From contig URVJ01000007.1 of assembly GCA_900551295.1 (NCBI GenBank), forward strand, positions 20,560-84,559: a stretch of DNA of 64,000 nt. Reading direction: 5' to 3'. The notes beneath the pieces are model-generated. The model was not told the DNA's origin and did no database searches. It was given only the letters and a program-made list of their open reading frames with translations. How positions within the stretch are numbered: the first letter of the stretch is position 1; each line of letters starts with the position of its first letter. The position numbers were made by a program, and so were the translations under genes. Shown here in pieces: positions 1 through 64,000 of the stretch. The stretch comes from an uncultured Eubacteriales bacterium. Lineage in GTDB: Bacteria; Bacillota; Clostridia; Oscillospirales; CAG-382.

Positions 1-225
1 CGCCATGTCAAACCACGTCGAGTTTTTTACATCAATGCCGCGGCAGTACCAGAGCGGATATTTCCACTTGAACATACAGCCGTCAATTTCGATGTTCGAA
101 CATTCCTTGAGCGGAGATTCTCCGTCGTGGAAAATAGTGTTTTTTACGTAAAGACCGTGCTTGCCGAAAAGCGCGCGTTCTCCGGAAAGCATTTGGTTTT
201 GTATAAGCTCTTTTTCCTTTGTCAT
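1..225 (-). CDS. DUF3737-like protein, N-terminal 75 codons (gene continues past the window start)
   Basis: Reverse-strand ATG at 223-225 opens MTKEKELIQNQMLSGERALFGKHGLYVKNTIFHDGESPLKECSNIEIDGCMFKWKYPLWY... and stays open to position 1. It resembles DUF3737 N-termini from memory. It is absent from the ORF track because no stop lies inside the window. Confidence 0.5.
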   Translation of the reverse strand, partial: MTKEKELIQNQMLSGERALFGKHGLYVKNTIFHDGESPLKECSNIEIDGCMFKWKYPLWYCRGIDVKNSTWFDMA

Positions 226-580
226 AATTTCCTCTTGTAATAATAATTGATTGTCTGATGTTATTATAATATATTGTGTTGTAAAAAGCAAATGCGATCG
301 GTTAAATATTTGTTTCAAACTTTGGTGTTATTGACGAAGTTTCGGTAAATAAAACTTTAAAATATACAAATTGGCTTTTTCTTTCCGAAAGCCGGCACAT
401 TTCAGGAAAAAATTCAGATGTGCGGAAAAAAACGGGAGACAATAAATATACTGTTGCTTTTTTGCAATATATGTGATATCCTTTATAGGAATTGCATATC
501 GGAATAATATGCAAAAAATTATTTTAACGGTATACGGTAGCAAACACTGAAACGTCTGCGGTCAAATACCCGGAGGAATT

Positions 581-3500
581 ATGGATAAATGCTCTAACCC
601 CGGAAAAACACAAACTTTGCCCTGCAAAACGGCTGAAAATACCGCGGAAAATTATTGTTTGGGCACCGACGACAGAAACGGCGGAATATACGGGCGCGAC
701 TCGTTTTTTGAAACCGCCGCAGCAATGATTTCGGAAAAGAAACCGGGATACTATATTTTTTCCTGCATAAATATAGATAATTTCAAGGTCATAAACGACC
801 GTTACGGGACGGATATCGGAGATAAGGTTCTGAAATATGTTGCCGAAAGCATAAGCGATGACATGAAAGATATGGGCGGAATATGCGGCAGAATTGCCGG
901 AGACGATTTCGCGCTGCTTTTCCCGGCGGAATACGCAAATTCCGGAAGGCTCGCATTCGGCTACCAAAAAGCAACATCGCCCGACTGTATACCGCAGAAA
1001 ATGCGCATACGCGTCGGAAGATATACGGTTACAGACCTGTCCGAACCGGTTACTGCGATGTATGACCGCGCAAAGCTTGCGGCAAATTCAATACGCACAA
1101 ATTACGAAAAAAATATCGAAATGTACAACGATTCTATGCGCGTGGATCTTGTGCATAAGCAGAAGATAGTTGACGATATGCGCGAGTCTCTCGCAAACGG
1201 AGAGTTTGAGGCGTGGTTCCAGCCGCAGTATAACCATGCGACGGGTGCGGTCATAGGTGCCGAGGCGCTTGTCAGATGGAAAAAAGACGGAAAATTCATT
1301 TCTCCCGCAGAGTTCATTCCGATCTTTGAGCAGAACGGCTTTATATACGAAATGGACAGATATATGTGGGAGCAGGTCTGCATAAAGTTAAGAAACTGGA
1401 TAGACGAGGGAATTTCTCCGCTTCCCGTTTCCGTCAATATCTCAAGGCGCGATATTCTTCATAGCGATTTTACCGATGTCCTTATGGGGCTGTTGAAAAA
1501 ATATGATGTTCCCGTAAAGCTTTTCAGAATAGAAATAACAGAGACCGCGTTTGCGGATTCCGAGGAACTTATCAGCGAGAAAGTGGCAGAGCTTATATCG
1601 CTGGGTTTTGTTGTGGAGATCGACGACTTCGGAAGCGGATATTCTACGCTCAATACGCTAAAAGACGTCCCGTCGTCGGTTCTGAAACTCGATATGAAGT
1701 TTTTTGAGAGCACAAAGAACAGCAGACGCGCCGGAAATATAGTTGAGTCTGTCGTAAGAATGGCAAAATGGCTCGGAATGGCTGTAATTGCCGAAGGCGT
1801 GGAACAAAAGGAACAGGCTGACTATCTGAAGTCAATAGGCTGCTATTATATTCAGGGATTTTATTACGCAAAGCCCATGCCTGCCGAAGATTATGAAAAA
1901 ATGCTCGAAAACTGTTCAAAAGAGCAGGAACTTTCAAGGCTGAAAACAATAGAAAATCATAATCATAATGAGTTTTGGAATCCGAATTCAATGGAAACGC
2001 TCATTTTCAACAGTTATGTCGGCGGCGCCTGCATTTTTGAATATAATAACGGCGCAACCGAAGTGCTGCGCATAAACGACCGTTACTGCAAGGAGTTCGG
2101 AGGAATAATTCCCGAAGGAACGGAGATTTCCGACGTCGGAATTTCAAGATATATAATTCCCGCCGACAGGGATAAGTTTTTTAAGACCTTAAAGCTTGCC
2201 GCAGACGCCGATAAGGAGCAGACCTGTGAGGTAAGAGCGTGCGGAAACGGCAAAAACGAACACCTCAGAGTTACCGTGAGAGTAATAGCAAGAACCGACG
2301 AAAGGCTGCTCTTTTATGCGGTTGTTGTCAATACCACCGAACTTCATGAGGCTCAGGCAAATGAACGAAACGCATCAAAACAGCTCAACACCATTGTTGA
2401 CAGTATAAACGGCAGCGTAATAGTGTCGCTTTACCACGCCTTTGACGATATTGATATTATTTATCTCAACGACGGTTTCTATTCGATGTTCGGATATACA
2501 AAAGAGCAGTACGAAACCGAAGTCGCGTTTATAAACGATCTCATTTTGACCGATGACCGCGCATATGCTTCCCAAATGGCGGAAAAAGTAAATAATACGC
2601 ATAAATCGCTGACATATGAATGCCGCTGCCGCAAACGTGACGGCAGCATAATCTGGGTTCAGATGACAAATTCGCTCATATCGCTTGACGGCATTTCGGA
2701 TAAAGTTCTTCTCGGGGTGGCAACGGATATAACTTCTCAGAAACTTCTCGTGCAGAAAGAAGCCGAAATAAGCGATAAACTCGGAGCAGTCCTCAATACC
2801 GCAGAAAACGGAATAACTGCGGCAACCGTCGAAAACGGGAAGGTTTCGTTTATTATAGCGAACGATAAGTTTTATGAGATACACGGCTTACCCAAAGGAC
2901 GTGCGGAAGATATATCAATGGAAGTATTGAAAGGACTTACTCATGACAGCGACAAAAAGCTTGTAAGAGAAAAGATCAAAGACGCGTTCGCAAACGGTAA
3001 GAAACTTGATATAGTTTACAGAATAGTCCGTCCCGACGGAAATACAGTCTGGTTAAAGACGATAAGCGCGACGACAAATATATCAGGAATTTCAAAGCCT
3101 GTATATGTCACGGTATTTTCGGACGTTTCCGACGAAATAAACGCGTACGGCAGACTGAAATTCTTAAATGATTCCGCACATGAAATTCTCGCTCAGCACG
3201 ATACCGATATGGCAATACAGCATACTCTTATGAAAATGCTCGATTATTTCGGAGCAAACCGCGCATATGTGTTCGAGTTTGATTATTCCGACGGCACCAC
3301 AAGCAATACATATGAAGTGTGCGCACCGGGTATTGAAAAAGAAATTGACCTTTTAAAGAAAATACCTGTCAGTACCGTTGACTGCTGGATAGAAATGTTT
3401 AAAAGAAAGGGATTTTTGGCGATAGACAATGTTCATAAAATGGAAAACGACGATAAACTGAGAAAAATACTTCTCATGCAGAATATAGAGTCTATTATCG

Positions 3501-4003
3501 TCTCGCCCTTGAAACGCGACGGCGAGCTTGTGGGATTTGTCGGCGTCGATAATCCTTCCAATGATGTAAACGGAGTGCAGTATCTCGCGGCTCTCGGAGA
3601 TTATATTGCGGTGCTTATAACGAGGCGCGACTTGTCTGCGAAAATTGAAGAAGAACGTAAGCTTTCCGAAGAACTGCTGGATAATATTCCGTGCGGCGCG
3701 GTGCTTTATGAGTATGACGGAAAGAATATCACCGCCATACATCTCAACAAACGCTATAAGCAGATGACGGGGCGTCCGGAATACAGCCCGCGCTCAATAA
3801 GCGCACCGGTCGAGTTTGTACATCCCGACGACAGAGAAAACTTTGTCTACGATGTTATCAACGACGCTATCGTTCACAATAAATCCGTACAATGCAGCCT
3901 TCGTATAATGTGCGGAGACGGGCAGTACCGCAGATTTGAAGTCGACGCGAACATAAAGAAAAGATCTGACGGGAAATATCTTATATACGCTACATTTAAA
4001 TAA
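581..4003 (+). CDS. Multidomain c-di-GMP signalling protein: N-terminal degenerate GGDEF plus EAL phosphodiesterase, followed by several PAS domains and a GAF domain
   Basis: 1140-aa ORF with GGAGG 5 nt upstream of the ATG. The GGDEF-position motif reads RIAGDDFALLF (AGDDF). EAL signatures are EALVRW, EITE, DDFGSGYS and EGVE. PAS-like blocks (e.g. YECRCRKRDGSIIWVQ, YRIVRPDGNTVWLK) and a GAF-like block follow in the C-terminal 650 aa. Confidence 0.9.
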   Translation: MDKCSNPGKTQTLPCKTAENTAENYCLGTDDRNGGIYGRDSFFETAAAMISEKKPGYYIFSCINIDNFKVINDRYGTDIGDKVLKYVAESISDDMKDMGGICGRIAGDDFALLFPAEYANSGRLAFGYQKATSPDCIPQKMRIRVGRYTVTDLSEPVTAMYDRAKLAANSIRTNYEKNIEMYNDSMRVDLVHKQKIVDDMRESLANGEFEAWFQPQYNHATGAVIGAEALVRWKKDGKFISPAEFIPIFEQNGFIYEMDRYMWEQVCIKLRNWIDEGISPLPVSVNISRRDILHSDFTDVLMGLLKKYDVPVKLFRIEITETAFADSEELISEKVAELISLGFVVEIDDFGSGYSTLNTLKDVPSSVLKLDMKFFESTKNSRRAGNIVESVVRMAKWLGMAVIAEGVEQKEQADYLKSIGCYYIQGFYYAKPMPAEDYEKMLENCSKEQELSRLKTIENHNHNEFWNPNSMETLIFNSYVGGACIFEYNNGATEVLRINDRYCKEFGGIIPEGTEISDVGISRYIIPADRDKFFKTLKLAADADKEQTCEVRACGNGKNEHLRVTVRVIARTDERLLFYAVVVNTTELHEAQANERNASKQLNTIVDSINGSVIVSLYHAFDDIDIIYLNDGFYSMFGYTKEQYETEVAFINDLILTDDRAYASQMAEKVNNTHKSLTYECRCRKRDGSIIWVQMTNSLISLDGISDKVLLGVATDITSQKLLVQKEAEISDKLGAVLNTAENGITAATVENGKVSFIIANDKFYEIHGLPKGRAEDISMEVLKGLTHDSDKKLVREKIKDAFANGKKLDIVYRIVRPDGNTVWLKTISATTNISGISKPVYVTVFSDVSDEINAYGRLKFLNDSAHEILAQHDTDMAIQHTLMKMLDYFGANRAYVFEFDYSDGTTSNTYEVCAPGIEKEIDLLKKIPVSTVDCWIEMFKRKGFLAIDNVHKMENDDKLRKILLMQNIESIIVSPLKRDGELVGFVGVDNPSNDVNGVQYLAALGDYIAVLITRRDLSAKIEEERKLSEELLDNIPCGAVLYEYDGKNITAIHLNKRYKQMTGRPEYSPRSISAPVEFVHPDDRENFVYDVINDAIVHNKSVQCSLRIMCGDGQYRRFEVDANIKKRSDGKYLIYATFK

Positions 4004-4059
4004 TAAACATAAAATTAAACCGCACCGTTTTGCGGTCGCTGATAACGGAGGAAAACAAA

Positions 4060-4620
4060 ATGGGACTTGCCGAATTATTCGTACTTGCCGTCATGCTTTC
4101 GATGGACGCGTTTGCCGTGTCTGTCTGTAAGGGGCTTGCACTGAAAAACATAAAGCTGAAAAACGCGCTTTGGATAGGACTCTGGTTCGGCGCATTTCAG
4201 GCGATAATGCCGCTTATCGGTTTCTTTTTGGGCGTAAGCTTTAAAGGCATAGTCGAGGCGTTTGCTCCTTGGATAGCATTTGCGCTGCTTGCCCTTATCG
4301 GCGTAAATATGGTAAGAGAGGCGGTCGGAGAAGAGGAAAAGGCTGACGCGGGACTCGGCGTAAAGGAAATGTTTCTGCTTGCTGTTGCGACAAGCATAGA
4401 CGCACTTGCCGTAGGAGTTTCTTTCGCAATGATGGGAAACGTAAACATCGCATATGCCGTTACTTTTATCGGCTGCGTTACATTTGTGCTTTCCGCACTC
4501 GGAGTAAAAGTCGGCAGCGTGTTCGGAACGAGATATAATAAACGCGCGCAGATTACGGGAGGCGTTGTTCTCGTGCTGCTCGGACTTAAGATCATTCTCG
4601 AACACTTCGGGGTTATTTGA
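4060..4620 (+). CDS. mntP: Manganese efflux pump MntP
   Basis: MGLAELFVLAVMLSMDAFAVSVCKG... with the duplicated SMDAFAV / SIDALAVG motifs typical of MntP, and 6 hydrophobic segments. ATG at 4060 follows GGAGG. The track ORF start at 4030 (TTG) lacks an RBS. Confidence 0.85.
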   Translation: MGLAELFVLAVMLSMDAFAVSVCKGLALKNIKLKNALWIGLWFGAFQAIMPLIGFFLGVSFKGIVEAFAPWIAFALLALIGVNMVREAVGEEEKADAGLGVKEMFLLAVATSIDALAVGVSFAMMGNVNIAYAVTFIGCVTFVLSALGVKVGSVFGTRYNKRAQITGGVVLVLLGLKIILEHFGVI

Positions 4621-4655
4621 AAATATATGATTTTGCCGTATTTGTATTATTTTTT

Positions 4656-4686
4656 GTGCCGGAGTTGTTTCCGGCACTTTTTTTTG
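4656..4686 (+). terminator. Rho-independent terminator after mntP
   Basis: GTGCCGGA-gttgtt-TCCGGCAC hairpin followed by a T8 run. Confidence 0.75.
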
Positions 4687-4787
4687 TGAAATTCGGGCGA
4701 GAAATGAGTTGATAATCCAAGTCACGGTAAAAATTGTGCAAAATGCTGTTTTTTGTTGTATAAAGTGACGATGTTTGCATAACGGTA

Positions 4788-4816
4788 TTGAAAAAACGCA
4801 GGCAAAATGGTAATAT
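4788..4816 (+). promoter_or_regulatory. Candidate sigma-70 promoter for the SLH surface-protein gene
   Basis: TTGAAA-N17-TAATAT with TGg immediately upstream of the -10, about 95 nt before the 4910 start. Confidence 0.35.
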
Positions 4817-4909
4817 AACATTGTTTGAAATTTGTATTTGTTATGAATTATTTATGTATTATCGGTTCTCTGAATCTGTAATAAATACCAACAAGGAGAG
4901 AGTGAATAA

Positions 4910-7900
4910 ATGAAACTCAAAAAACTCGGCGGAGTAATAGCAGGCTCTGCAATAGCTGCCGCTTTGTGCCTTTCTTCGTCCGCGCAGTTTGCAAAAACGC
5001 TTAAACTTGCAGACGGACAGTTCAAAGACGTAAAGAACGATGCTTGGTATGCGTCCGAAGTAAAGAACGCATATGAGCTCGGCTTTATGAACGGCACGGC
5101 AGCCGACAGCTTTTCACCCGACGGAAGCGTTACCGTTGCCCAGGGAATCACCATGGCGGCACGTGTTCACGCGCTCAACAACGGCAAGGAAGTTCCCGCA
5201 AACAGCACGACCGGAAACTGGTATGACAATGCCGTAAAGTATGCGCTTGAAAACGGTATTATATCCGAAGGTCAGTTCGACAGCTACACAAGAGACGCAA
5301 AGCGTTACGAAGTAGCCGAACTTTTCTATTCGGCAATGCCGGCAGACGCCTATAAGGCGATAAACACCGTATATTCCATACCCGACGTATCAAATGCGTC
5401 CGATTATTCGGATATGCTGCTTGTAATGTACAACGCAGGCATAGTAATGGGTTCTGACGAATACGGCAACTTCTATCCGGAAAACAACATAAAGAGAAGC
5501 GAGTGCGCGGCAATCATCAACCGTGTTGCACTTCCCGAAAACAGACTTCATAAGACGCTCAAGCATGACCGCTCCGACGACGCGTATACGCTCTGCTATA
5601 ACGAGATGTATGCCGGATATAAGGAAGGTATAAACTCAGGCTGGGTTCTTGATAACCGCGGCGGAGCTCCCAGATTCTCCATTGACGGCGGATACGGCGC
5701 ACTCAACGATGTAAGCACGGAATTCGGTACGGCAATGATCCGTGAATTCAACCCTGTATACTCCGGCAGAATCGTAACCGAAGCTGCATACAGCGTAAAG
5801 GGCGACGGCGTATTCCTTGAATTCAGAGACGTAAACGATAAGCCTACCTACCAGATAAAGACGGTAGACGGCGCGTGGAAGATTCTCGGTAAAGACGGAA
5901 AATATACCACAATTCTTGAAAATGCATTCGGCGAAACCGGAGCTAAGAGCTTTAATTTCAGAATTGTGACCGACCTCAATACCGGAAAGAGCACGACTTA
6001 TATCAATAATAAAGACTGCGGTACATATCCGCTGCTTTCCGACAGCGTTCTCAACTTCAGATTTGCGACAGACGAAAAGTCTACCGGCGCAATCTCCGGT
6101 TCAAAAATCAATATAGTCGTAAACTACGGCGCATATGAGGACTTTACGTTCTTCGGCCCCGAAAGCGTATACGGCTGGAACGCAACAGAGGGTGCAAAGC
6201 TTACAAGCGGAGAACTCACTCTTGATGAAAATTCTTCGGCTGTAAAGAGCTTTGATAAGATCGGCGGCAAGGTTGTCGGCGAGACCTATTTCATTCTTCC
6301 CGACGGCGGCGAATTCTCTTACACACTCAAGAGCGGAGATACTGCTTCCGTAACATTTGCGGCAAAGAACGGAAAGTTCTATGCCAACGATAAGGAAGTT
6401 TATACCTATACTAAGAATATGTGGTACAGACTCAGAATTGAGGCTGATACAAAGAATTCAAGCGCAAACGTACTTCTCAACGGCAGAAGCATAGGCGAGG
6501 TCAAGCTCGGCACTTCTTCCGAAATTAATAAATTCGAGGTTAAGACAGGCGCTGCAACGACCGCAAGACTTGACTTTATGAAGGTTTACGGTCTTGTTGA
6601 GCACGCAGACTATGTTCCCGAACTACCGCAAAGGCAAACCTTGACGACTACGTTGTAGGTCTTAATATCTGCTCTCTTTGGAGAAACGGTACTCATTTCG
6701 GTTGGTCGTGCATAACTCCTTACGATGAACCCAAGACGGTTCTCGGCTACTATGATGAAGGTATGCCCGAATCGGCTGACTGGGAAATCAAGTACATGGT
6801 TGAGCACGGAATCGACTTCCAGGCATTCTGCTGGTACAGCGACCTTTCCAACGCTCCTCTTAAGGATCCCAGAAACGGCGAACAGCTCCATAACGGTTAT
6901 ATGTACTCCAAGTACAGCGACTATATGAAGTATACTCTCATCTGGGAGGCTGCAAACAGCGCAAGATTCCACGCAGATGCTTTCAGAAACTATGTAATTC
7001 CTTACTGGTTTGAAAACTACTTCCTCGACGACAGATATTTGAAACTTGACAATAAGATTATACTCTGCCTGTTCGGTGCAAATTGTCTTTCGCAGAGCGA
7101 TTACTTCGGAAGTGAAGAAAATGCAAAAGCCGAACTTGATTACCTCGATGAAGTTGCAAAGAGCTACGGCTTCGACGGCGTTGTAATACTCGCCTGCGGC
7201 GGTCCTCAGGGCATGGGTATCGAAGGAAACTATGCGTATAACTGGGGTGCAGCCGGAAAATCTCTCCAGATCAACAAGGACAGAAACCTCAGCAACGCAA
7301 CTTCAAGCAAAACCTGCTACACCGTTCCCACAATAAGCGTAGGCTTTGACAGCATACCGTGGCACGGCACAAGAAACGGCATAATGACCGTAGAAGACTT
7401 TGACGCTGCTGCAAAGTGGGTTAAGGACAGCTACCTTCCCAGATTCCAGACCAAGGGTACATGGAACGAAAGACTTGTAATGCTCTCCACATGGAACGAG
7501 TACGGCGAAGGAACATATATCATGCCTTCCGGACTCAACGGTTTCGGCTATCTCGACGCTGTAAGAAAGAACTTTACGAATCTTCCCGACGAGCATGAGG
7601 ATAAAACTCCGACCGCTGCTCAGTCCGAACGCTTTAACCATCTCTATCCGCAGTATGCAAGACTGCTTCGCAGACAGGGCTGGCTCAAGTACAATAACGG
7701 CGGTTCTTTAAAGATTGAATCAGAGCTTTATGTAAACGATCTTCCGTTTATAAGTGAAATACCTTCTCAGAACAATGCCGCAGCAGGCATACTCTATCCG
7801 TTCGATCCGGCAACAGGCGAAGCATTCGCTCTTAATGTTCATTATACATGGAGAAAGGGTGCAGGATACTTAAAGATAGAGGGTAATAAGCATACTGTTG

Positions 7901-9615
7901 AGTATCTCGTAGGCTCTTCAAAGTATACCGTAGACGGCACCGAAAAGGATCTCGGATACACGCTCTATCTCTCCGACGGACTTCCCATGATTTCGTTCAA
8001 GGCACTTGCCGAGGCTCTCGGATATACCTCCGAAGTCAAGGACGGAAACACATACGTAAAGACAACCCAGTATGATATTTATAAGTCTGTTGCAAACAGA
8101 GAAGTCGGCGACTGGGAATTCAATGACTTTGACACAGAGGGCTGGACTTCAACCCATATGTCGCTTGAAGTTAGGGACGGAGCAATGACAATGACCGTTC
8201 TCAGCGACAAGAACAACGACCCGATCATGACCCGTTCCCAAGAGACTAAGTTTGATTCAAAGCTCTTTAAGGAATTTGAAATCAGGATGCGCTATAAGTT
8301 CACCAACGGCGAAAAACAGAGCCTTACAATGTATTTCATCACCGACAGAAATTCTCAGTGGGACGAGGCAAAGACCATCAAGATTCCGCTTGAGAAGAAA
8401 GACACCGAAGGCGAATGGGAATATTATAAGGTAGACCTTACAAAGAACAGCGCATGGAAGAATACCATAACCAACCTCAGATTTGACCCGTTCAACTCTC
8501 CCGGATACATGGAGATCGACTACATGAGGTTCATTAAGGATCCCGATTATGTACCTTCCGAACTCCGTCCTTTTGAGATTGAAAACGGCAACGCAGAGGA
8601 TACATCCAATGCAACCGTATTCTACTCCAATAACGCAAAGATAACTATCGCCGAAGAACCCGGCAATACTTCAAACCACGTATGGTACGTAACTTCCGCT
8701 CCCGGAAAGAACTGGACATACTTCAGACAGGCTGCTCTCTTCAAGAAGGGCAAGAAGTATAATATCTCCTTTGACGTAAAACTTGTCGGAGATAATGCAA
8801 ATAAGGGGCTCAAAGAAGCAGTCTTCAATCTCAATATCAGATATCCCGAAACCGGAGCGCTCAATAACTTTGACCACCTTATAAAGGCATTCAAGGTTAC
8901 GACAGACGGCTGGACGCATGTTGAGGCTGAACACGTTGTCGCAAAGATGGACAGCTCGTCGGGACACGAATTTACAATCTATGCAAATCCTTCGGGAGAC
9001 GCTTCGTTCACCTATATGGTAGATAATATCGTAGTTGCCGAATCCGATTCCGGACTTGCGGTTGAAGATGATAAGAAGACAGAGCAGACAACCGAAACAA
9101 AGCCCGATACCAAAAAGGAAGAGGCAGTACAGGGCGAGATTCCCGCACTTACAGACGCAGGACTTCTTACCGGCGTAACTCCTTATTCCGATAACGCGGT
9201 TATTACAAGCGTTGACGATCCTAAAGAGGCAGGCAAAAAGGTTTACTGTGTGACACCTAAGGCTGGCGAAAAGAGATGGACGTATTTCAGAGCAAAAACA
9301 GACGCTTTTGAATCTGAGGCTACATATAAGTTCTCTTATGATGTGCTTGCCGTAAGTTCGGGAGCAAACACTTCCGGCTTTACAGCTCAGATCATGGCTA
9401 ACTTCAGATATAAGTCCGGAGATAAGAATGATCATGTTGTAAACCCGGTAAAGATAACTCCTTCCGAAGGCTGGATTCATGTTGAATTTGAATACAAGCT
9501 TGAAGCTGTTACAGATCCTCTCGCTACACAGGAATTTACTCTGTATACCAATCCTAACGGTGAAGATTCAGTAACTTACCTACTCAAGAATTTAAAGCTT
9601 GAGAAAAAAGCGTAA
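4910..9615 (+). pseudogene. SLH-domain cell-surface protein with GH99-like/WbsX-like hydrolase domain, stalk domain and two CBM-like C-terminal modules, split by a frameshift at about 6601-6657
   Basis: ORF 4910-6658 has a signal peptide plus SLH motifs (FKDVKNDAWYASEVKNAYELGFMNG...). Its frame ends at 6656-6658. The frame of ORF 6763-9615 is already open from 6601 and reads ...TAKANLDDYVVGLNICSLWRNGTHFGWSCITPYDEPKTVLGYYDEGMPESADWEIKYMVEHGIDF. That is a continuous domain that the annotated ATG at 6763 would cut in the middle. Downstream are WNEYGEGTYIMPS, a copper-amine-oxidase-N-like stalk segment and two roughly 150-aa CBM4/9/22-like repeats. Confidence 0.7.
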
Positions 9616-9641
9616 GTAAAACCAATTAAATAAAGCAGTTG

Positions 9642-9673
9642 CGGCACGGTGTAAAAACCGTGCCGTTGTTTTG
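9642..9673 (+). terminator. Rho-independent terminator
   Basis: CGGCACGG-tgtaaaaa-CCGTGCCG hairpin followed by a TTGTTTTG tract. Confidence 0.7.
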
Positions 9674-9775
9674 TGCCGGAAAGTCTTGCTTTGTCACACA
9701 GAAAAGCAAAAAAATAACGGTACACGAAAAACTAAATTCCGTATACCGCTTTTGTATTTAAATTTGCAATTTTGT

Positions 9776-11044
9776 TTATCTGTTGAAGTACTCGTAGATA
9801 GACTCAAAAGAATACTGCTCGGCATTTTCAACCGTTTCAGCCCACTCAATAAACATACTGTTCGTAATTCCGATGTTTGTGAGCGCCTCGGTTCTTAACT
9901 GGGAAGCCTCGCCAAAAATTGACTTGACATATTTGTTTGCCGTTGTTACATTTTCGTCGAGCGCGTCGTCGCTTTGATTAAACTCTATGTTCTCAAAAAT
10001 CGAGTTGTACGTTTCGGAAAAACCGTCGTAAAATCCGGCTTTGTCGTCCTCAAAGTCTATTGCATTTAAGTTTGCTGCAGGAGCTTTGGCAGGAGAAGAA
10101 CCGCCGACGTTTGAAGAACTTTCGTTATTGCCGTCGTATTTCGGAAGACCGCAGATCGGTTCCGAATCAACTGAACTCTCTGCCGCGGATTTTTCCGATT
10201 CCGCTGTCTCGGCACTTTTGCCGGTATCTGTTTCGGAACCGACGTATGATACTGAGGGTGATAATGAAAACATTATGCCGCCCGTATAACCGTTGCTCTG
10301 CGCCGTGTCGGAACCGTAACCGGCTGCCGTATTGTCCGACGCACTTTTCGTTTGTTCTGAATCTGAACTTCCCGTCAGATCGGTATGCGCCACAGTACGC
10401 TTTTGTACGGTTTTGCTCTCATCGTCAGAGTTTACGTCTGTACTGTCTGTATTGACGGAGGTGCGAAATGTGACGGTAGGATTTTCGTCATTCTGAAGTG
10501 CAATTTCGTTTTTCTGTTCCGAAGTATCCTGTAATGATCTTTCCGACAAAGCATTATTGTAGCCGGATTTTTCGTTCTGTCCGTCCGAAGAAGTGAAAAC
10601 ACCGTTTATCGGAGTAAATCCGCTGCCGCTGTCGGATGTGTCGGCACTGTCTGAAATTTTTACATTATCGGATTTGCCCGCACTGTTTTTTGAGGAAATC
10701 ATGCTTGTAAGATCGTAGCCTTTGTTTGCCGCAAAAAGTGCGATTACAATGATAAGCGCCGCAGCCGTTCCGATGTGGTGGGAAAGACGTACGCGCGGGA
10801 ACATTATTGATTTCGATGTGCGGATTTCTTTCATCACACGGTCTGCAATTTCGCCGTCTTTTAAGCCGGGAATGCTGAGTCCGGATAACTCGTCTTTTAT
10901 TTGTGAGTTTTGCTGAAAAAAAGCACGGCATTTACCGCACGACTCAAGATGACGTTTAAACTCATCTGTCAGTTCTTCGCCGGATAAGACGCTTATCTGT
11001 AAACTTTCGCAATCCGAAAGCTTTTCATTTTTGCTGTTGTTCAT
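9776..11044 (-). CDS. Anti-sigma factor (zf-HC2 type) with one TM segment, a long Ser/Asp/Thr-rich extracellular region and a small C-terminal domain
   Basis: N-terminus has the HLESCGKCRAFF zinc-finger motif and the TM segment is IGTAAALIIVIALFAA. The gene lies directly downstream of the ECF sigma gene on the same strand. Confidence 0.75.
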   Translation of the reverse strand: MNNSKNEKLSDCESLQISVLSGEELTDEFKRHLESCGKCRAFFQQNSQIKDELSGLSIPGLKDGEIADRVMKEIRTSKSIMFPRVRLSHHIGTAAALIIVIALFAANKGYDLTSMISSKNSAGKSDNVKISDSADTSDSGSGFTPINGVFTSSDGQNEKSGYNNALSERSLQDTSEQKNEIALQNDENPTVTFRTSVNTDSTDVNSDDESKTVQKRTVAHTDLTGSSDSEQTKSASDNTAAGYGSDTAQSNGYTGGIMFSLSPSVSYVGSETDTGKSAETAESEKSAAESSVDSEPICGLPKYDGNNESSSNVGGSSPAKAPAANLNAIDFEDDKAGFYDGFSETYNSIFENIEFNQSDDALDENVTTANKYVKSIFGEASQLRTEALTNIGITNSMFIEWAETVENAEQYSFESIYEYFNR

Positions 11045-11125
11045 CGCCGCACACTCCTTTCATCAGCTTTTACACTTTTATAGACGTAAGTAAAACCAAA
11101 AAGTTCCGGTTTTTCTTAATAAATC

Positions 11126-11740
11126 TTAAAAATAATTTTCTTTTAAGAGTTGTTTCTTCAATGCTTCTCTTGCGCGGAACAGCCTTGACTTGACGGTGCC
11201 GGGTTCAAGACCCGTCATCTGCGCTATCTGTTCGTATGTGTAGTCGTTAATGTCGCGAAGCACGATTATTTCGCGGTGTTCATCCGAAAGACGCGAAACG
11301 GCAGCCCATAAAAACTGTTTTCTTTCATTTTTGAGAGCCGTCTGTTCGGGATAATTCTTCTCGTCGGTATCGGGAAGTTCAAGACCTTTGCCGTCCTCGT
11401 CGGTTTCGTCAAGACTTACGTTTTCTCCTTTTTTCTTTCTGACAAAATCGTATGCGCAGTTCTTGGCAACACGGTACAGCCACGTTGAAAAGCTGCTTTC
11501 GCCCTTGAAAGAGGAGAGCGAACGGTAAACTTTCAGAAATACTTCCTGGCAAACGTCTGCGGTATCGTCCGCACTGCCGATTATCGGGTAAACGCATGTG
11601 CTTACAAAGCGTTCGTATTTGCGCAAGAGTGTTTCAAAAGAATTTTCGTCGCCGTCCGCAGCTTTAAAGGCAAGCAGTGTATCCTCGGGGAGATCTTCGC
11701 CGTAGTTTTTCTGCTCTTTTGCCTTAAAAAACAAACCCAA
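11126..11740 (-). CDS. ECF-type RNA polymerase sigma-70 family factor
   Basis: Region 2 (DVCQEVFLKVYRSLSSFKGESSFSTWLYRVAKNCAYDFVRKK) and region 4 (REIIVLRDINDYTYEQIAQMTGLEPGTVKSRLFRAREALK). A TTG start at 11740 sits 9 nt after GGAGG. The track ORF start at 11806 has no RBS. Confidence 0.85.
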   Translation of the reverse strand: MGLFFKAKEQKNYGEDLPEDTLLAFKAADGDENSFETLLRKYERFVSTCVYPIIGSADDTADVCQEVFLKVYRSLSSFKGESSFSTWLYRVAKNCAYDFVRKKKGENVSLDETDEDGKGLELPDTDEKNYPEQTALKNERKQFLWAAVSRLSDEHREIIVLRDINDYTYEQIAQMTGLEPGTVKSRLFRAREALKKQLLKENYF

Positions 11741-11919
11741 ATATAAGCACCTCCGTTCTTTTATAATATCATTATTAAGTATATCACGTTTCAAATACTT
11801 TTTCAAGTGTAAAATGCAACAATCCGCAAACGATTTGAAAATATTGCGTTGCGCAACGCTTACAAAATCAAAAGACGCAGCAGCAATTTTTAAGAATGCC
11901 GCAGCGCCTCGTTTTTTGG

Positions 11920-12507
11920 TTATTCGATTACTATTTCAAGGCTTTCAAACAGATTTGATACTTCGGGATAGCAGAAACGCGCTCCTTTCAGAAAATTTGT
12001 CAGCACGTCTATCCTGTACCCGTATGCGTCCCTGAAATCGCACTTTTTTAAGTCGCATTTGAAAAATTCTGTTTTTGCAAGATCGCAGCCGTAAAAGCTT
12101 GCGTCCGAAAGATCACATTCCGCAAAGAGCGTGACCGAAATTGAGTTTCCTTTAAAGTCAAAACGTCTGAAATTCATATTTGCAAACGTGTTGTATTTTA
12201 AATTGCAGTTTTTAAAGGCTTCGACCGGCTTTGCAAAACGGCCGCTTGAACATAATGAAAGCCAGCTGACGCCGTAAAGCGCACAGCCTTTAAAATTGCA
12301 GCTCACAAGCACGGAATTGTCGTCGCTCGGGTTAATAATGCTGCATGAATCAAAGGTGCAGAGAGAAAATTTTACCTTTTTGACAAGCGTGTTTTCAAAA
12401 CGGCAGTTTTTAAAGGTGCAGCTTTCAAACTCAATGTTCTCCGCAGTGCTGTCGAGAAGATTCAGATTTTCAAACAGCCTGTCCTCGTAATAGTTGTACT
12501 CTGCCAT
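11920..12507 (-). CDS. Pentapeptide-repeat protein
   Basis: 195 aa built from tandem 5-residue periodicity (CTFKNCRFENTLVKKVKFSLCTFDSCSI..., CDLSDASFYGCDLAKTEFFKCDLKKCDF). Confidence 0.8.
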   Translation of the reverse strand: MAEYNYYEDRLFENLNLLDSTAENIEFESCTFKNCRFENTLVKKVKFSLCTFDSCSIINPSDDNSVLVSCNFKGCALYGVSWLSLCSSGRFAKPVEAFKNCNLKYNTFANMNFRRFDFKGNSISVTLFAECDLSDASFYGCDLAKTEFFKCDLKKCDFRDAYGYRIDVLTNFLKGARFCYPEVSNLFESLEIVIE

Positions 12508-12512
12508 ATAAC

Positions 12513-13652
12513 TCAGTCGTCAACACGCGTGCCGAGAATTTCTACGTTGTCGCGGAAGAACTGTTCAAAGCGTCCCTCGTCGAGTGCGGCGCGTATTTTT
12601 TCCATGAGCGTGTTGTAGAAATAGAGGTTGTGAAGAACGCAGAGTCTCATTCCGAGAAGCTCGCGCGCCTTGAAAAGATGTCTGATGTAGGCTCTCGTGT
12701 AGCTTCTGCACGCCGGACACTGACAGCCTTCCTCGATAGGACGCGGATCGCGTTCGTACTTTGCGTTGTTTAAGTTCATGAATCCTCTTGAGGTAAAGAG
12801 ATTGCCGTGACGGGCGTTTCTGCTCGGCATAACGCAGTCGAAGAAGTCAACTCCGCGGCGCACAGCCTCAAGAATGTTTACGGGAGTACCGACGCCCATT
12901 AAGTATCTCGGCTTGTCCGTCGGCATAAACGGCTGAACGACATCTATAATGTTGTACATTTCCTCTGCGCTCTCGCCGACCGCAAGACCGCCTATCGCAT
13001 ATCCGTCAAGACCTTCAAATTCTGCGATCTGCTTCATGTGATCCGCACGCAGATCCTCGTATGTCGAGCCCTGATTTATGCCGAAAAGCATTTGTTTGGG
13101 GTTTATCGCACCCGGTTCTGCATTGTTTTTCTTAACTTCGTCAATGCATATTTTGAGCCAGCGCGCGGTTCTCGCACAGGAGTTTTTCGCGTAGTTGTAT
13201 TCCGCAGGGTTTGCAACGCATTCGTCAAACGCCATGGCAATGGTAGAGCCGAGATTTGCCTGTATTCTCATGCTCTCCTTGGGTCCCATGAAAATGCGCT
13301 TTCCGTCCATGTGAGAGGCAAATAAAACGCCCTCTTCGCTTATTTTGCGCAGTACCGCAAGGGAGAACACCTGAAATCCGCCGCTGTCGGTGAGAATGGG
13401 ACCTGACCAGTTGAAAAACTTGTGCAGACCGCCGAGATCGCGGATAACGTCGTCGCCGGGACGTATGTGCAGATGGTAAGTGTTGGATAATTCGACCTGG
13501 CATTTGATTTGTCTTAAGTCGTCTGTCGATACGGCACCCTTTATGGCAGCCGATGTGCCTACGTTCATGAATACCGGCGTTTGTATTGTTCCGTGCGGAG
13601 TTACAAATTCGCCTCGTCTTGCAAGACCTTCCTGCTTTAAAAGTTTAAACAT
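12513..13652 (-). CDS. tgt: tRNA-guanine transglycosylase (queuine tRNA-ribosyltransferase)
   Basis: MFKLLKQEGLARRGEFVTPHGTIQTPVFMNVGT..., the LTDSGGFQVFSL motif and the zinc motif CQCPACRSYTRAYIRHL. Confidence 0.95.
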   Translation of the reverse strand: MFKLLKQEGLARRGEFVTPHGTIQTPVFMNVGTSAAIKGAVSTDDLRQIKCQVELSNTYHLHIRPGDDVIRDLGGLHKFFNWSGPILTDSGGFQVFSLAVLRKISEEGVLFASHMDGKRIFMGPKESMRIQANLGSTIAMAFDECVANPAEYNYAKNSCARTARWLKICIDEVKKNNAEPGAINPKQMLFGINQGSTYEDLRADHMKQIAEFEGLDGYAIGGLAVGESAEEMYNIIDVVQPFMPTDKPRYLMGVGTPVNILEAVRRGVDFFDCVMPSRNARHGNLFTSRGFMNLNNAKYERDPRPIEEGCQCPACRSYTRAYIRHLFKARELLGMRLCVLHNLYFYNTLMEKIRAALDEGRFEQFFRDNVEILGTRVDD

Positions 13653-13682
13653 TGATTTTTTCGCCTTTCAGTATATGATGAT

Positions 13683-15836
13683 TCATGTTCTGTCGAACAT
13701 TTTGTTGAGCTTGTCGTGTGAGATCTCGTGAATTACGGGTCTGCCGTGCGGGCAGTAAAGCACGGCGTCGTTACCGAAAACCTCGTCTATTATCATTTTG
13801 TTGTCTATGTCGGTGTGCTTGTCTCCGCCCTTGATTGCGGCGCGGCAGGCAGCAGTGAACAGCGCGCGGTCGAATATTTCTCCTGCGGAACGGTTGTTGC
13901 CTTCGGCAAGCTTTCCGGCAAGGAAAGTAAAGACGTCTTTTGCGTCGGAGTGGCGTATCGGCGTCGGAATGGCGCGTATTATAAAGCTGTCTGTGCCGAA
14001 ATCGTCAAACTCAAATCCGATCTTTTCAAAGTATTCCTTGTTTTCACGTGCGCACACAGCCTCTTTCGGCGTAAGGAATACGTTTATTCCCTCAAGAAGA
14101 AACTGAGATGAATGTTCGTAATCGGGATTTTTCAGCCTTTCGTATATAATACGTTCGTGAGAGGCGTGCTTGTCGATTATGTACATGCTCTGCTTGTACT
14201 GAACAATCAAATATGTATCGAAAACCTCGCCTATGTATATCGGCTTTTGTCTGAAAGCGGTTGAGGTAATCTCGCCCTGCTTTTCAAAAATCCTTTGCGG
14301 TACTGTGTCTGATACCGATTTGACTTCATTTTCGGTTTTAACGGAAACACTGCTGTCAGCGGCAATATCCGTAATTTTAAATGCACTTTTTGCCTCGTCC
14401 GCAGTTTTTTGCGCCCCATTTAAGCCGAAAGCCTGTTTTGTTTCGGATTGTTCATTAACACTTTGACTTTTTTCATATTCGCCGAAAACCATATTCGGAA
14501 GTTCGGCAGATTTGGTTTGTACCTCGTTCTGCCCGTCCTTGCCGGAATCGGATTGCGGAAGATCCGGAACGTAAAGCGCACCGTTATCCGTAATCTTTAT
14601 GCCGTTTTCGTAATGCGGCAAAGCAGAGACGTTATTTTTTTGCTCCGTATTAGTTTGTAATGCCGCGTCGCTTTGTACTTGATTGTTGTATACAGGTACA
14701 CTTTCCTGCACGGGAATTTCCGCGCTTTTTGAAAGCGCTGCCGGAACTTCGGAAATGTGTTCTTTGGTTTCCTGTGCGGAGGGGCGTTTTTCTTCGGCAG
14801 ACGCACTTTCCGAAACAATCGAATTTCTTTCAAACTCCGTAAAGGTAACTCCCGCCGAAACGGCGTTCTTGACGGCAAAATATACCGCGTCGAAAATTCT
14901 TCTTTCGTCGGAGAATTTTATCTCCAATTTTGCCGGGTGAACGTTTACGTCAACGAGCCTGAAATCTATGTCGCAGAACAGCACGCACGCAGGAAATTTT
15001 CCGGTAGGGCAGAAACCTCTGAAACCCTCTTCGAGTGCCGCAAGCATGGTTCGCGAACGAATGTATCTGTTGTTTACGAAAAAGTTCTGCATATTGCGGT
15101 TTGGACGGCAGAATTCGGGTTTTCCGATATAGCCGTGAATCTTAACTCCCGAATATTCGTAATCTACGGGTAACAGCGCTGCCGCAAATTCGCGTCCGAG
15201 CGCAGAATATATCGCGCTTTTGAGATTTCCGTCGCCGGGAGACTGCAATTTAACATTGTTGTCCGAAATAAACGTAAGAGCAATGTCGGGACGCGACAGA
15301 ACGAACTTTTCGCACACCGCAAGCACCGAAAGCGCCTCCGTAGAATCTTTTTTCAGAAATTTGCGTCTTGCCGGGACGTTTTCAAATATGTTCTGAACCG
15401 TGATGGTGGTTCCGTAGGGACAGCCCGCGTCCTCAAGCACCGTCTGCTCGCCGAAATCGCACTCGAACAGCGTTCCCGAAACCTCTTCTTTGCACGACGT
15501 AAGTATTCTCACCCTTGCAACGGAGGATATTGCAGCAAGAGCCTCACCGCGGAAACCGTACGTCATTATGGCTTCAAGGTCGCTGCCTGTCTTTATCTTG
15601 CTTGTAGCGTGTCTCATTACGGCTTTCGGAACATCTTCGCGCGACATTCCCTTGCCGTCGTCAGTAACCCTTATAAAGGTCGTGCCGCCGTTCTTGATTT
15701 CGACCGTCACGTTCTTCGCGCCCGCGTCGGCACAGTTTTCAAGCATTTCCTTTATTGCCGAGGACGGACGTTCCACAACTTCGCCGGCTGCTATTAAGTT
15801 TGCCGTTTGTTTGTCGAGAATGTTGATTATGCCCAA
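13683..15836 (-). CDS. mutL: DNA mismatch repair protein MutL
   Basis: INILDKQTANLIAAGEVVERPSSAIKEMLENCADAGA... (GHKL ATPase) and a C-terminal dimerisation/endonuclease region (DKHASHERIIYE). A TTG at 15836 is preceded by AAGGAGGAG. The track start at 15935 is an unsupported extension. Confidence 0.93.
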   Translation of the reverse strand: MGIINILDKQTANLIAAGEVVERPSSAIKEMLENCADAGAKNVTVEIKNGGTTFIRVTDDGKGMSREDVPKAVMRHATSKIKTGSDLEAIMTYGFRGEALAAISSVARVRILTSCKEEVSGTLFECDFGEQTVLEDAGCPYGTTITVQNIFENVPARRKFLKKDSTEALSVLAVCEKFVLSRPDIALTFISDNNVKLQSPGDGNLKSAIYSALGREFAAALLPVDYEYSGVKIHGYIGKPEFCRPNRNMQNFFVNNRYIRSRTMLAALEEGFRGFCPTGKFPACVLFCDIDFRLVDVNVHPAKLEIKFSDERRIFDAVYFAVKNAVSAGVTFTEFERNSIVSESASAEEKRPSAQETKEHISEVPAALSKSAEIPVQESVPVYNNQVQSDAALQTNTEQKNNVSALPHYENGIKITDNGALYVPDLPQSDSGKDGQNEVQTKSAELPNMVFGEYEKSQSVNEQSETKQAFGLNGAQKTADEAKSAFKITDIAADSSVSVKTENEVKSVSDTVPQRIFEKQGEITSTAFRQKPIYIGEVFDTYLIVQYKQSMYIIDKHASHERIIYERLKNPDYEHSSQFLLEGINVFLTPKEAVCARENKEYFEKIGFEFDDFGTDSFIIRAIPTPIRHSDAKDVFTFLAGKLAEGNNRSAGEIFDRALFTAACRAAIKGGDKHTDIDNKMIIDEVFGNDAVLYCPHGRPVIHEISHDKLNKMFDRT

Positions 15837-16091
15837 AAGTTCTCTCTCCTCCTTTGCACGTAAATAGAGCGCATATATTCTGTCGTAATGTGCGCATAAA
15901 TACCTTATTATAAAATCTAAATTTAATTCTACCACATTTTTCGTCTTTTGTAAACAAGTTTTGAGTTATTTGATTAAATTCGCCTTTTTGGTATTATTTT
16001 TCGGTAAAATAAGCTTTTGATAAAAATATTTCTTGTAAAATAAGCAAAAGTATTGTATAATAGGGTAAATAATTATCGGGAGTAACTGTAA

Positions 16092-17114
16092 ATGAGTAAA
16101 GATATAGGAATAGATCTCGGAACGGCAAATGTGCTTGTATATGTAAAGGGCAAGGGAGTAGTGCTTGAAGAGCCGTCCGTCGTTGCCGTTGAAAAGGAAA
16201 GCGGCAAAGTGCTTAAAGTCGGAAAAGAGGCGCAGGCGCTCTTGGGACGAACACCGGGAAATATTCTCGCGGTAAAACCGCTTGAGGACGGCGTTATCTC
16301 GCAGTACGACGTCACCATGAAAATGCTTAAATACTTTATCAGAAAGTCCGTCGGCACGGGATTTTTCAAACCGCGCGTAATGATATGCGTTCCGAGCGGC
16401 ATAACCGAGGTTGAGGAAAGGGCAGTGTGTGATGCGGCTCTCGCGGCAGGCGCAAAAAAGACTTATCTTATAGAAGAACCTTTTGCCGCAGCGATAGGCG
16501 CAGGTATCGACGTATCTAAACCCAACGGCAATATGGTCGTTGATATAGGCGGAGGTACGACCGACGCCGCCGTAATATCCTACGGAGATATAGTGACCAG
16601 CGAGTCCGTAAAGGCTGCCGGAAATAAGCTTGACGAAGCGATTGCAAAGTATATACGCTATAAGTATAATGTGCTTATCGGCGAGAGAACGGCGGAGGAT
16701 ATAAAGAAACAGATAGGTTCTGCGTTTCCGCTCGACAAAGAATACGTAATGGACGTAAAGGGCAGAGATCTCAAAGAAGGACTGCCCAAGATGATAACCA
16801 TAAATTCGGCTGAGGTAAGAGAGGCTGCGGAACCCGTCGTAAAGCAGATAGTTACGGCTGTTCTTCACGTAATAGAACGAACTCCGCCCGAACTTGTCGG
16901 CGACGTTGCCGCAAACGGAATAGTGCTTACGGGCGCCGGAAGCCTGCTTTACGGAATTGACCGCCTTATAGAGCATGCAACCGGAATACGCACATATATT
17001 GCGGAAAATCCGTCTGCCTGCGTTGTTCTCGGAACGGGAAGATACCTCGACAATCTTCAGGTTCTGCCCGAAGGGACGATAAATATTTCGCGCCGCAGAC
17101 AGCAAAGACTTTAA
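16092..17114 (+). CDS. mreB: Rod-shape-determining actin homologue, MreB/Mbl family
   Basis: MSKDIGIDLGTANVLVYVKGKGVVLEEPSVVAV..., MVVDIGGGTTD, VLTGAGSLL. Confidence 0.9.
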   Translation: MSKDIGIDLGTANVLVYVKGKGVVLEEPSVVAVEKESGKVLKVGKEAQALLGRTPGNILAVKPLEDGVISQYDVTMKMLKYFIRKSVGTGFFKPRVMICVPSGITEVEERAVCDAALAAGAKKTYLIEEPFAAAIGAGIDVSKPNGNMVVDIGGGTTDAAVISYGDIVTSESVKAAGNKLDEAIAKYIRYKYNVLIGERTAEDIKKQIGSAFPLDKEYVMDVKGRDLKEGLPKMITINSAEVREAAEPVVKQIVTAVLHVIERTPPELVGDVAANGIVLTGAGSLLYGIDRLIEHATGIRTYIAENPSACVVLGTGRYLDNLQVLPEGTINISRRRQQRL

Positions 17115-17138
17115 AATGCGCGAATAAATAAAAATTGA

Positions 17139-17160
17139 CTGCGGCTTTTACGCCGCAGCC
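17139..17160. terminator. Hairpin between the convergent mreB and isomerase genes (probably bidirectional)
   Basis: CTGCGGC-ttttac-GCCGCAG. The T-rich run lies on the minus-strand side (tcaatttttattt) and is weaker on the plus side. Confidence 0.5.
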
Positions 17161-17190
17161 TTGCATATATGATTTTCGGCTTTGCCGTTT

Positions 17191-17967
17191 TCAGCAAAGT
17201 CCCAGGGAATGGAGATAGTCAAAGCTCTTCTTTAAGCACTCGAACTGATCTTCGCCGTAGCAGCTGTCCTGTTCGACGAACGCATATTCCGTGCCGTTGT
17301 CAACGGCAGCCTTGATGATGGACTCAAAGTCAAGCAGTCCGCTTCCTACCGGTGCAAAGCGTTTCTCGCCGTCGGGTAGTATTACCATGTCTTTTAAATG
17401 TATGCAGGGAATTCTGCCGGATAATTTCTTTAACCATTCGACAGGATCATGACCGGCAGCCTTTACCCAGTAAGTGTCAAGCGTAAAGCCCATTTCGTCG
17501 GGAGCAAAGGTTTTCATGAGATATTCCATTGCGGTTTCGCCGTCAATTTCTATGAATTCCTTGTCGTGGTTGTGGTACATGAAGTAGCAGCCGTTGTCTT
17601 TCATGATTTTTGCGGCGTTAAGATAATTTTTTGTAAAATCGTACCATATGTCTTTGGATTTGCTTAGATGCTCGCTGAAAATTCCGGGCATGGAGCCGAT
17701 GCCTATGTATTTGCAGCCGAAAATTTTGTGTTCTTTTATGACGTTCTCGGTGTCGGTGCTTATTCTTCCCATATCGTAGTGGGTAAGATCGCAGGTAAGG
17801 CCGTTTTTGTCAAGTTCTTCTTTTAACCATTCCGGCTCGTATTTGCAGGTTCCTGAAACCTGAACCGATTTGTATCCTATGTCGGCGATCTTTTTGAGAC
17901 ATTCGGATATGCCTTCCGTGTTTTTTGTAAGATCGTGTACCGTATACATCTGTGCGCCGATTTTCAT
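17191..17967 (-). CDS. Sugar phosphate isomerase/epimerase (xylose-isomerase-like TIM barrel)
   Basis: 258 aa. The overall pattern (MKIGAQMYTV..., HNHDKEF, HLKD, EQD) is typical of the AP_endonuc_2 family. Confidence 0.7.
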   Translation of the reverse strand: MKIGAQMYTVHDLTKNTEGISECLKKIADIGYKSVQVSGTCKYEPEWLKEELDKNGLTCDLTHYDMGRISTDTENVIKEHKIFGCKYIGIGSMPGIFSEHLSKSKDIWYDFTKNYLNAAKIMKDNGCYFMYHNHDKEFIEIDGETAMEYLMKTFAPDEMGFTLDTYWVKAAGHDPVEWLKKLSGRIPCIHLKDMVILPDGEKRFAPVGSGLLDFESIIKAAVDNGTEYAFVEQDSCYGEDQFECLKKSFDYLHSLGLC

Positions 17968-18139
17968 AAATAAACCCTCTTTTCATCAGAATATGTTTTT
18001 TGTATTTATTGTCGGTTGACATTCTCTCTGTTTGCTATTATAATATTATTGAAAATATTTTTCAATGGATTATTTTAAGATAAACTATGCATATTTGTGT
18101 TTTTAAACTGTTTTTAAAAAATAATTCGGAGGTTTGCAT

Positions 18140-18889
18140 ATGCCCGACGTAAGATATTTTATACATTACCTTGCCAAAAGAAGCTGCATTGCGGAAAAGA
18201 TAGACGATTTTGAGCCGCTTACATACTGCGACCTTACTTTTGTAATAGACGGAAGCCTGAATTACCGCATTAACGGTCAGAGCTTTACGCTCGGTCCGGG
18301 GGACGCAATGTTTTGTCCCGAGGGCGGAATAAGAAAGCGTGAAAAGGGCACGGAACGGACAAACTATATATCTATAAACTTTCGCTGCTCAGGTTCAGAC
18401 GTTCCGCTCATGCCGTACTGTATGCGAGATATATACTGTCACGATATAGATTATTGCGTTTCAAAACTGCTTGGAATATACTATCAGAACGGAAAATATA
18501 CGCTGAAAAAGTGCAGTTGTCTGATTGAATATGTGCTGTTTGAGATGCTTGAACGGCTTTCCGACGAGGAGGAAAACAGGCACGTCGCGCTCATGAAACG
18601 TTATATTTCCTATAATTGGTACAGAAAAATAAGCCTCGATGAAATTTCGGAGGCTGCGCATCTGAGCCGTTCGTACTCGTCCGCCGTGTTCAAAAAGACG
18701 GTCGGAATGTCTATAAGCGACTATATTATAGATATACGTATAAGCAGAGCGTGTGAAATGCTGAGATTTTCCGACGAGTCGGTTGCGGATATTGCCGATA
18801 AGACGGGATTTTGCGATATTTTCTATTTCAGCAAGACCTTTAAACGCATAAAAGGTATCTCTCCGCTTCAGTATCGCTCAATGAAATGA
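18140..18889 (+). CDS. AraC-family transcriptional regulator (cupin N-domain plus HTH)
   Basis: C-terminal AraC HTH (ISEAAHLSRSYSSAVFKKTVGMSISDYIIDIRISRACEMLRFSDESVADIADKTGFCDIFYFSKTFKRIKGISPLQYR). It is divergent from the isomerase gene. ATG at 18140 follows GGAGG. Confidence 0.85.
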   Translation: MPDVRYFIHYLAKRSCIAEKIDDFEPLTYCDLTFVIDGSLNYRINGQSFTLGPGDAMFCPEGGIRKREKGTERTNYISINFRCSGSDVPLMPYCMRDIYCHDIDYCVSKLLGIYYQNGKYTLKKCSCLIEYVLFEMLERLSDEEENRHVALMKRYISYNWYRKISLDEISEAAHLSRSYSSAVFKKTVGMSISDYIIDIRISRACEMLRFSDESVADIADKTGFCDIFYFSKTFKRIKGISPLQYRSMK

Positions 18890-18911
18890 TGTAAAAACGA
18901 AAGGAATGTAA

Positions 18912-20762
18912 ATGAAGAAAAAGTTTTTCCTTCTGCAAAAAAATAAAGACGGCTTTACACGAACGCAAAGCATAATATATGATTTTTTTATGCCGCTGAT
19001 GCTTGTAATATCAGCCGTGATATGCGGAGTTCTGTCGCTGATGCTTGCATACGGGCAGTATGAAAGAGTGCTGTTTTACAGCTATTTTTCAAATCCGTTT
19101 ATATTGTTTCTCAACATTCTGCCGACGGTGCTTATGTCGCTTGTTTTGTGGGGACTTTGCGGCAGGGCTTGGATCGCAAACCTTGTTTCGTCCGTCATAA
19201 CTCTCGGATTTACGTCGGCAGACTACTATCTTCTCAAATTCCGCGACGATCCGCTGATGTTTTCCGACGTAATGTATGTAAGAGAGGCGGCGCAGATTAA
19301 TTCAAGATACGATATGACTCCCGGTAAGCGTATGATATTTGCATATGTGATTTGTATTGTTCTTACCGTACTTCTGTTTTTCTTTGCACGCAAGAAGCCC
19401 AAAGCCGGAATACGGATACCCGTGACGGTTCTTGCTGTGCTCTTGGCATTTGTTCCGGTCAAAAATCTTTATACTGACGCCTATATTTATGATGTAAAAA
19501 CGGCGAACTACGAATATATAAACCACTGGTCGTCAACGCAGAACTTTGTTTCAAAGGGCTTTGTATATCCGTTTCTTCACAGCGTATCCGACGCATTTCC
19601 GAAAGCTCCCGACGGTTATTCCGAAAAGGCGGCAAAAGAAATACTTTCCGCTTATACCGATTCGGATATACCCGAAGAAAAAAGAGTCGATATAATCGCG
19701 GTAATGCTTGAAGCATATAACGATCTTACGCTGCTCGGCGTTGACGGAATAGACCAAAGCGTTTATAAAGCGTACCACGATCTGCTTGACGAGTGCTATC
19801 ACGGACGCCTTGTGACAAATATCTTTGCCGGAGGCACCATCGATACCGAACGCGCGTTTTTAACGGGATATTCGACGCTCGGCAATTTCAGACACGATAC
19901 AAATTCTTACGTGCGCTATCTTGAATCGCAGAATTATTACGCCGACGGAAGCCACCCGTGCTACCGCTGGTTCTACAACCGCCTTAACGTGAATAATTAT
20001 CTCGGCTTCAAGAACTATTACTTCTACGAGGACTATTACAGCACGCTGTCGTCTACGATTGCCGTGGATTCGATAGTATTCCCGGAAATAAAGAATTTCT
20101 ATGACCGCGAAAAGGATTCGGGACAGAATTATTTCGGGTTTCATGTAACTTATCAGGGACACGGCCCGTACTCGGCTGAAAGTCTCGACTGGGTATCTCA
20201 GCCGGTGTTTTCAAACCCGGCAGTCGGAGAGGCTTCGTCTGTCATACTAAATAACTATCTCGGCTCGGTATCAAATACGGCGGAAAATATAGTAAACCTT
20301 GTAAATGAGCTGAAAAAAGAGGATAAACCCGTTTTGTTCGTATTCTTCGGCGACCATAAACCGTGGCTCGGAGACGGTAACAGCGTTTATAACGAACTCG
20401 GAGTTGATCTTGACGTGTCAGAGTACGACGGATTTATGAATTACTATTCCACTGAATACGCAATTTTTGCAAACGACGCCGCAAAAGAGCTTCTCGGCAA
20501 TGATTTTGTCGGAACGGGACCGACAATAAGCCCGTGCTTTTTAATGAATGAACTTTTTTCTGAATGCTCGTATGAGGGAAACGCGTATATGAAGTTTACA
20601 AACTACGTCAGAAGTTTGCTTCCCGTAATAAACAAAAACGGATTTATCGACGAGAACGGAAATTTCTACACCGACGAAGACGATCTTGATGAACAGCATA
20701 AAGAGGCTTTGCACAAGTTCAGAATTGTGGAAAAATACGTGTCGGATAACTTCTCAAAGTAA
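18912..20762 (+). CDS. LTA-synthase-family / sulfatase-like membrane protein
   Basis: Five N-terminal TM segments followed by an extracytoplasmic sulfatase-like domain (VMLEAYNDL, FFGDHKPW). Confidence 0.7.
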   Translation: MKKKFFLLQKNKDGFTRTQSIIYDFFMPLMLVISAVICGVLSLMLAYGQYERVLFYSYFSNPFILFLNILPTVLMSLVLWGLCGRAWIANLVSSVITLGFTSADYYLLKFRDDPLMFSDVMYVREAAQINSRYDMTPGKRMIFAYVICIVLTVLLFFFARKKPKAGIRIPVTVLAVLLAFVPVKNLYTDAYIYDVKTANYEYINHWSSTQNFVSKGFVYPFLHSVSDAFPKAPDGYSEKAAKEILSAYTDSDIPEEKRVDIIAVMLEAYNDLTLLGVDGIDQSVYKAYHDLLDECYHGRLVTNIFAGGTIDTERAFLTGYSTLGNFRHDTNSYVRYLESQNYYADGSHPCYRWFYNRLNVNNYLGFKNYYFYEDYYSTLSSTIAVDSIVFPEIKNFYDREKDSGQNYFGFHVTYQGHGPYSAESLDWVSQPVFSNPAVGEASSVILNNYLGSVSNTAENIVNLVNELKKEDKPVLFVFFGDHKPWLGDGNSVYNELGVDLDVSEYDGFMNYYSTEYAIFANDAAKELLGNDFVGTGPTISPCFLMNELFSECSYEGNAYMKFTNYVRSLLPVINKNGFIDENGNFYTDEDDLDEQHKEALHKFRIVEKYVSDNFSK

Positions 20763-20839
20763 AACACTTTAAGAAACTGTAAACAAAACGCCGCATTAAT
20801 GAATTATTTTAAATTTTTGTATTGATTTGCTGTTATGTG

Positions 20840-20868
20840 TTGACATATTCGGCTTTGCATAGTAAAAT
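20840..20868 (+). promoter_or_regulatory. Candidate sigma-70 promoter of the aro operon leader
   Basis: TTGACA-N17-TAAAAT. Confidence 0.55.
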
Positions 20869-20902
20869 ACTTTCATACACGAAAGAACACAGGTGACGGA
20901 TA

Positions 20903-21001
20903 ATGAAAATGTTTGATCTTATCAAAACTTATTTTTATTATTATTACGGCTTTGCTTTTAATACGGCAAGGTCTTTCGTCGTTGTGCCTTCGGCTGCGTA
21001 A
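20903..21001 (+). CDS. Candidate Tyr/Phe-rich leader peptide (32 aa) of the aromatic amino-acid operon
   Basis: AGGTGA RBS 6 nt before the ATG. Translation is MKMFDLIKTYFYYYYGFAFNTARSFVVVPSAA. Residues 10-19 contain 5 Tyr and 3 Phe. The ORF lies between the promoter and an intrinsic terminator immediately upstream of tyrA. It is too short for the ORF track. Confidence 0.5.
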   Translation: MKMFDLIKTYFYYYYGFAFNTARSFVVVPSAA

Positions 21002-21033
21002 CAAAAAAGCAGTACATTGTTGATGTGCGAAAG

Positions 21034-21071
21034 ACCGCGGTGATGAAAATTTCACTGCGGTTTGTTTTTTT
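21034..21071 (+). terminator. Intrinsic terminator (attenuator) in the aro operon leader
   Basis: ACCGCGGTGA-tgaaaatt-TCACTGCGGT (10 bp, one G-U) followed by TTGTTTTTTT, 45 nt upstream of the tyrA ATG. The 9-nt segment GGTCTTTCG (20970-20978, inside the leader ORF) is perfectly complementary to CGAAAGACC (21028-21036). That segment overlaps the 5' arm of the terminator. Confidence 0.7.
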
Positions 21072-21116
21072 GTTACAATATGATATGTGAAAATAAAAAT
21101 AAAGGGTGGTATAATT

Positions 21117-21962
21117 ATGACAGTGGGAATCGTGGGACTCGGACTTATAGGTGCGTCTCTTGCAAAGACAATAAAAAAGCATACGGACTTTGCGGTAATG
21201 GGATATGACATTTCCGAGGAAGTAATGGAATCGGCGCTAATCGACGGAACGATAGACGAGAGGCTTAATCTCGGCGGAGAGCATTGCGATATGATACTTG
21301 TCGCGCTGTATCCCGACGACGTCGTGGATTTCGTAAGCAAAAACGCAGATCTGTTTAACGATACGATAGTCATCGACTGCGGCGGCACAAAGAAAAAGGT
21401 CTGCGACAATCTTTTCCCGATTGCGCGCGAGCATGGATTTACCTTTATCGGCGGACATCCTATGGCAGGTATAGAAAAATCCGGATATGCCGCGTCAACC
21501 GACAGTATGTTCGACGGCGCGTTTATGATTCTCGTGCCCGACGAAGGCATTGATAAGATGAAACTTGACTACGTAAAGATGTTCTTTATCTCGATAGGCT
21601 TTCACAGAATAACGCTTACTACCGCAAAGGAACACGACGAGATAATAGCGTATACCTCTCAGCTTGCGCACGTCGTGTCAAGCGCATATGTAAAAAGCCC
21701 GACGTCGGTAAGAAACCTCGGATTTTCCGCAGGCAGCTTTAAGGATATGACAAGAGTTGCGTTCCTTAACGAACCTATGTGGACTGAGCTGTTTTTCCAG
21801 AATAAAGAATTTCTGTTAAATGAAGTTGATATTTTCATAGAGAATATGAAACAGTACCGTGAGGCTCTTGCAAACCTTGACAGAGATAAGATGATGTCGC
21901 TGCTTGCAGAGGGCAAGAAACAGAGAGTAGCCGCGTGGACTGCGGTTTCGCAAAAGAAATAA
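21117..21962 (+). CDS. tyrA: Prephenate dehydrogenase
   Basis: MTVGIVGLGLIGASLAK (Rossmann fold), GGHPMAG, HDEIIAYTSQLAHV. ATG at 21117 follows GGGTGG. Confidence 0.9.
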   Translation: MTVGIVGLGLIGASLAKTIKKHTDFAVMGYDISEEVMESALIDGTIDERLNLGGEHCDMILVALYPDDVVDFVSKNADLFNDTIVIDCGGTKKKVCDNLFPIAREHGFTFIGGHPMAGIEKSGYAASTDSMFDGAFMILVPDEGIDKMKLDYVKMFFISIGFHRITLTTAKEHDEIIAYTSQLAHVVSSAYVKSPTSVRNLGFSAGSFKDMTRVAFLNEPMWTELFFQNKEFLLNEVDIFIENMKQYREALANLDRDKMMSLLAEGKKQRVAAWTAVSQKK

Positions 21963-21988
21963 GAATAATTTTTACCCGGAGGCAAATC

Positions 21989-23245
21989 ATGACCGTAACG
22001 CTTGATCCAAAGACTATACTCGGAGGAACGCTGGATATAATTTCCTCAAAATCGGATATTCACCGCTGCATAATCTGTGCGGCATTTGCGGATAAGGAGA
22101 CAGAAATAGAATTCTGCGGACTTTCAAAGGATATACTCACAACCGTCGAATGCGTCGAAAAGCTCGGAGCAAAGGCAGAGTTCAACGATAAAAGAGTAAA
22201 GATATATCCTGCCGATGTCTCGGCAATACGTCAGGGACTTGTGCTCGATTGTCACGAGAGCGGAACTACCGCACGTTTTCTCTTGCCGATAGCGGCGCTT
22301 GTGTGCAGAAACTGTACCGTTACCGGAAGCGGAAGACTTCCCGAAAGACCGTTCAGCGCGCTTTGCAAGTCGCTTGAAGAACACGGAGCGCAGTTTTCGT
22401 CGGAAACTCTGCCCATAACCGTTAATAAGCCTAACGGCGGCAAAGGCACATATAAGATACCCGGAAATATCAGCTCTCAGTATGTAAGCGGACTGCTGCT
22501 CATGCTTGTTCTCGCAGGCGGCGGAAAGGTTGAGCTTACGACTCCGCTTGAGTCTGCCGGTTATGTAGATATGACGGTGTATACGCTAAAGCGTTTCGGC
22601 GTCGATGTAACTTGCGAAGACGGAAAATATACCGTGCCGGAAGGACAGAAGTTTGTTTCTCCCGGAAGAATAAAAGCGCAGGGCGACTGGTCAAGTGCGG
22701 CGTTCTGGCTGTGTGCCGACGCACTCGGTGCAAACGTGTCGCTTAAAGGACTTGACGTAAACTGCCCGCAGGGCGACAGAATAATACTTGATTATCTTGA
22801 AAAATTCGGTGCGGATAAGAAAATAAACGGCGATACGGTGTCTGTCGAGGCCGCGCGCTTAAAGGCAATAGAGATAGACGCAAAGAACTGTCCCGATCTT
22901 GTTCCCGTGCTTGCGGTTACGGCATGCGCCGCAAAAGGCACTACAATAATAAAAGGCGCTGCAAGACTGCGGCTTAAAGAAAGCGACAGAATAGAGTCTA
23001 CCGTAAAGATGCTGAGAAGTCTCGGAGCAGACGCAGACGCACTTCCCGACGGCATGACAATACGCGGAAAAGGATACCTTGACGGCGGCGAGGTTGACGG
23101 CTGCAACGATCATCGTATCGTAATGTCCGCTGCGGTCGCGTCGCTTATCTGCCGTTCCCAGGTGGTCATAGACGGTGCGAGAGCCGCCGAAAAATCCTAT
23201 TCGACGTTCTTTAACGATTTCGATAAGCTGACTTTGAAAAAATAA
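21989..23245 (+). CDS. aroA: 3-phosphoshikimate 1-carboxyvinyltransferase (EPSP synthase)
   Basis: SKSDIHRCIICAAFA, ESGTTARFLLP, LRLKESDRI, DHRIVMSAAVA. ATG at 21989 follows GGAGG. Confidence 0.95.
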   Translation: MTVTLDPKTILGGTLDIISSKSDIHRCIICAAFADKETEIEFCGLSKDILTTVECVEKLGAKAEFNDKRVKIYPADVSAIRQGLVLDCHESGTTARFLLPIAALVCRNCTVTGSGRLPERPFSALCKSLEEHGAQFSSETLPITVNKPNGGKGTYKIPGNISSQYVSGLLLMLVLAGGGKVELTTPLESAGYVDMTVYTLKRFGVDVTCEDGKYTVPEGQKFVSPGRIKAQGDWSSAAFWLCADALGANVSLKGLDVNCPQGDRIILDYLEKFGADKKINGDTVSVEAARLKAIEIDAKNCPDLVPVLAVTACAAKGTTIIKGAARLRLKESDRIESTVKMLRSLGADADALPDGMTIRGKGYLDGGEVDGCNDHRIVMSAAVASLICRSQVVIDGARAAEKSYSTFFNDFDKLTLKK

Positions 23246-23263
23246 TTTCGGAGAAAGAAAACT

Positions 23264-24337
23264 ATGAATACATTCGGCGAAAAAATCAGAGTTACCGTGT
23301 TCGGACAGTCCCATGCTCCGGCAATAGGCGTGACGGTTGACGGACTTCCGTGCGGAGTGAGCATAGACCAAGAAGAACTTTATAAATTCATGCTGCGGCG
23401 CGCACCCGGAACCTCAAATACGTCCACATCGCGTAAAGAGGCGGACAGACCCGTTATTGTTTCGGGACTTAACGATAAAGGACTTACCTGCGGCGCTCCG
23501 CTTACCGCGCTCATTTATAATTCCGACGCACATTCAAAGGACTATTCCGAACTGTTTATGCGTCCGCGTCCGTCGCACGCTGATTTTCCGGCATGGATAA
23601 GATACGGAGAAAACTACGATATACGCGGCGGAGGACAGTTTTCCGGCAGACTTACCGCACCGCTTTGCATTGCCGGAGGAATACTCATGCAGATACTCAA
23701 AGCAAAGGGAATACATATCGGTGCGCATATACTTTCGGTAAACGACGTAAGGGACTTCGGATTTGACATGGCAAATGTTTCGGCAAATGAGCTTGAAAAC
23801 ATAAAGTCAAAGAATTTTCCGACTATTGACGACGCTGCCGCAGAGAGTATGAAGGAAAAAATACTTTTTGCAAAGCAGAATCTCGATTCCGTCGGAGGTG
23901 TTGTGGAGTGTGCGGTCGTCGGACTTGAACCGGGACTCGGCGAGCCTGAGTTTTGCGGAATTGAGAACGCCGTTTCACAGGCGGCTTTTGCAATACCTGC
24001 GGTAAAGGGAATAGAATTCGGTTTAGGCTTTGAAAGTACGCTGCTTTACGGCTCGGAGAACAATGACGAATATGCTTTTGACGGGCAAAAAACTGTAACG
24101 CTTACAAATAATGCCGGCGGTATCTGCGGCGGAATGACAACGGGTATGCCGATAGTTTTCAGAACGGCGTTCAAACCTACACCGTCGATTGCAAAGGCGC
24201 AGAACAGCGTTGACCTTGCGTCGCATGAAAATATAAAGCTTGAAATAAAGGGCAGACACGATCCTTGCGTTGTCGTAAGAGCAGTGCCTTGCGTTGAGGC
24301 GGCTGCCGCAATAGCGATAAGTCAGTTTGTACTTTGA
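23264..24337 (+). CDS. aroC: Chorismate synthase
   Basis: FGEKIRVTVFGQSHAPAIGVTVDGLP, RPSHADF, GGGQFSGR, GRHDPCVV. Confidence 0.95.
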   Translation: MNTFGEKIRVTVFGQSHAPAIGVTVDGLPCGVSIDQEELYKFMLRRAPGTSNTSTSRKEADRPVIVSGLNDKGLTCGAPLTALIYNSDAHSKDYSELFMRPRPSHADFPAWIRYGENYDIRGGGQFSGRLTAPLCIAGGILMQILKAKGIHIGAHILSVNDVRDFGFDMANVSANELENIKSKNFPTIDDAAAESMKEKILFAKQNLDSVGGVVECAVVGLEPGLGEPEFCGIENAVSQAAFAIPAVKGIEFGLGFESTLLYGSENNDEYAFDGQKTVTLTNNAGGICGGMTTGMPIVFRTAFKPTPSIAKAQNSVDLASHENIKLEIKGRHDPCVVVRAVPCVEAAAAIAISQFVL

Positions 24338-24340
24338 TAT

Positions 24341-25504
24341 ATGGGAGAATTTAAAGACATGGAGCTTTCGGAACTCAGAAAACAGATAGACGCGATAGAT
24401 GATGAACTTGTATCGCTGTTCTTAAAAAGAATGGACGTATCGGGCGAGGTCGCAAAGGCGAAAATGCAGAGCAATACCGCCGTTATGGACAGCGGCAGGG
24501 AACGCGCAATAGTCTCGCGCCTTACAAAGGGACTCGACGACGATACCGCAAACTATGTGTCGGTGCTGTATTCGACGATATTTGAAATAAGCCGCGCAAA
24601 GCAGAGAAAAATGCTCTCTCACGACACAAAACTTGCCGATGAGATAAAGGAAGCAAAGCTTTCGACCGACGAGCTGTTTCCGTATGCCGCCGACGTTGCG
24701 GTTCAGGGCGTTGAGGGTGCATATTCCCAGCACGCCTGCGACAGACTTTTCGTAAGACCCGATATAACCTATACCGAAAACTTCAAGGACGTCTTTAAGC
24801 TTGTCGATTCCGAAAAGTGCAGATACGGCGTCGTTCCGATAGAAAACAGCCTTCACGGCTCTGTCGGCGAGGTATACGATCTGCTTAAAGAATATAAAGA
24901 TAAGATTCATATAGTGAGATGCGTGAGAATACCGATATATCATTCTCTGCTTGCCAAGAAAGGCGCTCAGCTTTCGGATATAAAAAAGGTGTATTCACAC
25001 AGCCAGGCGATAGGGCAGTGCAGCGAATTTCTCGCGTTGCACCCCGATATTGAGGTGAATGTCTGCAAGAATACTGCGGCAGCCGCAAAAATGGTAGCCG
25101 AAAGCGACAGAGGAGATATTGCCGCAATTTCGTCAGCCGACTGCGCAGAGCTTTACGGACTCGGAATACTCAAAACCGATATACAGAACAGCGATAATAA
25201 CCATACGCGCTTTATCTGCATATCAAAAAAATTAGAAATATATCCCGGTGCGTCAAAAATAGGCATAATGTTCACCGTAAAGCATAAAGCCGGCAGCCTT
25301 TTCAATATGCTTGCGCGCTTTGCGTGCCTCGGAGTAAACCTCACAAAGCTTGAGAGCCGCCCCATAAAGGGCAGGGATTTTGAATTCATGTTCTATGCCG
25401 AAATGGATATATACGGACTTTCGCCGGCACTTTTGTCATTCCTTTGCGAGCTTGACGACAGACCTGAAGAATTTGTATTCTTGGGCAATTATTCGGAAAT
25501 ATGA
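24341..25504 (+). CDS. pheA: Bifunctional chorismate mutase / prephenate dehydratase (P-protein) with ACT domain
   Basis: N-terminal CM_2 helix (LRKQIDAIDDELVSLFLKRMDVSGEVAKAK), a PDT domain (VAVQGVEGAYSQHA...IENSLHGSV) and the ACT motif TKLESRP. Confidence 0.9.
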   Translation: MGEFKDMELSELRKQIDAIDDELVSLFLKRMDVSGEVAKAKMQSNTAVMDSGRERAIVSRLTKGLDDDTANYVSVLYSTIFEISRAKQRKMLSHDTKLADEIKEAKLSTDELFPYAADVAVQGVEGAYSQHACDRLFVRPDITYTENFKDVFKLVDSEKCRYGVVPIENSLHGSVGEVYDLLKEYKDKIHIVRCVRIPIYHSLLAKKGAQLSDIKKVYSHSQAIGQCSEFLALHPDIEVNVCKNTAAAAKMVAESDRGDIAAISSADCAELYGLGILKTDIQNSDNNHTRFICISKKLEIYPGASKIGIMFTVKHKAGSLFNMLARFACLGVNLTKLESRPIKGRDFEFMFYAEMDIYGLSPALLSFLCELDDRPEEFVFLGNYSEI

Positions 25505-25531
25505 CGTTTTTTATATAAGGGGCGATTTGTT

Positions 25532-26797
25532 TTGATAACATACGGACTTTGCGGAAAAACACTTAAACACAGCTATTCAAAGCTGATACACGAAAAACTC
25601 GGAAACGGCGAATACAGACTTCTTAATCTCGAAAAAGACGAGTTTTACGAACTGCTCGAATCGCGTTCCTTTAAAGCCTGCAACGTGACTATTCCGTACA
25701 AAAAGGACGCATACAGCCTCTGCACCGTGCTTTCAAAAGAGGCGCAGAGCATAGGCAGCGTAAATACCGTCGTCAATAAAAACGGGGTGCTTTACGGATA
25801 TAATACCGACTATGCGGGCTTTGAATATATGCTGCGCCGTGCCGGAATTACGCTTGAGAATAAAAACGTCATAATACTCGGAACGGGCGGCACAAGCCTT
25901 ACGGCACAGGCAGTCGCAAAGGACGGTGCGGCAAAGAGCATAACTGTCGTTTCGAGAACGGGAAAAGTTAATTATAACAATGTGTACGATAAGACCGATA
26001 CCGAGGTAATAATCAATACGACTCCTGTCGGAATGTATCCGGATAACGGCAGATGCGCCGTCGATGTTTCAAAATTCCCGAAACTTTGCGCGGTGGTTGA
26101 CGTAATCTATAATCCGCTCAAAACAAAAATTCTTGCCGACGCGCAAAAACTCGGCATAAAGAATACCGGAGGACTGCCGATGCTCGTATATCAGGCAGTA
26201 AAGGCGCATGAACTTTTCTTTGACACAGAGGTTCCTGCCGATGTTCCCGAAAAGATACTCTCAGAATGTCTGTTTGAAACGGCAAATATCGTACTTGTCG
26301 GAATGCCCGGCTGCGGAAAGACAAGTATCGGCACGGAGATTGCCAAAAAGCTCGGACGCGTGTTCCTCGATACCGATAAGTTTGTTGAGCAAAGCGGTCT
26401 GACAATACCCGAAATATTTGAACGCTACGGCGAAAAAGATTTCAGAAACCGTGAGACCGAGGCTGTCAAAATGCTTACCGCACTTTCGGGAAAGGTAATA
26501 GCAACCGGCGGAGGCAGTGTGCTGGATAGTGAAAACGTCCGAATGATGCACCAGAATGGAATTGTAGTTTATATCAAGCGCCCTCTTGATAAGCTTGCGA
26601 CGGACGGCAGACCTTTAAGCGACGGCGGAATTGAAAAGCTGCAGAAACTGTTTGAGCAAAGGCGCGAGGTTTACCAAAATGTAAGCGATATCGAGGTCGA
26701 AACCGACGGAGATATACAAAAGTGCGCCGAGAATATAATTGACGGCGTAAAAAAGAATATCGCGGTTCTCTGTCCCGGGAACGCCGCGGAGGAGTAA
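25532..26797 (+). CDS. aroE/aroK: Fused shikimate dehydrogenase (N) / shikimate kinase (C)
   Basis: AroE motifs NVTIPYKKDA, NTDYAGF and GTGGTS, then the Walker A motif GMPGCGKTSIG and ...ATGGGSV of shikimate kinase. TTG start. Confidence 0.88.
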   Translation: MITYGLCGKTLKHSYSKLIHEKLGNGEYRLLNLEKDEFYELLESRSFKACNVTIPYKKDAYSLCTVLSKEAQSIGSVNTVVNKNGVLYGYNTDYAGFEYMLRRAGITLENKNVIILGTGGTSLTAQAVAKDGAAKSITVVSRTGKVNYNNVYDKTDTEVIINTTPVGMYPDNGRCAVDVSKFPKLCAVVDVIYNPLKTKILADAQKLGIKNTGGLPMLVYQAVKAHELFFDTEVPADVPEKILSECLFETANIVLVGMPGCGKTSIGTEIAKKLGRVFLDTDKFVEQSGLTIPEIFERYGEKDFRNRETEAVKMLTALSGKVIATGGGSVLDSENVRMMHQNGIVVYIKRPLDKLATDGRPLSDGGIEKLQKLFEQRREVYQNVSDIEVETDGDIQKCAENIIDGVKKNIAVLCPGNAAEE

Positions 26798-26802
26798 TTA
26801 AA

Positions 26803-27237
26803 ATGAAAATACTCGTAATAAACGGCCCGAACATAAATATGCTCGGCATAAGAGAAAAGAATATCTACGGCACAAAGAGCTATGCGGATCTCTGTGAAAT
26901 GCTTGAAAAGAAAGCAAAAGACGAAAACTTTGAAATCAAGCTTTTTCAGTCAAACCATGAGGGCGATATAGTCGATGAAATACAGAGCGCGTATCAAAAA
27001 TACGACGGTATAGTAATAAACCCTGCCGCGTACACCCATACAAGCGTCGCAATACTCGACGCGCTCAAAGCTGTGTCTGTTCCGGCAGTAGAGGTTCACA
27101 TCTCGGACGTTGATTCAAGAGAGGATTTCAGGCAGATCTCCTACGTTTCACACTACTGCTTTAAGACGATCAAAGGCGAAGGTTTTGACGGATATATTCA
27201 CGCGATAGACGAGATAGCAGCGTATATAAAAAAGTAA
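26803..27237 (+). CDS. aroQ: Type II 3-dehydroquinate dehydratase
   Basis: MKILVINGPNINMLGIREKNIYG, FQSNHEGDIVDEIQ, INPAAYTHTSVAILDA. Confidence 0.95.
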   Translation: MKILVINGPNINMLGIREKNIYGTKSYADLCEMLEKKAKDENFEIKLFQSNHEGDIVDEIQSAYQKYDGIVINPAAYTHTSVAILDALKAVSVPAVEVHISDVDSREDFRQISYVSHYCFKTIKGEGFDGYIHAIDEIAAYIKK

Positions 27238-27255
27238 ATAACATAAAAAATAAAA

Positions 27256-27296
27256 AAGCTAAGCGCGCGTTAAACGTACTTAGCTTGATTTTTTGC
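27256..27296. terminator. Bidirectional terminator between the convergent aroQ and 27327 genes
   Basis: AAGCTAAG...CTTAGCTT hairpin flanked by an A-run upstream and a T-run downstream. Confidence 0.6.
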
Positions 27297-27326
27297 CTTT
27301 CGCGGCACATTTTGCCGTGCTTGCTT

Positions 27327-29396
27327 TTACTTTTTGCCGTTTTCTTCGGGCGTCGGGAAGATTACGAGAAAGCTCGATTCTCCGAAACGTTCGCTGAGAT
27401 TTAAGAAACCTTTTTCGTCAGCAGTGCAGGGTTCTTCCGAGGTGTATAAACCGTCTGAAACAATGCGTGCCGTGTAGTTTTTGCCCTTTTCAAAGCCGCC
27501 GATCTTCAGTCTTACTGCGTCGGAACAGCTTGCCGTGACGATGACGTTTTCCGCACCGAATAAAAATCCGTATGAGTTGGTGCCGAAGCCAATGTTTTTT
27601 ATTCCGGCATATCCCGTGTATTCTCCGAGATTGGGATCTGCCGTGAGAACGCTGCCGTCGGTATCTGCGCCGAAAAGACCGTATACAGCCATGCTTGCCG
27701 CGGCTCCGCACTCGGCATATCCGTTTACCGAAAGCGTTTCGGGACTTGAGATAAGCAGCTTTCCGTCAGTATAGCAGGCGGCAAAGTCCGTAAAGCGGTT
27801 CAAAAAGCTCTTTTTGGAAATTTTCGCACGCGCGGCAAGGTCATAGTATTCCGTAACCAGCGACGCGCCGCCGTTCTGCCAGTATTTTCCGAAAGCCGCG
27901 GTCGAAGATAACGGGAAGTTGCCGTTTACATAGTCCCACCAGCTATCGCTTGCATTTATCGTGGTGGAACGCGGAGCAAATCCGAACGCATATATGTCTG
28001 CACCTGTCGAAGTGTCGCTTGAAACTTCGGTCTTGCCGTCAATCCACGAAAGAATTGCGTCCGACGTCTTTTTGTCGGCAATGCCGGAGCTTATTGCCTC
28101 AAGATTGAGGAAAGTAAAACCGAGATCGTGATAAGAACCCGACGCGTCCTTTGCGCCTGCGTATCTCGAAGAAGATTCTCTGAAGAATGTCTGATTTATT
28201 GCGGTTTTGTTCTTTTCCGCAACCGCAGAGTATTCGTCAGCCTTTTCGGGCTGTCCCATAAGCGTGTAAAGCTTTGCAAGGTCGTTCATTGCCTCGTTGA
28301 AAGCTATGTTGCAGTATGCGTCGAGATAACCGAAACGGTGATTGAACCAGTAGTTTGAGCCTGCGCCGTTGGACTCTCCGCTGTTGCTTTCGGTGAGAAT
28401 GTATACGAGTCCGTCAGCTTCGTTGAAGCGTATTCCGCCGCCGTTGAGGTCGTTCTTGTCAAAGTAGTAGTTTACGGCTTTCTCTAACTTTTCGAGAACC
28501 GTAAGACCGTTAGATACGTCGAGTTTCGGCACGCTTGTCGTGTCCTTTTCGTAAAGGAAAGACGTGTCTGCCTCCCAAAGCGTGATTTCGCACACGGCTG
28601 AGATAAATCTCGAATTTGTGTCGTAAAGATAAAATCCGTTCTTTTCGGACTTCATGGAGCTTTCCGACGACCATATGTAGCCGTTGGAGAATATCGGATA
28701 GTCGCGCAGTATCTGTTTAAGTTCGTTTATATAGGTTTTGTCGGAGTACCAGGCGTATCTCTTTGCCTGCCAGAGGAAAGTTGACGGATCCGAACTTGAT
28801 ACCGGGAGTGAGAGAGAGGGATTTTTTGACAGTGCAAAGTCGTTTATAAGACAGTCAGCCGCTGATAAAAGCGCGTTTTCGTCAGACGAGTAGATGATTT
28901 TTCCGCTGCTGCTGAATTCGTCATATGCCGTGAGTATGCTTTGATCGACAATGTTCGGATAAAGATCGGGTTTCTTTGTGATTTTCTTAAATGCCGAAAC
29001 AAGAACCGCGATAACCGCGATCACTACTGCCGCAAAGCCGAGTATTATTGCCCATCCGCGTACAAGTCGCTTTATCTTTTTGATTTTTGCGCGTTTAATG
29101 CGTTCTTTTCGTCTAAGTACCTCTGCGTGCTTTGCACGGCGTTCGCGTGCCAGCATTTCGTTCTGTCTGATAAGGTCGGTTTCGCCTGTCTGACCGAACT
29201 GCCGGCTGTTGCCGTTGGGACGTGAAAACTGCGTTCTTGCACGCGAAGTGTTTGGATTTGAGTTTTGAATTGTATTTATGTTAATGTCGCGGCGCATATT
29301 TTCGGGATTGCCGCCGTAGCCGCGCGGCATATCTGACGTATTTTGAGGGTTGTGACGCGGCTCGCCGTTTTTGCTGTAATTGCCGTCGTTCTGCAA
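27327..29396 (-). CDS. Hypothetical single-pass membrane protein: disordered basic N-terminus, TM, large extracytoplasmic domain of unknown function
   Basis: Long ORF with TM segment GWAIILGFAAVVIAVIAVLVSAF. A TTG at 29396 lies 9 nt after AAGGAGG, whereas the track start at 29420 overlaps that RBS. No motif was recognised with confidence; an (alpha/alpha)6-like glycosidase fold is only a guess. Confidence 0.6.
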   Translation of the reverse strand: MQNDGNYSKNGEPRHNPQNTSDMPRGYGGNPENMRRDININTIQNSNPNTSRARTQFSRPNGNSRQFGQTGETDLIRQNEMLARERRAKHAEVLRRKERIKRAKIKKIKRLVRGWAIILGFAAVVIAVIAVLVSAFKKITKKPDLYPNIVDQSILTAYDEFSSSGKIIYSSDENALLSAADCLINDFALSKNPSLSLPVSSSDPSTFLWQAKRYAWYSDKTYINELKQILRDYPIFSNGYIWSSESSMKSEKNGFYLYDTNSRFISAVCEITLWEADTSFLYEKDTTSVPKLDVSNGLTVLEKLEKAVNYYFDKNDLNGGGIRFNEADGLVYILTESNSGESNGAGSNYWFNHRFGYLDAYCNIAFNEAMNDLAKLYTLMGQPEKADEYSAVAEKNKTAINQTFFRESSSRYAGAKDASGSYHDLGFTFLNLEAISSGIADKKTSDAILSWIDGKTEVSSDTSTGADIYAFGFAPRSTTINASDSWWDYVNGNFPLSSTAAFGKYWQNGGASLVTEYYDLAARAKISKKSFLNRFTDFAACYTDGKLLISSPETLSVNGYAECGAAASMAVYGLFGADTDGSVLTADPNLGEYTGYAGIKNIGFGTNSYGFLFGAENVIVTASCSDAVRLKIGGFEKGKNYTARIVSDGLYTSEEPCTADEKGFLNLSERFGESSFLVIFPTPEENGKK

Positions 29397-29524
29397 GGTA
29401 ATTGTCCTCCTTGTTTTCAAACTTTACATTTATATTTTATCATAACGCATGAGAGTTTTCAACAGTATATTTAATTAATATATAAATTTTGCTCTTTTTC
29501 GGTTTCTTTTGTTGCTAATGCTCA

Positions 29525-29553
29525 TTGACGTAAAAGGATAAATGTGGTAGAAT
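29525..29553 (+). promoter_or_regulatory. Candidate sigma-70 promoter upstream of the cobalamin riboswitch
   Basis: TTGACG-N17-TAGAAT. Confidence 0.5.
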
Positions 29554-29589
29554 ATGTTTGAAAATCGAATATTTGCACAATGTGTCGGA

Positions 29590-29785
29590 TATGCTGCATA
29601 AAAGGCATACCCGGTGAAAAGGGAACACGGTGTGAATCCGTGACGATACCAGTCGCTGTGTGCATCCGAAAGGAAAAATTTCCGTCGGTGAAAGCCGGTC
29701 ATTGGGAAACTGAGAAGGCAGGAGATTTTTTCGGCGCAGTTTGTCTGCGATAGGGTGTAAAGTCAAAAGACCTGCATTGATGCTT
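29590..29785 (+). promoter_or_regulatory. Cobalamin (B12) riboswitch aptamer
   Basis: Conserved core GGTGAAAAGGGAACACGGTGTGAATCCGTG...CCAGTCGCTGT...GCCGGTCATTGGGAA...AAGGC...AGTCAAAAGACCTGC matches the RF00174 consensus blocks from memory, including the B12-box-like AGTCAnAAGACCTGC 3' element. Confidence 0.8.
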
Positions 29786-30050
29786 TTTCGCACGTACCGC
29801 AAGCCGTTCCGGTGTCCGGCAGGGCAGGGAACTTAAAAAACGCTTGCTTTACAGAAAAAGTATTATCGGCTTCTTGCAGATTTTTTTCAGTATTCTTCAA
29901 GGGCTTTGTTGTTGCGCCGATTTGCAAAAGTCACAGGAATAGCTGCTGTGGTAAGTTTTGTTTGCTTGCCGCGGCGGCTTTTTTGTATGCGGCAAATTTA
30001 AGTTTGCAGTCAAATGATTGAATATAAAAAGGAAAGGAATTTCAAAAATC

Positions 30051-33000
30051 ATGACAAATCGCAAAAAAAGCTCAAAACTTCTGCTGATTTTTGCAGTCGG
30101 CATACTGTCGGCGCTGCTTGCATTTTCCGTAAGCGCAAAAGGCGGAACAATGAGCGGAGACGGAAGCCGTGACAATCCTTATCTGATTGACGACGCGGCG
30201 GACCTTATCGCATTCCGCGACGAGGTAAACGTTCAGACCGCAGACGCTGCAAGTACGCTCTGCGCAAAGCTGACAGCCGATATCGACATATCGGACGCGG
30301 CGTGGACGCCGATTGGAAATTCGGGTTACGCAACTCAGGGCTATGCCGGAGTGTTCGACGGAGACGGTCATAAGATAAGCGGACTGAAGATCAGTTCTTC
30401 CGCGTCAAACCAGGGTCTTTTCGGCTATCTCGGTCTTGACGGCAGCGGAACAAACCGCGCGCTGATAAAGAATCTTGCCGTTTCGGGAACCGTTACCTCT
30501 TCGGGTAACTATATCGGCGGAATTGCGGGACAGATGACGTCCGCCGAGATCGTAAACTGCTCTTTTTCAGGCAGCGTTTCATCAAGCAGAAAAAAAGGTT
30601 CGAATGTCGGAGGAATAATCGGATATATCAATAATACCGATAACACAGGAAAAAATCCGAAACCGAGAGCGCTCATCAGCGGCTGCGCAAACAGTGCGGA
30701 CGTATCTACCGACGCAAAAGGCGTTGCCGGAGGTATTGTCGGTTACGCAAAGTTTATAGATATAGAAAACTGCTATAATACCGGAGATATTTACGGAACT
30801 TCGCGTTCGGGCGGTATTGCGGGACAGATGCAGAACAAGGTAAACGCCTCGAACTGCTATAATATAGGTGCTGTTTCGGGTACTTCCACAAGCGCAGACA
30901 TTGCGGACTTTATCTATAAGGGTTCGGAACTTATTAACTGCCATTATCTTGTAAAGGCATTCGGAACAGGTGTGGGAACCGCCGACGCGGACTGCGCAAA
31001 GATTGAAAGTGCAGAAGGACTTTCTGAACTTCTCGGCGAAGCTTTTGTTCAGGATAAAGACGGCGTAAACGGCGGTTATCCGATTCTTGCATGGCAGGCG
31101 GGCTCGGCAGGAGAGGTTAAAAACCCCCGTCTTGAGCTTATGGGCAATACCGTACTTAAAGTGCTTGACGGATTCAATACGGCTGATTTTTCCGTAAAGT
31201 TTGCCGATACGGAACCCTCTCATATCAACTGGAGCGTTGTTTCGGGAGAAAACGTAATCTCGGTTATTTATCCCGTAAATCCCGACGAATATAATACTTC
31301 CGTTGTTATAAAGGCAATAAATCCCGGTAAAGCCGTAATACAGGCTGCAACGGATGACGAAAGCCTGAAAGTAAGCGCGTATATAACCGTTCTTCCCGAA
31401 ATCACAGGACGTGAAATCGAAGGAATTGTAGCCGCGGGAAACACCGTAAGCGCAAAGATCACGGTTCTCGGCGCAAAGCCTTACGACTATGATAACTACC
31501 CCGAACTTGTATTCCAGTGGAAATATTTAACAAGCGAAGATTATCTTTCGGGCAATACCGGTTTTAACAGCTATAAGAGCATAAGCGGCGCAAACGACCG
31601 TACATTTACCATTCCCGAAAGCCTTGTCGGAGATTATCTGTCGTATACCGTAATGCTCGGCAGCGAAAGTTTTATGCCGTCGTCGCCGTACCTTGTAAAA
31701 TCAAGCGACGAGTATAATGTTGAAGCCGACTCTGACGCACTTGTCTTTGATTTTGATACTATAAAGACGGATATGCAGCTTGAACTTGCTTTAAAAGGAG
31801 CAAACGGCAGCACAATAGAATGGACAAGCGATAACCGTGACGTAATAAATTCAGAAACCGGCGCTGTTGTTCTTCCCAAGACCGGAAAAGTTACCGTAAC
31901 TCTTACCGCAGTCTTAAAGAGTGGCGAGGCAGTCAAGACAAAGACCTTTACTTTTGAAGTATATTCGTTAAAGCAGACACAGATAGAAATTGCCAATATG
32001 AAAAAGAGACTTAAAAACGGCATAAAGTCTCTCGGAAATTTCTATAAACTCTATCCCGTATACGGAACAGACACAAATGTTCTCGAAATGCTCTGCGATG
32101 ATATAAAGAACAGCAAAGAGCCTGAAATGACAGCGGCAATCGAGAGCATTGAAGAAGTTTACGGCGGCGCGGGAATTGCAGAAAACGGAGATATAACATA
32201 TTTCTATGCAGATCCCAATAACGCACCCAACGTTCATAACGGTTCTTTCAGAGTAACATTTGTATTCTCGCTCGGCGGTGAAACACAGAGCCTTGAAGTG
32301 CCGGTTATAATACCGTGGAACGCAGAGCTTGTAAAACAGGCTATGACGGAGCAGATACTCCCCGAAATTGCACTTCCGTCGTATACCGAACAGAATATTT
32401 CACTTCCCGTGTGCGCCGATGGCAAACTCTGGGCGCTTGCAAGCTGGACTACCTCAGATGAAACTGCAGTAAGCATAAATACCGTCAAAAAGTCGGCGAA
32501 TGAAAGATTTTCACCCGATACCGGCATTATTTATCCCGGACTTGAAGAAAAACACGTAAAACTCACGGCGGCTGTAACATTCGGATTTACAAATGCCTCG
32601 ATAAATGAGCCTGAAATAGTTCTCTATAAGACTTTTGATGTAACTGTCGGAAAGATCGACGAGGATACCGCGGAGAAGATAAAGACCGACCTTGAAAAAA
32701 AGCTTGAAAACGGACTTGAAAAGGCAGGGCTCCGCGACGCCGCAACGGGAAAGGCTCTTGAAATAAACGACGGAGTTTATACCGCAGTCAACGATATACT
32801 CTATCCCACAACACGCGACTTTAAGATTGACGGTAAATATTATCCCGTAACCATAAAGAGCGATAATGAGGACGTAATTGTATCTCCCGACGCAAATAAC
32901 GCCGCAAGAACAACGGTTTACCGTCCTATGCCCGGAGAAGAGCCTGCAAAGGCAAACGTAACGCTTACAATTCTCGATAAATCGAGCGGAGTATCTGTTT

Positions 33001-34583
33001 CAAAGACTTTTGCCGTTGAAGTAAAGCCGCTTACGGATGAAGAGATCGAAAGCGAAAGAAAACTTCTCAAAAAAGTTTCCGAATCCGTATTCGACGGTAT
33101 AAAAGCAAGGAACAAGGAAACCGGCGATATTCGCTATGACCTTTCGGCATTTACCGAAGTATATGAGAATAACGGAAAGCTCGTCTTTGTATATTCAAAC
33201 GACAAAATGACGGGTTCGGGCATTGTTCCGACCGCGCTTGAAGGCTGGGAAGAACTTGAGGCATGGAGACTTTTCAGATCTTCCAATCCCGCAAGCATAT
33301 CTCACGAAAACCTTAAAGTAACAATTAACGATAAGGCAAAGGACGTAACTCTGACGACCGCCCTTTCGAGCGAAACACTCGGAAAATACGGCGAGCTTTA
33401 TAAGAAAAATCCAGTAAAGTACAAAAAGTACGAATCCGTCGCCGATCTTTACTATAATTTAGTTACATTAAATCTCACCGTGCGCGGAAAATCCACGCCT
33501 GCCGGAGCAAAGCCTCTCGGCGAGAGCGAAAAGATAACCGTAACCTTTAAGCTTCTCGGTGCGGACAAGAACGAGCTTATCAAAAAGACGACGCTTGCAA
33601 ACCTTGACGAAACAGTGACCGCGTTTGACGTGTTCAAGACCGTGCTTAAAGCCGAAAACTTCACGTATGAGGGTTCGGGCAGCTATGTTTCGGCAATTAC
33701 CGACGCAGACGGAAATAGACTCGGTGAGTTTGACTACGGAAAGTACTCGGGCTGGATGTATAAGGTCAACGGCAAGATACCCGATTATGTAATGACGGCT
33801 TGCGGACTCAAAAACGGCGACGATGTCGTAATGTTCTACACAAAGGATTATAACGAGCTGTTCACGAACTCCGGCAGCGGTTCTTCGGGTATGGGTTCTG
33901 ATAACGATACCAAAAAGGACAACGAAAAGTCAGACGGAAAGACGGATGAAAAACCGGCTGACGGCAATACCGAAAAAGATAATGAAACAAATCCCGGCAG
34001 CGAAAAGGCCGAAATAAAGTATTCCGACGTGACGGGACACTGGGCAAACGACGAAATAGCAAAGGTAAGCGGATCGGGACTCATGAACGGTGTTTCTGAA
34101 ACCGAATTTTCACCCGATACTACCCTTACAAGAGCAATGTTCGCGACGATTCTTTACAGGTTTGCTTCTGACGGAAACTCCGATGTAAATACCGAAAAGC
34201 AGGTATTTTCCGATGTTGCAGGGGACGCATGGTACTCGGCGGCTGTCGTATGGTGCGCGGACGGAAAAATAATCCTCGGTGTTGCTGAGAATACATTTGC
34301 ACCCGATAACTTCATCACTCGCGAGCAGATGGCGCTTATACTTTACAGATACGCACTGTCTCTCGGTGAAACCGAAAAGACGGATACGGAAAACCGGAAG
34401 CCTGCTTTCTCTGATACCGATACGCTGTCTGACGAGTCAAAAGCCGCAATCAAATGGGCGAGCGAAAACGGACTTGTAACCGGACTTCCCGACGGACGCT
34501 TTGCTCCGAAGGACAACGTAACCCGTGCGCAGTGCGCCGCAGTATTCGCAAGAGCACTCGGCTGCAAGGTTCTCGGCAAGTAA
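30051..34583 (+). CDS. Giant SLH-anchored surface protein: GLUG-motif region, Ig-like domains, DUF4430 (transcobalamin-like C-terminal) module, three C-terminal SLH domains
   Basis: Signal peptide MTNRKKSSKLLLIFAVGILSALLAFSVSA. Repeated GGIAGQM/GGIIGY/GGIVGYA GLUG motifs and a Big_2-like domain (VIKAINPGKAVIQAATDD). The DUF4430 signature is TVTFKLLGADKNE...TAFDVFKTVL...GSYVSAITD...YSGWMYKVNGKIPDYVMTACGLKNGDDVVMFYTKDY. Three SLH repeats (YSDVTGHWANDEI..., FSDVAGDAWYSAAV..., FSDTDTLSDESKAAIKWA...). ATG at 30051 is preferred over TTG at 30018. Confidence 0.85.
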   Translation: MTNRKKSSKLLLIFAVGILSALLAFSVSAKGGTMSGDGSRDNPYLIDDAADLIAFRDEVNVQTADAASTLCAKLTADIDISDAAWTPIGNSGYATQGYAGVFDGDGHKISGLKISSSASNQGLFGYLGLDGSGTNRALIKNLAVSGTVTSSGNYIGGIAGQMTSAEIVNCSFSGSVSSSRKKGSNVGGIIGYINNTDNTGKNPKPRALISGCANSADVSTDAKGVAGGIVGYAKFIDIENCYNTGDIYGTSRSGGIAGQMQNKVNASNCYNIGAVSGTSTSADIADFIYKGSELINCHYLVKAFGTGVGTADADCAKIESAEGLSELLGEAFVQDKDGVNGGYPILAWQAGSAGEVKNPRLELMGNTVLKVLDGFNTADFSVKFADTEPSHINWSVVSGENVISVIYPVNPDEYNTSVVIKAINPGKAVIQAATDDESLKVSAYITVLPEITGREIEGIVAAGNTVSAKITVLGAKPYDYDNYPELVFQWKYLTSEDYLSGNTGFNSYKSISGANDRTFTIPESLVGDYLSYTVMLGSESFMPSSPYLVKSSDEYNVEADSDALVFDFDTIKTDMQLELALKGANGSTIEWTSDNRDVINSETGAVVLPKTGKVTVTLTAVLKSGEAVKTKTFTFEVYSLKQTQIEIANMKKRLKNGIKSLGNFYKLYPVYGTDTNVLEMLCDDIKNSKEPEMTAAIESIEEVYGGAGIAENGDITYFYADPNNAPNVHNGSFRVTFVFSLGGETQSLEVPVIIPWNAELVKQAMTEQILPEIALPSYTEQNISLPVCADGKLWALASWTTSDETAVSINTVKKSANERFSPDTGIIYPGLEEKHVKLTAAVTFGFTNASINEPEIVLYKTFDVTVGKIDEDTAEKIKTDLEKKLENGLEKAGLRDAATGKALEINDGVYTAVNDILYPTTRDFKIDGKYYPVTIKSDNEDVIVSPDANNAARTTVYRPMPGEEPAKANVTLTILDKSSGVSVSKTFAVEVKPLTDEEIESERKLLKKVSESVFDGIKARNKETGDIRYDLSAFTEVYENNGKLVFVYSNDKMTGSGIVPTALEGWEELEAWRLFRSSNPASISHENLKVTINDKAKDVTLTTALSSETLGKYGELYKKNPVKYKKYESVADLYYNLVTLNLTVRGKSTPAGAKPLGESEKITVTFKLLGADKNELIKKTTLANLDETVTAFDVFKTVLKAENFTYEGSGSYVSAITDADGNRLGEFDYGKYSGWMYKVNGKIPDYVMTACGLKNGDDVVMFYTKDYNELFTNSGSGSSGMGSDNDTKKDNEKSDGKTDEKPADGNTEKDNETNPGSEKAEIKYSDVTGHWANDEIAKVSGSGLMNGVSETEFSPDTTLTRAMFATILYRFASDGNSDVNTEKQVFSDVAGDAWYSAAVVWCADGKIILGVAENTFAPDNFITREQMALILYRYALSLGETEKTDTENRKPAFSDTDTLSDESKAAIKWASENGLVTGLPDGRFAPKDNVTRAQCAAVFARALGCKVLGK

Positions 34584-34609
34584 TTACATACCAAAGGCAT
34601 AAACAGTGA

Positions 34610-34645
34610 CACTCCGTTCGTAAATTTCGTTCGGAGTGTTTTTTT
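34610..34645 (+). terminator. Rho-independent terminator
   Basis: CACTCCG...CGGAGTG hairpin followed by a T7 run. Confidence 0.75.
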
Positions 34646-34736
34646 GACAATGCGTGCGTATTTTTGAAAAAATATATGTAAAAACACGGCAATTTTTCAT
34701 AATTTGTGCCTTTTTTGAATATTTGTCTGCGTATTG

Positions 34737-34765
34737 TTGCATTTGTTCGGGCAGTGTGATAAAAT
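34737..34765 (+). promoter_or_regulatory. Candidate sigma-70 promoter of the G1PDH-like operon
   Basis: TTGCAT-N17-TAAAAT, 55 nt before the ATG at 34820. Confidence 0.4.
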
Positions 34766-34819
34766 GAGCGTGAAAAAAGAGTGAATCTTGCTCATAAACG
34801 GAAAAACAAGGAGAAAAAA

Positions 34820-36079
34820 ATGTCAAAGATTCTGAATATTATACGCGATTTCAAAAAGGAATGTCCCTGCGGAAGAAAGCACGAAACGGCGATACAGGAC
34901 GTTGTAATAGAATCGGGGGCTGTGAATTTTGTCGGAGATGTGCTTAGAAGAAACGGCTTTTCAAAAAAGCTGTTACTTGTTGCGGACAAAAACACGCTTA
35001 AAGCCGCGGACGGCATACAGAACAGCCTTTCCGGCTTTGACGTCGAATATAAGCTTTACGATAATCTGCGCCTTGCGGATATGGAAAACGTAGAGTGCAT
35101 AGAAAAGCTTATAGCAGACAGAGACATTTCGGTTCTGTCCGTAGGAACAGGCTCTCTTAACGATATCTGCCGCCTTGCATGCGCAAGACAGGATAAAAAG
35201 CTGTGTATCTTCGGAACGGCTCCGTCAATGGACGGCTTTGCTTCTTACGGCGCGCCGATAGTGTGTGACGGCTTTAAATCGTCGTATTCCGCAAAAAGCC
35301 CGGATGTAATAATAGGAGATACAAAAATTCTCGCCGCATCTCCGAATGAGCTTAAAGCAGCAGGTTTCGGCGATATGATGGCAAAATATATAGGTCTTGT
35401 CGACTGGCAGGTGTCTTCTCTGCTTACGGGCGAATACTACTGCGAAAGAATAGCGGCGCTTACAAGAAGCGCGACTGACGAACTCTTTAATCTCGCTGAT
35501 AAAGTAACGGCGAACGACGAGTATACCGCAGGAAAGATCTTCGAGTCTCTTTTAAAGACAGGAATAGGCATGAGCTTTTCACAGAATTCCCGTCCGGCAA
35601 GCGGCAGCGAACATATAATTTCCCACCTTATCGAGTGCGTTCAGCTGCGCGACGGCATTCTGCCCAACTTCCACGGTGAGGATATAGGCGTCTGCACGCT
35701 TGAAATGTTAAAATACTATAATGAGCTTGCGGAGCATAAGACGATAAAGACAAAGAAAGAAAACGTCGATTGGGACGATGTGTATAAATTCTACGGCAGC
35801 ATGGCGGACAACGTTAAGAAACTCAATTCCCCGCATAACGTCGTTGATGACGTCGATAAGGACGTGCTTCGCGAACGCTGGGGCGATATTGTGAATATTA
35901 TACACAGTGTGCCGGATTACAACAGCGTAAAAGAGGCTATGGTCAAGGCTCATTGCAAGATTACGGTTGACGATATAGGAAAAGACAAGACGCTTTTTGA
36001 TAACTGCGTAAAGTATTCGCCGTATATGAGACACCGCCTCACGCTTCTCAGACTTAAAGACATGATTGTAACCGAGTAA
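34820..36079 (+). CDS. Iron-containing alcohol dehydrogenase family protein, sn-glycerol-1-phosphate dehydrogenase-like (AraM/EgsA-like)
   Basis: Fe-ADH_2-type pattern: LLLVADKNT, GTGSLNDICR, APSMDGFAS, GFGDMMAKY, SGSEHIISH. ATG at 34820 follows AAGGAG. Confidence 0.7.
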   Translation: MSKILNIIRDFKKECPCGRKHETAIQDVVIESGAVNFVGDVLRRNGFSKKLLLVADKNTLKAADGIQNSLSGFDVEYKLYDNLRLADMENVECIEKLIADRDISVLSVGTGSLNDICRLACARQDKKLCIFGTAPSMDGFASYGAPIVCDGFKSSYSAKSPDVIIGDTKILAASPNELKAAGFGDMMAKYIGLVDWQVSSLLTGEYYCERIAALTRSATDELFNLADKVTANDEYTAGKIFESLLKTGIGMSFSQNSRPASGSEHIISHLIECVQLRDGILPNFHGEDIGVCTLEMLKYYNELAEHKTIKTKKENVDWDDVYKFYGSMADNVKKLNSPHNVVDDVDKDVLRERWGDIVNIIHSVPDYNSVKEAMVKAHCKITVDDIGKDKTLFDNCVKYSPYMRHRLTLLRLKDMIVTE

Positions 36080-36105
36080 TTTTTCGGCTTTCGGGAGAAA
36101 AACGT

Positions 36106-36732
36106 ATGTTTGACGGACTTATAATTCTGCTTGAAATGATAGGCGTTGTCGCCTTTGCGGTTTCCGGTGCCATAACGGCAATAGAAAAGAAAATGGACAT
36201 ATACGGAGTGGCGGTTCTGGGATTTACGACGGCTGTCGGAGGAGGAGTTCTGCGCGATGTACTTCTCGGACTTACACCGCCAATGATGTTCAGAGATCCC
36301 AAATACGCTCTTGTCGCGGTAATTGTGTCAATCGCCGTCTTTGTGCCGTCGGTGCGCAGAATTATAATGAAAGATGAGAAAATATACGATATGATAATGC
36401 TTATAAGCGACTCGATAGGACTCGGAGTGTTTACCGTAACCGGCATACAGACGGCAAGCGCCGCGTGTTCGGAACGCAACGTGTTTCTGTTCGTGTTTGT
36501 CGGAGTGCTTACCGGCGTCGGCGGAGGAGTAATGCGGGATTTGTTCTCGCAGAGCCGTCCTTACATATTCGTAAAGCATTTTTACGCATGCGCGTCGATG
36601 ATAGGCGCGATTGTCTGCGTCTGTTTGTGGGACATTGCAGGGAACGCCGCGGCAATGCTTACAGGCGCGTTGTGCATAGTGGCACTGAGACTTGCGGCAG
36701 CCCATTTCAGATGGAAATTGCCGAAAGCATGA
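36106..36732 (+). CDS. TRIC-like / UPF0126 (YadS/YicG) membrane protein
   Basis: Two UPF0126 repeats, with GGGVLRDVLLG and GGGVMRDLF motifs, and seven hydrophobic segments. Confidence 0.8.
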   Translation: MFDGLIILLEMIGVVAFAVSGAITAIEKKMDIYGVAVLGFTTAVGGGVLRDVLLGLTPPMMFRDPKYALVAVIVSIAVFVPSVRRIIMKDEKIYDMIMLISDSIGLGVFTVTGIQTASAACSERNVFLFVFVGVLTGVGGGVMRDLFSQSRPYIFVKHFYACASMIGAIVCVCLWDIAGNAAAMLTGALCIVALRLAAAHFRWKLPKA

Positions 36733-36774
36733 GAACAAATCTGTAAATCTTTTTGTGTTAAAGGAGAAATAAAT

Positions 36775-37491
36775 ATGTCAGACTCAAAAACTTCAACAAT
36801 GCTTATAGCGCACAGAGGATTTTCCGCGCTTGAAACCGAAAACACGGCGGCAGCGTTTGTCGCAGCCGGAAACAGGGACTATTTCGGAATTGAGACCGAC
36901 GTTCATGTAACGCGCGACGGAAAATTTGCGATCATTCACGACGACGATACAAAGAGAGTTGCCGGAGTTGATTTTTCCGTTGAAAACAGCACATTTGCGG
37001 AACTTTCAAAGCTGAAACTTAAGGATAAGTACGGCGAAACAAGAAGAGATCTCGTAATACCCGAACTTTCGGACTATATCAAAATCTGTAAATTCTATAA
37101 AAAGACCGCCGTGCTTGAGCTTAAAAATCCCATGACGGCGGATAGCATACGCGGTATAACCGACTGTATCAAAAAGTATGACTATATTGAAAATACAGTG
37201 TTTATATCGTTTGCGTTCGATAATCTTGTCGAGGTCAGAAAGCTCTATCCGGACGCAGCCGTACAGTTTTTGTGCGGAAAGATTTCCGACGAACTTGTAA
37301 ATAAGCTTGCCGAACACAAATTTGACGTTGACGCTTATTATGAGTATATAGATAAAGAGATTTGCGAAAAGCTCCATAAACACGGTATAAAGATCAACTG
37401 CTATACCGTTGACTCCGAAAAGGACGCAAAGCGCTGCCTTGAATGCGGAGTCGATTACATTACGTCAAACTGTCTTTCCGAACTCGATTAA
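36775..37491 (+). CDS. Glycerophosphodiester phosphodiesterase
   Basis: LIAHRGFSALETENTAAAF...FGIETDVHVTRDGKFAIIHDDD is the GDPD signature. Confidence 0.85.
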   Translation: MSDSKTSTMLIAHRGFSALETENTAAAFVAAGNRDYFGIETDVHVTRDGKFAIIHDDDTKRVAGVDFSVENSTFAELSKLKLKDKYGETRRDLVIPELSDYIKICKFYKKTAVLELKNPMTADSIRGITDCIKKYDYIENTVFISFAFDNLVEVRKLYPDAAVQFLCGKISDELVNKLAEHKFDVDAYYEYIDKEICEKLHKHGIKINCYTVDSEKDAKRCLECGVDYITSNCLSELD

Positions 37492-37505
37492 GAATCGGGA
37501 AAAAA

Positions 37506-39197
37506 TCAGAACAGCTCAAAAGCGAATACCCTGAAATCTTCACAGCCGTGGGTGCAAAGCGGAATAAGCCTTGCCGAAACGGCTTTTTTGTTTATGCAAA
37601 GACGGACGAAACGCTGATAATTTCCGCGAATTTCGATTTTTTCCGTACTTCCGTTTTCGAGAGTAAGCTCAATGTCAAAATCCTTTATAAGCGTTTCCGG
37701 CGTTCTGAAACGCGTTTCGCCGAGATAATAGTGAGAGGGCATATTGTGAAAAGGTCTGTTTAAGTCGCTGTCAAATACAAGAGTTATGCCGTTTATGAAT
37801 TCGGGCTTTTCAAAGACGTACTGCGGTGCGTCGCCTTTCTTTAATATACAGACATTCTGTTCGCCGCGGCTTATTCCGTTTCTTAAAACTGCGTATTTTT
37901 CGTCAAGATTTGCTTTTTCGGTAAGCTTGGAAAGTTTTCTTTTGACGCCGGGCAAAAAGCAGTCGTCGTCCATCAGCGTCTGCTGGAGAAAATCTATGTC
38001 AAGCGTTCTCGTGGAAGAGCCTTGACTTGTCATGACGTATGCCGCAGTTCCGACAGCCTGACCGAGAATTGCGCAGGTGGACATAACGCGGCTCGAACTG
38101 AGGGCTGCGTGGGTTACGCTTATGTTTCGTCCTGCAAACATGAGATTTTTTATGTTCTTTGAATAAAGCGCTCTCCACGGAATAGTCCACGGAGTCGGCG
38201 CAGGGTGGTATATAGTCGGGTGTCCGCCGTCGAAATAAAAACCTTCGGGAAAGTGGTCGTCCATAGTCCAGCCGGCATATGCAACGGTGTCCGGAAAGTT
38301 TCCGCCGGATTCCACGTCGTTTTGCGTAATTACATGATCGCCTACATAGCGTCTGCTTTCGCGCTTTCCGGGAAGAAATCCCACCCAGTCAAGCTCAAAG
38401 TTTTCAAAATCTGTCTTTTCGCCGTTCTTTACAAAGTCCCATACTCCGAAAGCTATCTTCATAAGCTCATCGCGGCACTTGTCGGTGTCGTGTATGCAGT
38501 CGCCCATGCCGCCGTACTCTATCCACCAGAAATTCGTATCTCTGCCGTAGCCTTTGCTTTTGAGCTTTGAACCGTCTATCTTGTATGCCCACGTCGGAGC
38601 TTTGAAGGGTACGGGGTGATCTGTTTCTCTGCCCATGATAAGGCAAGACATACCCATGGTGTGACTGTCTGCAGCGTCGGGAGGAATGGTTTCGCCAAAG
38701 TCGGATTTCGCCTCGCGCCCGTACATGTATTCCGCACCCGTGATAGGCGCAAGAATCGAGTCGCCCGAACAGTCGGCAAAATAGTCTGCATTTATAATAT
38801 GATATGTTTCGGAATTGAGCGTCCAGCCCGTGACGCTTTTTATAACGCCGCCGGTTACTTCTGCTTTCTGACAAGTGCAGTTTAGCAAAAAAGTAAGATT
38901 TTCCTGCGTGAGCGCCTTTCCGTACAGAACGCTGTCCCATACCGAAAAGGACAGGTTCGGGTTCATGGCAAAATTTTCGAGAAACAGCTCCTCTGTAATG
39001 CCTGTTTCGCGGTTGTCTTTGCCGTGGCTGCCGCAGACGTGCATTCTTATCTCGCTTGAGGCGTTTCCGCCGAATACCGGTCTGTCCTGCATGATTATTG
39101 TCTTTACGCCGTGCCGTGCCGCTGCAAGCGCTGCGCATAAGCCTGCCATGCCGCCGCCGATTACGCAAAACTGCGCCGAATGTGTAACGGTTTTCAT
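37506..39197 (-). CDS. FAD-dependent oxidoreductase (PF12831-like)
   Basis: N-terminal dinucleotide fold FCVIGGGMAGLCAALAAARHGVKTIIMQDRPVFGGNASSE. 563 aa. Confidence 0.8.
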   Translation of the reverse strand: MKTVTHSAQFCVIGGGMAGLCAALAAARHGVKTIIMQDRPVFGGNASSEIRMHVCGSHGKDNRETGITEELFLENFAMNPNLSFSVWDSVLYGKALTQENLTFLLNCTCQKAEVTGGVIKSVTGWTLNSETYHIINADYFADCSGDSILAPITGAEYMYGREAKSDFGETIPPDAADSHTMGMSCLIMGRETDHPVPFKAPTWAYKIDGSKLKSKGYGRDTNFWWIEYGGMGDCIHDTDKCRDELMKIAFGVWDFVKNGEKTDFENFELDWVGFLPGKRESRRYVGDHVITQNDVESGGNFPDTVAYAGWTMDDHFPEGFYFDGGHPTIYHPAPTPWTIPWRALYSKNIKNLMFAGRNISVTHAALSSSRVMSTCAILGQAVGTAAYVMTSQGSSTRTLDIDFLQQTLMDDDCFLPGVKRKLSKLTEKANLDEKYAVLRNGISRGEQNVCILKKGDAPQYVFEKPEFINGITLVFDSDLNRPFHNMPSHYYLGETRFRTPETLIKDFDIELTLENGSTEKIEIRGNYQRFVRLCINKKAVSARLIPLCTHGCEDFRVFAFELF

Positions 39198-39399
39198 ATA
39201 TATGTGTCCTCCGCTTTGCTTTTTTCTTTATAATACCATAAACAGCTGTGATTTTCCATGACAATACTGCCGTAAAAATTTAAAATCCTGCACTATTTTT
39301 ATTTTTTGCAAAAATGACGGAACTTGTCGGAAAACTGTACGTCATACAGAGTGTAAAGCAAGTAACATAAAGCAAAATTCAATGAAAGCAGGTAACTTT

Positions 39400-41499
39400 A
39401 TGAAAAAATTAATGATCGCGGCAATAGTAGCCGCAATGCTCATCTCAAATGCCTCGGTATATGCCGATGACGCGGCTGAAGTAAAGCCGGCAAACGATTC
39501 TCAGACGGCAGAGCAGAACGAAGTGAAAGAAAAAATACCTTATTACGTATACGATAAAGCAACCGTAAAGTCGGTTGAAAACGGCAGCATTAACTGCACG
39601 ACAAACGACGATAAAGAAATCTCTCTCATACTTGATGTTTCCGAAGATACGCTGATACTGGACAATAACGGAAATAAGATTAGCCTTTCGGATCTCAAAG
39701 AGGGAACGGTAATATACGCATACGACAGTCCGTATAACGCAAGAATATTGATATACCCCGCAACCTTTAAGCCTTATGTGATAGTTGCTGCGACTGATGA
39801 AAACGTAAATTTCTGCCTTGACGCTTTTTCAAAAGATCCCGATTCAAAGGAAATAAGATATGTTTCCGACGGAGGAAAGCTTGCGGTAAATATTTCGGAC
39901 GAAACAGAGTTTAAGGGATACGACGGAAGCGAGATCACCGATAAAGATCTTGAAAGCAGAATCGCACTTATAACCTACACCGATTCTACAAGAAGTATTC
40001 CGGCGATAACAACCGCGGAAAAAGTAACAATTCTCGGAGCCGTTCCGGTCGAGCTTCCCGATCTTACCGAGGAAAGACCGGTAGTTTCCGAAGATACTCC
40101 GACGGTTCTGCCCGATCTCTCGGAAGAAAGACCTGTTGTTACGGAGTCTGAAACCGATAAAACAATAAAGGTTGCCTTTGACGGAGAAAAGATGAATTTC
40201 GACGTCGATCCGATAATCGAAAACGGCAGAACGCTCGTACCGTTCAGAGCAATATTTGAAAAACTTGACTGTGCGGTATCATATTCCGAAACAGACGGCG
40301 GAAAATTTGTCGAGGCGCAGAGAGGCGACGATGTTGTTCTTCTTGAAATCGGCAAGGACACAATGCTCGTAAACGGTAAGGAAGTAAAGCTTGACGCACC
40401 GGCAAAAATAGTTGACGGAAGAACTCTCGTTCCTCTGCGTGCCGTAAGCGAGAGCATGGACTGCACCGTTGATTGGCTTGACGATGTTAAGACCGCGTCC
40501 ATTCATAAAAAACACGGTCAGCACATAATAGACTCCGGACGTATCGAAAAAAGCATAACCGACAGCGACGGCACGGTTCTGATGAATATAAGCGCCGTAT
40601 ATCCGATAATCGCCGATGAAACCGGAAGCGACGCGTTTATTGCGGACATAAACAAGAGTTATAAGGAAAATGCCGAAAAGTATGTTTCGAATATTGAAAA
40701 AACTTTCACTAAAGATGACACTGCCGAAATGCGCATGGCAATGGGAGAAAATTTCCGTCCTATGCAGTTTACGCTTACATTTAAGGTAAACACCGACAGA
40801 AAGAATCTCCTTTCGATCACTAATACCGATTATCAGAACGCAAACGGCGCGCACCCGAATACGCAGAGAACTTCACGCACTTTCCAGACTCTCATGAATA
40901 AAGAGCTTGCGCTTACAGATGTCTTTGACGCCGAGCAGGACGCTGTCAATAAGACGGTATACGATACATTTAAGGCAAAACTCGAAAAAGAAGTTGAAGA
41001 ATACAGTGAAGAAAACGCAAAGGAGCTTGAAAAAGAGCTTGCAAACGTAAACTTCTATCTTACCGATAACAGCGTTGTAATGTACTTCAACCCTTATCAG
41101 ATCCTCCCGTATGCATTCGGCGCTCCGAGTGTCGAGCTTAAATACGGTGAAAAGGACAGCCCCGTAAAGCTTGACCTTTCGGAAGCAAAGCTTGACGCAC
41201 TTGAAATAGTTCTTGACGGAAATCCCACAACCGGTTTTACATGGGAGGCTGTCGAGGCGGATTCCGAAATTGTGGATATAAAGAGCGAGTATAAGCAGGA
41301 CGAGGCGGCTGAGGATATGGCAGGCGTCGGCGGAAAGTATACTTTCACCGTAACCGGAAAATCAAACGGAAACGCTCAGATAAAGCTCTGCTATATGCGT
41401 TCTTTCGAGGGCGAAGGCTCTATTCAGAAAACAGTCATCGTCAAAGTGTACGTTGACGAAAACGGCAAGGTCACCGTTCTTGACCGTACAGAAAAGTAA
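39400..41499 (+). CDS. Secreted multidomain protein: stalk domains (copper amine oxidase N-like), DUF4163/DUF3298, C-terminal chagasin-like (I42) peptidase-inhibitor domain
   Basis: Signal peptide MKKLMIAAIVAAMLISNASVYA. Stalk motifs GRTLVPFRAIFEKLDCAV and GRTLVPLRAVSESMDCTV. A DUF3298-like block (YQNANGAHPNT...YFNPYQILPYAFG). I42 motifs NPTTGFTWE, GVGGKYTF and LCYMRSFEG. Confidence 0.75.
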   Translation: MKKLMIAAIVAAMLISNASVYADDAAEVKPANDSQTAEQNEVKEKIPYYVYDKATVKSVENGSINCTTNDDKEISLILDVSEDTLILDNNGNKISLSDLKEGTVIYAYDSPYNARILIYPATFKPYVIVAATDENVNFCLDAFSKDPDSKEIRYVSDGGKLAVNISDETEFKGYDGSEITDKDLESRIALITYTDSTRSIPAITTAEKVTILGAVPVELPDLTEERPVVSEDTPTVLPDLSEERPVVTESETDKTIKVAFDGEKMNFDVDPIIENGRTLVPFRAIFEKLDCAVSYSETDGGKFVEAQRGDDVVLLEIGKDTMLVNGKEVKLDAPAKIVDGRTLVPLRAVSESMDCTVDWLDDVKTASIHKKHGQHIIDSGRIEKSITDSDGTVLMNISAVYPIIADETGSDAFIADINKSYKENAEKYVSNIEKTFTKDDTAEMRMAMGENFRPMQFTLTFKVNTDRKNLLSITNTDYQNANGAHPNTQRTSRTFQTLMNKELALTDVFDAEQDAVNKTVYDTFKAKLEKEVEEYSEENAKELEKELANVNFYLTDNSVVMYFNPYQILPYAFGAPSVELKYGEKDSPVKLDLSEAKLDALEIVLDGNPTTGFTWEAVEADSEIVDIKSEYKQDEAAEDMAGVGGKYTFTVTGKSNGNAQIKLCYMRSFEGEGSIQKTVIVKVYVDENGKVTVLDRTEK

Positions 41500-41541
41500 G
41501 CATAATGCTTTAAACATTTTTCATAATTCTTTTCCTCATTG

Positions 41542-41580
41542 ACCGCCGTAAGTTGTTGTTGCTTGCGGCGGTTTCCTTTT
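41542..41580 (+). terminator. Rho-independent terminator
   Basis: ACCGCCGTAAG...CTTGCGGCGGT (11 bp, one G-U) followed by TTCCTTTT. Confidence 0.7.
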
Positions 41581-41615
41581 GCAAAAAAAAAGTTTGAGAA
41601 TTTTTGAAAAACCTC

Positions 41616-41643
41616 TTGACAAAACCAAAAAAATGATTATAAT
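41616..41643 (+). promoter_or_regulatory. Candidate sigma-70 promoter of the perR-rubrerythrin cluster
   Basis: TTGACA-N16-TATAAT. Confidence 0.55.
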
Positions 41644-41647
41644 ATAA

Positions 41648-41662
41648 TTGTAATGATTACAA
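41648..41662 (+). promoter_or_regulatory. Per/Fur-box-like operator (7-1-7 inverted repeat)
   Basis: TTGTAAT-G-ATTACAA is a perfect palindrome immediately downstream of the -10. It differs by one position per half-site from the B. subtilis Per box TTATAATnATTATAA. Confidence 0.6.
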
Positions 41663-41706
41663 AAATGAAATCGTTACAGCAAACAACGCATAAAGGAGGG
41701 CAAAAA

Positions 41707-42105
41707 ATGGACGTAAAAGACCTGATGCTCGAAAAAGGAGTAAAGCCTTCCGTAACCCGGCTTGCAATATACGATTATCTCTATAACCACCGCACACACC
41801 CGACGGTAGACGAGATATACGAAGCATTGTCGCCCGAAATTCCGACGCTGTCAAAGACCACTGTTTATAATACGGTAAACCTTTTGGCGAACAGCGGAAT
41901 TATAAAGTCCATAAGCATTGAGGGATTCAGAACAAGATACGACGCAAATAATAATTTCCATGCGCATTTTCTTTGCACAAAGTGCAATAATGTGTATGAT
42001 ATATTTGATCTTGAATGCCCGAAGTGCCCGTTAGACGGTTTTACCGTGTCATCTGAGGATATTTTTTATACCGGGAGCTGTAAGGCTTGCTCGGATAGGA
42101 AATAA
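41707..42105 (+). CDS. perR: Fur-family regulator, PerR-like
   Basis: GVKPSVTRLAIYDYLYNHRTHPTVDEIYEAL (winged helix), HAHFLCTKCNNV...CKAC metal sites. The context with rubrerythrins supports a PerR role. ATG at 41707 follows AGGAGGG. Confidence 0.8.
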   Translation: MDVKDLMLEKGVKPSVTRLAIYDYLYNHRTHPTVDEIYEALSPEIPTLSKTTVYNTVNLLANSGIIKSISIEGFRTRYDANNNFHAHFLCTKCNNVYDIFDLECPKCPLDGFTVSSEDIFYTGSCKACSDRK

Positions 42106-42151
42106 TAAAAACACACAATAAAAATTATAATTTTGAAAGGAAGTAAAAGTC

Positions 42152-42691
42152 ATGAAAAAGTATGTATGTATGGTTTGCGGTTATGTTTATGAGGGAGAAG
42201 AGCCTCCGAAGGAATGTCCGGTCTGTCATGCGCCCGCATCGAAGTTTAAGGAACAGGGCGAAAAGACATGGGCTGCCGAACATGTTGTAGGCGTTGCAAA
42301 CGGCGCGTCGCAGGATATAATCGACGACCTCAGAGCAAACTTCAACGGCGAGTGCAGCGAAGTAGGTATGTACCTTGCAATGGCAAGAGTGGCGCACAGA
42401 GAGGGCTATCCCGAAATCGGACTTTACTGGGAAAAGGCGGCATATGAAGAGGCTGAGCACGCAGCAAAGTTCGCAGAACTCCTAGGAGAAGTTCTCACAG
42501 ATTCCACAAAGAAGAATCTCGAAATGAGAGTAGACGCCGAAAACGGTGCTACCGCAGGTAAATTCGACCTTGCAAAGAGAGCAAAAGAGGCAGGTCTTGA
42601 CGCAATTCACGATACCGTTCATGAAATGGCTCGCGACGAGGCAAGACACGGAAAAGCATTTGAGGGACTTTTAAAGAGATATTTCAACTGA
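42152..42691 (+). CDS. Reverse rubrerythrin (N-terminal rubredoxin-like, C-terminal diiron ferritin-like domain)
   Basis: [25 protein letters not shown] at the N-terminus, then the EAEHAAKF and DEARHGKAF diiron motifs. Confidence 0.85.
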
Positions 42692-42728
42692 TCTGACAGC
42701 TTAAAAGACATCAAAGGAGAGTTTTGAC

Positions 42729-43271
42729 ATGAATAAGACAAAGTATGCCGGAACGCAGACCGAGAAAAACCTTGAAGCTGCATTTGCCGGAGAATCGCAG
42801 GCGCGCAATAAGTATACCTATTTTGCAAGTAAGGCAAAAAAAGAGGGATATGAACAGATTGCCGCGCTGTTTCTTAAAACTGCCGAAAACGAAAAAGAAC
42901 ACGCAAAAATGTGGTTCAAGGAGCTTTCCGGAATAGGCGATACCGCGCAGAACCTTGCCGCGGCAGCCGACGGAGAAAACTATGAGTGGACAGATATGTA
43001 CGAGGATTTTGCCAAGACTGCCGAGAAAGAGGGATTTCCGGAGCTTGCCGCAAAGTTCAGACTTGTGGGCGCGATAGAAAAGCACCACGAGGAAAGATAC
43101 CGCGCTTTGCTTAAAAATGTCGAAACCGCAAAAGTCTTTGAAAAGAGCGAAGTCAAGGTATGGGAGTGCCGTAACTGCGGACATATAGTTGTTGGAACAA
43201 AGGCGCCCGACGTATGCCCGGTCTGCGCACATCCGCAAAGCTACTTTGAAGTACACGAACAGAATTATTGA
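42729..43271 (+). CDS. rbr: Rubrerythrin (classical order)
   Basis: [39 protein letters not shown], and the C-terminal [25 protein letters not shown]. Confidence 0.9.
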
Positions 43272-43296
43272 TTCGTAATAAATAATTGGTTAAACG

Positions 43297-43337
43297 CTGC
43301 CGAATGTGAAATTTTTGCACTCGGCGGTGTTTTTTTG
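43297..43337 (+). terminator. Rho-independent terminator after rbr
   Basis: CTGCCGAATGT...GCACTCGGCGG imperfect hairpin followed by a T7 run. Confidence 0.6.
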
Positions 43338-43563
43338 TAAATAAATCTGAATGCGCCGTTACTTTAAAGTAATTACTGAATATTTACTTGTGCGGTATAT
43401 GTGTTGCTGTCCGAATTATGGCATAAACGTTTTGGTGATTGGTGTCAAAATCATTTACAGGGGGCTTTGTTTAGCGTTATATAAGGAATTTTTTATTAAA
43501 GCTGTCAATCTTTTTCATACCCTTGTATAATAAATTTACAGCATTTATAATAAGGAGCCGATT

Positions 43564-44505
43564 ATGAAAAGAATTACAGCAAATAAAGTCTCGGAATTTA
43601 GGGACATTTTGATTACGGATGAAAAATCTCCGGCAACGGTAGAGAAGTATATACGCGATATAAGAACCTTTGCGGCGTGGCTCGGAGAACGCTGCGTTGA
43701 TAAGCATACGGGTCTCGAATATAAGGCTTATCTTGTCAGGAAATATATGCCGTCAAGCGTAAATTCCGTGCTGTCATCACTGAATATCTTTTTTGACTAT
43801 AACGAGTGGTACGGCTGCAAGGTCAAGCCGCTTAAAATACAGAAACAAATATTTGCGTCAAAGGATAAGGAACTTTCAAAAGCAGAGTACGAAAGATTGC
43901 TTGATGCGGCAAGATCCGGAAAAAATGAAAGGCTGTATCTTCTTATTATCTGTTCAATGGGAATACGCGTAAGTGAGGTGCGGTTTGTGACGGCAGAGGC
44001 GGTTAAAAACGGTGTTGCATCAATAAATTGCAAAGGCAAGCTCACTTTTGAAGGATTTTCGGATTACGAACATATTGCGGAAATGACGGTGCTGCCGACG
44101 AGCTTTGACGAAGAGAAAATGGCAATTGTAATCGGACTCAAGAATGCCGCAGCTTTTGATTCGGACATATGCACACTTGAATTCAGAATCAATGAAAATG
44201 CGCAGGAAAGAGTATACAGCATAAATGCAGATACAATTGTAAAGCTTAGTTCTGCGGTTGTTACGTCGTCTGTAAATCCGGGAAAGGTAACGGTTCGTAT
44301 GCAGAAGCTCGGAGATATAGACGGAAATGATACTGTTGATATAGATGACGCAGTGTTGCTGTTCAGACATAGTATGGCTTCCTGAGCTGTATCCGATAAG
44401 CTATGCGGGAAATACTGACTATAACCATGACGGCAATGTCGATATTGATGATGCGGTTATGCTCTTCAGATACAGTATGCTTCCGGAACTGTATCCGATT
44501 GATTA
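43564..44505 (+). pseudogene. Chimeric pseudogene: N-terminal about 158 aa of a tyrosine recombinase fused to the C-terminal fragment of a dockerin-bearing protein; the dockerin is frameshifted
   Basis: N-part MKRITANKVSEFRDILITDEKSPATVEKYIRDIRTFAAWL...GIRVSEVRFVTAEAVKNGVASINCKGK carries the SAM-like N-domain and the first catalytic Arg region, but the His-x-x-Arg and Tyr regions are absent. From about 44038 the sequence is unrelated and ends in GDIDGNDTVDIDDAVLLFRHSM (dockerin repeat 1). The stop at 44383-44385 is followed, in the +1 frame, by PELYPISYAGNTDYNHDGNVDIDDAVMLFRYSMLPELYPID*, which is dockerin repeat 2. Comparing atggcttcctgagctgtatccg with atgcttccggaactgtatccg points to a 1-nt insertion. 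Confidence 0.65.
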
Positions 44506-44544
44506 AAAACAAAATCAGATTATTCTAATGTTGAATAACAGAGT

Positions 44545-44588
44545 CGTACAGACAATTAAATTTGTTTGTACGGCTTTTTTCTTTTTTA
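44545..44588 (+). terminator. Rho-independent terminator after the dockerin remnant
   Basis: CGTACAGACA-attaaatt-TGTTTGTACG followed by GCTTTTTTCTTTTTT. Confidence 0.6.
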
Positions 44589-44917
44589 GGCTCTTAAATT
44601 TTTTATCCGGCATACAAATTTCTTTGTTTATCCTGTTATTTCGGGTTTTTCTGACTGTCGTTTTTTGACTAATTATGTAAAACGCTGTCGAATAGATGTA
44701 TATTTTAAAGATTTTATATTAAGAATGTGTACGAAAAAAGGTTTTCTTGAATATTGTATCAATTTATGTTACTTTTAGTATATAAAATTTAATCGGAAAG
44801 AGGTAAGTAAATGTTATTATCACTATGAAGGTAAGGCTTTTTCCGCACCGAGCGTGACGGTGGCGTAACAACCGGCGCATAGGTATAAATTGAATAATAT
44901 TTCAAGGAGTAGAAAAA

Positions 44918-47900
44918 ATGAAAAAGTTTTTTGCACTTTTAATGGTATGTGCAATTTCACTTCAATATGTGGCTATTGCAGAAGATACAATAATTTCAGA
45001 AGTAAATGAAAAAAGTGAAAGTATAGAAATTACACAAAGCGAAGAGAATAATGAACTTACTCGGGATAACTATGCCGAAAATGTCTCATATAATAATGAA
45101 GACAGTTTTTATGAGTATGCCGATGACGAAAGCACATCTGAAACGGATGTTTCCCAAAACGATAAAAATTTTGATATGAGTCCGGAAAAGGATGATCTAA
45201 ATTTACAGCAGGAATTTAATGTTCTGTCAGAACTGCAAAATAACGCGTTTGTAGAAATCAATAATTCAATATGGTTTGATTCCGAAAAGACCCGCCCTTT
45301 TGATACCGGATATGAGCTATACTCCGAAACCGAATTTATAAGAGAAACTGAATATTCGGGAAATCTTTTTCTTTCCGAAGAGGCATATGACGGAAAATTT
45401 TCACTTTGTTTGAAAAGAACAACAGAATCCTGCGAAAGCACCTTTCCTATAAAGAATACGGTGGTAGTTTCTTTAAAACATAATAATTCACAGTATCCGA
45501 AAGTCAATACCATTTCTCTCTATATAAAACCGTTAAGCGGTGCTGAAACAATTAATTTTTATGTTGAAGATGCGGAAATAACTGAAAGCCGAATAAAAAT
45601 CATATCCGACTATAATAAAGACGGAGATTTTAAAGTCGGAGAAGATATGTCGCAAGGCAGGTGGAATGAGATAAAACTTGATCTCACAAGACTGCAAAAC
45701 GGCGATGAAATATCTGCTGTAAAAAATCTGTATGTTTCAATAAATGCGGGTTCGGCATGGTTAATAGACAACGTAAGCGGTGATTTTCACGAATATGAAT
45801 CTGCAAATGTTGATTTAGGACGTTTTGCAAAGAAAAATCTTATGTATAACGAAAACAAATTGACATTTGTAACAGACGATTCGGGAAACTATAATACGAA
45901 ATCTGTTATAACGATAGCAAAATTTGATTTGTCAGACAGAGTTTCTTCAATAGATATCAGCGATTCGTATATTCCGACCTATGTTTCGCATGAAAACTCA
46001 AATTATAAAAACTATTTTCCCGATGATATTCTCAGCAACCCAAACTATTGGGAAGAGAATTCAAAGGTTTCATTTGTAAATGAAAATGACGTTTGTAAAC
46101 TGAGAATGAGCAGCGGTGCAACCGCAAAACTTAATCTTTCGTCGTTGCCGTTATATAATGAGTATAAGAATTCTCAAAGCAGATTTCGTGTTGAAATAGT
46201 CCTTAGTAATGAAACCACAGGATCTTCTATATACGTAAAGTTAAATTCAAGCCAAGGATTGAGTTTATCAAGCGGCAATGTGTCAAAAGGCAAAACAGGA
46301 GTGTTTTCCGAAATTGTAACAAACAATGAAGAGTGGCTTTCTTTTGTACCCAGCGGCACGTGCAGCATTACATCATTAAGGTTTGTAAAACTGCCGAATG
46401 TTGATACAAGTGCAACTGATGCGATTCCAAACAATATGCTTTTGGATTTTGAAGTGTTTTCAGATTCGACTTTTGAAGAAGTTTACGGTGAAAACACTCA
46501 CTTTCCCGGAATTGATGAAGAATATACCGGTGCACCGATTGCTTATCAATCCTCCTCAGCTTCAAAAACGATAAATATTTCCGGCGATGCAAATGATATT
46601 CTTGTTGTAAGAGTCGTAAATCCGAATTTATACTCAAATAATTGTTCAATACATGCCGGGAAAACGAAGTATCTATCATACGGCGACAACGAATATGTGT
46701 TTACCGGGACAGAATTTGAAAAAATCACGTTTACCAACCGAAATCAAGTTGGTTATCCGCCCATGCTTGTTGAAATACGTAAATACTCTGATACAGCTTA
46801 CAAGTCTTCTTCACTGCATGAAAAAGAAGTTGACCTGAATGGTGAAGTCAATTACATTTACAGTAAAGATTCATCAAAAATCTATTACGTCGATGCCAAT
46901 AATTACGATTTATGTATCATGGATGCCGACAGCGGAGAGAAACGTATTATAAATAATGTTTCGGCAAAAGGGGTGGCAGCTGTTTCTCCGAACGGGAAAA
47001 TTATAGCTTATGCCGATGATGATAGTGTGTATTGCCTGTATAACATTGAGACAAACAAAAAAACTATATTAGGAAAGTATTACGGTATAACACATGTAAG
47101 CGACGAAGGCGAATACAGCGGCTTAAAAACACAGTATCAAATGTTTTCAAGCGGTGTTGAAGGAACTACAAGTATTTCCGGAAGCACATATTGTTTTAAT
47201 GATACATTGGATTTGCTTTCAGTTGTAAATAAAAATAAAATTCAAGTACAACGTAAAAAGAACGGTGAATTTGAAGATCTTTGCAGTTTGGATTTTGGGA
47301 CAGACACCGTAACCGGAGCGGTGTTTTCAAGAAATGACCGTCTCTTTGTACATGCAAAAGGGACTTTATGGGAGATAAATCTGGATAACGGTGATAAAAG
47401 GCAAGTCGGGTTGGTATCCGGAAGTATTCTTTCCGTAACCGATGATAACTGTTTTGTTTTTGATAATTCGTCTTATCTGACTTTGTATAATTCGGATAAC
47501 GATAGCCGTGATAACATTTACGTAAGACCGGATTTAAACTATGGTGTGTACTATGACAGCGCACGATCAAGATTAATATATACGACTTCCGATTCAAAGT
47601 TGTGTACTTACAGTTTTATTCCAAACGATCGCATAATAAAAGGGTTTATTTCATTTGACAACTATAACTGGTATTCGTATAAGAATCTTGAATGGAAATA
47701 TGTCGGAAATACAACAATGCTAGATGATGATGAGTTTTTCGATTACGGCATGAGTAATGGTGAAATATCAGCGCTTTCGGAAAGTGATTTTCAAAAATTG
47801 TACAATATCTACGGAACAGAAACGACAGTTTTCGGTATCAGTATTGCGCTTAGATTTTCAGCAAATTCCGATAAGTTTATTCCGTCAATAAATTCTGTAA

Positions 47901-48541
47901 ATATAAGAACTGTTGTACAAAATGAAAACAATAATATATACGGTGCCCACGGTGAGTTTTTCAGCAAATCAGATTATCATAAAATAAATGCCGTATATCC
48001 TATTGAAAGCAAACCAAACTACGCTGAGAACTGCTATTTAATAGCACTGGGAAACGAGTGTTTGTTTACTTACAAAAACAATAATTTTGTCAAGATTAAC
48101 TGTGACGTCGACGATCTTTTGGCAGATATGCCTGGCAATTGGATGAAAATTAAACAACAGGGTATGTCGGCTGTTGAAATATCTGCTATTCCGGGTGAAA
48201 AAATGACTTCCTTATTTTCGGGCACGGAGTATGGGAATACAGGATTTACTATTATTAACTGTATAAAAACAACCGGTAACACAACCAAGGAAGTCAGTGT
48301 CGAATATAAATTAAATGCAGAAAAGAAGTATTTGTTTGATGGTGCTTCAGGGCTGAAACTTCATTTTATTGACGGTGTTGAAAAAAGCATTTCGGGATTG
48401 TCATCCGAAGATATACAGCAGTTTTTTACATGGCTTGAAAAAAGACAAAGCGGAATAGGAAGCATATATTATGTTTTTGACGTATCCGGAAATAAGTTTT
48501 TTGTAAATTATTACAGTATACAGTCCGTAGAGGTATTATAA
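44918..48541 (+). CDS. Large secreted protein of unknown function (1207 aa) with a TolB/PD40-like beta-propeller-like central region
   Basis: Signal peptide MKKFFALLMVCAISLQYVAIA and RBS AAGGAG. The central segment SKIYYVDANNYDLCIMDADSGEKRIINNVSAKGVAAVSPNGKIIAYADDDSVYCLYNIETNKK resembles PD40 repeats. The rest is unrecognised. The stop lies 24 nt before the rhs ATG. Confidence 0.7.
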   Translation: MKKFFALLMVCAISLQYVAIAEDTIISEVNEKSESIEITQSEENNELTRDNYAENVSYNNEDSFYEYADDESTSETDVSQNDKNFDMSPEKDDLNLQQEFNVLSELQNNAFVEINNSIWFDSEKTRPFDTGYELYSETEFIRETEYSGNLFLSEEAYDGKFSLCLKRTTESCESTFPIKNTVVVSLKHNNSQYPKVNTISLYIKPLSGAETINFYVEDAEITESRIKIISDYNKDGDFKVGEDMSQGRWNEIKLDLTRLQNGDEISAVKNLYVSINAGSAWLIDNVSGDFHEYESANVDLGRFAKKNLMYNENKLTFVTDDSGNYNTKSVITIAKFDLSDRVSSIDISDSYIPTYVSHENSNYKNYFPDDILSNPNYWEENSKVSFVNENDVCKLRMSSGATAKLNLSSLPLYNEYKNSQSRFRVEIVLSNETTGSSIYVKLNSSQGLSLSSGNVSKGKTGVFSEIVTNNEEWLSFVPSGTCSITSLRFVKLPNVDTSATDAIPNNMLLDFEVFSDSTFEEVYGENTHFPGIDEEYTGAPIAYQSSSASKTINISGDANDILVVRVVNPNLYSNNCSIHAGKTKYLSYGDNEYVFTGTEFEKITFTNRNQVGYPPMLVEIRKYSDTAYKSSSLHEKEVDLNGEVNYIYSKDSSKIYYVDANNYDLCIMDADSGEKRIINNVSAKGVAAVSPNGKIIAYADDDSVYCLYNIETNKKTILGKYYGITHVSDEGEYSGLKTQYQMFSSGVEGTTSISGSTYCFNDTLDLLSVVNKNKIQVQRKKNGEFEDLCSLDFGTDTVTGAVFSRNDRLFVHAKGTLWEINLDNGDKRQVGLVSGSILSVTDDNCFVFDNSSYLTLYNSDNDSRDNIYVRPDLNYGVYYDSARSRLIYTTSDSKLCTYSFIPNDRIIKGFISFDNYNWYSYKNLEWKYVGNTTMLDDDEFFDYGMSNGEISALSESDFQKLYNIYGTETTVFGISIALRFSANSDKFIPSINSVNIRTVVQNENNNIYGAHGEFFSKSDYHKINAVYPIESKPNYAENCYLIALGNECLFTYKNNNFVKINCDVDDLLADMPGNWMKIKQQGMSAVEISAIPGEKMTSLFSGTEYGNTGFTIINCIKTTGNTTKEVSVEYKLNAEKKYLFDGASGLKLHFIDGVEKSISGLSSEDIQQFFTWLEKRQSGIGSIYYVFDVSGNKFFVNYYSIQSVEVL

Positions 48542-48565
48542 AAATTAAATTCAGAGGGCGTAAAT

Positions 48566-51500
48566 ATGAAGCGTATTCTTAATATAACAGTATTGATGGT
48601 TATTGCAATACTGATAACGATGTCCGTATATTCTCAAACACAGGATGAAATAATTGCCGAAGCAGTGTGCGGACAAAGAATAGCACAATATGATGTTAAG
48701 CTGAATTCTCCGTTTGTAAAGGAACGCAGAGGCGAAAGCGAAACTGTGAATCCCGAAACCGGGAACGTTTCATATACGCTCTCTTTGTTTAACTTGAATG
48801 CACGAACTTTTGACGAAACATTATCTTTGACATATAACAGTGCATCAGCAAAGCTTAAACAGGAATCATATTGCAATACAGGTGTTGCTTTACACAATAT
48901 CAATGAAAATTTCACAGACAAAGAGATTGCAAAAGCAAATTTTGCAGTTGGCTGGAAATTCAATATCCCTTTTGTTGAAAGTATGTATAATACAACATTT
49001 GTTCATATGCCGGACGGGACAGTATATTTGGGAGATGCATCAAGCGATACAGGGCTTAGCGGTTATATGCTTAAAAATGTAACTTTCAAAAAAAGCGATT
49101 CAGGTTATCTTTTGAATTATCTTGACGGTACAGTGTATAAATTTGATACTGATGGCTTTTTAACAGAAAAATCCGATCGTAACGATAATTATGTACAGTA
49201 CAATTGGAATAAATCGTTAACTCCTTATGTTCTTGAAAAAATCACATCATGTACAGGACAAAGTATCAGTTTTAAATATTTAGATTCCGCCGTTGAGATT
49301 ACGTTAAACGGCAGAAAAGTTACTTTGGGAGTAGAAAAGCAATCTGATGCCGACAAAATTCCTTTTCTGACATATTTTATTGATGCCGTAAACAGAAAAA
49401 CATCCTTTGAATACTCTCAAAAGACAATAGATTATGCACTTGTTTTGGATTCGGAAAAAATGGATATAAACTATTATCCGTTGACATCAATAATATATAA
49501 TACCGGACTTAAAACAATTTACAAATACGATACTGCAAAAAAATTCTCCGGAAACGGATATATGTCATATCTAAAGCTTTCGGAAAGATATGATATCAGT
49601 AATTTGGAAATGGTTAACCGTCAACAGTATTTCTATAACGGCGAGCCTGACGGATACCCGAAATATTCTTCCGGATATATTCCGTCAGATTATAAGTATT
49701 CTGCTGTTATTATCAATCAAGATAGCAAACGTGAATTGATCTCATATAACAGTGTGCATGATATTTCCGAAAGGGAAATATCTGTCGGAAATAAACCTCA
49801 AAGCAGATTGTCGTATAAATATGACAAAAGAAACAGAATGCCTGTGCAAATAGTGTCTGAAATGTTCGGAAATTCTGGGAACGACAGAGCAGTATACTCT
49901 GAATTTGTGTATAACGATCGCGGCGAACTTTTGTCATATGACACATATGATAATATTTCTGACAAAGGTAAACAGAAAAAGGAATACCTATACAGTAACT
50001 TTTACGGAATAAATACTTACTTAAAATATAAAACAGACAAAGCAACAACCGTTGAAGTAAAATCCGATACTGACAGCAACGGAAAGAACATTGAAAAAAC
50101 GCAAATATTCGTAAACGGAAACCTTGTCAAAACTATACGTTACAAATATGATGATTTCGGAAACAACGTATATATAAAAAAACAGACAGATAATGACACC
50201 TATAAAACAGAAAAGTTTGTTTTTACCGATAAGACAGGATATGCTTATCCAGAACAGCACATAATATGCGGTGTTGAGGATACCGACGGCGATACATTTG
50301 ATGTATATGAGGAATTTGAATATGATTTTTTCGGAAATATAATTTCATATACAGATGCCTGCGAAGGAAAGACAATATATGAATATAATAATCTCGGAAA
50401 TCCGGTAAAGCAAATACTTCCTAACGGAGGAATAAGAACTGTTTTATATGACTATAATAAGAATACATTAAAAACATCGGATGCACTCGGAAATACACTT
50501 TTATATATGTATGACCCATTAGGAAGACTTGTTTTTGTTAAAGACGGGAAAGGAAATATTCTTACTCAAAAAGAATATGCACCGACGGGATTACTTGAAT
50601 GTGAGACTGACGCTGTCGGAACAAGTTTTCACTACACATATGACGGATTTAACCGTGTAAGCGGCATATCTGCAAAGGATATGACCGGAAAAATTCTTTC
50701 TTTTACAAGCTATTCTTATGATGAAGCATATATTTTTGACGGGAAAACTTATTCAAGGTTTGAAACATCTCTAAAGGGAGAAACCGGAGAATATAAAACG
50801 GCATATCTTTTCGATTTTCTCGGACGTCAGCGTTTGTGCGAGAACGGAAATGGTGAAAACAAACGCATAACAACATATGAATACGATTATGCCGGAAACA
50901 ATATCCGGACGGTTTTACCTGACGGCAGCATTACCGATTGCACATATAATGCTTTCGGAAATATGCTTTCAAGCACGCGTGACGGTGTATCGGAATACTA
51001 TACGTATGACCTTTTGGGCAATATGAAAAGCCATACTGACGGTGAAGGTAATACCGTAACATCTGATTATAATTCTCTCGGATTGAATCTCAAAAATACG
51101 CTCCCCTATAACGGCGGCAATTCTTTTTCCGTAACAAAAAATTACTATGATCCTTGCGGAAGAGTTACAAAACGCACAGACGCAGAGGGAAATTCAAAAA
51201 AGTATTTTTATGATAACAGCGGCAATCTTGTCAGCTGTTTATACGGTGACGGTATTACAACCTATGAATATGACGCTGAAAATCGTATTATTTCCATGAG
51301 CACAGGGAAAGCCGGTAATCTCCATACTCAGCATTATGAGTATGACAGTTTCGGCAATCTTGTCAAGAGTACGGATGAAATGGGATTTTCTCAAAGCTAT
51401 ACGTATGATTTGAACGGCAATGTGTTAAGCTGTATTGACAAGAACGGAAATATCGTATATAATACATACGACGGATTAAACAGAATAATCCGCACGTCAA

Positions 51501-53458
51501 ATTCGCTTGATAATACTTGTTTCGATTATACATACGACAGCGCAGGAAAACTTGTACGTGTAAACAATACCGAATATAAATATAATACTTTCGGTGAACT
51601 TATAAGCCAAAAGGAAGGCAATATTGAGCAAAAGTATTCTTACAACAGCCTCGGCTTGAGAACAGAATACAGCGTTGAAAACTGCGGAGTAGTGCAAATG
51701 AATCAAAACTACACATATGACGCATTCGGCAGACTTTCCGCTGTTACTTCGCCTCTCGGCAGACAGAGCTACACTTATGACAGAGCCGGACGTCTTGTAA
51801 GCACATACGGCGACACTTCAAAAATCGGAACGCAGTATTCATATTTTCCGTCAGGAAATATTGAGTCGCAAATTCAGATTGTCGGAGGAAAAATCACCGA
51901 CGAGGTCAGATATGAATATGACCGCAACGGCTCAAGAACTCTCGAAAAAAGCTTTGACGGCGAAAAGAGGTATACCTACGACAGCAGAAACCGTTTGCAT
52001 GAGGTTATAGACGGCGGAATTCTTTCGGTGTACAGCTATGACGATTTCGGAAATATCAGCGCGGTAAATTATTTTTCCGAAAACGTAAGCTCATCGACAA
52101 AATATGTCTATGACGCAAACAACAGACTTACGGAGAGCTTTGAGGACAATTTAAGAACGGAATATACATATGATAAACAGGGAAACCTAATCTGCCGAAA
52201 AAACGACATCGGCAGAACCGATTATTTCTATAACGGATTCAATAAAATGACAGGAGTTTCCGGTGAAAACCTTACTGCGGAATACACATATGATTACAGC
52301 GGTCTGAGGACGTCAAAGACTGTAAACGGCGTATTTACGCAGTTAGTGAACGACGGACAGAATGTTTCGGCACAGTATGTTGACGGCAGAGTGAATTGTT
52401 TTTACAGAGGAATAAGCCTGATAGGGTATACCGATTCCGACAGCAATGCAAACTTTTATCAGTTCAACGCACACGGAGACGTAATTTCCGTGCTTGACTG
52501 TTTCGGAAACACGGTACATAGCTACGACTATAACGAGTTCGGCAAGCAGAAAGAAAGCGCAGAAAATCTGTTTCTTCCCCAGTACGGCATGAAAGCCGAT
52601 ACAAATCCTTTCCGCTATTGCGGGGAATATTTTGATGAAGAAACCGGTTTTGTCTATCTTAGGGCAAGGTACTATTCTCCGGATATCGGCAGGTTTGTTT
52701 CGGAAGATCCGATTAAGGACGGAAATAACTGGTATGTTTATTGCGGGAATAACTCAATTGTTTTTTACGACCCATATGGCTACTGGCCATCATTCAAAGA
52801 CGTAACACGGGATGTCGCGAGGTTTGTTGTTTCTAATCCTTTGGCAGTTAATGCAACTCAAAGTGGCAAATTTAAAGACTTTTTTGATATAGTTGGCTTT
52901 AAATGGGATTCAAAAAGCAAAACATATCATGCTAAAACCAATGCGTGGCAGCAAATTGGCGGATATAATGATTTCTACGATGTTATATTTGATTATGCTA
53001 CTGATATGGATAACGCAAAATTTGATTTTGAAGATTCATCGGGCAGAAAATATATTTTATGGGCATGGAAAGGTGATTATTTAAATTTGGGTGCCGGAGC
53101 AGAGTTGGGTATTTATTCTAATGAGTCAGGAATAGCCGGAAAAATTGATGTTAAAAGTCCACACAATGATATTTGGCTTGTTGATACAAACCTCGCTATG
53201 AAAATGACATTGACATTAAAAGATAAAAAAGGAAACACATTAATTGAATATGAGCCCAGTGAAAAACAATGGTGGATTACAGGTTTTGATCCATATAAAC
53301 AAAATGTCGAAGCAAAAGATTTGATAGCCGAATATTCAGTGCTTTTTACCAACGAAAGTATGTATCAGAGTTTCTATAATAAATATGGTGTTGGCGAAAA
53401 CAAAGATTCAAGGTGGCAATTTGATTCAACAACTATGACGGCTATTTTCTCGTTTTAA
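48566..53458 (+). CDS. RHS/YD-repeat polymorphic toxin with DUF4474-like C-terminal domain
   Basis: N-terminal signal/anchor MKRILNITVLMVIAILITMSVYS. Dozens of YD repeats (YxYDxxGN). The RHS-associated core is NPFRYCGEYFDEETGFVYLRARYYSPDIGRFVSEDPI...YVYCGNNSIVFYDPYGY, with the DPYGY motif at 52769-52783. The about 223-aa tail (AWQQIGGYNDFYDV...KYILWAWKGDYLNLGAGAELGIYS...KQWWITGFDP) resembles DUF4474 from memory. Confidence 0.93.
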   Translation: MKRILNITVLMVIAILITMSVYSQTQDEIIAEAVCGQRIAQYDVKLNSPFVKERRGESETVNPETGNVSYTLSLFNLNARTFDETLSLTYNSASAKLKQESYCNTGVALHNINENFTDKEIAKANFAVGWKFNIPFVESMYNTTFVHMPDGTVYLGDASSDTGLSGYMLKNVTFKKSDSGYLLNYLDGTVYKFDTDGFLTEKSDRNDNYVQYNWNKSLTPYVLEKITSCTGQSISFKYLDSAVEITLNGRKVTLGVEKQSDADKIPFLTYFIDAVNRKTSFEYSQKTIDYALVLDSEKMDINYYPLTSIIYNTGLKTIYKYDTAKKFSGNGYMSYLKLSERYDISNLEMVNRQQYFYNGEPDGYPKYSSGYIPSDYKYSAVIINQDSKRELISYNSVHDISEREISVGNKPQSRLSYKYDKRNRMPVQIVSEMFGNSGNDRAVYSEFVYNDRGELLSYDTYDNISDKGKQKKEYLYSNFYGINTYLKYKTDKATTVEVKSDTDSNGKNIEKTQIFVNGNLVKTIRYKYDDFGNNVYIKKQTDNDTYKTEKFVFTDKTGYAYPEQHIICGVEDTDGDTFDVYEEFEYDFFGNIISYTDACEGKTIYEYNNLGNPVKQILPNGGIRTVLYDYNKNTLKTSDALGNTLLYMYDPLGRLVFVKDGKGNILTQKEYAPTGLLECETDAVGTSFHYTYDGFNRVSGISAKDMTGKILSFTSYSYDEAYIFDGKTYSRFETSLKGETGEYKTAYLFDFLGRQRLCENGNGENKRITTYEYDYAGNNIRTVLPDGSITDCTYNAFGNMLSSTRDGVSEYYTYDLLGNMKSHTDGEGNTVTSDYNSLGLNLKNTLPYNGGNSFSVTKNYYDPCGRVTKRTDAEGNSKKYFYDNSGNLVSCLYGDGITTYEYDAENRIISMSTGKAGNLHTQHYEYDSFGNLVKSTDEMGFSQSYTYDLNGNVLSCIDKNGNIVYNTYDGLNRIIRTSNSLDNTCFDYTYDSAGKLVRVNNTEYKYNTFGELISQKEGNIEQKYSYNSLGLRTEYSVENCGVVQMNQNYTYDAFGRLSAVTSPLGRQSYTYDRAGRLVSTYGDTSKIGTQYSYFPSGNIESQIQIVGGKITDEVRYEYDRNGSRTLEKSFDGEKRYTYDSRNRLHEVIDGGILSVYSYDDFGNISAVNYFSENVSSSTKYVYDANNRLTESFEDNLRTEYTYDKQGNLICRKNDIGRTDYFYNGFNKMTGVSGENLTAEYTYDYSGLRTSKTVNGVFTQLVNDGQNVSAQYVDGRVNCFYRGISLIGYTDSDSNANFYQFNAHGDVISVLDCFGNTVHSYDYNEFGKQKESAENLFLPQYGMKADTNPFRYCGEYFDEETGFVYLRARYYSPDIGRFVSEDPIKDGNNWYVYCGNNSIVFYDPYGYWPSFKDVTRDVARFVVSNPLAVNATQSGKFKDFFDIVGFKWDSKSKTYHAKTNAWQQIGGYNDFYDVIFDYATDMDNAKFDFEDSSGRKYILWAWKGDYLNLGAGAELGIYSNESGIAGKIDVKSPHNDIWLVDTNLAMKMTLTLKDKKGNTLIEYEPSEKQWWITGFDPYKQNVEAKDLIAEYSVLFTNESMYQSFYNKYGVGENKDSRWQFDSTTMTAIFSF
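51435..51463 (+). promoter_or_regulatory. Perfect consensus sigma-70 promoter motif inside the rhs CDS
   Basis: TTGACA-agaacggaaatatcgta-TATAAT (N17), coding for IDKNGNIVYN. It is homologous to the promoter motifs in repeats R1 and R2. Activity is untested. Confidence 0.35.
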
Positions 53459-53470
53459 GAGGTGCTTAAA

Positions 53471-53977
53471 ATGAAAAGTTGTAAAAGTATATTGTTATTA
53501 GTTTTTTGCCTTTTATCTTTGACTTTTTGCAAACAAAAAGAGGAGGTTTTTATGCGCGAAGATGAATATGTAGATTATATTATTAGTGAAACGATTTGTT
53601 CGCTTAACGAACACGATACAGAAAGATTAAAAAACTTGTTTTCCAATTCGGTTATAAAAACTGTTGACGATTTAAACACAAAATGTGGTATGTTTAGTGA
53701 TTTCATCGGGTTTACAATAGTATCACACGAGTATGATGGCACACTTGCTTCTGATATGTCTGTCAAAAATGGTGAAAAACGTAATATGATAAGATTTTCG
53801 TTTGAAATTGTAACAGGTGAAAGTGAGAAGTATACTATTTTTGTGATTTGTTACAATATAGATACAGCTAATACAGACAATGTAGGAGTATATATGATGG
53901 AAATTGCCCATTCCGACTATGACGAATATGATTCATGGCAAGACCGAATTGTACCTGGAATAAGTATTCTTGAATGA
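53471..53977 (+). CDS. Small secreted or lipoprotein-like protein, candidate cognate immunity protein (DUF5104-like)
   Basis: Starts 13 nt after the rhs stop, with a GAGGTG RBS. N-terminal hydrophobic signal MKSCKSILLLVFCLLSLTFC (non-canonical lipobox). Pattern ...RLKNLFSNSVIKTVDDLNTKCGMFSDFIGFTIVSHEYDG... resembles DUF5104 from memory. Confidence 0.55.
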   Translation: MKSCKSILLLVFCLLSLTFCKQKEEVFMREDEYVDYIISETICSLNEHDTERLKNLFSNSVIKTVDDLNTKCGMFSDFIGFTIVSHEYDGTLASDMSVKNGEKRNMIRFSFEIVTGESEKYTIFVICYNIDTANTDNVGVYMMEIAHSDYDEYDSWQDRIVPGISILE

Positions 53978-54066
53978 TTGTTTTTATGGTGAATAGTGTG
54001 TGTTGTTTATGGCTACGATGAATATGTCAATGTCATTTCTGAAGTAAATGTTGTAAACTTTAACAT

Positions 54067-54825
54067 TTGCTTCGACTATTAGCGTCGCGGATAAGCCGGC
54101 TGTTCCCACGTACCAACGATTGCCGCAGGCAACCGTACTGCTACGCCGGATATGAGTACCTTGAAAATGCAGACTTGTATGACCTTAATGCAAGGTATTA
54201 CGACGCCAAGATCGCAAGATTTCTGTCGCCCGATCCTTACTATGACCTTGGTAACAGGGTAATAGGACTGCATGAGATCAATGTACCTACTGCTTGGTCT
54301 ATTATTCAGGCGAATGCTCTGTATGTGTATTGCGGGAATAGTCCGATTGTCTTTTTTGATTGTACCGGTTTTAATACTAGTTCTGTATTTCAAAATGCAG
54401 ATGGAACATATTCTCTGTATGATAATGATAGATTCGGCAATAAAAATGCTTGGCATGAACAGATTTTTTCTGTTTCACTTTCCAGTCCAAGTTGGGATTT
54501 GAAAAATGGTTCGGTTGGACTTGGAAGCGTTGAGGGTAATGCATTTACCGGTGGTTGTGAATGGAAACACGTAGACTTATCTTTGTTTGATTTTGGTCAT
54601 GCCGAGGTTGGATTAGAAATAGAGGATAGTGCAATTGATCTTGGGGCACAAGCAAGTGTATGGAGTCCATCAGTCTCAGTAACTGTATTAGGGGTTAAGA
54701 CAGAGGCGGGAATAGAGGTCGGGGCAATCGGCTTGAGTGCAAAAGGTTCTTGGAATGTTAGTGCAAAGGGTCTTGAAATCTATATAGCACTTGGTGTTGG
54801 TGTAACATTGTCTATTTCATGGTAG
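54067..54825 (+). CDS. Orphan RHS C-terminal cassette: degenerate core end plus Gly/Ala/Val-rich C-terminal domain
   Basis: PYCYAGYEYLENADLYDLNARYYDAKIARFLSPDPY...LYVYCGNSPIVFFDCTGF aligns with the core end of the main rhs, with DCTG in place of DPYG. A YD-repeat relic (VVYGYDEYVNVISE) lies upstream at about 54000-54045 in another frame with stops. There is no credible RBS or ATG, so it may be silent unless recombined. Confidence 0.55.
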   Translation: MLRLLASRISRLFPRTNDCRRQPYCYAGYEYLENADLYDLNARYYDAKIARFLSPDPYYDLGNRVIGLHEINVPTAWSIIQANALYVYCGNSPIVFFDCTGFNTSSVFQNADGTYSLYDNDRFGNKNAWHEQIFSVSLSSPSWDLKNGSVGLGSVEGNAFTGGCEWKHVDLSLFDFGHAEVGLEIEDSAIDLGAQASVWSPSVSVTVLGVKTEAGIEVGAIGLSAKGSWNVSAKGLEIYIALGVGVTLSISW

Positions 54826-54862
54826 TTAATTTGTTTAAGAAAGTTGGAGGTTATATAAAATT

Positions 54863-55258
54863 ATGAAACAAAATGCAGTAACAAAGTGGTTGATATTTTT
54901 CTCATATAAAACAAAGTATGTTAAAATCGCCTTGCCAGTATTTTATTTGCTTTTTATGTTGTGTAATTTTGTTACACATACTAATGTATCAGACGTTTTT
55001 TATGAGTATGTTAAGATCCTTGTAATATGTCTTATTGCGTGGTTTGGCGTCAGGTTTGTTTTCTGGTTTCAAATAAAGAGTCCGTTTTATAATGAGGTGT
55101 TTTTTAATGCAGCCTCTCTGTTTTTGATGGTTGTGATGCTGTTGGTTGCAATTATTAACATTTTGCTTTTTAGCCCTGCGGCGTTTGTTTTTCTTGTTAT
55201 TCTGCTCTCTGTTGTTGAAGTTCAAAGGTTGAGAAAAGAAAATACATTTGAAAAGTAA
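54863..55258 (+). CDS. Small 4-TM membrane protein, candidate immunity partner of the orphan cassette
   Basis: 131 aa with four hydrophobic helices. RBS TGGAGG 9 nt upstream. It lies immediately 3' of the orphan toxin module. Confidence 0.5.
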   Translation: MKQNAVTKWLIFFSYKTKYVKIALPVFYLLFMLCNFVTHTNVSDVFYEYVKILVICLIAWFGVRFVFWFQIKSPFYNEVFFNAASLFLMVVMLLVAIINILLFSPAAFVFLVILLSVVEVQRLRKENTFEK

Positions 55259-55532
55259 TATTCAGTTAACATTTGACAGTCACAAAACATTAGAAACGAG
55301 CAAGATTCCATGGCAAATGCGGTTATACTAAAACAATAGCCGACGATTTCGCGTTGAAAGTCAGATATAAAAGTCTGCCCCCATGTTTTTGAATTGTGAT
55401 TTGGCAAATGACAGACGGATATGTTTTTGTGTGTGCCGGATTTAATTATAATTGAAATCAGACGTCGGATATTCTTAATCCGAATCAAAGCTTTCTTTGT
55501 TATCCGCATATTTTCGTTTTTCCTGAATTGCC

Positions 55533-55632
55533 GATTTTGTCGAATACTGTCGAAGTGTGCCGAAAAATAAGCGCATTTTTGAACGTCAGTGCGCTGAACT
55601 GTGTTGACACGAACGGAAATATCGTATATAAT
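55533..55632 (+). repeat. Repeat R1 (about 100 bp), decayed rhs YD-repeat segment
   Basis: About 93% identical by hand alignment (about 7 differences in 100 nt) to 57241-57341. Its 3' 60 nt are about 87% identical to rhs 51404-51463. Confidence 0.8.
55604..55632 (+). promoter_or_regulatory. Perfect consensus sigma-70 promoter within R1
   Basis: TTGACA-cgaacggaaatatcgta-TATAAT (N17), about 140 nt upstream of the 55776 ORF. Confidence 0.55.
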
Positions 55633-55775
55633 ACATATAAGGAATTTAACAGAAACTGTGGCGGTATCGGAAGCTGTACAGTGAAAGCTCGGAGTATGTG
55701 CATACCGGAATTGTGGTAAATGAAAACGTAAGCTTTTTCGATCTAAGCAGTTATATTAAAAAGTAGGGGATTTGC

Positions 55776-56390
55776 ATGAAATACTTTATGAATTGTGTAA
55801 TAATACTGATATTTTTGGCTATTTGTTCCTGCGCTTCGAAAGAAGGTTTAAAAGACAATTCGTTAAATTACGAACTTAAGGATAAGACTGAAAATGTTAT
55901 TGATTCTTCACAAAACAAATCTGATGAAATTAATGATAAGTATGTCAACTCAGAGAATACTGAAAGCTCCGGCAGTTTGCAAAATTATGGAAATGAGGAT
56001 GACGAATTCACTGAAGAACATATTGGTCCTGAAGCATGGAATAGAATTGTCATAGCGCTAAACTCCATTTGTTCGGAGATGGATCAAAAAAGATGGGACA
56101 ACATTAATATAAATCACGGGTATTCGGACGAACTTCCTTTTCTTGGTATATATGTAACAGAAGAAGATGAAAAACTTGAACTATATACCATAAAAGGTGA
56201 GGTAAATACTTATATATATTTGATAATTATAGTTGGCTTCAGTGATGAGTTCCCTGACGGCAAGATAGTCAGCACTACTTATGTCGGCGAGGGCGGCAGA
56301 GAATGGCATTATGAGGAGTGCGGTTTTGAAAAAAATGAAATTATTGATGCATACGATCAGGAACTTTGGTTAACGATGTGGTCATATTGA
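55776..56390 (+). CDS. Probable lipoprotein of unknown function (candidate orphan immunity protein)
   Basis: MKYFMNCVIILIFLAICSCASKEG signal with Cys. RBS AGGGGA. AT-rich island context. Confidence 0.55.
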   Translation: MKYFMNCVIILIFLAICSCASKEGLKDNSLNYELKDKTENVIDSSQNKSDEINDKYVNSENTESSGSLQNYGNEDDEFTEEHIGPEAWNRIVIALNSICSEMDQKRWDNININHGYSDELPFLGIYVTEEDEKLELYTIKGEVNTYIYLIIIVGFSDEFPDGKIVSTTYVGEGGREWHYEECGFEKNEIIDAYDQELWLTMWSY

Positions 56391-56584
56391 AAGTGTTTTG
56401 CTTGTGATAAAATTATAAAGCCGTAATTATATGCGGCGCTTGGCGGCAATTTATTACTTACAGGTTTATTTAAGGGAATAGCCGGAGTTTTCCGTGGTGC
56501 TGATTCGGCAGATGATAAAGCTGATATAAGAATAGGCATAACTTGGTATAAATTGGTATAACGATCGGTAAAGGGGGAGTTGAA

Positions 56585-57127
56585 GTGAAGTTGGATAAAA
56601 CAGTGCTGTTCCGTATTTTAAGTATTGCAGCGGTTGCTGTTATCACCCTAAGCGTTTTCTTTGTAATCCGCCTTAACAACAATGATAATATAACATACAG
56701 TAAAATTGTTTCATATGTAAGCGGCAATTATGAGAAGCTCGAAAACTTCCCATATAGTGAAATTGAGAAAATCAAATCTTCAAATGACAGCCCTGAAATA
56801 AAAAAACAAAAGGAAGAAGAAATAATAAAAAGATATCTTGGGGAAAACACCATAGTTACAAGCGTTTATGCTTACAATGAAAACATTTTGCAATTTTATT
56901 GCGGTGGTTCCGGCTTTTTAGACGTAGGAACTTATACAGGATTTTATTTTTCACGCTATGATATGCCTTATGCATTTGAATTTAACACTCTTGAGTTAGT
57001 CGAAATAAGTCCCGGCGTGTTTGAGGGGCAAGATGAAGACGGTGCTCAACAAATACATGGAGGTCATAAAATACGCACGGAAAAAATCCGGGATAAGTGG
57101 TATTACTATATACAGTATTGGTATTGA
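56585..57127 (+). CDS. N-terminally anchored protein of unknown function (candidate orphan immunity protein)
   Basis: GTG start 5 nt after AGGGGGAG. TM anchor ILSIAAVAVITLSVFFVI. 180 aa. Confidence 0.5.
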   Translation: MKLDKTVLFRILSIAAVAVITLSVFFVIRLNNNDNITYSKIVSYVSGNYEKLENFPYSEIEKIKSSNDSPEIKKQKEEEIIKRYLGENTIVTSVYAYNENILQFYCGGSGFLDVGTYTGFYFSRYDMPYAFEFNTLELVEISPGVFEGQDEDGAQQIHGGHKIRTEKIRDKWYYYIQYWY

Positions 57128-57240
57128 TTTCACACCTGCCGTCTTTCAGATTTTATGCCATGCTGTATTTTATAAAGATAGACAAAACTATCGTTGCAGT
57201 AAGCACGGGAATTTTATCTCATTTTTTGGTTTGCACCGGC

Positions 57241-57341
57241 GATTTTTGTCGAATACTGTCAAAGTGTGCCGAAAAATAAACGCGTTTTTGAACGTCAGTG
57301 CGCTGAACCGTGTTGACACGAACGGAAATATAATATATAAT
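57241..57341 (+). repeat. Repeat R2 (about 100 bp), second copy of the rhs-derived repeat
   Basis: See R1. Hand alignment shows one 1-nt indel and six substitutions. Confidence 0.8.
57313..57341 (+). promoter_or_regulatory. Perfect consensus sigma-70 promoter within R2
   Basis: TTGACA-cgaacggaaatataata-TATAAT (N17), 38 nt upstream of the 57379 ATG. Confidence 0.55.
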
Positions 57342-57378
57342 TAATATAGCATTTTAAAGAACATTTGGGTGAGCATAA

Positions 57379-57702
57379 ATGAATTATGATTTTTTTAAAA
57401 AGTGCATAAATACATTATCATGGACTTTGTTTTATCTTGAAATAGTGTTTATCTGGGGTTTTGACCTTTGCATATTTATAAACGGTGCAAATCCCGAACT
57501 GTATTTTAAAACTCAGTTTTTAATACTTGCAGTCCTTGTTATGTACTATTTTCTGAAAAACATTGAACGCTCTTTGGAAGAACCCGATGATGAAACAAAT
57601 CTAAAAATTACACTGCTTTTTATGCTTCAGATTGCTGTTGCCGCAGCGGTCGTGGGATATGCGGTATTTGTACTGAATACAGTGCCGTTCAGAATTCAGT
57701 GA
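57379..57702 (+). CDS. Small 3-TM membrane protein of unknown function
   Basis: 107 aa. RBS GGGTGA. Three hydrophobic helices. Confidence 0.5.
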   Translation: MNYDFFKKCINTLSWTLFYLEIVFIWGFDLCIFINGANPELYFKTQFLILAVLVMYYFLKNIERSLEEPDDETNLKITLLFMLQIAVAAAVVGYAVFVLNTVPFRIQ

Positions 57703-57719
57703 GAAAGTAACAGGTTATT

Positions 57720-58085
57720 ATGAAAAAGCAGAAAAATCAAAACAAACAACTTGAAAAATCGGCAAACCGTATGAAGATTGCCTGCATGGCAACAGCGGCA
57801 GTTTTTGTAGTAATCGGAATAATCTTTGATAACTATATTTTTAGAAGAACAATGTATTTGCAGAATTTCCGCAGTTTTACGAGATATATTTCGATTAATG
57901 CGGTTGTTGTTCTCGGCTGCTTTTCTGATATAATTGTCAGAAGATTTAAAAAGAATAACGGTAAACCCGATATTATTTCCATTATACCGATTGTAATAAC
58001 TGTACTGTTTGTTTTTGTTGCGGTTGCCTATATGAGGTTTGTTATAAATAATATCAATATGTACTTCCCGTATATTTATTCTTAA
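57720..58085 (+). CDS. Small 3-TM membrane protein of unknown function
   Basis: 121 aa. Basic N-terminus followed by three hydrophobic helices. It starts 17 nt after the preceding ORF. Confidence 0.5.
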   Translation: MKKQKNQNKQLEKSANRMKIACMATAAVFVVIGIIFDNYIFRRTMYLQNFRSFTRYISINAVVVLGCFSDIIVRRFKKNNGKPDIISIIPIVITVLFVFVAVAYMRFVINNINMYFPYIYS

Positions 58086-58196
58086 TCGCAGCTTTTAAAT
58101 TTCCACGTATTGATATACAGCGGTAATCCGGGAAGAAAAGCGAATTGCGGAAAAGAGAAGTACATATAATGTAAAAGATTTGCTTAAAGGCAAAGC

Positions 58197-58487
58197 TTAC
58201 TCTTGGGTACAGAAACAGAACTCGATTTTTGCGAAAAAACCGAGAGCATCCTTTAATATTTCATTTGCTTGACGAAGCTCTGCGTTTTCACGTTCAAGCT
58301 CGCATATTTTTGCATTAGTTTAATTTTCTGTCAGAACCACAGTATGCTTTTTTGCATACTTACGAGCTTTTCTCCAATCCGCAAGCGTGTAGTATTGCAA
58401 TCCTAATTGCAGTGCTGCCTTCTTGACTCCTATTTCATCGGACAGTTTTAACGCTTCCTTTTTAAATTCTTTGCTGTACTTTGACAT
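58197..58487 (-). mobile_element. IS3-family transposase orfA remnant (frameshifted, no orfB)
   Basis: Reverse strand reads MSKYSKEFKKEALKLSDEIGVKKAALQLGLQYYTLADWRKARKYAKKHTVVLTEN*. In another frame it continues ...ICELERENAELRQANEILKDALGFFAK..., which is the HTH plus leucine-zipper pattern of IS3/IS911 OrfA. No transposase catalytic ORF follows. Confidence 0.7.
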
Positions 58488-58564
58488 TTTCTTTCCCTCT
58501 TTCTGATTTATTATATCAGATTTTTTGGTGTTTGTCGACTCTATTTATATTATACCACTCCAGT

Positions 58565-58652
58565 TTTGTAAGTGAACATTTCGGTGCAGATGTAGAATGG
58601 TTTGAAAACGAGTATAAAGTGGTTATTACAAAACCCGAAAAAAGTAAAATTT
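58565..58652 (+). pseudogene. 3' fragment of a stalk-domain (copper amine oxidase N-like) gene
   Basis: Reads ...SSFVSEHFGADVEWFENEYKVVITKPEKSKI*, which matches the usual end of stalk domains (FVSEALGAKVxWdxxxktVtIt). No upstream coding continuation. Confidence 0.4.
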
Positions 58653-58753
58653 AAAGCGCTCCGTAAAGAGCGCAGATAAAGGATAAAGCTGTCCCGTGAT
58701 TTGTTCGCAGGGCGGCTTTTTCTTTGGTTTATACACTATATATCAAAAATCAA

Positions 58754-58779
58754 AGCACGGCGTAAAAACCGTGCTTTTT
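58754..58779. terminator. Bidirectional terminator downstream of citrate synthase
   Basis: AGCACGG-cgtaaaaa-CCGTGCT flanked by an A-rich 5' side and a TTTTT 3' side. Confidence 0.7.
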
Positions 58780-58807
58780 CGTATGTGTTTTTTGCAAATG
58801 TCAGCTT

Positions 58808-60163
58808 TTATCTTTCGCTTATCGGCTTGTATTCCTTTAAGTTATAGGGAGTTTTGTAAGCAGGACGCATAATTCTTCCGCCCGTTAATATTTCCTCTAT
58901 TCTGTGAGCGCACCAGCCGGCAACGCGTGCGGTTGCAAAGAGCGGAGTGTAAAGTTCGGGCGGAATACCGAGCATTCTGTAAATAAGTCCAGAATACATA
59001 TCGACGTTTGCGCACATTGCCTTGTCGTTTCCGGTGACGTCCTTGAACACTTTAGGCGTTATTGCCTCTATCTTTCTCAGCAAGTCGAATTCCGACATAT
59101 AACCTTTCTTTTCGGCAAGATTGAGTGCGTTTTTCTTGAGCACCAAAGCCCTCGGGTCGGACTGAGTATATATGGCGTGTCCCATACCGTATATAAGACC
59201 GCTGCCGTCGCCTGCCTCTTTGTTTAATATCTTCTTTAAGTAGTCGTATACTTCCTCATCGTCTTTCCAGTCTTTGACGTTCTCCTTTATCTCGGTGAAC
59301 ATTTCTTCAACCTTGATGTTGGCGCCGCCGTGTCTCGGACCTTTGAGCGAACCGATGGCAGCCGCAATGGAGGAATATATATCCGAGTTTGTGGAGGAAA
59401 CGACGCGGCAGGTGAAAGTCGAGTTGTTACCGCCGCCGTGCTCTGCGTGCAGCACAAGACATATGTCAAGCAGTCTTGCCTCGTCCTCGTCAAAGGATAC
59501 GTCCTGTCCGAGCAGTCTCATAAAGTTCTGCGCGGTGGACAGACCCTCTTTGGGACGGTGTAAGAGCAGACTGTCCTGGTCAAAGCAGTGGCGTTTCACA
59601 GAGTATGCGTGCGCAGCGATTATCGGCAGCCTTGCAATAAGCTGTATGCTCTGGCGGAGCTGATTGTCGATAGTCATATCTTCGGGATCGCTGTCATAAG
59701 AATAGAGTGAGAGGACGCTCGACTGCATTTTGTTCATTATGTTTGCGCTCGGTGCGCGCATAATTACGTCCTCGGTGAAGTTTGCGGGAAGAAAAGCATA
59801 CGAATTGGTCAGCTTGTTGAAAGTGTCGAGCTGTTCTGACGTCGGAAGAAAACCGAAAAGCAGCAGAAAAGCACATTCTTCAAAGCCGTATCTGTTTTCA
59901 TTTACATATCCGTCAACAAGTTTTTCAACGTCGTAGCCTCTGTAAAACAGCTTGCCTTCGTCGGAACGCTTTTCGCCTTCGTACAGGACATAACCGTGGA
60001 CAAGGCCTAAATTCGTAACGCCGGCAACAACGCCTGAACCGTCGGAATTTCTCAAACCGCGCTTTACGTTGGAAGTCTCGAATGCCTTTTGCGGTATGGC
60101 ATAGCTGTCCTTGCACATCTGCGATAAGGCAAGCAGACTTTCGGGATAGTTGTCGTATATCAT
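58808..60163 (-). CDS. Citrate synthase (citrate/2-methylcitrate synthase family)
   Basis: LHAEHGGGNNSTF, GPRHGGAN, GMGHAIY and the ARVAGWCAHRIEE motifs. ATG at 60163 follows GGGAGG. The track start at 60238 is an unsupported extension. Confidence 0.9.
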   Translation of the reverse strand: MIYDNYPESLLALSQMCKDSYAIPQKAFETSNVKRGLRNSDGSGVVAGVTNLGLVHGYVLYEGEKRSDEGKLFYRGYDVEKLVDGYVNENRYGFEECAFLLLFGFLPTSEQLDTFNKLTNSYAFLPANFTEDVIMRAPSANIMNKMQSSVLSLYSYDSDPEDMTIDNQLRQSIQLIARLPIIAAHAYSVKRHCFDQDSLLLHRPKEGLSTAQNFMRLLGQDVSFDEDEARLLDICLVLHAEHGGGNNSTFTCRVVSSTNSDIYSSIAAAIGSLKGPRHGGANIKVEEMFTEIKENVKDWKDDEEVYDYLKKILNKEAGDGSGLIYGMGHAIYTQSDPRALVLKKNALNLAEKKGYMSEFDLLRKIEAITPKVFKDVTGNDKAMCANVDMYSGLIYRMLGIPPELYTPLFATARVAGWCAHRIEEILTGGRIMRPAYKTPYNLKEYKPISER

Positions 60164-60245
60164 GCTTTTTTCCTCCCGGAACTGAATAAATGTTGTTAAT
60201 AGTGGAAATATTCTAACATAAAAACCTTTAAATTGCAAGAGGTAA

Positions 60246-61469
60246 ATGAAAATTATGCATATTTGTTTTCAAAACGGACGTATAAAAAAAATAATTCTGC
60301 GGCTTGCCGTATTTGCGCTGTGTACCGGCGTCGCGGTGTGTGCGGGAGAGTATAGGACGGAAAAGCCCTCCAAAAGTGTCTATAACGCCGAGAACAGCAA
60401 GTATTTATCGGTTTTCGGAACAGCGTCAAAGCACAATGATTCAAAATATGTTGCGCAAACCTCCGATAATATGCCGAAAATGAATAATGACGAAACGGAT
60501 TATTCATTGCAGATTCAAGGCGGTGCACAGATCCCCGAAACAAGCGGCGAAACGAGTGCCGAAACGAGCACCGAAACGCCTAAGAGCGTGCAAGAGGATA
60601 TAAAGGTCGGAAAAATCGATATGCCGTGTGCCGACGGCAAGATTAGCGTGTATCTGCATACTCAAAAGACTGCTGCAGAAATGGATCTTGAGGAATATGT
60701 AACGTGCTGCGTCGCCGCGGAAATGCCGTCGAGCTTTGAAACACAGGCGCTTATGGCTCAGGCTGTTGCGGCAAGAACATTTGCGGTCAGAAAAATGCTT
60801 TTGGGAGCTGCCGACGGTCACGACGGAGCCGCCGTCTGTACCGATTACAGACATTGCCAAAGTTATATTTCGCAAGAGGATTATCTGCAAAAGGGCGAGT
60901 ATGCAAAAGAACGCCTTGAAAAGATACGCGGTGCGGTAAACGCGACACGGGGCGTAATTGCGCTATATGATTCTCAGCCGATAAACGCCGTATACCATGC
61001 GGCAAGCGGACATAGGACAAAGAGCAGCGCAGAAGTCTGGGGAGGAAACATACCGTATCTTGTTTCGGTTGCCGCGCCCGAGGAAAAGAGCGTTTGCGGC
61101 AAGACTTACAGCTTTGATTACGGCACTCTTGCGTCAAAGCTGTTTTCTGACAGCTTAAAGGCTGCGGAATGTTCTTCCTCGGGAAAGAGCGCATTTAAAA
61201 TTGAAAATAATGAATACGGCTCGGCGGAAACTTTAAAGATTCTCGGCGAAAGTTTTGATAAAAAGACGCTCAAAAGAAAACTCGGACTGCGTTCCGATGA
61301 TTTCGGCGTAACATTTGACGAAAACGGCGCAAATTTTGAAACTTACGGCTACGGGCACGGCGTAGGTATGAGCCAGTACGGCGCAGATGAGCTTGCAAAA
61401 CAGGGTAAAAGCTATCTTGAAATACTCAAATATTACTATACCGGAATAGAATTCGGCGTGCTGTATTGA
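60246..61469 (+). CDS. spoIID: Stage II sporulation protein D (SpoIID/LytB domain)
   Basis: EEYVTCCVAAEMPSSFETQALMAQAVAARTFAV, VYHAASGHRT, GYGHGVGMSQYGA. The start may instead be ATG at 60255. Confidence 0.85.
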   Translation: MKIMHICFQNGRIKKIILRLAVFALCTGVAVCAGEYRTEKPSKSVYNAENSKYLSVFGTASKHNDSKYVAQTSDNMPKMNNDETDYSLQIQGGAQIPETSGETSAETSTETPKSVQEDIKVGKIDMPCADGKISVYLHTQKTAAEMDLEEYVTCCVAAEMPSSFETQALMAQAVAARTFAVRKMLLGAADGHDGAAVCTDYRHCQSYISQEDYLQKGEYAKERLEKIRGAVNATRGVIALYDSQPINAVYHAASGHRTKSSAEVWGGNIPYLVSVAAPEEKSVCGKTYSFDYGTLASKLFSDSLKAAECSSSGKSAFKIENNEYGSAETLKILGESFDKKTLKRKLGLRSDDFGVTFDENGANFETYGYGHGVGMSQYGADELAKQGKSYLEILKYYYTGIEFGVLY

Positions 61470-61816
61470 AAATTTGTTCGGAGTTTGTTTTTTCGGTAAC
61501 GGATTCGGAAATTTGATATTAATGTTGATTTTTTGCCGCGCATATGATAGAATCTGAATAATGAACGCCGACAGTACAAACGGGATATTTTGCTTTGAAA
61601 ATGTAATTAGCGTAAAATGACGGTTTCGGCGTTGTAATAATGCCTGTTTCCGTCATTGTTTTTGTGAATTTGCAGAAAAATCAAAATCATTCTTCAGAAT
61701 GGTGACAAAACCGAAAATGTATGGTATTATAAAATATAAAGCAACTTTTTAACGAACGGATTTTGCCGTTATATCTGTTGCCAAGACTTGCTGAAACAGG
61801 ACGGGAGGTTTTAAGA

Positions 61817-62545
61817 ATGAATATTACGATATGCGACGACCGTGAAAATGAACTTGAAAACATTAAGCGGATAGTATCGGAATATGCGAAGGCTCATGCG
61901 GAGCTGTCAATTAAAATCGACTGTTACCTGAATCCTCTCGATATGCTGGAAAGTATAAGCAAAAACGGCGTCCCGGACATTGCGCTTCTTGATGTCTGTA
62001 TGCCGGGTATTCTCGGAACGGAAGTCGCAAAAGAGCTTAAAACCAAGAGCGAAGATAATACGGACATTATTTTTCTGACGACAAGCTCGGATTTTGCGGT
62101 TGAGGCCTTTGCGCTGCACGTCAATGACTATCTGACAAAACCCTTTACAAGGGAAAGACTTACTGATACGCTTGACAGAATAATAGAAAAAAGAAAGAGA
62201 CGTCTGTTTGTATCCGTGACGAGCGGACGGGAAATACACCGTATCGACTTGTATCAGGTGCTGTATATGGAATCTAAAAACCACAACGTCGAAATATACT
62301 TAAAATCGGGAAAGAATATCAAAACGCATACCACTCTTGCAGATATGAAAAGTCTGTTTGACAATGTTAAAGGCTTTATATCCGTAGGAGCTTCGTATAT
62401 CGTGAATTTAAGATGCGTGCAGAGTATTCTCCAAACAGAGCTTATTATGGTAAACGGACAGAATATACCTGTTCCGAGGCGTCTCAGAAACGACGTTAAG
62501 GAGTGGTATTTTGATTTTTACCGCGAGGAGGCGGTGAGTAAATGA
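61817..62545 (+). CDS. LytTR-family two-component response regulator
   Basis: REC domain (MNITICDDRENE...DIALLDVCMPG...) plus a LytTR DNA-binding domain (IHRIDLYQVLYMESKNHNVEIYL...). ATG at 61817 follows GGGAGG. Confidence 0.9.
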   Translation: MNITICDDRENELENIKRIVSEYAKAHAELSIKIDCYLNPLDMLESISKNGVPDIALLDVCMPGILGTEVAKELKTKSEDNTDIIFLTTSSDFAVEAFALHVNDYLTKPFTRERLTDTLDRIIEKRKRRLFVSVTSGREIHRIDLYQVLYMESKNHNVEIYLKSGKNIKTHTTLADMKSLFDNVKGFISVGASYIVNLRCVQSILQTELIMVNGQNIPVPRRLRNDVKEWYFDFYREEAVSK

Positions 62546-63813
62546 TACGTATGCTTGCGGCGTGGATCCTGCTCGGAGTTTCACATCTGATTTCTTTTTG
62601 GGTAATGACCGAACCGAAATATTCCGCACGCAAAACCGCGCTTATATATTCTGTATTTTGCGTCGCGTTTGTTAGCATTATCGCTCTTTCTTACCTTACG
62701 CTGACGGACGGTATCGTATTTTATGCCACAGGGTTTACCGTTACAATTATCGCAGCGTTTTTTGTTTTTCTGCTGACATCCGCAGATCCCGTGTGTAAAA
62801 AGATATTTCTGTTTATCAGCTATGCAAATGTATTCAGTATGTTCGTGTGTATTTCGCTTATACTGTGCAGCATATTTTTAAAAGGAGCGTCTGAAACCGC
62901 AGTATACTATGCAAGAAATATCATAATAACTCTCCTGTTTATACCGGCTGCTTTAATATATATGCGCTTTTTGCGTCCTGCGGTAAGAGCCGTGTCGGGA
63001 AAGCGCCGTAAAACGTGGTACTCGATATCAGTCGTTTCGCTTTTGTTTCTGATTATATTCGCGTTATTTCTGGTATTGTTCAATGCCGAATACGGACATA
63101 TCAACAAATACATTCCTCTTTTTGCCGTTTTTGTTTTAATATACATATCAATTTTGTGGGTCATTTTCGGCACTGTAAAATCAATGATAGATGAAAGCAA
63201 CACCGAGTTGATTAGCAGGAACGTGGCTTACTTGCAGGGGCAGCTTAAAACCGCAAAGGAAAATGAGCTGACGGCAAAGACGGTGCGCCATGATTTCAGA
63301 CATCATAATCAGAACATTGCGCAAATGTTGAAAAAAGGCGAGATTAAAGAGGCACTGAGTTATCTGGAACGGTATAACGACAGTCTTGATGCGGCAAAAC
63401 CGAACGATTTTTGCCCGAATATAACGGTGAACGCTATTTTGAACAGCTTTTGCACAAAAGCCGGGAAACAGGGAATTTCCGTAAGCGTCGAAGCAGATAC
63501 CGCAGAAAATACGCCGATATCCGATATGGATTTTGTTGCGATTTTGTCAAATCTGTTGGAAAATGCCGTAAACGGCTGTGCCGAATGCGGCTCTGACGGT
63601 GAAATAAAGGTAAATATCCGCACCGTTGCCGATAAAACGGTCATTGTTTGCTCAAACCCTTGCAGGAAAGATCTTTCCATAGAAAACAATATGATCAAAA
63701 ACCGAGGTATCGGAATAGCAGGTATGCTTTCTGCAATACGCAAATATGACGGGGACATCAAGTACAGCCTTGACGACGGCACGCTGACTGCCTGTATTAT
63801 ATTGAATTCCTGA
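62542..63813 (+). CDS. AgrC/HPK10-like sensor histidine kinase (GHKL ATPase, 6 TM)
   Basis: Six N-terminal TM helices, an H-box RHDFRHHNQNI, and an ATPase region LLENAVNGCAECG...NRGIGIAGM. Its ATG overlaps the regulator stop (ATGA). Confidence 0.85.
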   Translation: MIRMLAAWILLGVSHLISFWVMTEPKYSARKTALIYSVFCVAFVSIIALSYLTLTDGIVFYATGFTVTIIAAFFVFLLTSADPVCKKIFLFISYANVFSMFVCISLILCSIFLKGASETAVYYARNIIITLLFIPAALIYMRFLRPAVRAVSGKRRKTWYSISVVSLLFLIIFALFLVLFNAEYGHINKYIPLFAVFVLIYISILWVIFGTVKSMIDESNTELISRNVAYLQGQLKTAKENELTAKTVRHDFRHHNQNIAQMLKKGEIKEALSYLERYNDSLDAAKPNDFCPNITVNAILNSFCTKAGKQGISVSVEADTAENTPISDMDFVAILSNLLENAVNGCAECGSDGEIKVNIRTVADKTVIVCSNPCRKDLSIENNMIKNRGIGIAGMLSAIRKYDGDIKYSLDDGTLTACIILNS

Positions 63814-63855
63814 TTTTCTGCATGACCAATTATGTTCCGAAATCTACCAATTACG

Positions 63856-63883
63856 AAAAAGCCATCCGAAAGGGTGGTTTTTA
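63856..63883. terminator. Terminator hairpin after the kinase gene
   Basis: CCATCC-GAAA-GGGTGG (one G-U) flanked by AAAAA on the 5' side and TTTTT on the 3' side. Confidence 0.5.
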
Positions 63884-64000
63884 TATTATACTTAAATTTC
63901 GGAACGAATATAAAAATTCCGCAGCTTTCTCAGGTAATAGGAAACGACAGAAACGGATATCCGATAAGCGGATATATTGAAAATACGGCAGACGGAAATT

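Follow-up and report, generated by a model that had tools for sequence, protein, structure and literature searches.

A putative ribosome-mediated attenuator with a tyrosine-rich leader peptide upstream of tyrA in a Clostridia bacterium

The region upstream of tyrA in the window (the whole 64,000 nucleotide stretch of DNA that was analysed) raises the question of how an operon for tyrosine and phenylalanine synthesis is controlled in this host. Firmicute amino acid operons are usually under T-box or TRAP control, and control of their aromatic operons is commonly attributed to T-boxes, TRAP or repressors. The first-pass annotation had proposed a ribosome-mediated attenuator, in which a Tyr/Phe-rich mini-ORF and an intrinsic terminator lie between a promoter and tyrA, and all of the sequence features that it listed were found in place. 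As the nearest TyrA homologues were encoded by uncultured 'Clostridia bacterium' assemblies, its description of the host as a Firmicute stands.

The leader and the tyrA operon

Pfam and NCBIfam matches confirmed that tyrA is followed by pheA and genes of the common pathway (Table 1), so that the products of the operon are exactly Tyr and Phe, the amino acids of the leader codons. The end of the −10 box was 34 nt upstream of the ATG of the leader ORF at 20903, and the transcript probably starts near 20875. Residues 10–19 of the leader contained five Tyr and three Phe, and region 1 began at the codon directly after the last Tyr. The fold of the 201 nt leader had a z-score of −5.9 relative to dinucleotide shuffles.

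Table 1. Positions of the leader elements and of the genes of the operon in the window (details column: component positions and, where given, the source of the call).
Feature	Position	Strand	Details
Sigma-A-type promoter TTGACA-N17-TAAAAT	20840–20868	+	TTGACA 20840–20845, TAAAAT 20863–20868; scan score 11/12
Leader SD AGGTGA	20891–20896	+	6 nt 5′ of ATG
Leader ORF MKMFDLIKTYFYYYYGFAFNTARSFVVVPSAA, 32 codons	20903–21001	+	sequence and ORF translation
Regulatory codons	20930–20959	+	Y10 F11 Y12 Y13 Y14 Y15 (20930–20947), F17 (20951–20953), F19 (20957–20959)
Region 1 GGCTTTGCT, 5′ arm of putative 1:2 anti-antiterminator hairpin	20948–20956	+	covariation, RNAalifold
Region 2 GGCAAGGTCTTTCG	20965–20978	+	GGCAAGGTC (20965–20973) pairs with region 1; GGTCTTTCG (20970–20978) pairs with region 3
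Region 3 CGAAAGACCGCGGTGA	21028–21043	+	CGAAAGACC (21028–21036) pairs with region 2; AGACCGCGGTGA (21032–21043) is the terminator 5′ arm
Region 4 TCACTGCGGTTT and U-tract TTTGTTTTTTT	21052–21071	+	TCACTGCGGTTT (21052–21063) is the terminator 3′ arm; U-tract to 21071
Operon tyrA-aroA-aroC-pheA-aroE/aroK fusion-aroQ	21117–27237	+	Pfam and NCBIfam matches
tyrA (prephenate dehydrogenase)	21117–21962	+	
aroA	21935–23245	+	
aroC	23264–24337	+	
pheA (chorismate mutase/prephenate dehydratase)	24341–25504	+	
aroE-aroK fusion	25532–26797	+	
aroQ	26803–27237	+	
Terminator-like hairpin 3′ of operon	27301–27319		scan

The terminator was confirmed as a strong stem followed by a T-run; its length, given as 10 bp by the first-pass annotation, was revised to 12 pairs (6 of them G-C, with an 8 nt loop in the terminator scan) when the closing A-U and G-U pairs were included. 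The stretch GGTCTTTCG was the exact complement of CGAAAGACC, as had been described. The overlap between this pairing and the terminator, which had been put at 3 nt, does exist and is small, and with the 12 bp stem it amounts to 5 nt (AGACC) at the stem base adjoining the U-tract. Together, the leader regions form three directly abutting helices, namely 1:2 (20948–20956/20965–20973), a middle helix UUUCG/CGAAA (20974–20978/21028–21032) that extends into a 9 bp antiterminator, and the 3:4 terminator (21033–21062).

Conservation of the leader in close and distant Clostridia

Relatives from the close clade were taken one by one via exact protein look-up and an alignment of 12 sequences, including the window, was made. 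The first-pass annotation had looked to related genomes for a conserved Y/F mini-ORF, and it was kept in 11 of the 12 relatives fetched. These 11 (TyrA 67–79% identical) had retained the promoter, SD, ATG mini-ORF with a Tyr/Phe run, and terminator. Homologous mini-ORFs of 19–32 codons were found at loci L081–L089 and L091–L093; L090, whose TyrA was 58% identical, had an 86 nt spacer and no leader. All 12 aligned sequences had a promoter consisting of TTGACA, a 17–18 nt spacer and a TATAAT-like box, the end of which was 28–44 nt 5′ of the leader ATG, and an SD-like GGAG/GGTG/GAGG was visible 5′ of the ATG in each of them. At L092 the upstream neighbour was an HPr-like gene, not a sulfatase-family gene, and the leader was still found before tyrA.

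The Y/F run was conserved in frame with the SD-preceded ATG in 12/12 sequences, and in all of them it ended exactly at the start of region 1 (codon 14–16, first codon position). Substitutions inside the run exchanged Tyr and Phe codons, therefore the amino acid class was kept while the RNA sequence varied. Conservation of the peptide was limited to this run and the following G-F, which is encoded by RNA region 1; leader length, both termini and the stop position were variable, with the stop codon ranging over ~40 nt. The earliest stop preceded the end of region 2 by 14 nt and the latest followed it by 25 nt. The earlier suggestion of coverage of GGTCTTTCG by a ribosome that has reached the stop codon did not hold, as the stop begins 21 nt 3′ of this stretch in the window and its position was not conserved in the relatives.

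Alignment of the 12 sequences also revealed conservation of the helices themselves. The 1:2 helix (A2 columns 62–70/83–91) was paired in 97% of cells with three pairs changed on both sides, and its covariation score was reached by 0/500 shuffles, a statistic that derives from only 12 sequences and is inflated by their relatedness. The 2:3 antiterminator was 97% paired with one compensatory C-G to U-A swap, and the 3:4 terminator was paired in 92% of cells with two compensatory pairs; slid controls gave 30–62%. RNAalifold independently returned the three abutting helices, in which 8/26 pairs were compensatory. Both AGGTCTTT.G in region 2 and GACC in region 3 were invariant across the 12 sequences, and L089 had two mismatches in the 2:3 helix. 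As the region 2 block was read in differing frames among the relatives, and followed the stop codon in L087 and L091, its conservation is at the RNA level.

A second set comprised 80 species-level Clostridia genomes among the matches listed, with TyrA 45–54% identical. In 46/80 of these genomes, among the matches listed, aroF-tyrA or tyrA was preceded on the coding strand by a Y/F-rich mini-ORF with an SD and a terminator, and the same 80 loci gave only three matches on the opposite strand. The carrier genomes among the matches listed were mostly labelled Oscillospiraceae, Acutalibacteraceae or Ruminococcus, and the first gene encoded a DAHP synthase in the five distant loci checked. One of the carriers is a cultured strain, [Clostridium] viride DSM 6836 (contig JHZO01000006.1), in which the Y/F leader lies 5′ of aroF-tyrA at L056 1747–1824. 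The distant leader sequences were unrelated to that of the window and had only the aromatic codon run in common with it.

A motif scan covered both strands of 1.27 Mb (the window and 93 loci) and required an ATG mini-ORF to have three or more Tyr within 6 residues and five or more aromatics within 8. Of its 57 matches, the minus strand had six, and two or more of those on the plus strand were spurious; the remainder preceded tyrA or aroF-tyrA on the coding strand. The match at L074 was rejected as a chance one, since reading of the sequence suggests that the region is coding on the opposite strand. A second Y-rich mini-ORF in the window (56963–57127) was likewise put down to chance, being the C-terminus of a 180 aa ORF, and no further credible leader-type ORF with a terminator came out of a scan of the whole window.

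Equilibrium folding left the terminator intact in the stalled state in 34/43 distant leaders, in which GC-rich strong terminators win. A nascent-arm test of 43–48 distant leaders gave a weak signal, with stalled exceeding free in 23 loci and the reverse in 8, and visual inspection showed alternative pairings in L002, L004, L029, L058, L062 and L064. As folding of the distant leaders was largely uninformative, no antiterminator is claimed for each distant locus. On balance, we lean towards the view that the window element is one branch of a large uncatalogued set of Tyr/Phe attenuators with several unrelated RNA architectures, which would be the prevailing control of aroF-tyrA or tyrA operons in Clostridia mostly labelled Oscillospiraceae, Acutalibacteraceae or Ruminococcus.

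The proposed switch and alternative readings

The two states of the leader were compared in folds restricted to RNA lying 3′ of the ribosome, with region 1 present or with region 1 removed to mimic a stall on the last Tyr codon. When folded from region 1 onward, the minimum free energy (MFE) structure contained the full 1:2 helix in 11/12 sequences and 8/9 of its pairs in L088, and the terminator in it was also full or nearly so. When region 1 was removed, the full antiterminator was the MFE structure in 11/12 sequences and terminator base pairs were lost. The terminator lost the 3–5 pairs adjoining the U-tract (10 in one relative), leaving only 6–7 pairs in those 11/12, and the antiterminator state was better than the best full-terminator fold by 0.6–9.1 kcal/mol; the stalled-state MFE of L089 retained the terminator.

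Folding of the whole leader with region 1 masked gave a full switch in 8/12 sequences. Two sequences, the window and L086, kept the full terminator in their MFE structures, and 10/12 terminator pairs were kept in L084 and L093. The window retained its terminator in this fold because the SD and start region paired with region 2, an ambiguity that is resolved by folding just the RNA 3′ of the ribosome.

In the classical four-region model 1:2, 2:3 and 3:4 are alternative pairings and a stalled ribosome masks region 1. A ribosome footprint reaches ~12–15 nt. The leader has an SD and a short ORF near the transcription start, a cluster of cognate codons, a terminator before the first structural gene, an antiterminator mutually exclusive with that terminator, and a 1:2 5′ arm within the footprint of the stalled ribosome. 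The element is very probably a ribosome-mediated leader-peptide attenuator that senses charged tRNA-Tyr and/or tRNA-Phe and controls tyrA-aroA-aroC-pheA-aroE/K-aroQ, a reading that all of the comparative tests supported. Translation of the leader, stalling of the ribosome and regulated read-through are predicted here from sequence.

In the proposed mechanism, transcription would start at the consensus promoter (20840–20868). With Tyr and Phe plentiful, the ribosome would pass the Y/F run and reach the stop codon, and either the 1:2 hairpin would form or the ribosome would still cover region 2. The GACC at the foot of the terminator would thus stay free, the full terminator would fold and transcription would end at ~21071. 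The blocker of the antiterminator under unhindered translation would be the conserved 1:2 hairpin, which the first-pass annotation had overlooked. When charged tRNA-Tyr or tRNA-Phe is scarce, the ribosome would stall at the last codons of the run (~Y13 to F19) with its footprint over region 1. This would free GGUC of region 2 and allow the middle helix to lengthen into the 9 bp antiterminator GGUCUUUCG:CGAAAGACC; the terminator pairs nearest the U-tract would be lost and RNA polymerase would therefore read through into tyrA. Because 2:3 extends the middle helix by GGUC:GACC, the switch would be a migration of a helix junction by 4–5 nt, not a wholesale refolding.

The read-through state retains a 7 bp hairpin, GCGGUGA/UCACUGC, followed by GGUUUGUUU, and the folding suggests that this hairpin might still terminate at some level. 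As it survives and the overlap is small (4–5 nt), the switch could be leaky. These properties, along with the hydrophobic nature of the leader peptide and the existence of trans-acting leader peptides such as peTrpL (PMC7298713), lend something to the idea that the mini-ORF is translated and acts otherwise, as a small hydrophobic peptide or as a uORF tuning tyrA translation or mRNA stability, with the hairpin and T-run being a constitutive partial terminator or stabiliser. We regard this as improbable. A functional peptide would not be expected to evolve with variable length, termini and stop, and conservation here extended no further than the Y/F run and the G-F that region 1 encodes, which disfavours such a peptide. 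The three mutually dependent helices, moreover, were conserved with compensatory changes, and since the terminator ends ~45 nt 5′ of the tyrA SD, this SD is not sequestered by it.

A different possibility is that the mini-ORF is incidental and that an RNA-binding protein or other trans factor (something TRAP-like, or a tRNA in the manner of a T-box) reads the UAU/UUU repeats or the conserved blocks. Such control by T-box or TRAP is the usual one in Firmicutes, and UAUUUUUAUUAUUAUUAC, with its appearance of repeated triplets, might in principle serve as a binding array for a protein. TRAP attenuation uses an array of (G/U)AG triplets with 2–3 nt spacing, and by reading no such array was present at 20875–21030, which contained no GAG and no repeated UAG. 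The expectation of the first-pass annotation that covariance models would find no T-box in the leader was borne out: the window gave no match to the T-box family (RF00230) at the gathering score, and a search of 20600–21300 at E up to 10 gave no Rfam leader or T-box, returning only five chance-level Rfam 15 matches (snoRNAs, Bacilli-1 and CrcZ; E 1.9–9.2). Rfam families did not match any of the leaders of 20 leader-bearing loci either. A scan of 40 related loci found a single T-box, in L033 downstream of tyrA, which shows that the search detects T-boxes. A T-box, riboswitch or known leader family was ruled out on this lack of an Rfam match. The run also lies in frame with an SD-preceded ATG at 12/12 close loci and at the 46 distant loci among the matches listed, the changes within it swap Tyr and Phe codons so that the class is kept as the RNA varies, and the otherwise unrelated leaders elsewhere have just the aromatic codon run in common. 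A trans factor is thus very unlikely, even if the phylum-wide classification of Bacillota as bacteria with runaway, uncoupled transcription (PMC13323073) would count in its favour.

That same classification would make ribosome-dependent attenuation harder, barring an RNA polymerase pause in the leader; the 1:2 hairpin and the conserved UUUCGUUGUUG could serve as such a pause signal.

An AT-rich intergenic open frame that acquired its TAT/TTT repeats by chance beside the terminator of the upstream gene is hardly credible: such codons arise readily in AT-rich DNA, and simple scans found 26 promoter-like sites (18 expected) and 25 terminator-like sites (15 expected), but the unit was conserved over 12 sequences with covariation, a consensus promoter separated the upstream gene from the leader in 12/12, the unit stayed with tyrA where the upstream gene differed (L092), and matches at the 80 distant loci among the matches listed numbered 46 on the coding strand against 3 on the opposite strand, so that the comparative data effectively refute this reading.

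Comparison with known systems

Leader-peptide attenuation is a textbook mechanism, and this Tyr/Phe leader family appears to be undescribed; its mini-ORFs and terminators are at present unannotated and it is absent from Rfam 15. If the window element does belong to such a large set, tyrosine would join the amino acids sensed by leader peptides, and a phylum classified as one with runaway transcription would make routine use of ribosome-dependent attenuation, and hence of an effective local coupling between RNA polymerase and the leader ribosome. Of the related genomes among the matches listed, over half had analogous units 5′ of aroF-tyrA, which would make Tyr/Phe leaders a major regulatory solution among gut Clostridia that are abundant and mostly uncultured. 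The leader would offer a natural test of transcription-translation coupling in Bacillota, and the 4–5 nt junction migration among three stacked helices could serve for engineered Tyr/Phe-responsive control.

The attenuation mechanism of the E. coli pheL/trp type is summarised in PMC11802643 and PMC9413887. The window leader resembles the E. coli pheA leader (pheL) and the trp attenuator in having a promoter-proximal SD, a short ORF with tandem end-product codons, alternative 1:2, 2:3 and 3:4 pairings, an intrinsic terminator before the first structural gene and, as proposed here, a region 1 that is masked by the stalled ribosome. It differs from them in its Clostridia host, in the predominance of tyrosine among the regulatory codons, in a stop codon that is unconserved in position and does not cover region 2, and in that 2:3 and 3:4 share just 4–5 nt and part of 2:3 persists in both states. 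Additionally, it shows no homology to them in sequence or structure, in that it matched no Rfam leader family even at E up to 10.

The aroR leader 5′ of aroF in Corynebacterium glutamicum encodes Phe-Tyr-Phe, attenuates its operon and is reported to respond to Phe, not Tyr (Neshat et al. 2014, as reported in PMC11802643). Going by that secondary description, it shares with the window leader the mixed aromatic codons and an operon with a shikimate-pathway gene, and the distant Y/F leaders also precede aroF; aroR is actinobacterial and has just three aromatic codons, so that the likeness, taken from the description, is functional only.

The first-pass annotation had called such a mechanism unusual for Firmicutes. 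This is too broad, as leader-peptide attenuators are already known or predicted there: predictions of His leader peptides exist for the Bacillus cereus group, Peptostreptococcaceae and Erysipelotrichales (PMC2965389, PMC9413887), and a leucine-rich attenuator peptide has been reported in Staphylococcus aureus (PMC5794164). As these sources describe them, the His and Leu leaders share the phylum and the logic of the window leader and show ribosome-dependent attenuation in Firmicutes where T-boxes are absent, whereas they sense other amino acids in other operons and lineages, with none described there on tyrA/aroF or in Clostridia of the Oscillospiraceae/Acutalibacteraceae type. The apparently new element is a leader rich in tyrosine that precedes tyrA/aroF operons of Clostridia, together with its frequency there. 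Full-text literature searches found no report of a Tyr-rich leader peptide, and tyrosine was absent among the leader-sensed amino acids in them.

The uORFC-13-1 motif upstream of aroF in Acholeplasma comprises a predicted uORF with a promoter, an RBS, a Phe-coding U-run (at least one Phe) and an intrinsic terminator, and is restricted to Acholeplasma and environmental sequences (PMC8632094). Compared by description only, it is like the window leader in placing an aromatic uORF and a terminator before a shikimate-pathway gene in a Firmicute-related lineage, and unlike it in having no Tyr run.

A last comparison is with Tyr/Phe T-box leaders, and here the window leader differs in that no T-box is present in it. 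T-boxes work by direct binding of uncharged tRNA, with no requirement for translation. The purpose would be the same in both, namely to let RNA polymerase pass a leader terminator at low levels of charged tRNA.

Leader and operon organisation

The first-pass annotation had proposed, from sequence alone, that a Tyr/Phe leader peptide and a terminator upstream of tyrA form a ribosome-mediated attenuator. The leader features that it listed were confirmed: promoter, Shine-Dalgarno (SD) sequence, Tyr/Phe mini-ORF and terminator were all read in 20500-21400, ahead of tyrA (Table). Residues 10-19 of the leader ORF contained five Tyr and three Phe. GGTCTTTCG (20970-20978) was exactly complementary to CGAAAGACC (21028-21036), as described, and this antiterminator pairing did overlap the 5' arm of the terminator. 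The overlap was 5 nt (AGACC) rather than 3 nt if the terminator stem is taken to include its closing A-U and G-U pairs, and it sits at the foot of the stem, adjoining the U-tract. The 201-nt leader was far more stable than its shuffles (z = -5.9).

Table. Features of the tyrA leader and operon; helix pairing was counted on A2, the 12-sequence leader alignment that includes the window
Feature	Position	Strand	Evidence	Remarks
Promoter TTGACA, 17-nt spacer, TAAAAT	20840-20845, 20863-20868	+	sequence reading; promoter scan 11/12	
SD AGGTGA	20891-20896	+	sequence reading	
Leader ATG ORF	20903-21001	+	ORF call	encodes MKMFDLIKTYFYYYYGFAFNTARSFVVVPSAA
Helix 1:2 (anti-antiterminator)	20948-20956 with 20965-20973		97% of cells paired	3 pairs changed on both sides (G-C, G-U, A-U, etc.)
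Helix 2:3 (antiterminator of the first-pass annotation)	20970-20978 with 21028-21036		97% paired	one C-G to U-A swap, several G-U
Helix 3:4 (terminator)	21032-21043 with 21052-21063	+	terminator scan; 92% paired	AGACCGCGGTGA:TCACTGCGGTTT, then TTTGTTTTTTT; 2 compensatory pairs
tyrA	21117-21962	+	Pfam, NCBIfam	
aroA	21935-23245	+	Pfam, NCBIfam	
aroC	23264-24337	+	Pfam, NCBIfam	
Chorismate mutase/prephenate dehydratase	24341-25504	+	Pfam, NCBIfam	
Shikimate dehydrogenase-shikimate kinase fusion	25532-26797	+	Pfam, NCBIfam	one 421-aa ORF
aroQ	26803-27237	+	Pfam, NCBIfam	
Terminator-like hairpin 3' of operon	27301-27319		terminator scan	

Pfam and NCBIfam matches agreed with an operon of tyrA, Phe-branch and common-pathway genes. 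aroB and aroF were absent from it; in nine close-relative loci (L085-L093) the dehydroquinate synthase gene (aroB) lay directly 3' of tyrA. A 697-aa ORF convergent with the operon (27327-29420, minus strand) matched nothing in Pfam or NCBIfam at E up to 0.001. Immediately 5' of the leader was a 616-aa sulfatase-family protein (18912-20762, plus strand; Pfam Sulfatase, no NCBIfam match), whose gene kept its place beside the leader-tyrA unit in most of the close relatives, in some cases next to an AraC-type regulator.

Between the attenuator terminator and tyrA (21087-21115) lay a further promoter-like element (GTGAAA-N17-TATAAT, preceded by TG). Its -10 box ended 1 nt 5' of the tyrA ATG, the tyrA SD lay inside its spacer, and a transcription start approximately 7 nt past the box would land in tyrA codons 2-3; [T/G]TGAAA-N17-TATAAT occurred at the same position in 9/12 close sequences. 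A/T-rich blocks were also present 5' of the leader -35 box (20777-20832), namely CTGTAAACAAAAC (20777-20789) and TTAATGAATTATTTTAAATTTTTGTATTGATTT (20797-20829), and recurred by eye in close relatives as TTGTAAAC and AA(A)ATATTAACTTTTTGTAT. These may serve as an UP element, or as an operator through which a protein adds a second layer of control.

Conservation in close relatives

Loci L081-L093 were retrieved through exact-protein look-ups of TyrA homologues sharing 58-79% identity; the closest homologues came from uncultured 'Clostridia bacterium' assemblies. The mini-ORF was conserved: all loci at 67-79% TyrA identity (11 distinct sequences) had a spacer of approximately 280-370 nt 5' of tyrA, containing TTGACA-N17/18-TATAAT, an SD and a mini-ORF that starts with ATG and encodes a run of aromatic residues. 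At L090 (58% identity) the spacer was only 86 nt and contained no leader. L092 encoded an HPr-like gene upstream instead of the sulfatase-family gene and kept the leader; the unit therefore belongs to tyrA.

The encoded peptides, for example MKVLNSVTEYFYYFGFAFYWVRSFVVVPANA, MKICVFNQKYFYFYYGFGFYKTRSFAFCR, MNKNTMYFAYNFFYYGFAKR, MKTNNMNVHNFYFYYFIRK and MNFIGNKKAFYIYYGFVFTFFDKVFRCCAFAG, were 19-32 codons long, and across the 12 sequences conservation was limited to the Tyr/Phe run and the following G-F. The nucleotide block AGGTCTTT(C/T)G was invariant in A2. As its reading frame differed among relatives, or it lay past the stop codon, it is conserved as RNA.

When the partners were shifted by 1-3 columns, pairing fell to 30-62% for all three helices, and the covariation score of helix 1:2 was reached by 0/500 shuffles. 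RNAalifold, with no structure imposed, returned three directly abutting helices, namely 1:2, a middle helix (UUUCGU:ACGAAA) and the terminator, with compensatory pairs at 8/26. In all 12 sequences the last Tyr codon was followed directly by hairpin 1:2, which the first-pass annotation had missed; the hairpin started at position one of the next codon.

Predicted switching of the leader

Folding from region 1 (20948-20956) to the terminator end gave the full helix 1:2 in 11/12 sequences (8/9 pairs in L088), together with the middle helix (5 bp) and a terminator that was complete or nearly so. The stalled state was modelled by removing the RNA as far as 10 nt into region 1, approximately the stretch expected to be occluded when the A site of the ribosome is on the last Tyr codon. 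Its MFE structure held the full antiterminator (8-9 bp) in 11/12 sequences; the exception, L089, carries two mismatches in helix 2:3. The terminator was reduced to 6-7 pairs by loss of the 3-5 pairs beside the U-tract, and the stalled state was 0.6-9.1 kcal/mol more stable than any structure with the full terminator.

GGUC of region 2 (20965-20978) would pair with either GGCU of region 1 or GACC of region 3 (21028-21043), and GACC in turn with either GGUC or GGUU of region 4 (the terminator 3' arm, from 21052). With two alternative partners for each, the switch would thus be a 4-5 nt junction migration among three stacked helices. Stem pairs adjoining the U-tract are needed for hairpin-driven release in intrinsic termination. 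As these are the pairs lost, the modelling would answer the earlier doubt that so short a pairing disrupts the terminator. A 7-bp hairpin followed by GGUUUGUUU persists in the antiterminated state, and weak termination could still occur there. When the entire 5' leader was folded with region 1 masked, the SD/start region of the window paired with region 2, and the terminator was consequently retained in the MFE structure.

A ribosome at the stop codon had been proposed to cover region 2. This did not hold across close relatives, where the stop codon position varied between 14 nt 5' and 25 nt 3' of the end of region 2, always 5' of region 3. The conserved 1:2 hairpin would be the anti-antiterminator, not coverage by a terminating ribosome. 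Taken together, comparison and folding support the original reading, and the leader is very probably a ribosome-mediated Tyr/Phe attenuator.

Distant leaders and known systems

At the gathering threshold, the sole Rfam match in the whole window was a cobalamin riboswitch away from the leader (RF00174, 29563-29793, plus strand, 53.8 bits, E 1.4e-10). A scan of 20600-21300 relaxed to E up to 10 gave five chance-level matches and, as anticipated, no T-box or leader family. No family matched any leader in 20 leader-bearing distant loci. The sole T-box among the 40 related loci scanned (L033, 3919-4136) was in the 20 without a detected leader, downstream of tyrA.

These distant loci were found by scanning genomes with a TyrA profile (80 loci among the matches listed, L001-L080; TyrA identity 45-54%), most being labelled Oscillospiraceae, Acutalibacteraceae, Ruminococcus or Clostridia. 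At least seven had a Tyr-run mini-ORF directly 5' of tyrA, each with a terminator (for example MTNLFATNSYYYYYYFNN, MKQFNAATYHYYYYLTK and MKTFVITAEYYYGAAYYCRVCSAAL); the alternative pairings in those seven were unlike those of the window. Scanning whole loci revealed, among the matches listed, many further Tyr/Phe mini-ORFs approximately 1.1-1.25 kb upstream of tyrA, and the intervening gene was DAHP synthase (aroF) in 5/5 loci checked. An SD, at least four aromatics including at least two Tyr in 7 residues, and a hairpin with T-run within 190 nt were found on the coding strand upstream of the operon in 46/80 loci listed, compared with 3 on the opposite strand; one more plus-strand match was discarded for its downstream position. 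Such mini-ORFs with terminators before aroF-tyrA included L003 1837-1899, L005 1759-1818, L009 1796-1879 and L056 1747-1824, the last from cultured [Clostridium] viride DSM 6836, and the peptides included MKRNIFAAEYFYFYFINKS. The sequence class of the window, AGGTCTTTYG, was limited to the close clade in a motif scan of the loci examined. In three Acutalibacteraceae loci (L002 1-97, L029 1-119, L058 1-95) a Tyr leader and tyrA lay approximately 200-250 nt 3' of the 23S rRNA gene end.

Searches of openly available full texts found no published account of a leader rich in tyrosine ahead of clostridial tyrA or aroF. The amino acid sensed, tyrosine, appears to be new, and the leader family is uncatalogued and unexpectedly common. 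In phylum-level classification, Bacillota fall among the bacteria with runaway transcription (PMC13323073); ribosome-dependent attenuation that is widespread in Clostridia is therefore relevant to how transcription-translation coupling is reached locally.

The mechanism is the classical one of the trp, his and pheA attenuators of Proteobacteria (summarised in PMC9413887 and PMC11802643). It had been considered unusual for Firmicutes, but it is not unprecedented there: 'regular' His leader peptides were reported in bacilli by Naville and Gautheret (PMC2965389) and extended to Peptostreptococcaceae and Erysipelotrichales by Ashniev et al. (PMC9413887), Acholeplasma has a Phe uORF and terminator 5' of aroF (PMC8632094), and a leucine-rich attenuator peptide is reported for Staphylococcus aureus (PMC5794164). 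The nearest functional analogue is the Phe-Tyr-Phe leader aroR before aroF of Corynebacterium glutamicum, which is reported to respond to Phe and not to Tyr (PMC11802643).

Follow-up and report, generated by a model that had tools for sequence, protein, structure and literature searches.

The window, that is, the whole 64-kb stretch of DNA that was analysed, contains a cobalamin riboswitch aptamer followed by a single large gene on the same strand. The aptamer, a predicted corrinoid-binding RNA, matches RF00174 at 29563-29793 (+) with 53.8 bits against a gathering score of 31.5 (E 1.4e-10, model positions 1-189) and is the sole Rfam match in the 64 kb. Its 3' end lies 257 nt from the start codon of a coding sequence (30051-34583, +; ATG at 30051, stop at 34581-34583) which, according to the ORF list and its translation, encodes 1510 aa; a second in-frame start candidate, TTG at 30018, lies upstream of this ATG. 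The original prediction had placed a well-formed B12 aptamer at 29590-29785, about 265 nt before the start codon of a single gene of some 1510 aa rather than before btuFCD, ECF or cob genes, and it holds on each of these points: no btu, ECF or cob genes adjoin the gene or occur anywhere in the 64-kb window. A promoter-like site, a consensus match only, would put the transcription start a few bases 5' of the aptamer, and the ribosome-binding site is unpaired or weakly paired in the leader fold. The features of the locus are as follows.

29525..29553 (+): promoter-like TTGACG-17-TAGAAT with extended TG (consensus scan, 10/12 matches)
29563..29793 (+): cobalamin (corrinoid) riboswitch aptamer, full length with a peripheral extension (RF00174)
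29647..29652 (+): loop L5 (UACCAG), whose last three bases, CAG at 29650-29652, are the kissing-loop side (aptamer alignment)
29778..29930 (+): insert of ~150 nt between P1 and P13, two hairpins (MFE and centroid folds)
29931..29951 (+): P13 hairpin, UCACAG [GAAUAGCUG] CUGUGG (automatic parse, made without a kissing-loop complementarity criterion)
29941..29984 (+): intrinsic terminator, 16-bp stem of ~-25 kcal/mol and U6 (terminator scan and folds)
30030..30039 (+): ribosome-binding site AGGAAAGGAA, ~12 nt 5' of the ATG, not sequestered (read from the sequence)
30051..34583 (+): CDS, single-gene unit (ORF list and translation; orthologs of 42-49% identity with the same architecture)
30051..30137 (+): signal peptide, aa 1-29 (inspection: basic N-region, hydrophobic core, ...SVSA)
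30147..31130 (+): GLUG-repeat head, aa ~33-360 (Pfam Glug, two matches)
31770..31964 (+): aBig_2 Ig-like domain, aa 574-638 (PF20578, 57.3 bits)
31968..33500 (+): stalk of repeated helix and beta-sandwich units, aa 640-1150 (AlphaFold2, mean pLDDT 89.3)
33531..33842 (+): DUF4430/transcobalamin-beta-like beta-grasp module, aa 1161-1264 (PF14478 and model)
33858..34020 (+): low-complexity linker rich in S, G, D, K and E (translation; pLDDT below 50 after aa ~1273)
34023..34565 (+): three SLH domains, a non-covalent cell-wall anchor (PF00395, three matches, 104.9 bits)

The neighbouring genes do not appear to belong to the unit. The Fe-ADH, glycine-transporter and GDPD genes further downstream were considered as members of an operon and rejected because they are not conserved at other loci and a promoter-like site lies between; the divergent gene of a 697-aa membrane protein (27327-29420), tried as an alpha-domain partner, was also discarded, as it has no family match and is not conserved beside orthologs.

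The association between riboswitch and gene is conserved across species. Among 58 species-level orthologs drawn from species-representative genomes, an aptamer lies 5' of the gene in 53 (46 canonical, 7 divergent and short) and none was detected in the other 5, the top score being 71 bits. The flanking genes differ from locus to locus, in unrelated neighbourhoods, and a link that persists in 53/58 orthologs while the flanks do not is more than chance. A riboswitch-negative status for loci scoring below the Rfam gathering score was mostly rejected, most of them carrying a divergent aptamer. The aptamer-positive species (n=46) are gut Oscillospiraceae and other Clostridia and include a carrier available in culture, Flintibacter muris DSM 110149.

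The expression platform and its covariation

Between the aptamer and the start codon, where the original prediction saw no convincing terminator or RBS-sequestering helix, folding of the leader reveals an intrinsic terminator (stem 29941-29979, then U6 to 29984) with a conserved P13 hairpin 5' of it. The terminator 5' arm includes the entire P13 3' arm together with the last three bases of the P13 loop (L13) and, since the two arms are the same strand, P13 and the terminator are mutually exclusive. The L13 triplet, CUG at 29943-29945, is complementary to CAG at 29650-29652 in L5, and this L5 triplet occupies the three positions at which mutagenesis of P. megaterium metE located the functional kissing-loop bases (PMC10653944). 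In the window leader, P13 is predicted at -5.3 kcal/mol versus -25 kcal/mol for the terminator, and the ligand-free ensemble puts the shared strand in the terminator with a probability of 1.00. The first hairpin of the insert (29778-29930 region) overlaps the end of the P1 3' strand and shows, by eye, compensatory changes between loci; the whole insert is missing in a short-leader clade (e.g. L008).

The platform was then compared across orthologous leaders with canonical aptamers, the 7 divergent-aptamer orthologs being left out. An automatic P13 parser blind to L5 recovered 39 leaders; the P13 pairing of 100% is partly due to the construction of the parser, and only the kissing-loop complementarity did not enter into its criteria. 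In 35/39 leaders, or 38/39 once three mis-parses had been corrected by hand, the final triplet of L13 is the Watson-Crick complement of the final triplet of L5, and the pairings are CAG:CUG, CUG:CAG, CCG:CGG and CGG:CCG. By formal count, all cells are paired, and the middle pair is CG 13 times, AU 8, UA 6 and GC 1, with 0 unpaired. The L5-L13 covariation score is 0.556 against 0.268 in shuffles that ignore phylogeny, 0/500 of which reach it, and every shifted register scores below the true one. Single substitutions are also matched: in near-identical L13 contexts that differ by one base, L024 (GGAACACUCUG) carries UACCAG in L5, and L010 and L020 (GGAACACUCAG) carry UAACUG. Such covariation through all four Watson-Crick types marks, at the level of the aligned sequences, an L5-L13 kissing loop, and the P13 stem itself has two-sided changes at 4/5 pairs.

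The overlap is equally general: the P13 3' arm lies within the terminator 5' arm in every parsed leader, the terminators 3' of the aptamers are predicted at -14 to -36 kcal/mol, and the platform is kept in clades of widely differing leader length. Ligand-free ensembles of 35 whole leaders place the shared strand in the terminator with a median probability of 1.0, leaving ~0 for P13 and ~0 for any other upstream partner of the terminator 5' arm. With the shared strand so committed, the default state would be OFF, and P13 would matter only if stabilised by the kissing loop. Two other pairings were rejected, (i) an antiterminator elsewhere, as duplex hits of the terminator 5' arm against all upstream sequence fall at inconsistent positions and vanish in whole-leader ensembles, and (ii) a pairing of L5 UACCA with UGGUA in the terminator arm, as loci with another L5 keep UGGUA and there is no covariation.

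A P13 3' arm overlapping the terminator 5' arm has been found experimentally to activate expression on corrinoid binding (PMC10653944), and the one riboswitch for which activation by corrinoid has been proven is that of A. halodurans cobT (Procknow et al. 2023, PMC10653944). Passed through our parser, the published cobT sequence gives UGAGG[CAUGGCAUAC]CCUCA, overlapping the cobT terminator. The layout is no guarantee of activation, since 5/12 synthetic designs built on the same overlap rule did not activate (PMC10653944). For comparison, we used 109 metagenomic riboswitches with the same P3-P4 core as controls. The combination of overlap and kissing loop is present in 3/109, two of them identical (L148 and L172) and the third an ortholog (L130) in which it was recognised by eye; another control, L163, has a related L5 and its terminator was not found, and none of the ~105 remaining classical metagenomic riboswitches has the layout. 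The five downstream ORFs that were checked for classical controls are CbiK lipoproteins, CobO and one unassigned; L148 places an ON-type leader before a Big_3/fn3 surface protein without DUF4430. A repressing platform, in which P13 and terminator can coexist and the antiterminator forms between the P13 3' side and the terminator 5' side, is present in P. megaterium metE and in control L098, where L13 (CGAG) belongs to a hairpin of its own and could pair with L5 as well as with the terminator 5' arm. The window leader does not have this platform: its P13 3' arm is identical, not complementary, to the terminator 5' arm. The B12-repressed display put forward in the original prediction is thus not supported, since P13 shares its 3' arm with the terminator 5' arm, which is the activating layout of cobT, and it is from this layout that we infer the sign of regulation.

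Anatomy of the protein and its DUF4430 module

The Pfam scan and inspection of the translation, which contains the peptide GWMYKVNGKIPDYVMTACGLKNGDDVVMFYTKDY quoted by the original prediction, bear out its description of a protein with a signal peptide, GLUG repeats, Ig-like domains, one DUF4430 and three SLH domains. The N-terminus, MTNRKKSSKLLLIFAVGILSALLAFSVSA, reads as a signal peptide by inspection only and has no lipobox cysteine; together with the three tandem SLH domains, it places the protein in the SLH-anchored class. Residues 1328-1501 align to the SLH region of B. anthracis Sap, and aa 33-297 have a phmmer match to PDB 3n6z, a 'putative immunoglobulin A1 protease'. With Foldseek, the whole 651-aa model has no matches other than tandem arrays of cadherin or S-layer (SbsB) domains. 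The linker sets DUF4430 beside the wall anchor, away from the tip of the protein.

The module scores 48.2 bits against PF14478 at aa 1190-1264 (cut-off 23.8) and, modelled alone (pLDDT 88.6), has the order strand-strand-helix-hairpin-strand, with a beta-hairpin insert after the helix; its invariant motif is SGW-Y-VNG. The top 19 PDB matches in Foldseek are haptocorrin, transcobalamin, intrinsic factor, the transcobalamin beta-domain alone and the R. gnavus DUF4430 structure 3u7z. The significant structural matches are B12-carrier beta-domains and 3u7z only, with a probability of 1.00 to 4kki, 4zrp, 5no0, 5np4, 2pmv and 3u7z and a TM-score of at most 0.68 on target. Neither the module sequence (phmmer) nor the family profile reaches a PDB transcobalamin or DUF4430 chain. 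No alpha/alpha-toroid was detected, either as a toroid or prenyltransferase Pfam match in the whole protein or in the modelled aa 640-1290, the absence for aa 1-640 being a Pfam result only.

The relatives point to the module as the constant part of the family. Among eight scanned riboswitch-preceded relatives with other N-termini, DUF4430 is present in 8/8 and SLH in 7/8; two (L083 and L084) carry in addition the alpha/alpha-toroid domain known from transcobalamin, minimal relatives of 373-390 aa contain nothing beyond DUF4430 and the anchor, and a small second DUF4430-SLH gene in L002 comes with a separate aptamer. The DUF4430 module most likely binds corrinoid. The original prediction already contained a surface protein linked to corrinoid, anchored by SLH domains and bearing a transcobalamin-like module, and this idea gains support from the conserved riboswitch link, the structural matches and the architecture of the relatives. 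Two observations speak against corrinoid binding, namely that the module has no toroid partner and that a related two-protein system in L. sakei is argued to handle heme.

Proposed mechanism and its alternatives

We propose, with confidence only a little better than even, that an ON-wired transcriptional riboswitch lets corrinoid induce, and not repress, a corrinoid binder anchored at the wall. In the ligand-free state, the terminator at 29941-29984 would form and transcription would stop 5' of the gene. In the corrinoid-bound state, L5 CAG (29650-29652) would pair with L13 CUG (29943-29945) and lock P13 (29931-29951), which would block the terminator through the shared arm and let RNA polymerase read into the gene. 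The product would be exported and held at the wall by its three SLH domains, with DUF4430 near the wall and the Ig-like stalk and GLUG head beyond. The binder would thus be displayed when the cell already contains corrinoid, a situation that does not match starvation-induced scavenging, and the protein may serve cobamide retention, hoarding or buffering at the wall, or a corrinoid-dependent function at the cell surface. Some features of the leader sit uneasily with activation: a weak P13 and a kissing loop of only 3 bp face a strong terminator, and ~150 nt separate P1 from P13.

The conventional reading, in which corrinoid favours the terminator and the protein, made under B12 scarcity, feeds a transporter encoded elsewhere, has precedent on its side: almost all tested corrinoid riboswitches repress, Burroughs et al. 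predicted scavenging for extracellular transcobalamin-like domains, the terminator is strong, and in Bacteroides the operons of surface B12 binders are repressed by B12, which makes induction by the vitamin unusual for a presumed capture protein. We nevertheless consider it unlikely. It needs a ligand-free antiterminator, but no partner besides P13 was found for the terminator 5' arm and the ligand-free ensemble is fully terminated; the terminator stem incorporates the covarying L13 bases and the P13 3' arm, which makes kissing loop and terminator incompatible; and the layout of the repressing control riboswitches is absent here. The riboswitch could also work as we describe while DUF4430 binds no cobamide for the nutrition of the cell itself but another tetrapyrrole (such as heme or a corrinoid precursor), or the protein could be mainly an adhesin or S-layer-associated protein with a corrinoid cofactor or structural ligand, made only when the cofactor is available. 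More than 1100 of the 1510 residues form a GLUG head and Ig-like stalk typical of adhesins, DUF4430 stands beside the anchor and not at the tip, ON logic is expected for a cofactor-dependent function, and an ON-type leader also precedes the L148 protein. However, what the relatives share is DUF4430 and SLH, not the head or stalk, which the minimal relatives lack altogether, and those that combine toroid and DUF4430 have the domain layout of transcobalamin. For a transcobalamin-like pair in L. sakei, heme uptake has been argued from docking and uptake phenotypes, not from measured binding. We regard this family of explanations as distinctly improbable.

It is very improbable that the P13 and kissing-loop pattern is an accident of relatedness, or that a decaying riboswitch leaves the gene constitutively attenuated or under another promoter. 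The sequences are indeed related, the shuffle controls ignore phylogeny and the aptamer went undetected in 5 orthologs, but single L13 base changes (L024 versus L010 and L020) are matched in L5, all four Watson-Crick types occur without a mismatch, aptamers score up to 71 bits and the platform survives across very different leader lengths.

Cobamide competition shapes gut communities, and induction by corrinoid of a surface binder would matter in this setting. The predicted B12-ON sign is the reverse of nearly all known B12 switches; if correct, some bacteria would bind more B12 at their surface in times of B12 plenty, which has a bearing on hoarding and cross-feeding and is a logic of B12 economy opposite to starvation-induced capture in Bacteroides and E. 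coli. It is tempting to go further and, with somewhat less than even confidence, to see a widespread natural class of corrinoid-activated riboswitches (38 parsed leaders, 46 aptamer-positive species) that drives a wall-anchored transcobalamin-like protein, by which replete Gram-positive gut bacteria would hoard or retain cobamides or deny them to competitors. Activating corrinoid riboswitches would then be common in nature rather than a single oddity, with a second natural example after cobT; natural ON-switch sequences would be available by the dozen for use as biosensors, complete with their compensatory variants; and the family would be the first candidate wall-anchored cobamide binder in Clostridia. 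A 2026 review called extracellular cobamide handling in Gram-positive bacteria 'entirely uncharacterized'. The prediction is directly testable, since Flintibacter muris DSM 110149 is cultured and a B. subtilis reporter system exists.

Comparison with known systems

BtuG, BtuH and BtuJ are riboswitch-controlled surface corrinoid binders of gut Bacteroides, and the analogy with these capture lipoproteins drawn in the original prediction stands for the role only, as fold, anchoring and probably the sign of regulation differ. Their folds (beta-propeller, BtuH domain and jellyroll) are unrelated to the module, although in BtuH2, too, Ig-like domains precede a binding domain at the C-terminus. They are lipid-anchored in the outer membrane and encoded with BtuB/BtuFCD, whereas the window protein is SLH-anchored, has no signal-peptide cysteine and shows no beta-propeller, BtuH or DUF4465 in Pfam. 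The Bacteroides operons are B12-repressed (BtuJ being reported as constitutively high), whereas the window riboswitch is predicted to activate.

The module is closer to the beta-domain of transcobalamin, intrinsic factor and haptocorrin and to the bacterial SLBB clade (PDB 3u7z), with which it shares the beta-grasp and the hairpin insert after the helix. B12 scavenging by bacterial extracellular transcobalamin-like domains is not a new idea, having been proposed by Burroughs et al. in 2007 (PMC1796856), and the window protein, extracellular and with Ig-like domains fused to the module, follows their prediction for the transcobalamin-like SLBB clade; we found in the literature no measured corrinoid binding for any bacterial transcobalamin-like or DUF4430 member. 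Unlike the two-domain carriers of the transcobalamin type, it has no alpha/alpha-toroid alpha-domain, and it is anchored by SLH domains, not by an LPXTG motif or released as a free protein, and is not part of a CbiO/CbiQ-type transporter operon.

With the repressing riboswitches (P. megaterium metE and the CbiK- and CobO-linked controls), the window shares the aptamer family, the L5 positions and an intrinsic terminator as output. In those, P13 and the terminator can coexist and the P13 3' side or L13 is complementary to the terminator 5' arm, giving an antiterminator, whereas in the window the bases are shared. A. halodurans cobT is the nearest counterpart: both have an RF00174-type aptamer, an L5-L13 kissing loop and a short P13 (5-6 bp, loop of ~9-10 nt) whose 3' arm doubles as the terminator 5' arm, P13 being the antiterminator. 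The two differ in the kissing loop (three contiguous bp at the L13 3' end in the window, 4 bp with a bulge in cobT), in the ~150-nt P1-P13 insert of the window's clade and in the target, a surface protein here and a biosynthesis gene for cobT, whose preferred effector is cobinamide. Finally, cobT is a single characterised case, whereas the layout described here, predicted from sequence, recurs in at least 38 leaders.

The leader and its gene

Apart from the lack of a terminator, everything that the original prediction had read from the sequence was borne out by Rfam, Pfam and the translation: a cobalamin riboswitch aptamer precedes a single gene, whose product carries a signal peptide, GLUG repeats, Ig-like domains, a DUF4430 module and three SLH domains. 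The features of this locus are:

27327-29420, - strand: divergently transcribed gene for a 697-aa protein with a low-complexity cytoplasmic N-terminus, one transmembrane helix and an extracellular part of ~550 aa
29525-29553, + strand: sigma-70-like promoter by sequence, TTGACG-17-TAGAAT, just 5' of the aptamer
29563-29793, + strand: full-length cobalamin riboswitch aptamer (RF00174, 53.8 bits; gathering score 31.5)
29931-29951, + strand: P13 hairpin, UCACAG [GAAUAGCUG] CUGUGG, immediately 5' of the terminator
29941-29984, + strand: intrinsic terminator, a 16-bp hairpin followed by U6
30051-34583, + strand: coding sequence of 1510 aa starting at ATG 30051, the next gene after the aptamer; Pfam domains Glug (two), aBig_2 (aa 574-638), DUF4430/PF14478 (aa 1190-1264) and SLH (three)

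RF00174 is the sole Rfam family matched in the 64-kb window. PF14478 scores 48.2 bits in Pfam (cut-off 23.8), and the translated N-terminus looks like a signal peptide without a lipobox. The surrounding genes (shikimate-pathway enzymes, the 697-aa membrane protein, an Fe-ADH, a glycine transporter and a GDPD) have no connection with B12, and the window holds no B12 transporter or biosynthesis genes. The 697-aa protein has no Pfam or NCBIfam match and is not conserved beside orthologs of the 1510-aa gene.

The source organism seems to have a surface layer of the SLH type: the gene of a second SLH-domain protein (4910-6658, +, 582 aa, N-terminal SLH) precedes that of a 950-aa protein (6763-9615, +) in which a WbsX-like glycosyltransferase domain is combined with CBM_4_9 and Cu_amine_oxidN1. 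Elsewhere in the window, a 705-aa protein (39382-41499, +) combines Cu_amine_oxidN1, PdaC, DUF3298 and a chagasin-family (I42) peptidase-inhibitor domain, and a 1207-aa ORF without family match (44918-48541, +) together with the ORF 3' of it (48566-53458, +; 1630 aa, RHS repeats and a C-terminal DUF4474) looks like a polymorphic-toxin locus.

Relatives of the 1510-aa protein number in the thousands, the closest 120 sharing its architecture at 42-49% identity. The flanking genes were unrelated in every one of seven orthologous loci fetched, which points to a self-contained single-gene unit, and RF00174 was above threshold at five of the seven. A scan of one genome per species added 76 loci, which were screened for aptamers with nhmmer and Rfam. 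Several loci that seemed negative at first sight bear a short divergent aptamer (22.8 bits for RF00174 in the compared locus L002). In the final count of 58 full-length orthologs, 46 have a canonical aptamer, seven a divergent one and five none detected by these tools. The gene family is thus, judging from its leaders, part of a corrinoid regulon in many species. The hosts are chiefly MAGs of Oscillospiraceae and other Clostridia (the window itself shares ~93% identity with L009, a Hadza-gut 'Eubacteriales' MAG); further hosts are cultured Flintibacter muris (DSM 110149), Oscillibacter valericigenes, Lawsonibacter, Hornefia and a Paenibacillus.

The divergent short cobalamin-like aptamer (L002:5741-5959 and L002:4174-4392, under threshold; also at L039, L041, L046, L048, L052, L054, L055, L056, L064, L076, L078 and L083) stands in for the canonical one 5' of orthologs in one clade, often in two copies per locus, and seemingly lacks a P5/L5 hairpin.

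Expression platform and sign of regulation

The first reading had found no convincing terminator between aptamer and gene; the hairpin at 29941-29984 fills this place, and equivalent terminators lie 3' of the aptamer in other leaders. The 3' arm of P13 is the beginning of the terminator 5' arm; the P13 5' arm is at 29931-29936 and the terminator 3' arm at 29964-29979. P13 hairpins were parsed by stem pairing and terminator overlap only, regardless of any relation to the aptamer loop L5, and yet in 35 of 39 parsed leaders the last three bases of the P13 loop (L13) are Watson-Crick complementary to the last three of L5, as CAG:CUG, CUG:CAG, CCG:CGG or CGG:CCG. In the window, the two triplets are CAG of L5 (29650-29652) and CUG of L13 (29943-29945). 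Of the four exceptions, three were parsed wrongly and fit when read by eye. A fixed-format alignment of the L5 and P13 segments has every cell paired; the middle position of the kissing loop is CG in 13, AU in 8, UA in 6, GC in 1 and unpaired in none, and two-sided changes occur at four of the five P13 pairs. The covariation score of the kissing loop is 0.556 against 0.268 in shuffles (reached in 0 of 500), and every shifted register scores lower. Among close relatives the difference comes down to one compensated base: L13 ...CUCUG goes with L5 UACCAG in L024, and L13 ...CUCAG with L5 UAACUG in L010 and L020. The same L5 positions form a functional kissing loop by mutagenesis in P. megaterium metE (PMC10653944).

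Further structure is seen around this core. In the window, P1 and P13 are separated by an insert of ~150 nt (29778-29930) that the L008-type clade lacks. Its first hairpin (~29778-29865), which starts within the 3' strand of P1, has compensatory changes from one locus to another (e.g. GAUGCUUUUUC/GAAAAAGUAUU vs GAUGUUAUCUU/AGAGAUAAUGUU). L004 (5560-6000) and L025 share ~450 nt of structured sequence that lies 3' of the riboswitch terminator and 5' of the start codon.

What sign of regulation does this layout imply? In repressing corrinoid riboswitches P13 and the terminator coexist, whereas in A. halodurans cobT, the sole known activator, and in working synthetic activators the P13 3' side shares bases with the terminator 5' side, and the antiterminator is P13 itself, stabilised by the kissing loop (Procknow et al. 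2023, PMC10653944). The cobT platform, UGAGG[CAUGGCAUAC]CCUCAGCUU...GGGGUUUUUU, has the layout of the parsed leaders and was recovered by the same parser. In 35 ligand-free whole-leader ensembles the shared strand lies in the terminator (median probability 1.0; P13 ~0) and has no other upstream partner, and no alternative antiterminator at a conserved position emerged from duplex searches. The default state in silico is thus termination, and a conserved, covarying P13 and L13 can then act only by blocking the terminator when ligand is bound. We thus propose that without ligand the terminator would form and transcription stop, and that bound corrinoid would let the kissing loop stabilise P13, blocking the terminator.

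Among 109 metagenomic control riboswitches with the same P3-P4 core, the overlap-plus-kissing-loop layout was found in three (L148, the identical L172 and, by eye, the ortholog L130) and in none of the ~105 classical ones; no terminator was found for L163, which has a related L5. The control L098, a classical example, shows the repressing logic, L13 (CGAG) lying in a separate hairpin, complementary both to L5 (CUCG) and to the terminator 5' arm (CCUCG). Five downstream ORFs checked in the controls encode two CbiK-type lipoproteins, CobO, a protein without assignment and the Big_3/fn3 protein of L148.

The original prediction of B12-repressed display is disfavoured by the P13/terminator overlap and the kissing-loop covariation, and we infer corrinoid-dependent activation to be the more likely sign. 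Repression is the less likely reading, although five of 12 synthetic designs with the cobT-type layout failed to activate, P13 is weak relative to the terminator and corrinoid-induced display would be unusual biological logic.

Two groups of controls deserve mention. The classical repressing riboswitches L098, L113, L087, L097 and L164, all metagenome loci, have ACUCG in L5 and precede genes for CbiK-type cobaltochelatase lipoproteins with a long N-terminal extension; in L098, the one that was traced closely, the terminator 5' arm (CCCUCG) mimics L5, so that L13 is able to pair with either. L148 (aptamer core 318-345, +) and L172 have L5 UAACAG and an ON-type platform, CACAG[GAAAACUCUG]CUGUG, overlapping the terminator, and the gene 3' of it encodes a secreted protein of 644 aa that has Big_3 and fn3 but no DUF4430. 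The ON-type switch may control other surface proteins too.

The wall-anchored transcobalamin-like module

An AlphaFold2 model of aa 640-1290 (mean pLDDT 89.3) is a chain of helix-plus-beta-sandwich units ending in a beta-grasp domain; taken whole, its only matches are cadherin-like or S-layer strings, and the modelled units would fit a stalk. Modelled alone (aa 1150-1280, pLDDT 88.6), the DUF4430 module has a beta-hairpin insert after the helix, the defining mark of the transcobalamin-like SLBB clade (Burroughs et al. 2007, PMC1796856), and it has 19 significant matches in the PDB, every one of them to haptocorrin, transcobalamin, intrinsic factor, the transcobalamin beta-domain by itself (in apo and CNCbl form) or 3u7z, a DUF4430 protein of R. 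gnavus. Since ~55 disordered residues separate it from the SLH anchor, the module adjoins the wall and is not at the protein tip.

DUF4430 is retained in every riboswitch-preceded relative with another N-terminus (Flg_new repeats, alpha/alpha-toroid domains like that of the transcobalamin alpha-domain, or none in proteins of 373-390 aa), and three SLH domains in every one except L061; the corrinoid link is thus tied to the wall-anchored DUF4430 module. L002-type loci carry a tandem pair of such proteins: L002:4435-5607, directly 5' of the giant ortholog and with its own aptamer copy, encodes 390 aa with DUF4430 and three SLH only. Tandem pairs were noted for other SLBB operons (Burroughs et al. 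2007, PMC1796856). L083:2482-6984 and L084:3487-5601 combine alpha/alpha-toroid domains (SQHop_cyclase/Prenyltrans matches) with DUF4430 and SLH, a wall-anchored transcobalamin-like alpha+beta layout; the L084 aptamer is canonical-type, 176 nt upstream of the gene, and that of L083 divergent.

Function and place among known systems

The data support a leader that senses corrinoid and controls a wall-anchored protein, in which the sole module of ligand-binding type is transcobalamin-beta-like. An ON-type switch would have this protein made in cells that already contain corrinoid, which would fit cobamide retention or hoarding at the wall, buffering of corrinoid uptake or a surface function requiring a corrinoid. 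Starvation-induced scavenging does not fit such a switch. The findings agree with the 2007 prediction that bacterial extracellular transcobalamin-like domains handle B12 (Burroughs et al., PMC1796856). We found no experimental binding data for any bacterial member in the literature, and one group argued for heme as ligand of the L. sakei transcobalamin-like system. Nor did we find a paper tying cobalamin riboswitches to SLH or DUF4430 proteins, or a second activating corrinoid riboswitch described.

The aptamer falls in RF00174 and the module in Pfam DUF4430 and the transcobalamin-like SLBB clade, and SLH anchoring is ordinary. Lacking an alpha-domain, the window protein is no two-domain carrier of the transcobalamin type. 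The suggested analogy with Bacteroides surface capture holds for role only, BtuG, BtuH and BtuJ being unrelated to it. What appears new is the nearly universal link between a riboswitch and a family of giant, SLH-anchored proteins with DUF4430, and a putative activating-type platform, backed by natural compensatory variation in dozens of species, from which follows a predicted B12-induced, rather than B12-repressed, display.

Follow-up and report, generated by a model that had tools for sequence, protein, structure and literature searches.

A YD repeat of a Gram-positive rhs gene as a probable consensus SigA promoter, with related copies upstream of cassettes of small exported and membrane proteins

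Internal rhs promoters of the kind considered here have, to our knowledge, been shown so far only in Salmonella and E. coli. In Salmonella Typhimurium, such promoters, including P2, were mapped in the main and orphan copies of rhs (Starsta et al. 2020, PMC7043789), and sub-genic promoters have been described for rhsF and rhsG of EHEC (PMC7618764). Two other known arrangements are relevant to the locus analyzed here. Orphan rhs-CT/rhsI modules form arrays of toxin tips and immunity genes downstream of the main rhs gene, and each contains a patch of core sequence that permits recombination with that gene (Poole et al. 2011, PMC3150448; Koskiniemi et al. 2014, PMC3967940). The AID and rAID-1 arrays of gut Bacteroidales consist of immunity-type genes without toxins, with repeated intergenic sequences and a tyrosine recombinase nearby (Ross et al. 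2019, 10.1101/471110).

We analyzed a 64,000-nucleotide stretch from the genome of an uncultured gut bacterium of the Eubacteriales (Clostridia), hereafter the window, which contains an rhs gene followed by small-gene cassettes (Table 1). Judging from the sequence, this locus is a Gram-positive variant of the internal rhs promoter, at a different position in the gene. As in Salmonella P2 and in EHEC, a predicted sigma-70 promoter lies on the sense strand within conserved rhs coding sequence, and as with P2, the motif is present in the full-length gene and in orphan modules and has been conserved ahead of toxin/immunity pairs of different kinds. The differences from P2 are equally clear. [quoted passage not shown] P2 is located just before the PxxxxDPxGL sequence, whereas the motif described here lies in a YD repeat at amino acid 957, with about 390 codons between it and the core end downstream (near amino acids 1348-1400). 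The site homologous to P2, located with the query sequence printed in PMC7043789 and with an inferred assignment of the hexamers, matches the consensus at only 8 of 12 positions; the motif does not occupy the P2 position. Furthermore, unlike P2, the motif is a perfect consensus, with predicted activity; the promoter-bearing piece was brought to the core end in the orphans by internal deletion; and several copies stand without any toxin.

Table 1. Features of the rhs locus and the downstream cassettes (window coordinates)
Feature	Position	Strand	Description
rhs	48566..53458	+	1630 aa; Sec signal, YD-repeat shell, DUF4474 C-terminal toxin domain; ORF and translation
rhs segment homologous to R1 and R2	51409..51485	+	83% over 77 nt to R1 55578-55654; BLASTN E = 4e-16
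rhs-internal perfect sigma-70/SigA promoter motif	51435..51463	+	aTT GAC Aag ... TAT AAT, aa 957-966; predicted start near 51470
P2-equivalent position (Salmonella; YFDEETG...)	52632..52660	+	TTGATG-N17-TATCTT, 8/12
DUF5104 protein, presumed cognate immunity protein of the DUF4474 toxin	53462..53977	+	Pfam DUF5104, 2e-18
Orphan rhs core-end/CT fragment and membrane protein	54067..55258	+	Fragment 54067-54825, 131-aa membrane protein 54863-55258; tblastn to core end, ORFs
Conserved non-coding unit ahead of class-A R copies	55355..55537	+	Starts with terminator hairpin and T-run
R1 upstream region	55538..55603	+	Three direct TGTCG/TGCCG repeats, 10-bp spacing, then GCGCA-N14-TGCGC dyad; 64 nt before GTGTTGACA
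R1 promoter motif TTGACAcgaacggaaatatcgtaTATAAT	55604..55632	+	Predicted start near 55639
Cassette 1	55776..57127	+	204-aa lipoprotein-type (55776-56390), 180-aa N-terminally anchored (56585-57127); ORFs
R2	57244..57365	+	TGTCG repeats 57248-57277, then rhs-derived part; 89-92% identical to R1
R2 promoter motif TTGACAcgaacggaaatataataTATAAT	57313..57341	+	Predicted start near 57348, 30 nt before ATG 57379
Cassette 2	57379..58085	+	Two small multi-pass membrane proteins: 107 aa (57379-57702), 121 aa (57720-58085); ORFs

The rhs gene, whose product matches the Pfam families RHS_repeat (8e-64) and DUF4474 (4e-18), is the sole rhs gene of the 2.1-Mb genome, as judged by a single tblastn match. The initial annotation had reported three perfect, identically spaced copies of TTGACA-N17-TATAAT, one of them within rhs and coding IDKNGNIVYN. 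A scan of the window recovered all three on the plus strand (51435, 55604 and 57313), each matching the consensus at 12 of 12 positions with 17 bp between the hexamers, within the 17 +/- 1 bp allowed, and the first is in frame within the 1630-aa ORF, reading I-D-K-N-G-N-I-V-Y-N on the sense strand. A fourth perfect copy in the window, at 18016, is unrelated to these; chance would give 0.01 perfect motifs per window. The two copies outside rhs lie in the repeats R1 and R2, and their placement immediately upstream of small-protein clusters also held: from the end of the -10 hexamer, 144 nt separate R1 from its ATG at 55776 and 38 nt separate R2 from its ATG at 57379, and in both cases the downstream genes are co-oriented and preceded by Shine-Dalgarno-like sequences.

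In the whole genome, 94 perfect consensus sites occur against about 0.5 expected from base composition. Most (72) are intergenic, 54 of these at most 300 nt upstream of an ORF on the same strand, and only two lie deep inside sense ORFs. In this genome, then, a perfect match to the consensus is typical of genuine promoters, and the organism uses this consensus for them. No sigma-70-like site was detected in the 340 nt examined upstream of the toxin operon.

To assess conservation of the internal site, we compared five rhs lineages whose proteins are 34-70% identical, using a codon alignment of 3306 nucleotide columns (1102 third positions). This is a small sample of the subfamily, in which L015 and L018 are 70% identical and to which one lineage with an offset motif can be added; Rhs proteins of the subfamily are roughly 1630 aa long and have an upstream partner of 1200-1270 aa. 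Just two invariant runs of at least 6 nt were found in the alignment, TTGACA and TATAAT, 17 nt apart, with a spacer that differs among the five lineages. Overall, 23% of the columns and 63 of the 1102 third positions (5.7%) are invariant, and 14% of the amino-acid-invariant columns use one codon throughout (D, 5 of 27; Y, 14 of 65; N, 4 of 15). The residue before the aspartate varies (I/V), yet its codon retains -TT. Besides the window, L010/L049, L015-17, L018 and L020/L050 have a perfect motif at this site, with spacers of their own, and a sixth lineage, G167/G022, carries a perfect motif one YD repeat upstream, where it codes L-D-N-T-E-T-F-T-Y-N. Thus, the search for the motif at the same YD-repeat position of other rhs genes, which the initial annotation had proposed, gave a positive answer, and the rhs-internal transcript that it had postulated gains indirect, comparative support from the only invariant hexamers in the alignment.

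The toxin domains behind the conserved motif differ: DUF4474 in the window, Ntox44 in L013, AHH in L015, and others in L018 and L050. A related-locus search for further members of the subfamily gave only generic Rhs genes from many phyla, which we used as negative controls. None of 79 such ORFs (535 kb in total) contains a perfect motif, and none was present at the aligned site among 28 class-level and 6 order-level Rhs genes; the six obtained in the order-level search, all generic, lack the motif.

The homology of R1 and R2 to each other and to rhs, as described by the initial annotation, is real, with somewhat lower figures. Instead of about 93%, the two repeats are 92% identical over 105 ungapped nt and 89% over 120 nt (BLAST), with 56 of 60 positions shared in the 60 nt ending at the -10. 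The rhs segment 51404-51463, said to be about 87% identical to their 3' 60 nt, matches R1 at 47 of 60 positions (78%) and R2 at 44 of 60 (73%), a similarity far beyond chance. The reading frame is still recognizable, R1 translating as LNVSALNCVDTNGNIVYNTYKEFNR, as had been claimed for this part of the repeats. The 5' 40-65 nt of R, approximately, show only about 45% identity to rhs, and only when gaps are allowed. Within the R1 motif, 28 of 29 positions are identical to the rhs copy compared with 36 of 53 in the flanks (Fisher p = 0.002). Among the R paralogues, variable columns number 1 of 12 in the hexamers versus 16 of 75 in the upstream 75 nt, a difference that is not significant. R is unique to this locus within the 2.1-Mb genome; it was absent from 60 relatives and from a genome-contig search, and metagenomes yielded contigs of the same species only, so that R elements are restricted to one species in the searches made. 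The rhs-internal site, by comparison, is kept in species without any R copy.

The structure of R in other strains clarifies its origin. Nine R copies (eight distinct sequences) were found in four strains; all retain N17 and the -10, and the -35 is intact in all but one, which has a single mismatch. Their 3' junctions correspond to four different deletions, ending approximately 5, 22, 36 and 112-144 nt past the -10. The copy in L013 has 144 nt of rhs homology (85%), reaching the equivalent of about 51552. In two copies, the rhs sequence resumes after an internal deletion of about 1 kb with the core end, at 97-99% identity, and an orphan toxin follows. Since R copies continue into the core end and orphan toxin, and the deletions stop after the -10, R can be understood as the promoter-bearing head of orphan toxin/immunity modules. 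Such core-end/CT modules headed by R are present in L013 and L052 (10728), so that the motif is found in the main gene and in orphans. In the window, R1 and R2 are followed by neither core end nor CT and are not orphan modules themselves, and the module at 54067-55258 has no R head. The proposal that R1 and R2 are decayed rhs fragments is borne out by these continuations, and R1 and R2 appear to be relics of orphan modules, stripped to a promoter and immunity-type genes. The view of the repeats as scars of rhs 3' end exchange holds only loosely, given that R heads orphan modules and that the crossover point is not in R: the toxin/immunity block that varies among strains has its end about 240 nt before the -35 of R1. 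Orphans in L015 and L018 begin elsewhere, near rhs nt 3675; no promoter-like motif was seen there, and we rejected the idea of a second conserved internal promoter.

Upstream of the rhs-derived part, class-A R copies are preceded by a conserved non-coding unit that is common to the window, L008, L013 and three places in L052. Its intrinsic-terminator hairpin is intact in L013 and L052 (-19 to -21 kcal/mol, z -3.6 to -5.0) and degraded here (-8.4 kcal/mol). Apart from R, a single promoter in the genome, that of an LRR gene (C7:18609-18515, minus strand), has the triple TGTCG repeats with 10-bp spacing, 64 nt before GTGTTGACA, in the same arrangement. We rejected the notion that the 5' part of R is a copy of this promoter: the two are identical at 35 of 64 positions, mostly in the repeats, which suggests a shared binding-site architecture rather than a recent copy. 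Between 51000 and 58800, no known RNA family was recognized apart from one chance snoRNA match.

Compared with the orphan rhs-CT/rhsI modules, the toxin-tip/immunity arrays downstream of the main gene and the core-sequence patch that permits recombination with it are shared features, represented by the module in the window and the R-headed modules of L013 and L052. In contrast to known modules, the R-headed orphans hold a second, non-adjacent rhs patch, the promoter repeat. This promoter patch (85%) is older than the core-end patch (97-99%), and recombination at it would yield no working toxin.

The genes of cassettes 1 and 2 are, from their context, presumed orphan immunity genes. No Pfam family was detected in the cassette proteins. 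Homologues of the 180-aa protein occur in small-gene islands adjoining rhs remnants, and those of the 204-aa protein within the species only. Cassette 2 is conserved in L008 and in L052; at this locus, the latter strain has neither the 1207-aa gene nor rhs, and its island comprises at least 25 small genes. These toxin-less arrays of immunity-type genes with repeated intergenic sequences resemble AID/rAID-1, including the nearby tyrosine-recombinase gene, a remnant of which, a truncated chimera, adjoins the locus at 43564-44385. Unlike in rAID-1, the repeat can be traced to coding sequence of the toxin gene itself and has the form of a consensus promoter, the recombinase gene is in decay, and protection by the cassette genes is putative. 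With a truncated recombinase, conservation confined to the -35/-10, and R at only some cassette boundaries, the locus does not qualify as an integron-like or rAID-1-like array.

In our assessment, it is probable that the rhs YD repeat doubles as a consensus SigA promoter, and that R1 and R2 are heads of orphan modules that remained after toxin deletion. The repeat spanning amino acids 957-966 would be held by selection on the DNA itself, and a transcript starting near 51470 would span the last 2 kb of rhs together with the immunity gene, so that immunity, and possibly a C-terminal piece of the toxin, would be expressed separately from the toxin operon. R would have arisen by two joins. At its 5' side, a promoter-bearing rhs piece would have been joined to a regulatory region with the three TGTCG repeats and the dyad, presumably the site of regulation; at its 3' side, the internal deletion of about 1 kb would have joined this piece to the rhs core end. 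The product would be the head of self-transcribed orphan toxin/immunity modules. In R1 and R2, the toxin parts would later have been lost, leaving the terminator, the upstream repeats and the promoter directly before the small exported or membrane proteins. The initial annotation had suggested that the segment was retained as a promoter, and the nine copies that keep N17 and the -10, the four deletions just after the -10 and the genome's use of the consensus argue for this on comparative grounds. From the internal motif it is about 1.2 kb to the toxin domain downstream and 2 kb to the immunity gene, an odd placement for a promoter meant to serve immunity, and this counts against the explanation we favor.

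Alternatively, the motif could be a side effect of the protein sequence: the pattern [IVL]-D-x6-Y-N and codon usage would keep the letters, R1 and R2 would be inert relics copied along with the cassettes, and the downstream genes would be transcribed by read-through or from other promoters. The aspartate and tyrosine are indeed consensus residues of YD repeats, the codons GAC, TAT, AAT and xTT are ordinary, and the R hexamers could be intact from lack of time because the R paralogues are young (89-97% identical). However, the alignment shows no change at four synonymous positions or in the -TT of a codon whose residue varies, although only 5.7% of third positions are invariant overall, no other hexamer is invariant there, and the hundreds of YD repeats in the 79 generic ORFs include not a single perfect motif. 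Moreover, only one piece of the 4.9-kb gene (77-144 nt) is common to all R copies, and it is the one bearing the motif, and four independent deletions each end just past the -10. We therefore regard coding constraint as an unlikely explanation. It is quite unlikely that the internal promoter serves mainly to produce a cytoplasmic C-terminal Rhs fragment starting at Met 1045, which would form a toxin-antitoxin (addiction) pair with the immunity protein, the supply of immunity being secondary. Such a fragment has been proposed for Salmonella (PMC7043789), and Met 1045, 78 codons past the predicted internal start, is the only methionine column besides the start codon that is kept in at least four of the five lineages, the fifth having an ATG two codons later. 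Against it, no consistent Shine-Dalgarno sequence precedes this codon among the five lineages, leaving no conserved ribosome-binding site for an internal protein; the R1 and R2 cassettes have no toxin part; and no function is known for a fragment beginning in the middle of the shell.

Recombination offers another reading of the same repeats, in which R and the rhs-internal site are targets of the tyrosine recombinase, in an integron- or shufflon-like manner, or homology patches for the exchange of rhs 3' ends, and the promoter match is secondary. The recombinase remnant at the locus, its homologue that abuts an orphan rhs fragment in L015-17, the repeats found where cassettes meet, a parallel to rAID-1 in Bacteroidales (10.1101/471110), and the wide variation of island content among strains all fit this scheme. 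The chimeric state of the recombinase does not, and the conserved letters are those of the -35 and -10 with a free spacer, rather than a core site with dyad symmetry. A crossover between the direct repeats in rhs and R would delete about 390 shell codons and leave a truncated protein. Together with conservation of the internal site in species that lack R, the position of the strain-variable block boundary outside R, and the start of the L015 and L018 orphans at other positions of rhs, these observations make recombination sites a very unlikely primary role.

If the promoter reading is correct, selection maintains one DNA stretch simultaneously as a protein repeat and as a consensus promoter, as the comparative evidence indicates. 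This suggests a way in which Gram-positive polymorphic-toxin loci could keep immunity on, independently of a tightly controlled toxin operon, and how orphan immunity genes could remain expressed once their toxins are deleted, with a bearing on competition among gut strains. Such sites could also help to annotate immunity islands in metagenomes. Tentatively, one might go further and propose that the promoter repeat is selected across the Gram-positive Rhs subfamily and was exapted, with the TGTCG region that also stands at a BspA-type surface-protein gene, as a portable regulated head that builds toxin-less immunity islands, even in strains without the toxin gene, and that polymorphic-toxin genes of Firmicutes as a rule contain a strong promoter within the gene, before the variable end; we consider this generalization rather doubtful. 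The rule would draw on the other perfect site deep inside a sense ORF of this genome, which lies within a MuF-type protein, just before its C-terminal extension.

Perfect copies of the consensus promoter TTGACA-N17-TATAAT had been placed at three points of the window by the initial annotation, and all three were recovered, together with a fourth, unrelated perfect site (see the table); shuffled sequences give an expectation of 0.01 perfect sites per window. One copy lies in frame within the only rhs gene of the 2.1-Mb, 42-contig genome, the product of which combines RHS repeats with a DUF4474 C-terminal domain. Read in codons, this copy is aTT GAC Aag ... TAT AAT and specifies residues 957-966, I-D-K-N-G-N-I-V-Y-N. 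The other two copies lie in R1 and R2, repeats of an element (R) that is confined to this locus in the genome, each followed by a cassette of small exported or membrane-protein genes. Perfect sites number 94 genome-wide, against ~0.5 predicted from base composition: 72 are intergenic, 54 of these followed within 300 nt by an ORF on the same strand, 8 fall at ORF starts that are probably mis-called, 12 are antisense within crude ORFs, and only 2 lie deep within sense ORFs. Given this distribution, where a gene of this bacterium is preceded at 38 or 144 nt by a perfect site in non-coding DNA, that site is very probably a true promoter.

Positions of the features discussed and sequences of the homologous motifs
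Feature	Contig	Position	Strand	Sequence
Fourth perfect site	window	18016		
Truncated recombinase-like gene	window	43564-44385		
Strong terminator	window	44540-44577		
340 nt before the operon	window	44578-44917		
rhs gene, 1630 aa	window	48566-53458	+	
rhs segment matching R1	window	51409-51485		
rhs-internal motif	window	51435-51463	+	
Met 1045 codon	window	51698-51700		
DUF5104 gene	window	53462-53977		
Second TGTCG unit	window	55549-55567		
R1 motif	window	55604-55632	+	
Cassette after R1	window	55776-57127		
R2 motif	window	57313-57341	+	
Cassette after R2	window	57379-58085		
OrfA-like ORF	window	58320-58487	-	
Promoter resembling R	C7	18515-18609	-	
Phage_Mu_F gene motif	C21	18019-18047	-	
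Recombinase-like homologue	L015	14454-15074		
agr-type set	L015	18702-21382		
agr-type set	L018	296-3117		
Island with four R copies	L052	5200-20543		
Motif of related rhs lineage	L015-17			TTGACAAAAACGGGACAGTGGTTTATAAT
Motif of related rhs lineage	L018			TTGACAAAAATGGGACAGTAGTATATAAT
Motif of related rhs lineage	G177			TTGACAGGAACGGCACTGTGCTATATAAT
Motif of related rhs lineage	G374			TTGACAGAAACCAAAATAAAATATATAAT

The initial annotation had proposed looking for the motif at the same YD-repeat position of other rhs genes, and it is present there, perfect and at the same codon positions, in homologues with 34-58% amino acid identity, the spacer being different in each. In a codon alignment of five rhs lineages, a small sample of the subfamily, 23% of the 3306 columns present in all do not vary, and among third positions the figure is just 63 of 1102; the two hexamers, TTGACA and TATAAT, are the only invariant runs of at least 6 nt. 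The promoter reading is well supported by comparative evidence. The residue preceding the aspartate varies between I and V, the -TT of its codon being kept, and only 14% of amino acid-invariant columns retain one codon in all five lineages. A sixth lineage (G167/G022) also carries a perfect motif, but one YD repeat further upstream in both MAFFT and BLASTP alignments, which suggests relocation or independent gain.

Such a motif could, in principle, be a by-product of YD repeats. The perfect motif is absent from 79 generic Rhs ORFs (535 kb), and at the aligned position it is also missing from all 28 class-level and all 6 order-level Rhs genes compared; 2 of the 28 contain an in-phase perfect site elsewhere in the gene. 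Because these controls are negative, we reject this explanation. The motif is a trait of one Rhs subfamily, comprising ~1630-aa proteins with a 1200-1270-aa upstream partner.

The two repeats share 92% identity across 105 ungapped nt (89% over 120 nt), and R1 matches rhs with 83% identity over 77 nt (E = 4e-16). The ~87% identity to rhs originally reported for the 3' 60 nt of the repeats did not hold, the same 60 nt being 78% (R1) and 73% (R2) identical. Between rhs and R1, 28 of 29 promoter nucleotides are the same, versus 36 of 53 in the flanks (p = 0.002).

R is known from one species only, and four contigs from other strains of that species were informative. L008 shares the R1-cassette-R2-cassette block but differs in the toxin tip and immunity gene that precede it; the stretch that varies between strains stops ~240 nt short of the R1 -35. 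The copy in L013 extends into 144 nt of rhs sequence (85% identity), skips ~1 kb of shell and resumes at the core end (97%), the toxin start of this module being interrupted by an IS element. L052 (ERZ15610583 NODE_110) has neither the 1207-aa gene nor rhs at this locus; its island holds at least 25 small genes, encoding, among others, DUF5104, DUF5412 and DUF7336 proteins and one orphan rhs-CT. Of its four R copies, one runs on into rhs core-end sequence (99%) and a 305-aa orphan toxin, another is joined to the 3' remnant of the L008-type toxin, and the remaining two are the R1 and R2 orthologues. Altogether, nine copies with eight distinct sequences were found; N17 and the -10 are kept in all nine, the -35 of one copy reads TTGACG instead of TTGACA, and the 3' junctions fall ~5, 22, 36 or 112-144 nt after the -10. 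An intrinsic terminator precedes class-A copies. From the strain copies, their junctions, the promoter identity relative to the flanks and this terminator, we infer that R is the promoter-bearing head of orphan modules, and that R1 and R2 are such heads with the toxin parts deleted. The earlier view of the repeats as recombination scars is refined accordingly.

The 1207-aa/rhs operon begins 340 nt after the strong terminator, and these 340 nt contain no sigma-70-like promoter. A constitutive transcript from the internal promoter would run through toxin tip and immunity gene, and R heads would confer the same autonomy on orphan modules and toxin-less immunity cassettes, the cassette genes being presumed immunity genes from their context. 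Two related lineages have agr-type quorum-sensing genes (LytTR regulator, histidine kinase, AgrB and a small peptide) beside their counterparts of the rhs operon, in L018 directly upstream of the partner gene. Besides the start codon, rhs aa 1045, 78 codons past the predicted internal start, is the only Met column kept in at least four of five lineages; the fifth has an ATG two codons later, and no consistent Shine-Dalgarno sequence precedes this position.

In Salmonella rhs, main and orphan copies share internal promoters, P2, which sit directly ahead of PxxxxDPxGL within the conserved core and precede at least 50 toxins (PMC7043789), and EHEC rhsF and rhsG likewise have internal promoters (PMC7618764). 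The principle is the same here, but promoter position, host type and architecture differ, and the P2-equivalent site of this rhs gene matches at only 8 of 12 positions. Like the rAID-1 arrays of Bacteroidales, the locus combines repeats with an array of presumed immunity genes.

In the 5' part of R, which reaches just ~45% identity to rhs in a gapped alignment, TGTCG(A/T)A occurs three times at 10-bp intervals, together with a GCGC dyad; 64 nt lie between the first of these repeats and GTGTTGACA. The matching arrangement, with an identical 64-nt distance, occurs at one other perfect promoter, on C7 ~2 kb before the window start, upstream of a gene for a 623-aa BspA-type LRR secreted protein; beyond these two places, the triple repeat was not found in the genome. 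We read the repeats and dyad as a putative upstream control site common to both promoters. The second unit exists in two forms, TGTCGAAGTG and TGTCGCACAC (L008) or TGTCGTACAC (L013), which differ at five adjacent bases within otherwise nearly identical flanks, as if a small patch had been inverted or converted.

The locus is flanked by a truncated tyrosine recombinase-like gene with a dockerin-like tail. In a related species, its homologue, 47% identical across 160 aa, is located downstream of the Imm11 gene and abuts an orphan rhs fragment. A short ORF resembling the helix-turn-helix part of IS3-family transposase OrfA marks the island end, before citrate synthase. The other perfect promoter deep within a sense ORF is in a gene for a 525-aa Phage_Mu_F protein, at ~aa 352, between the MuF domain (aa 198-304) and a C-terminal extension, a layout reminiscent of MuF polymorphic toxins; its codon phase (V-D-K...Y-N) is that of the rhs-internal motif.
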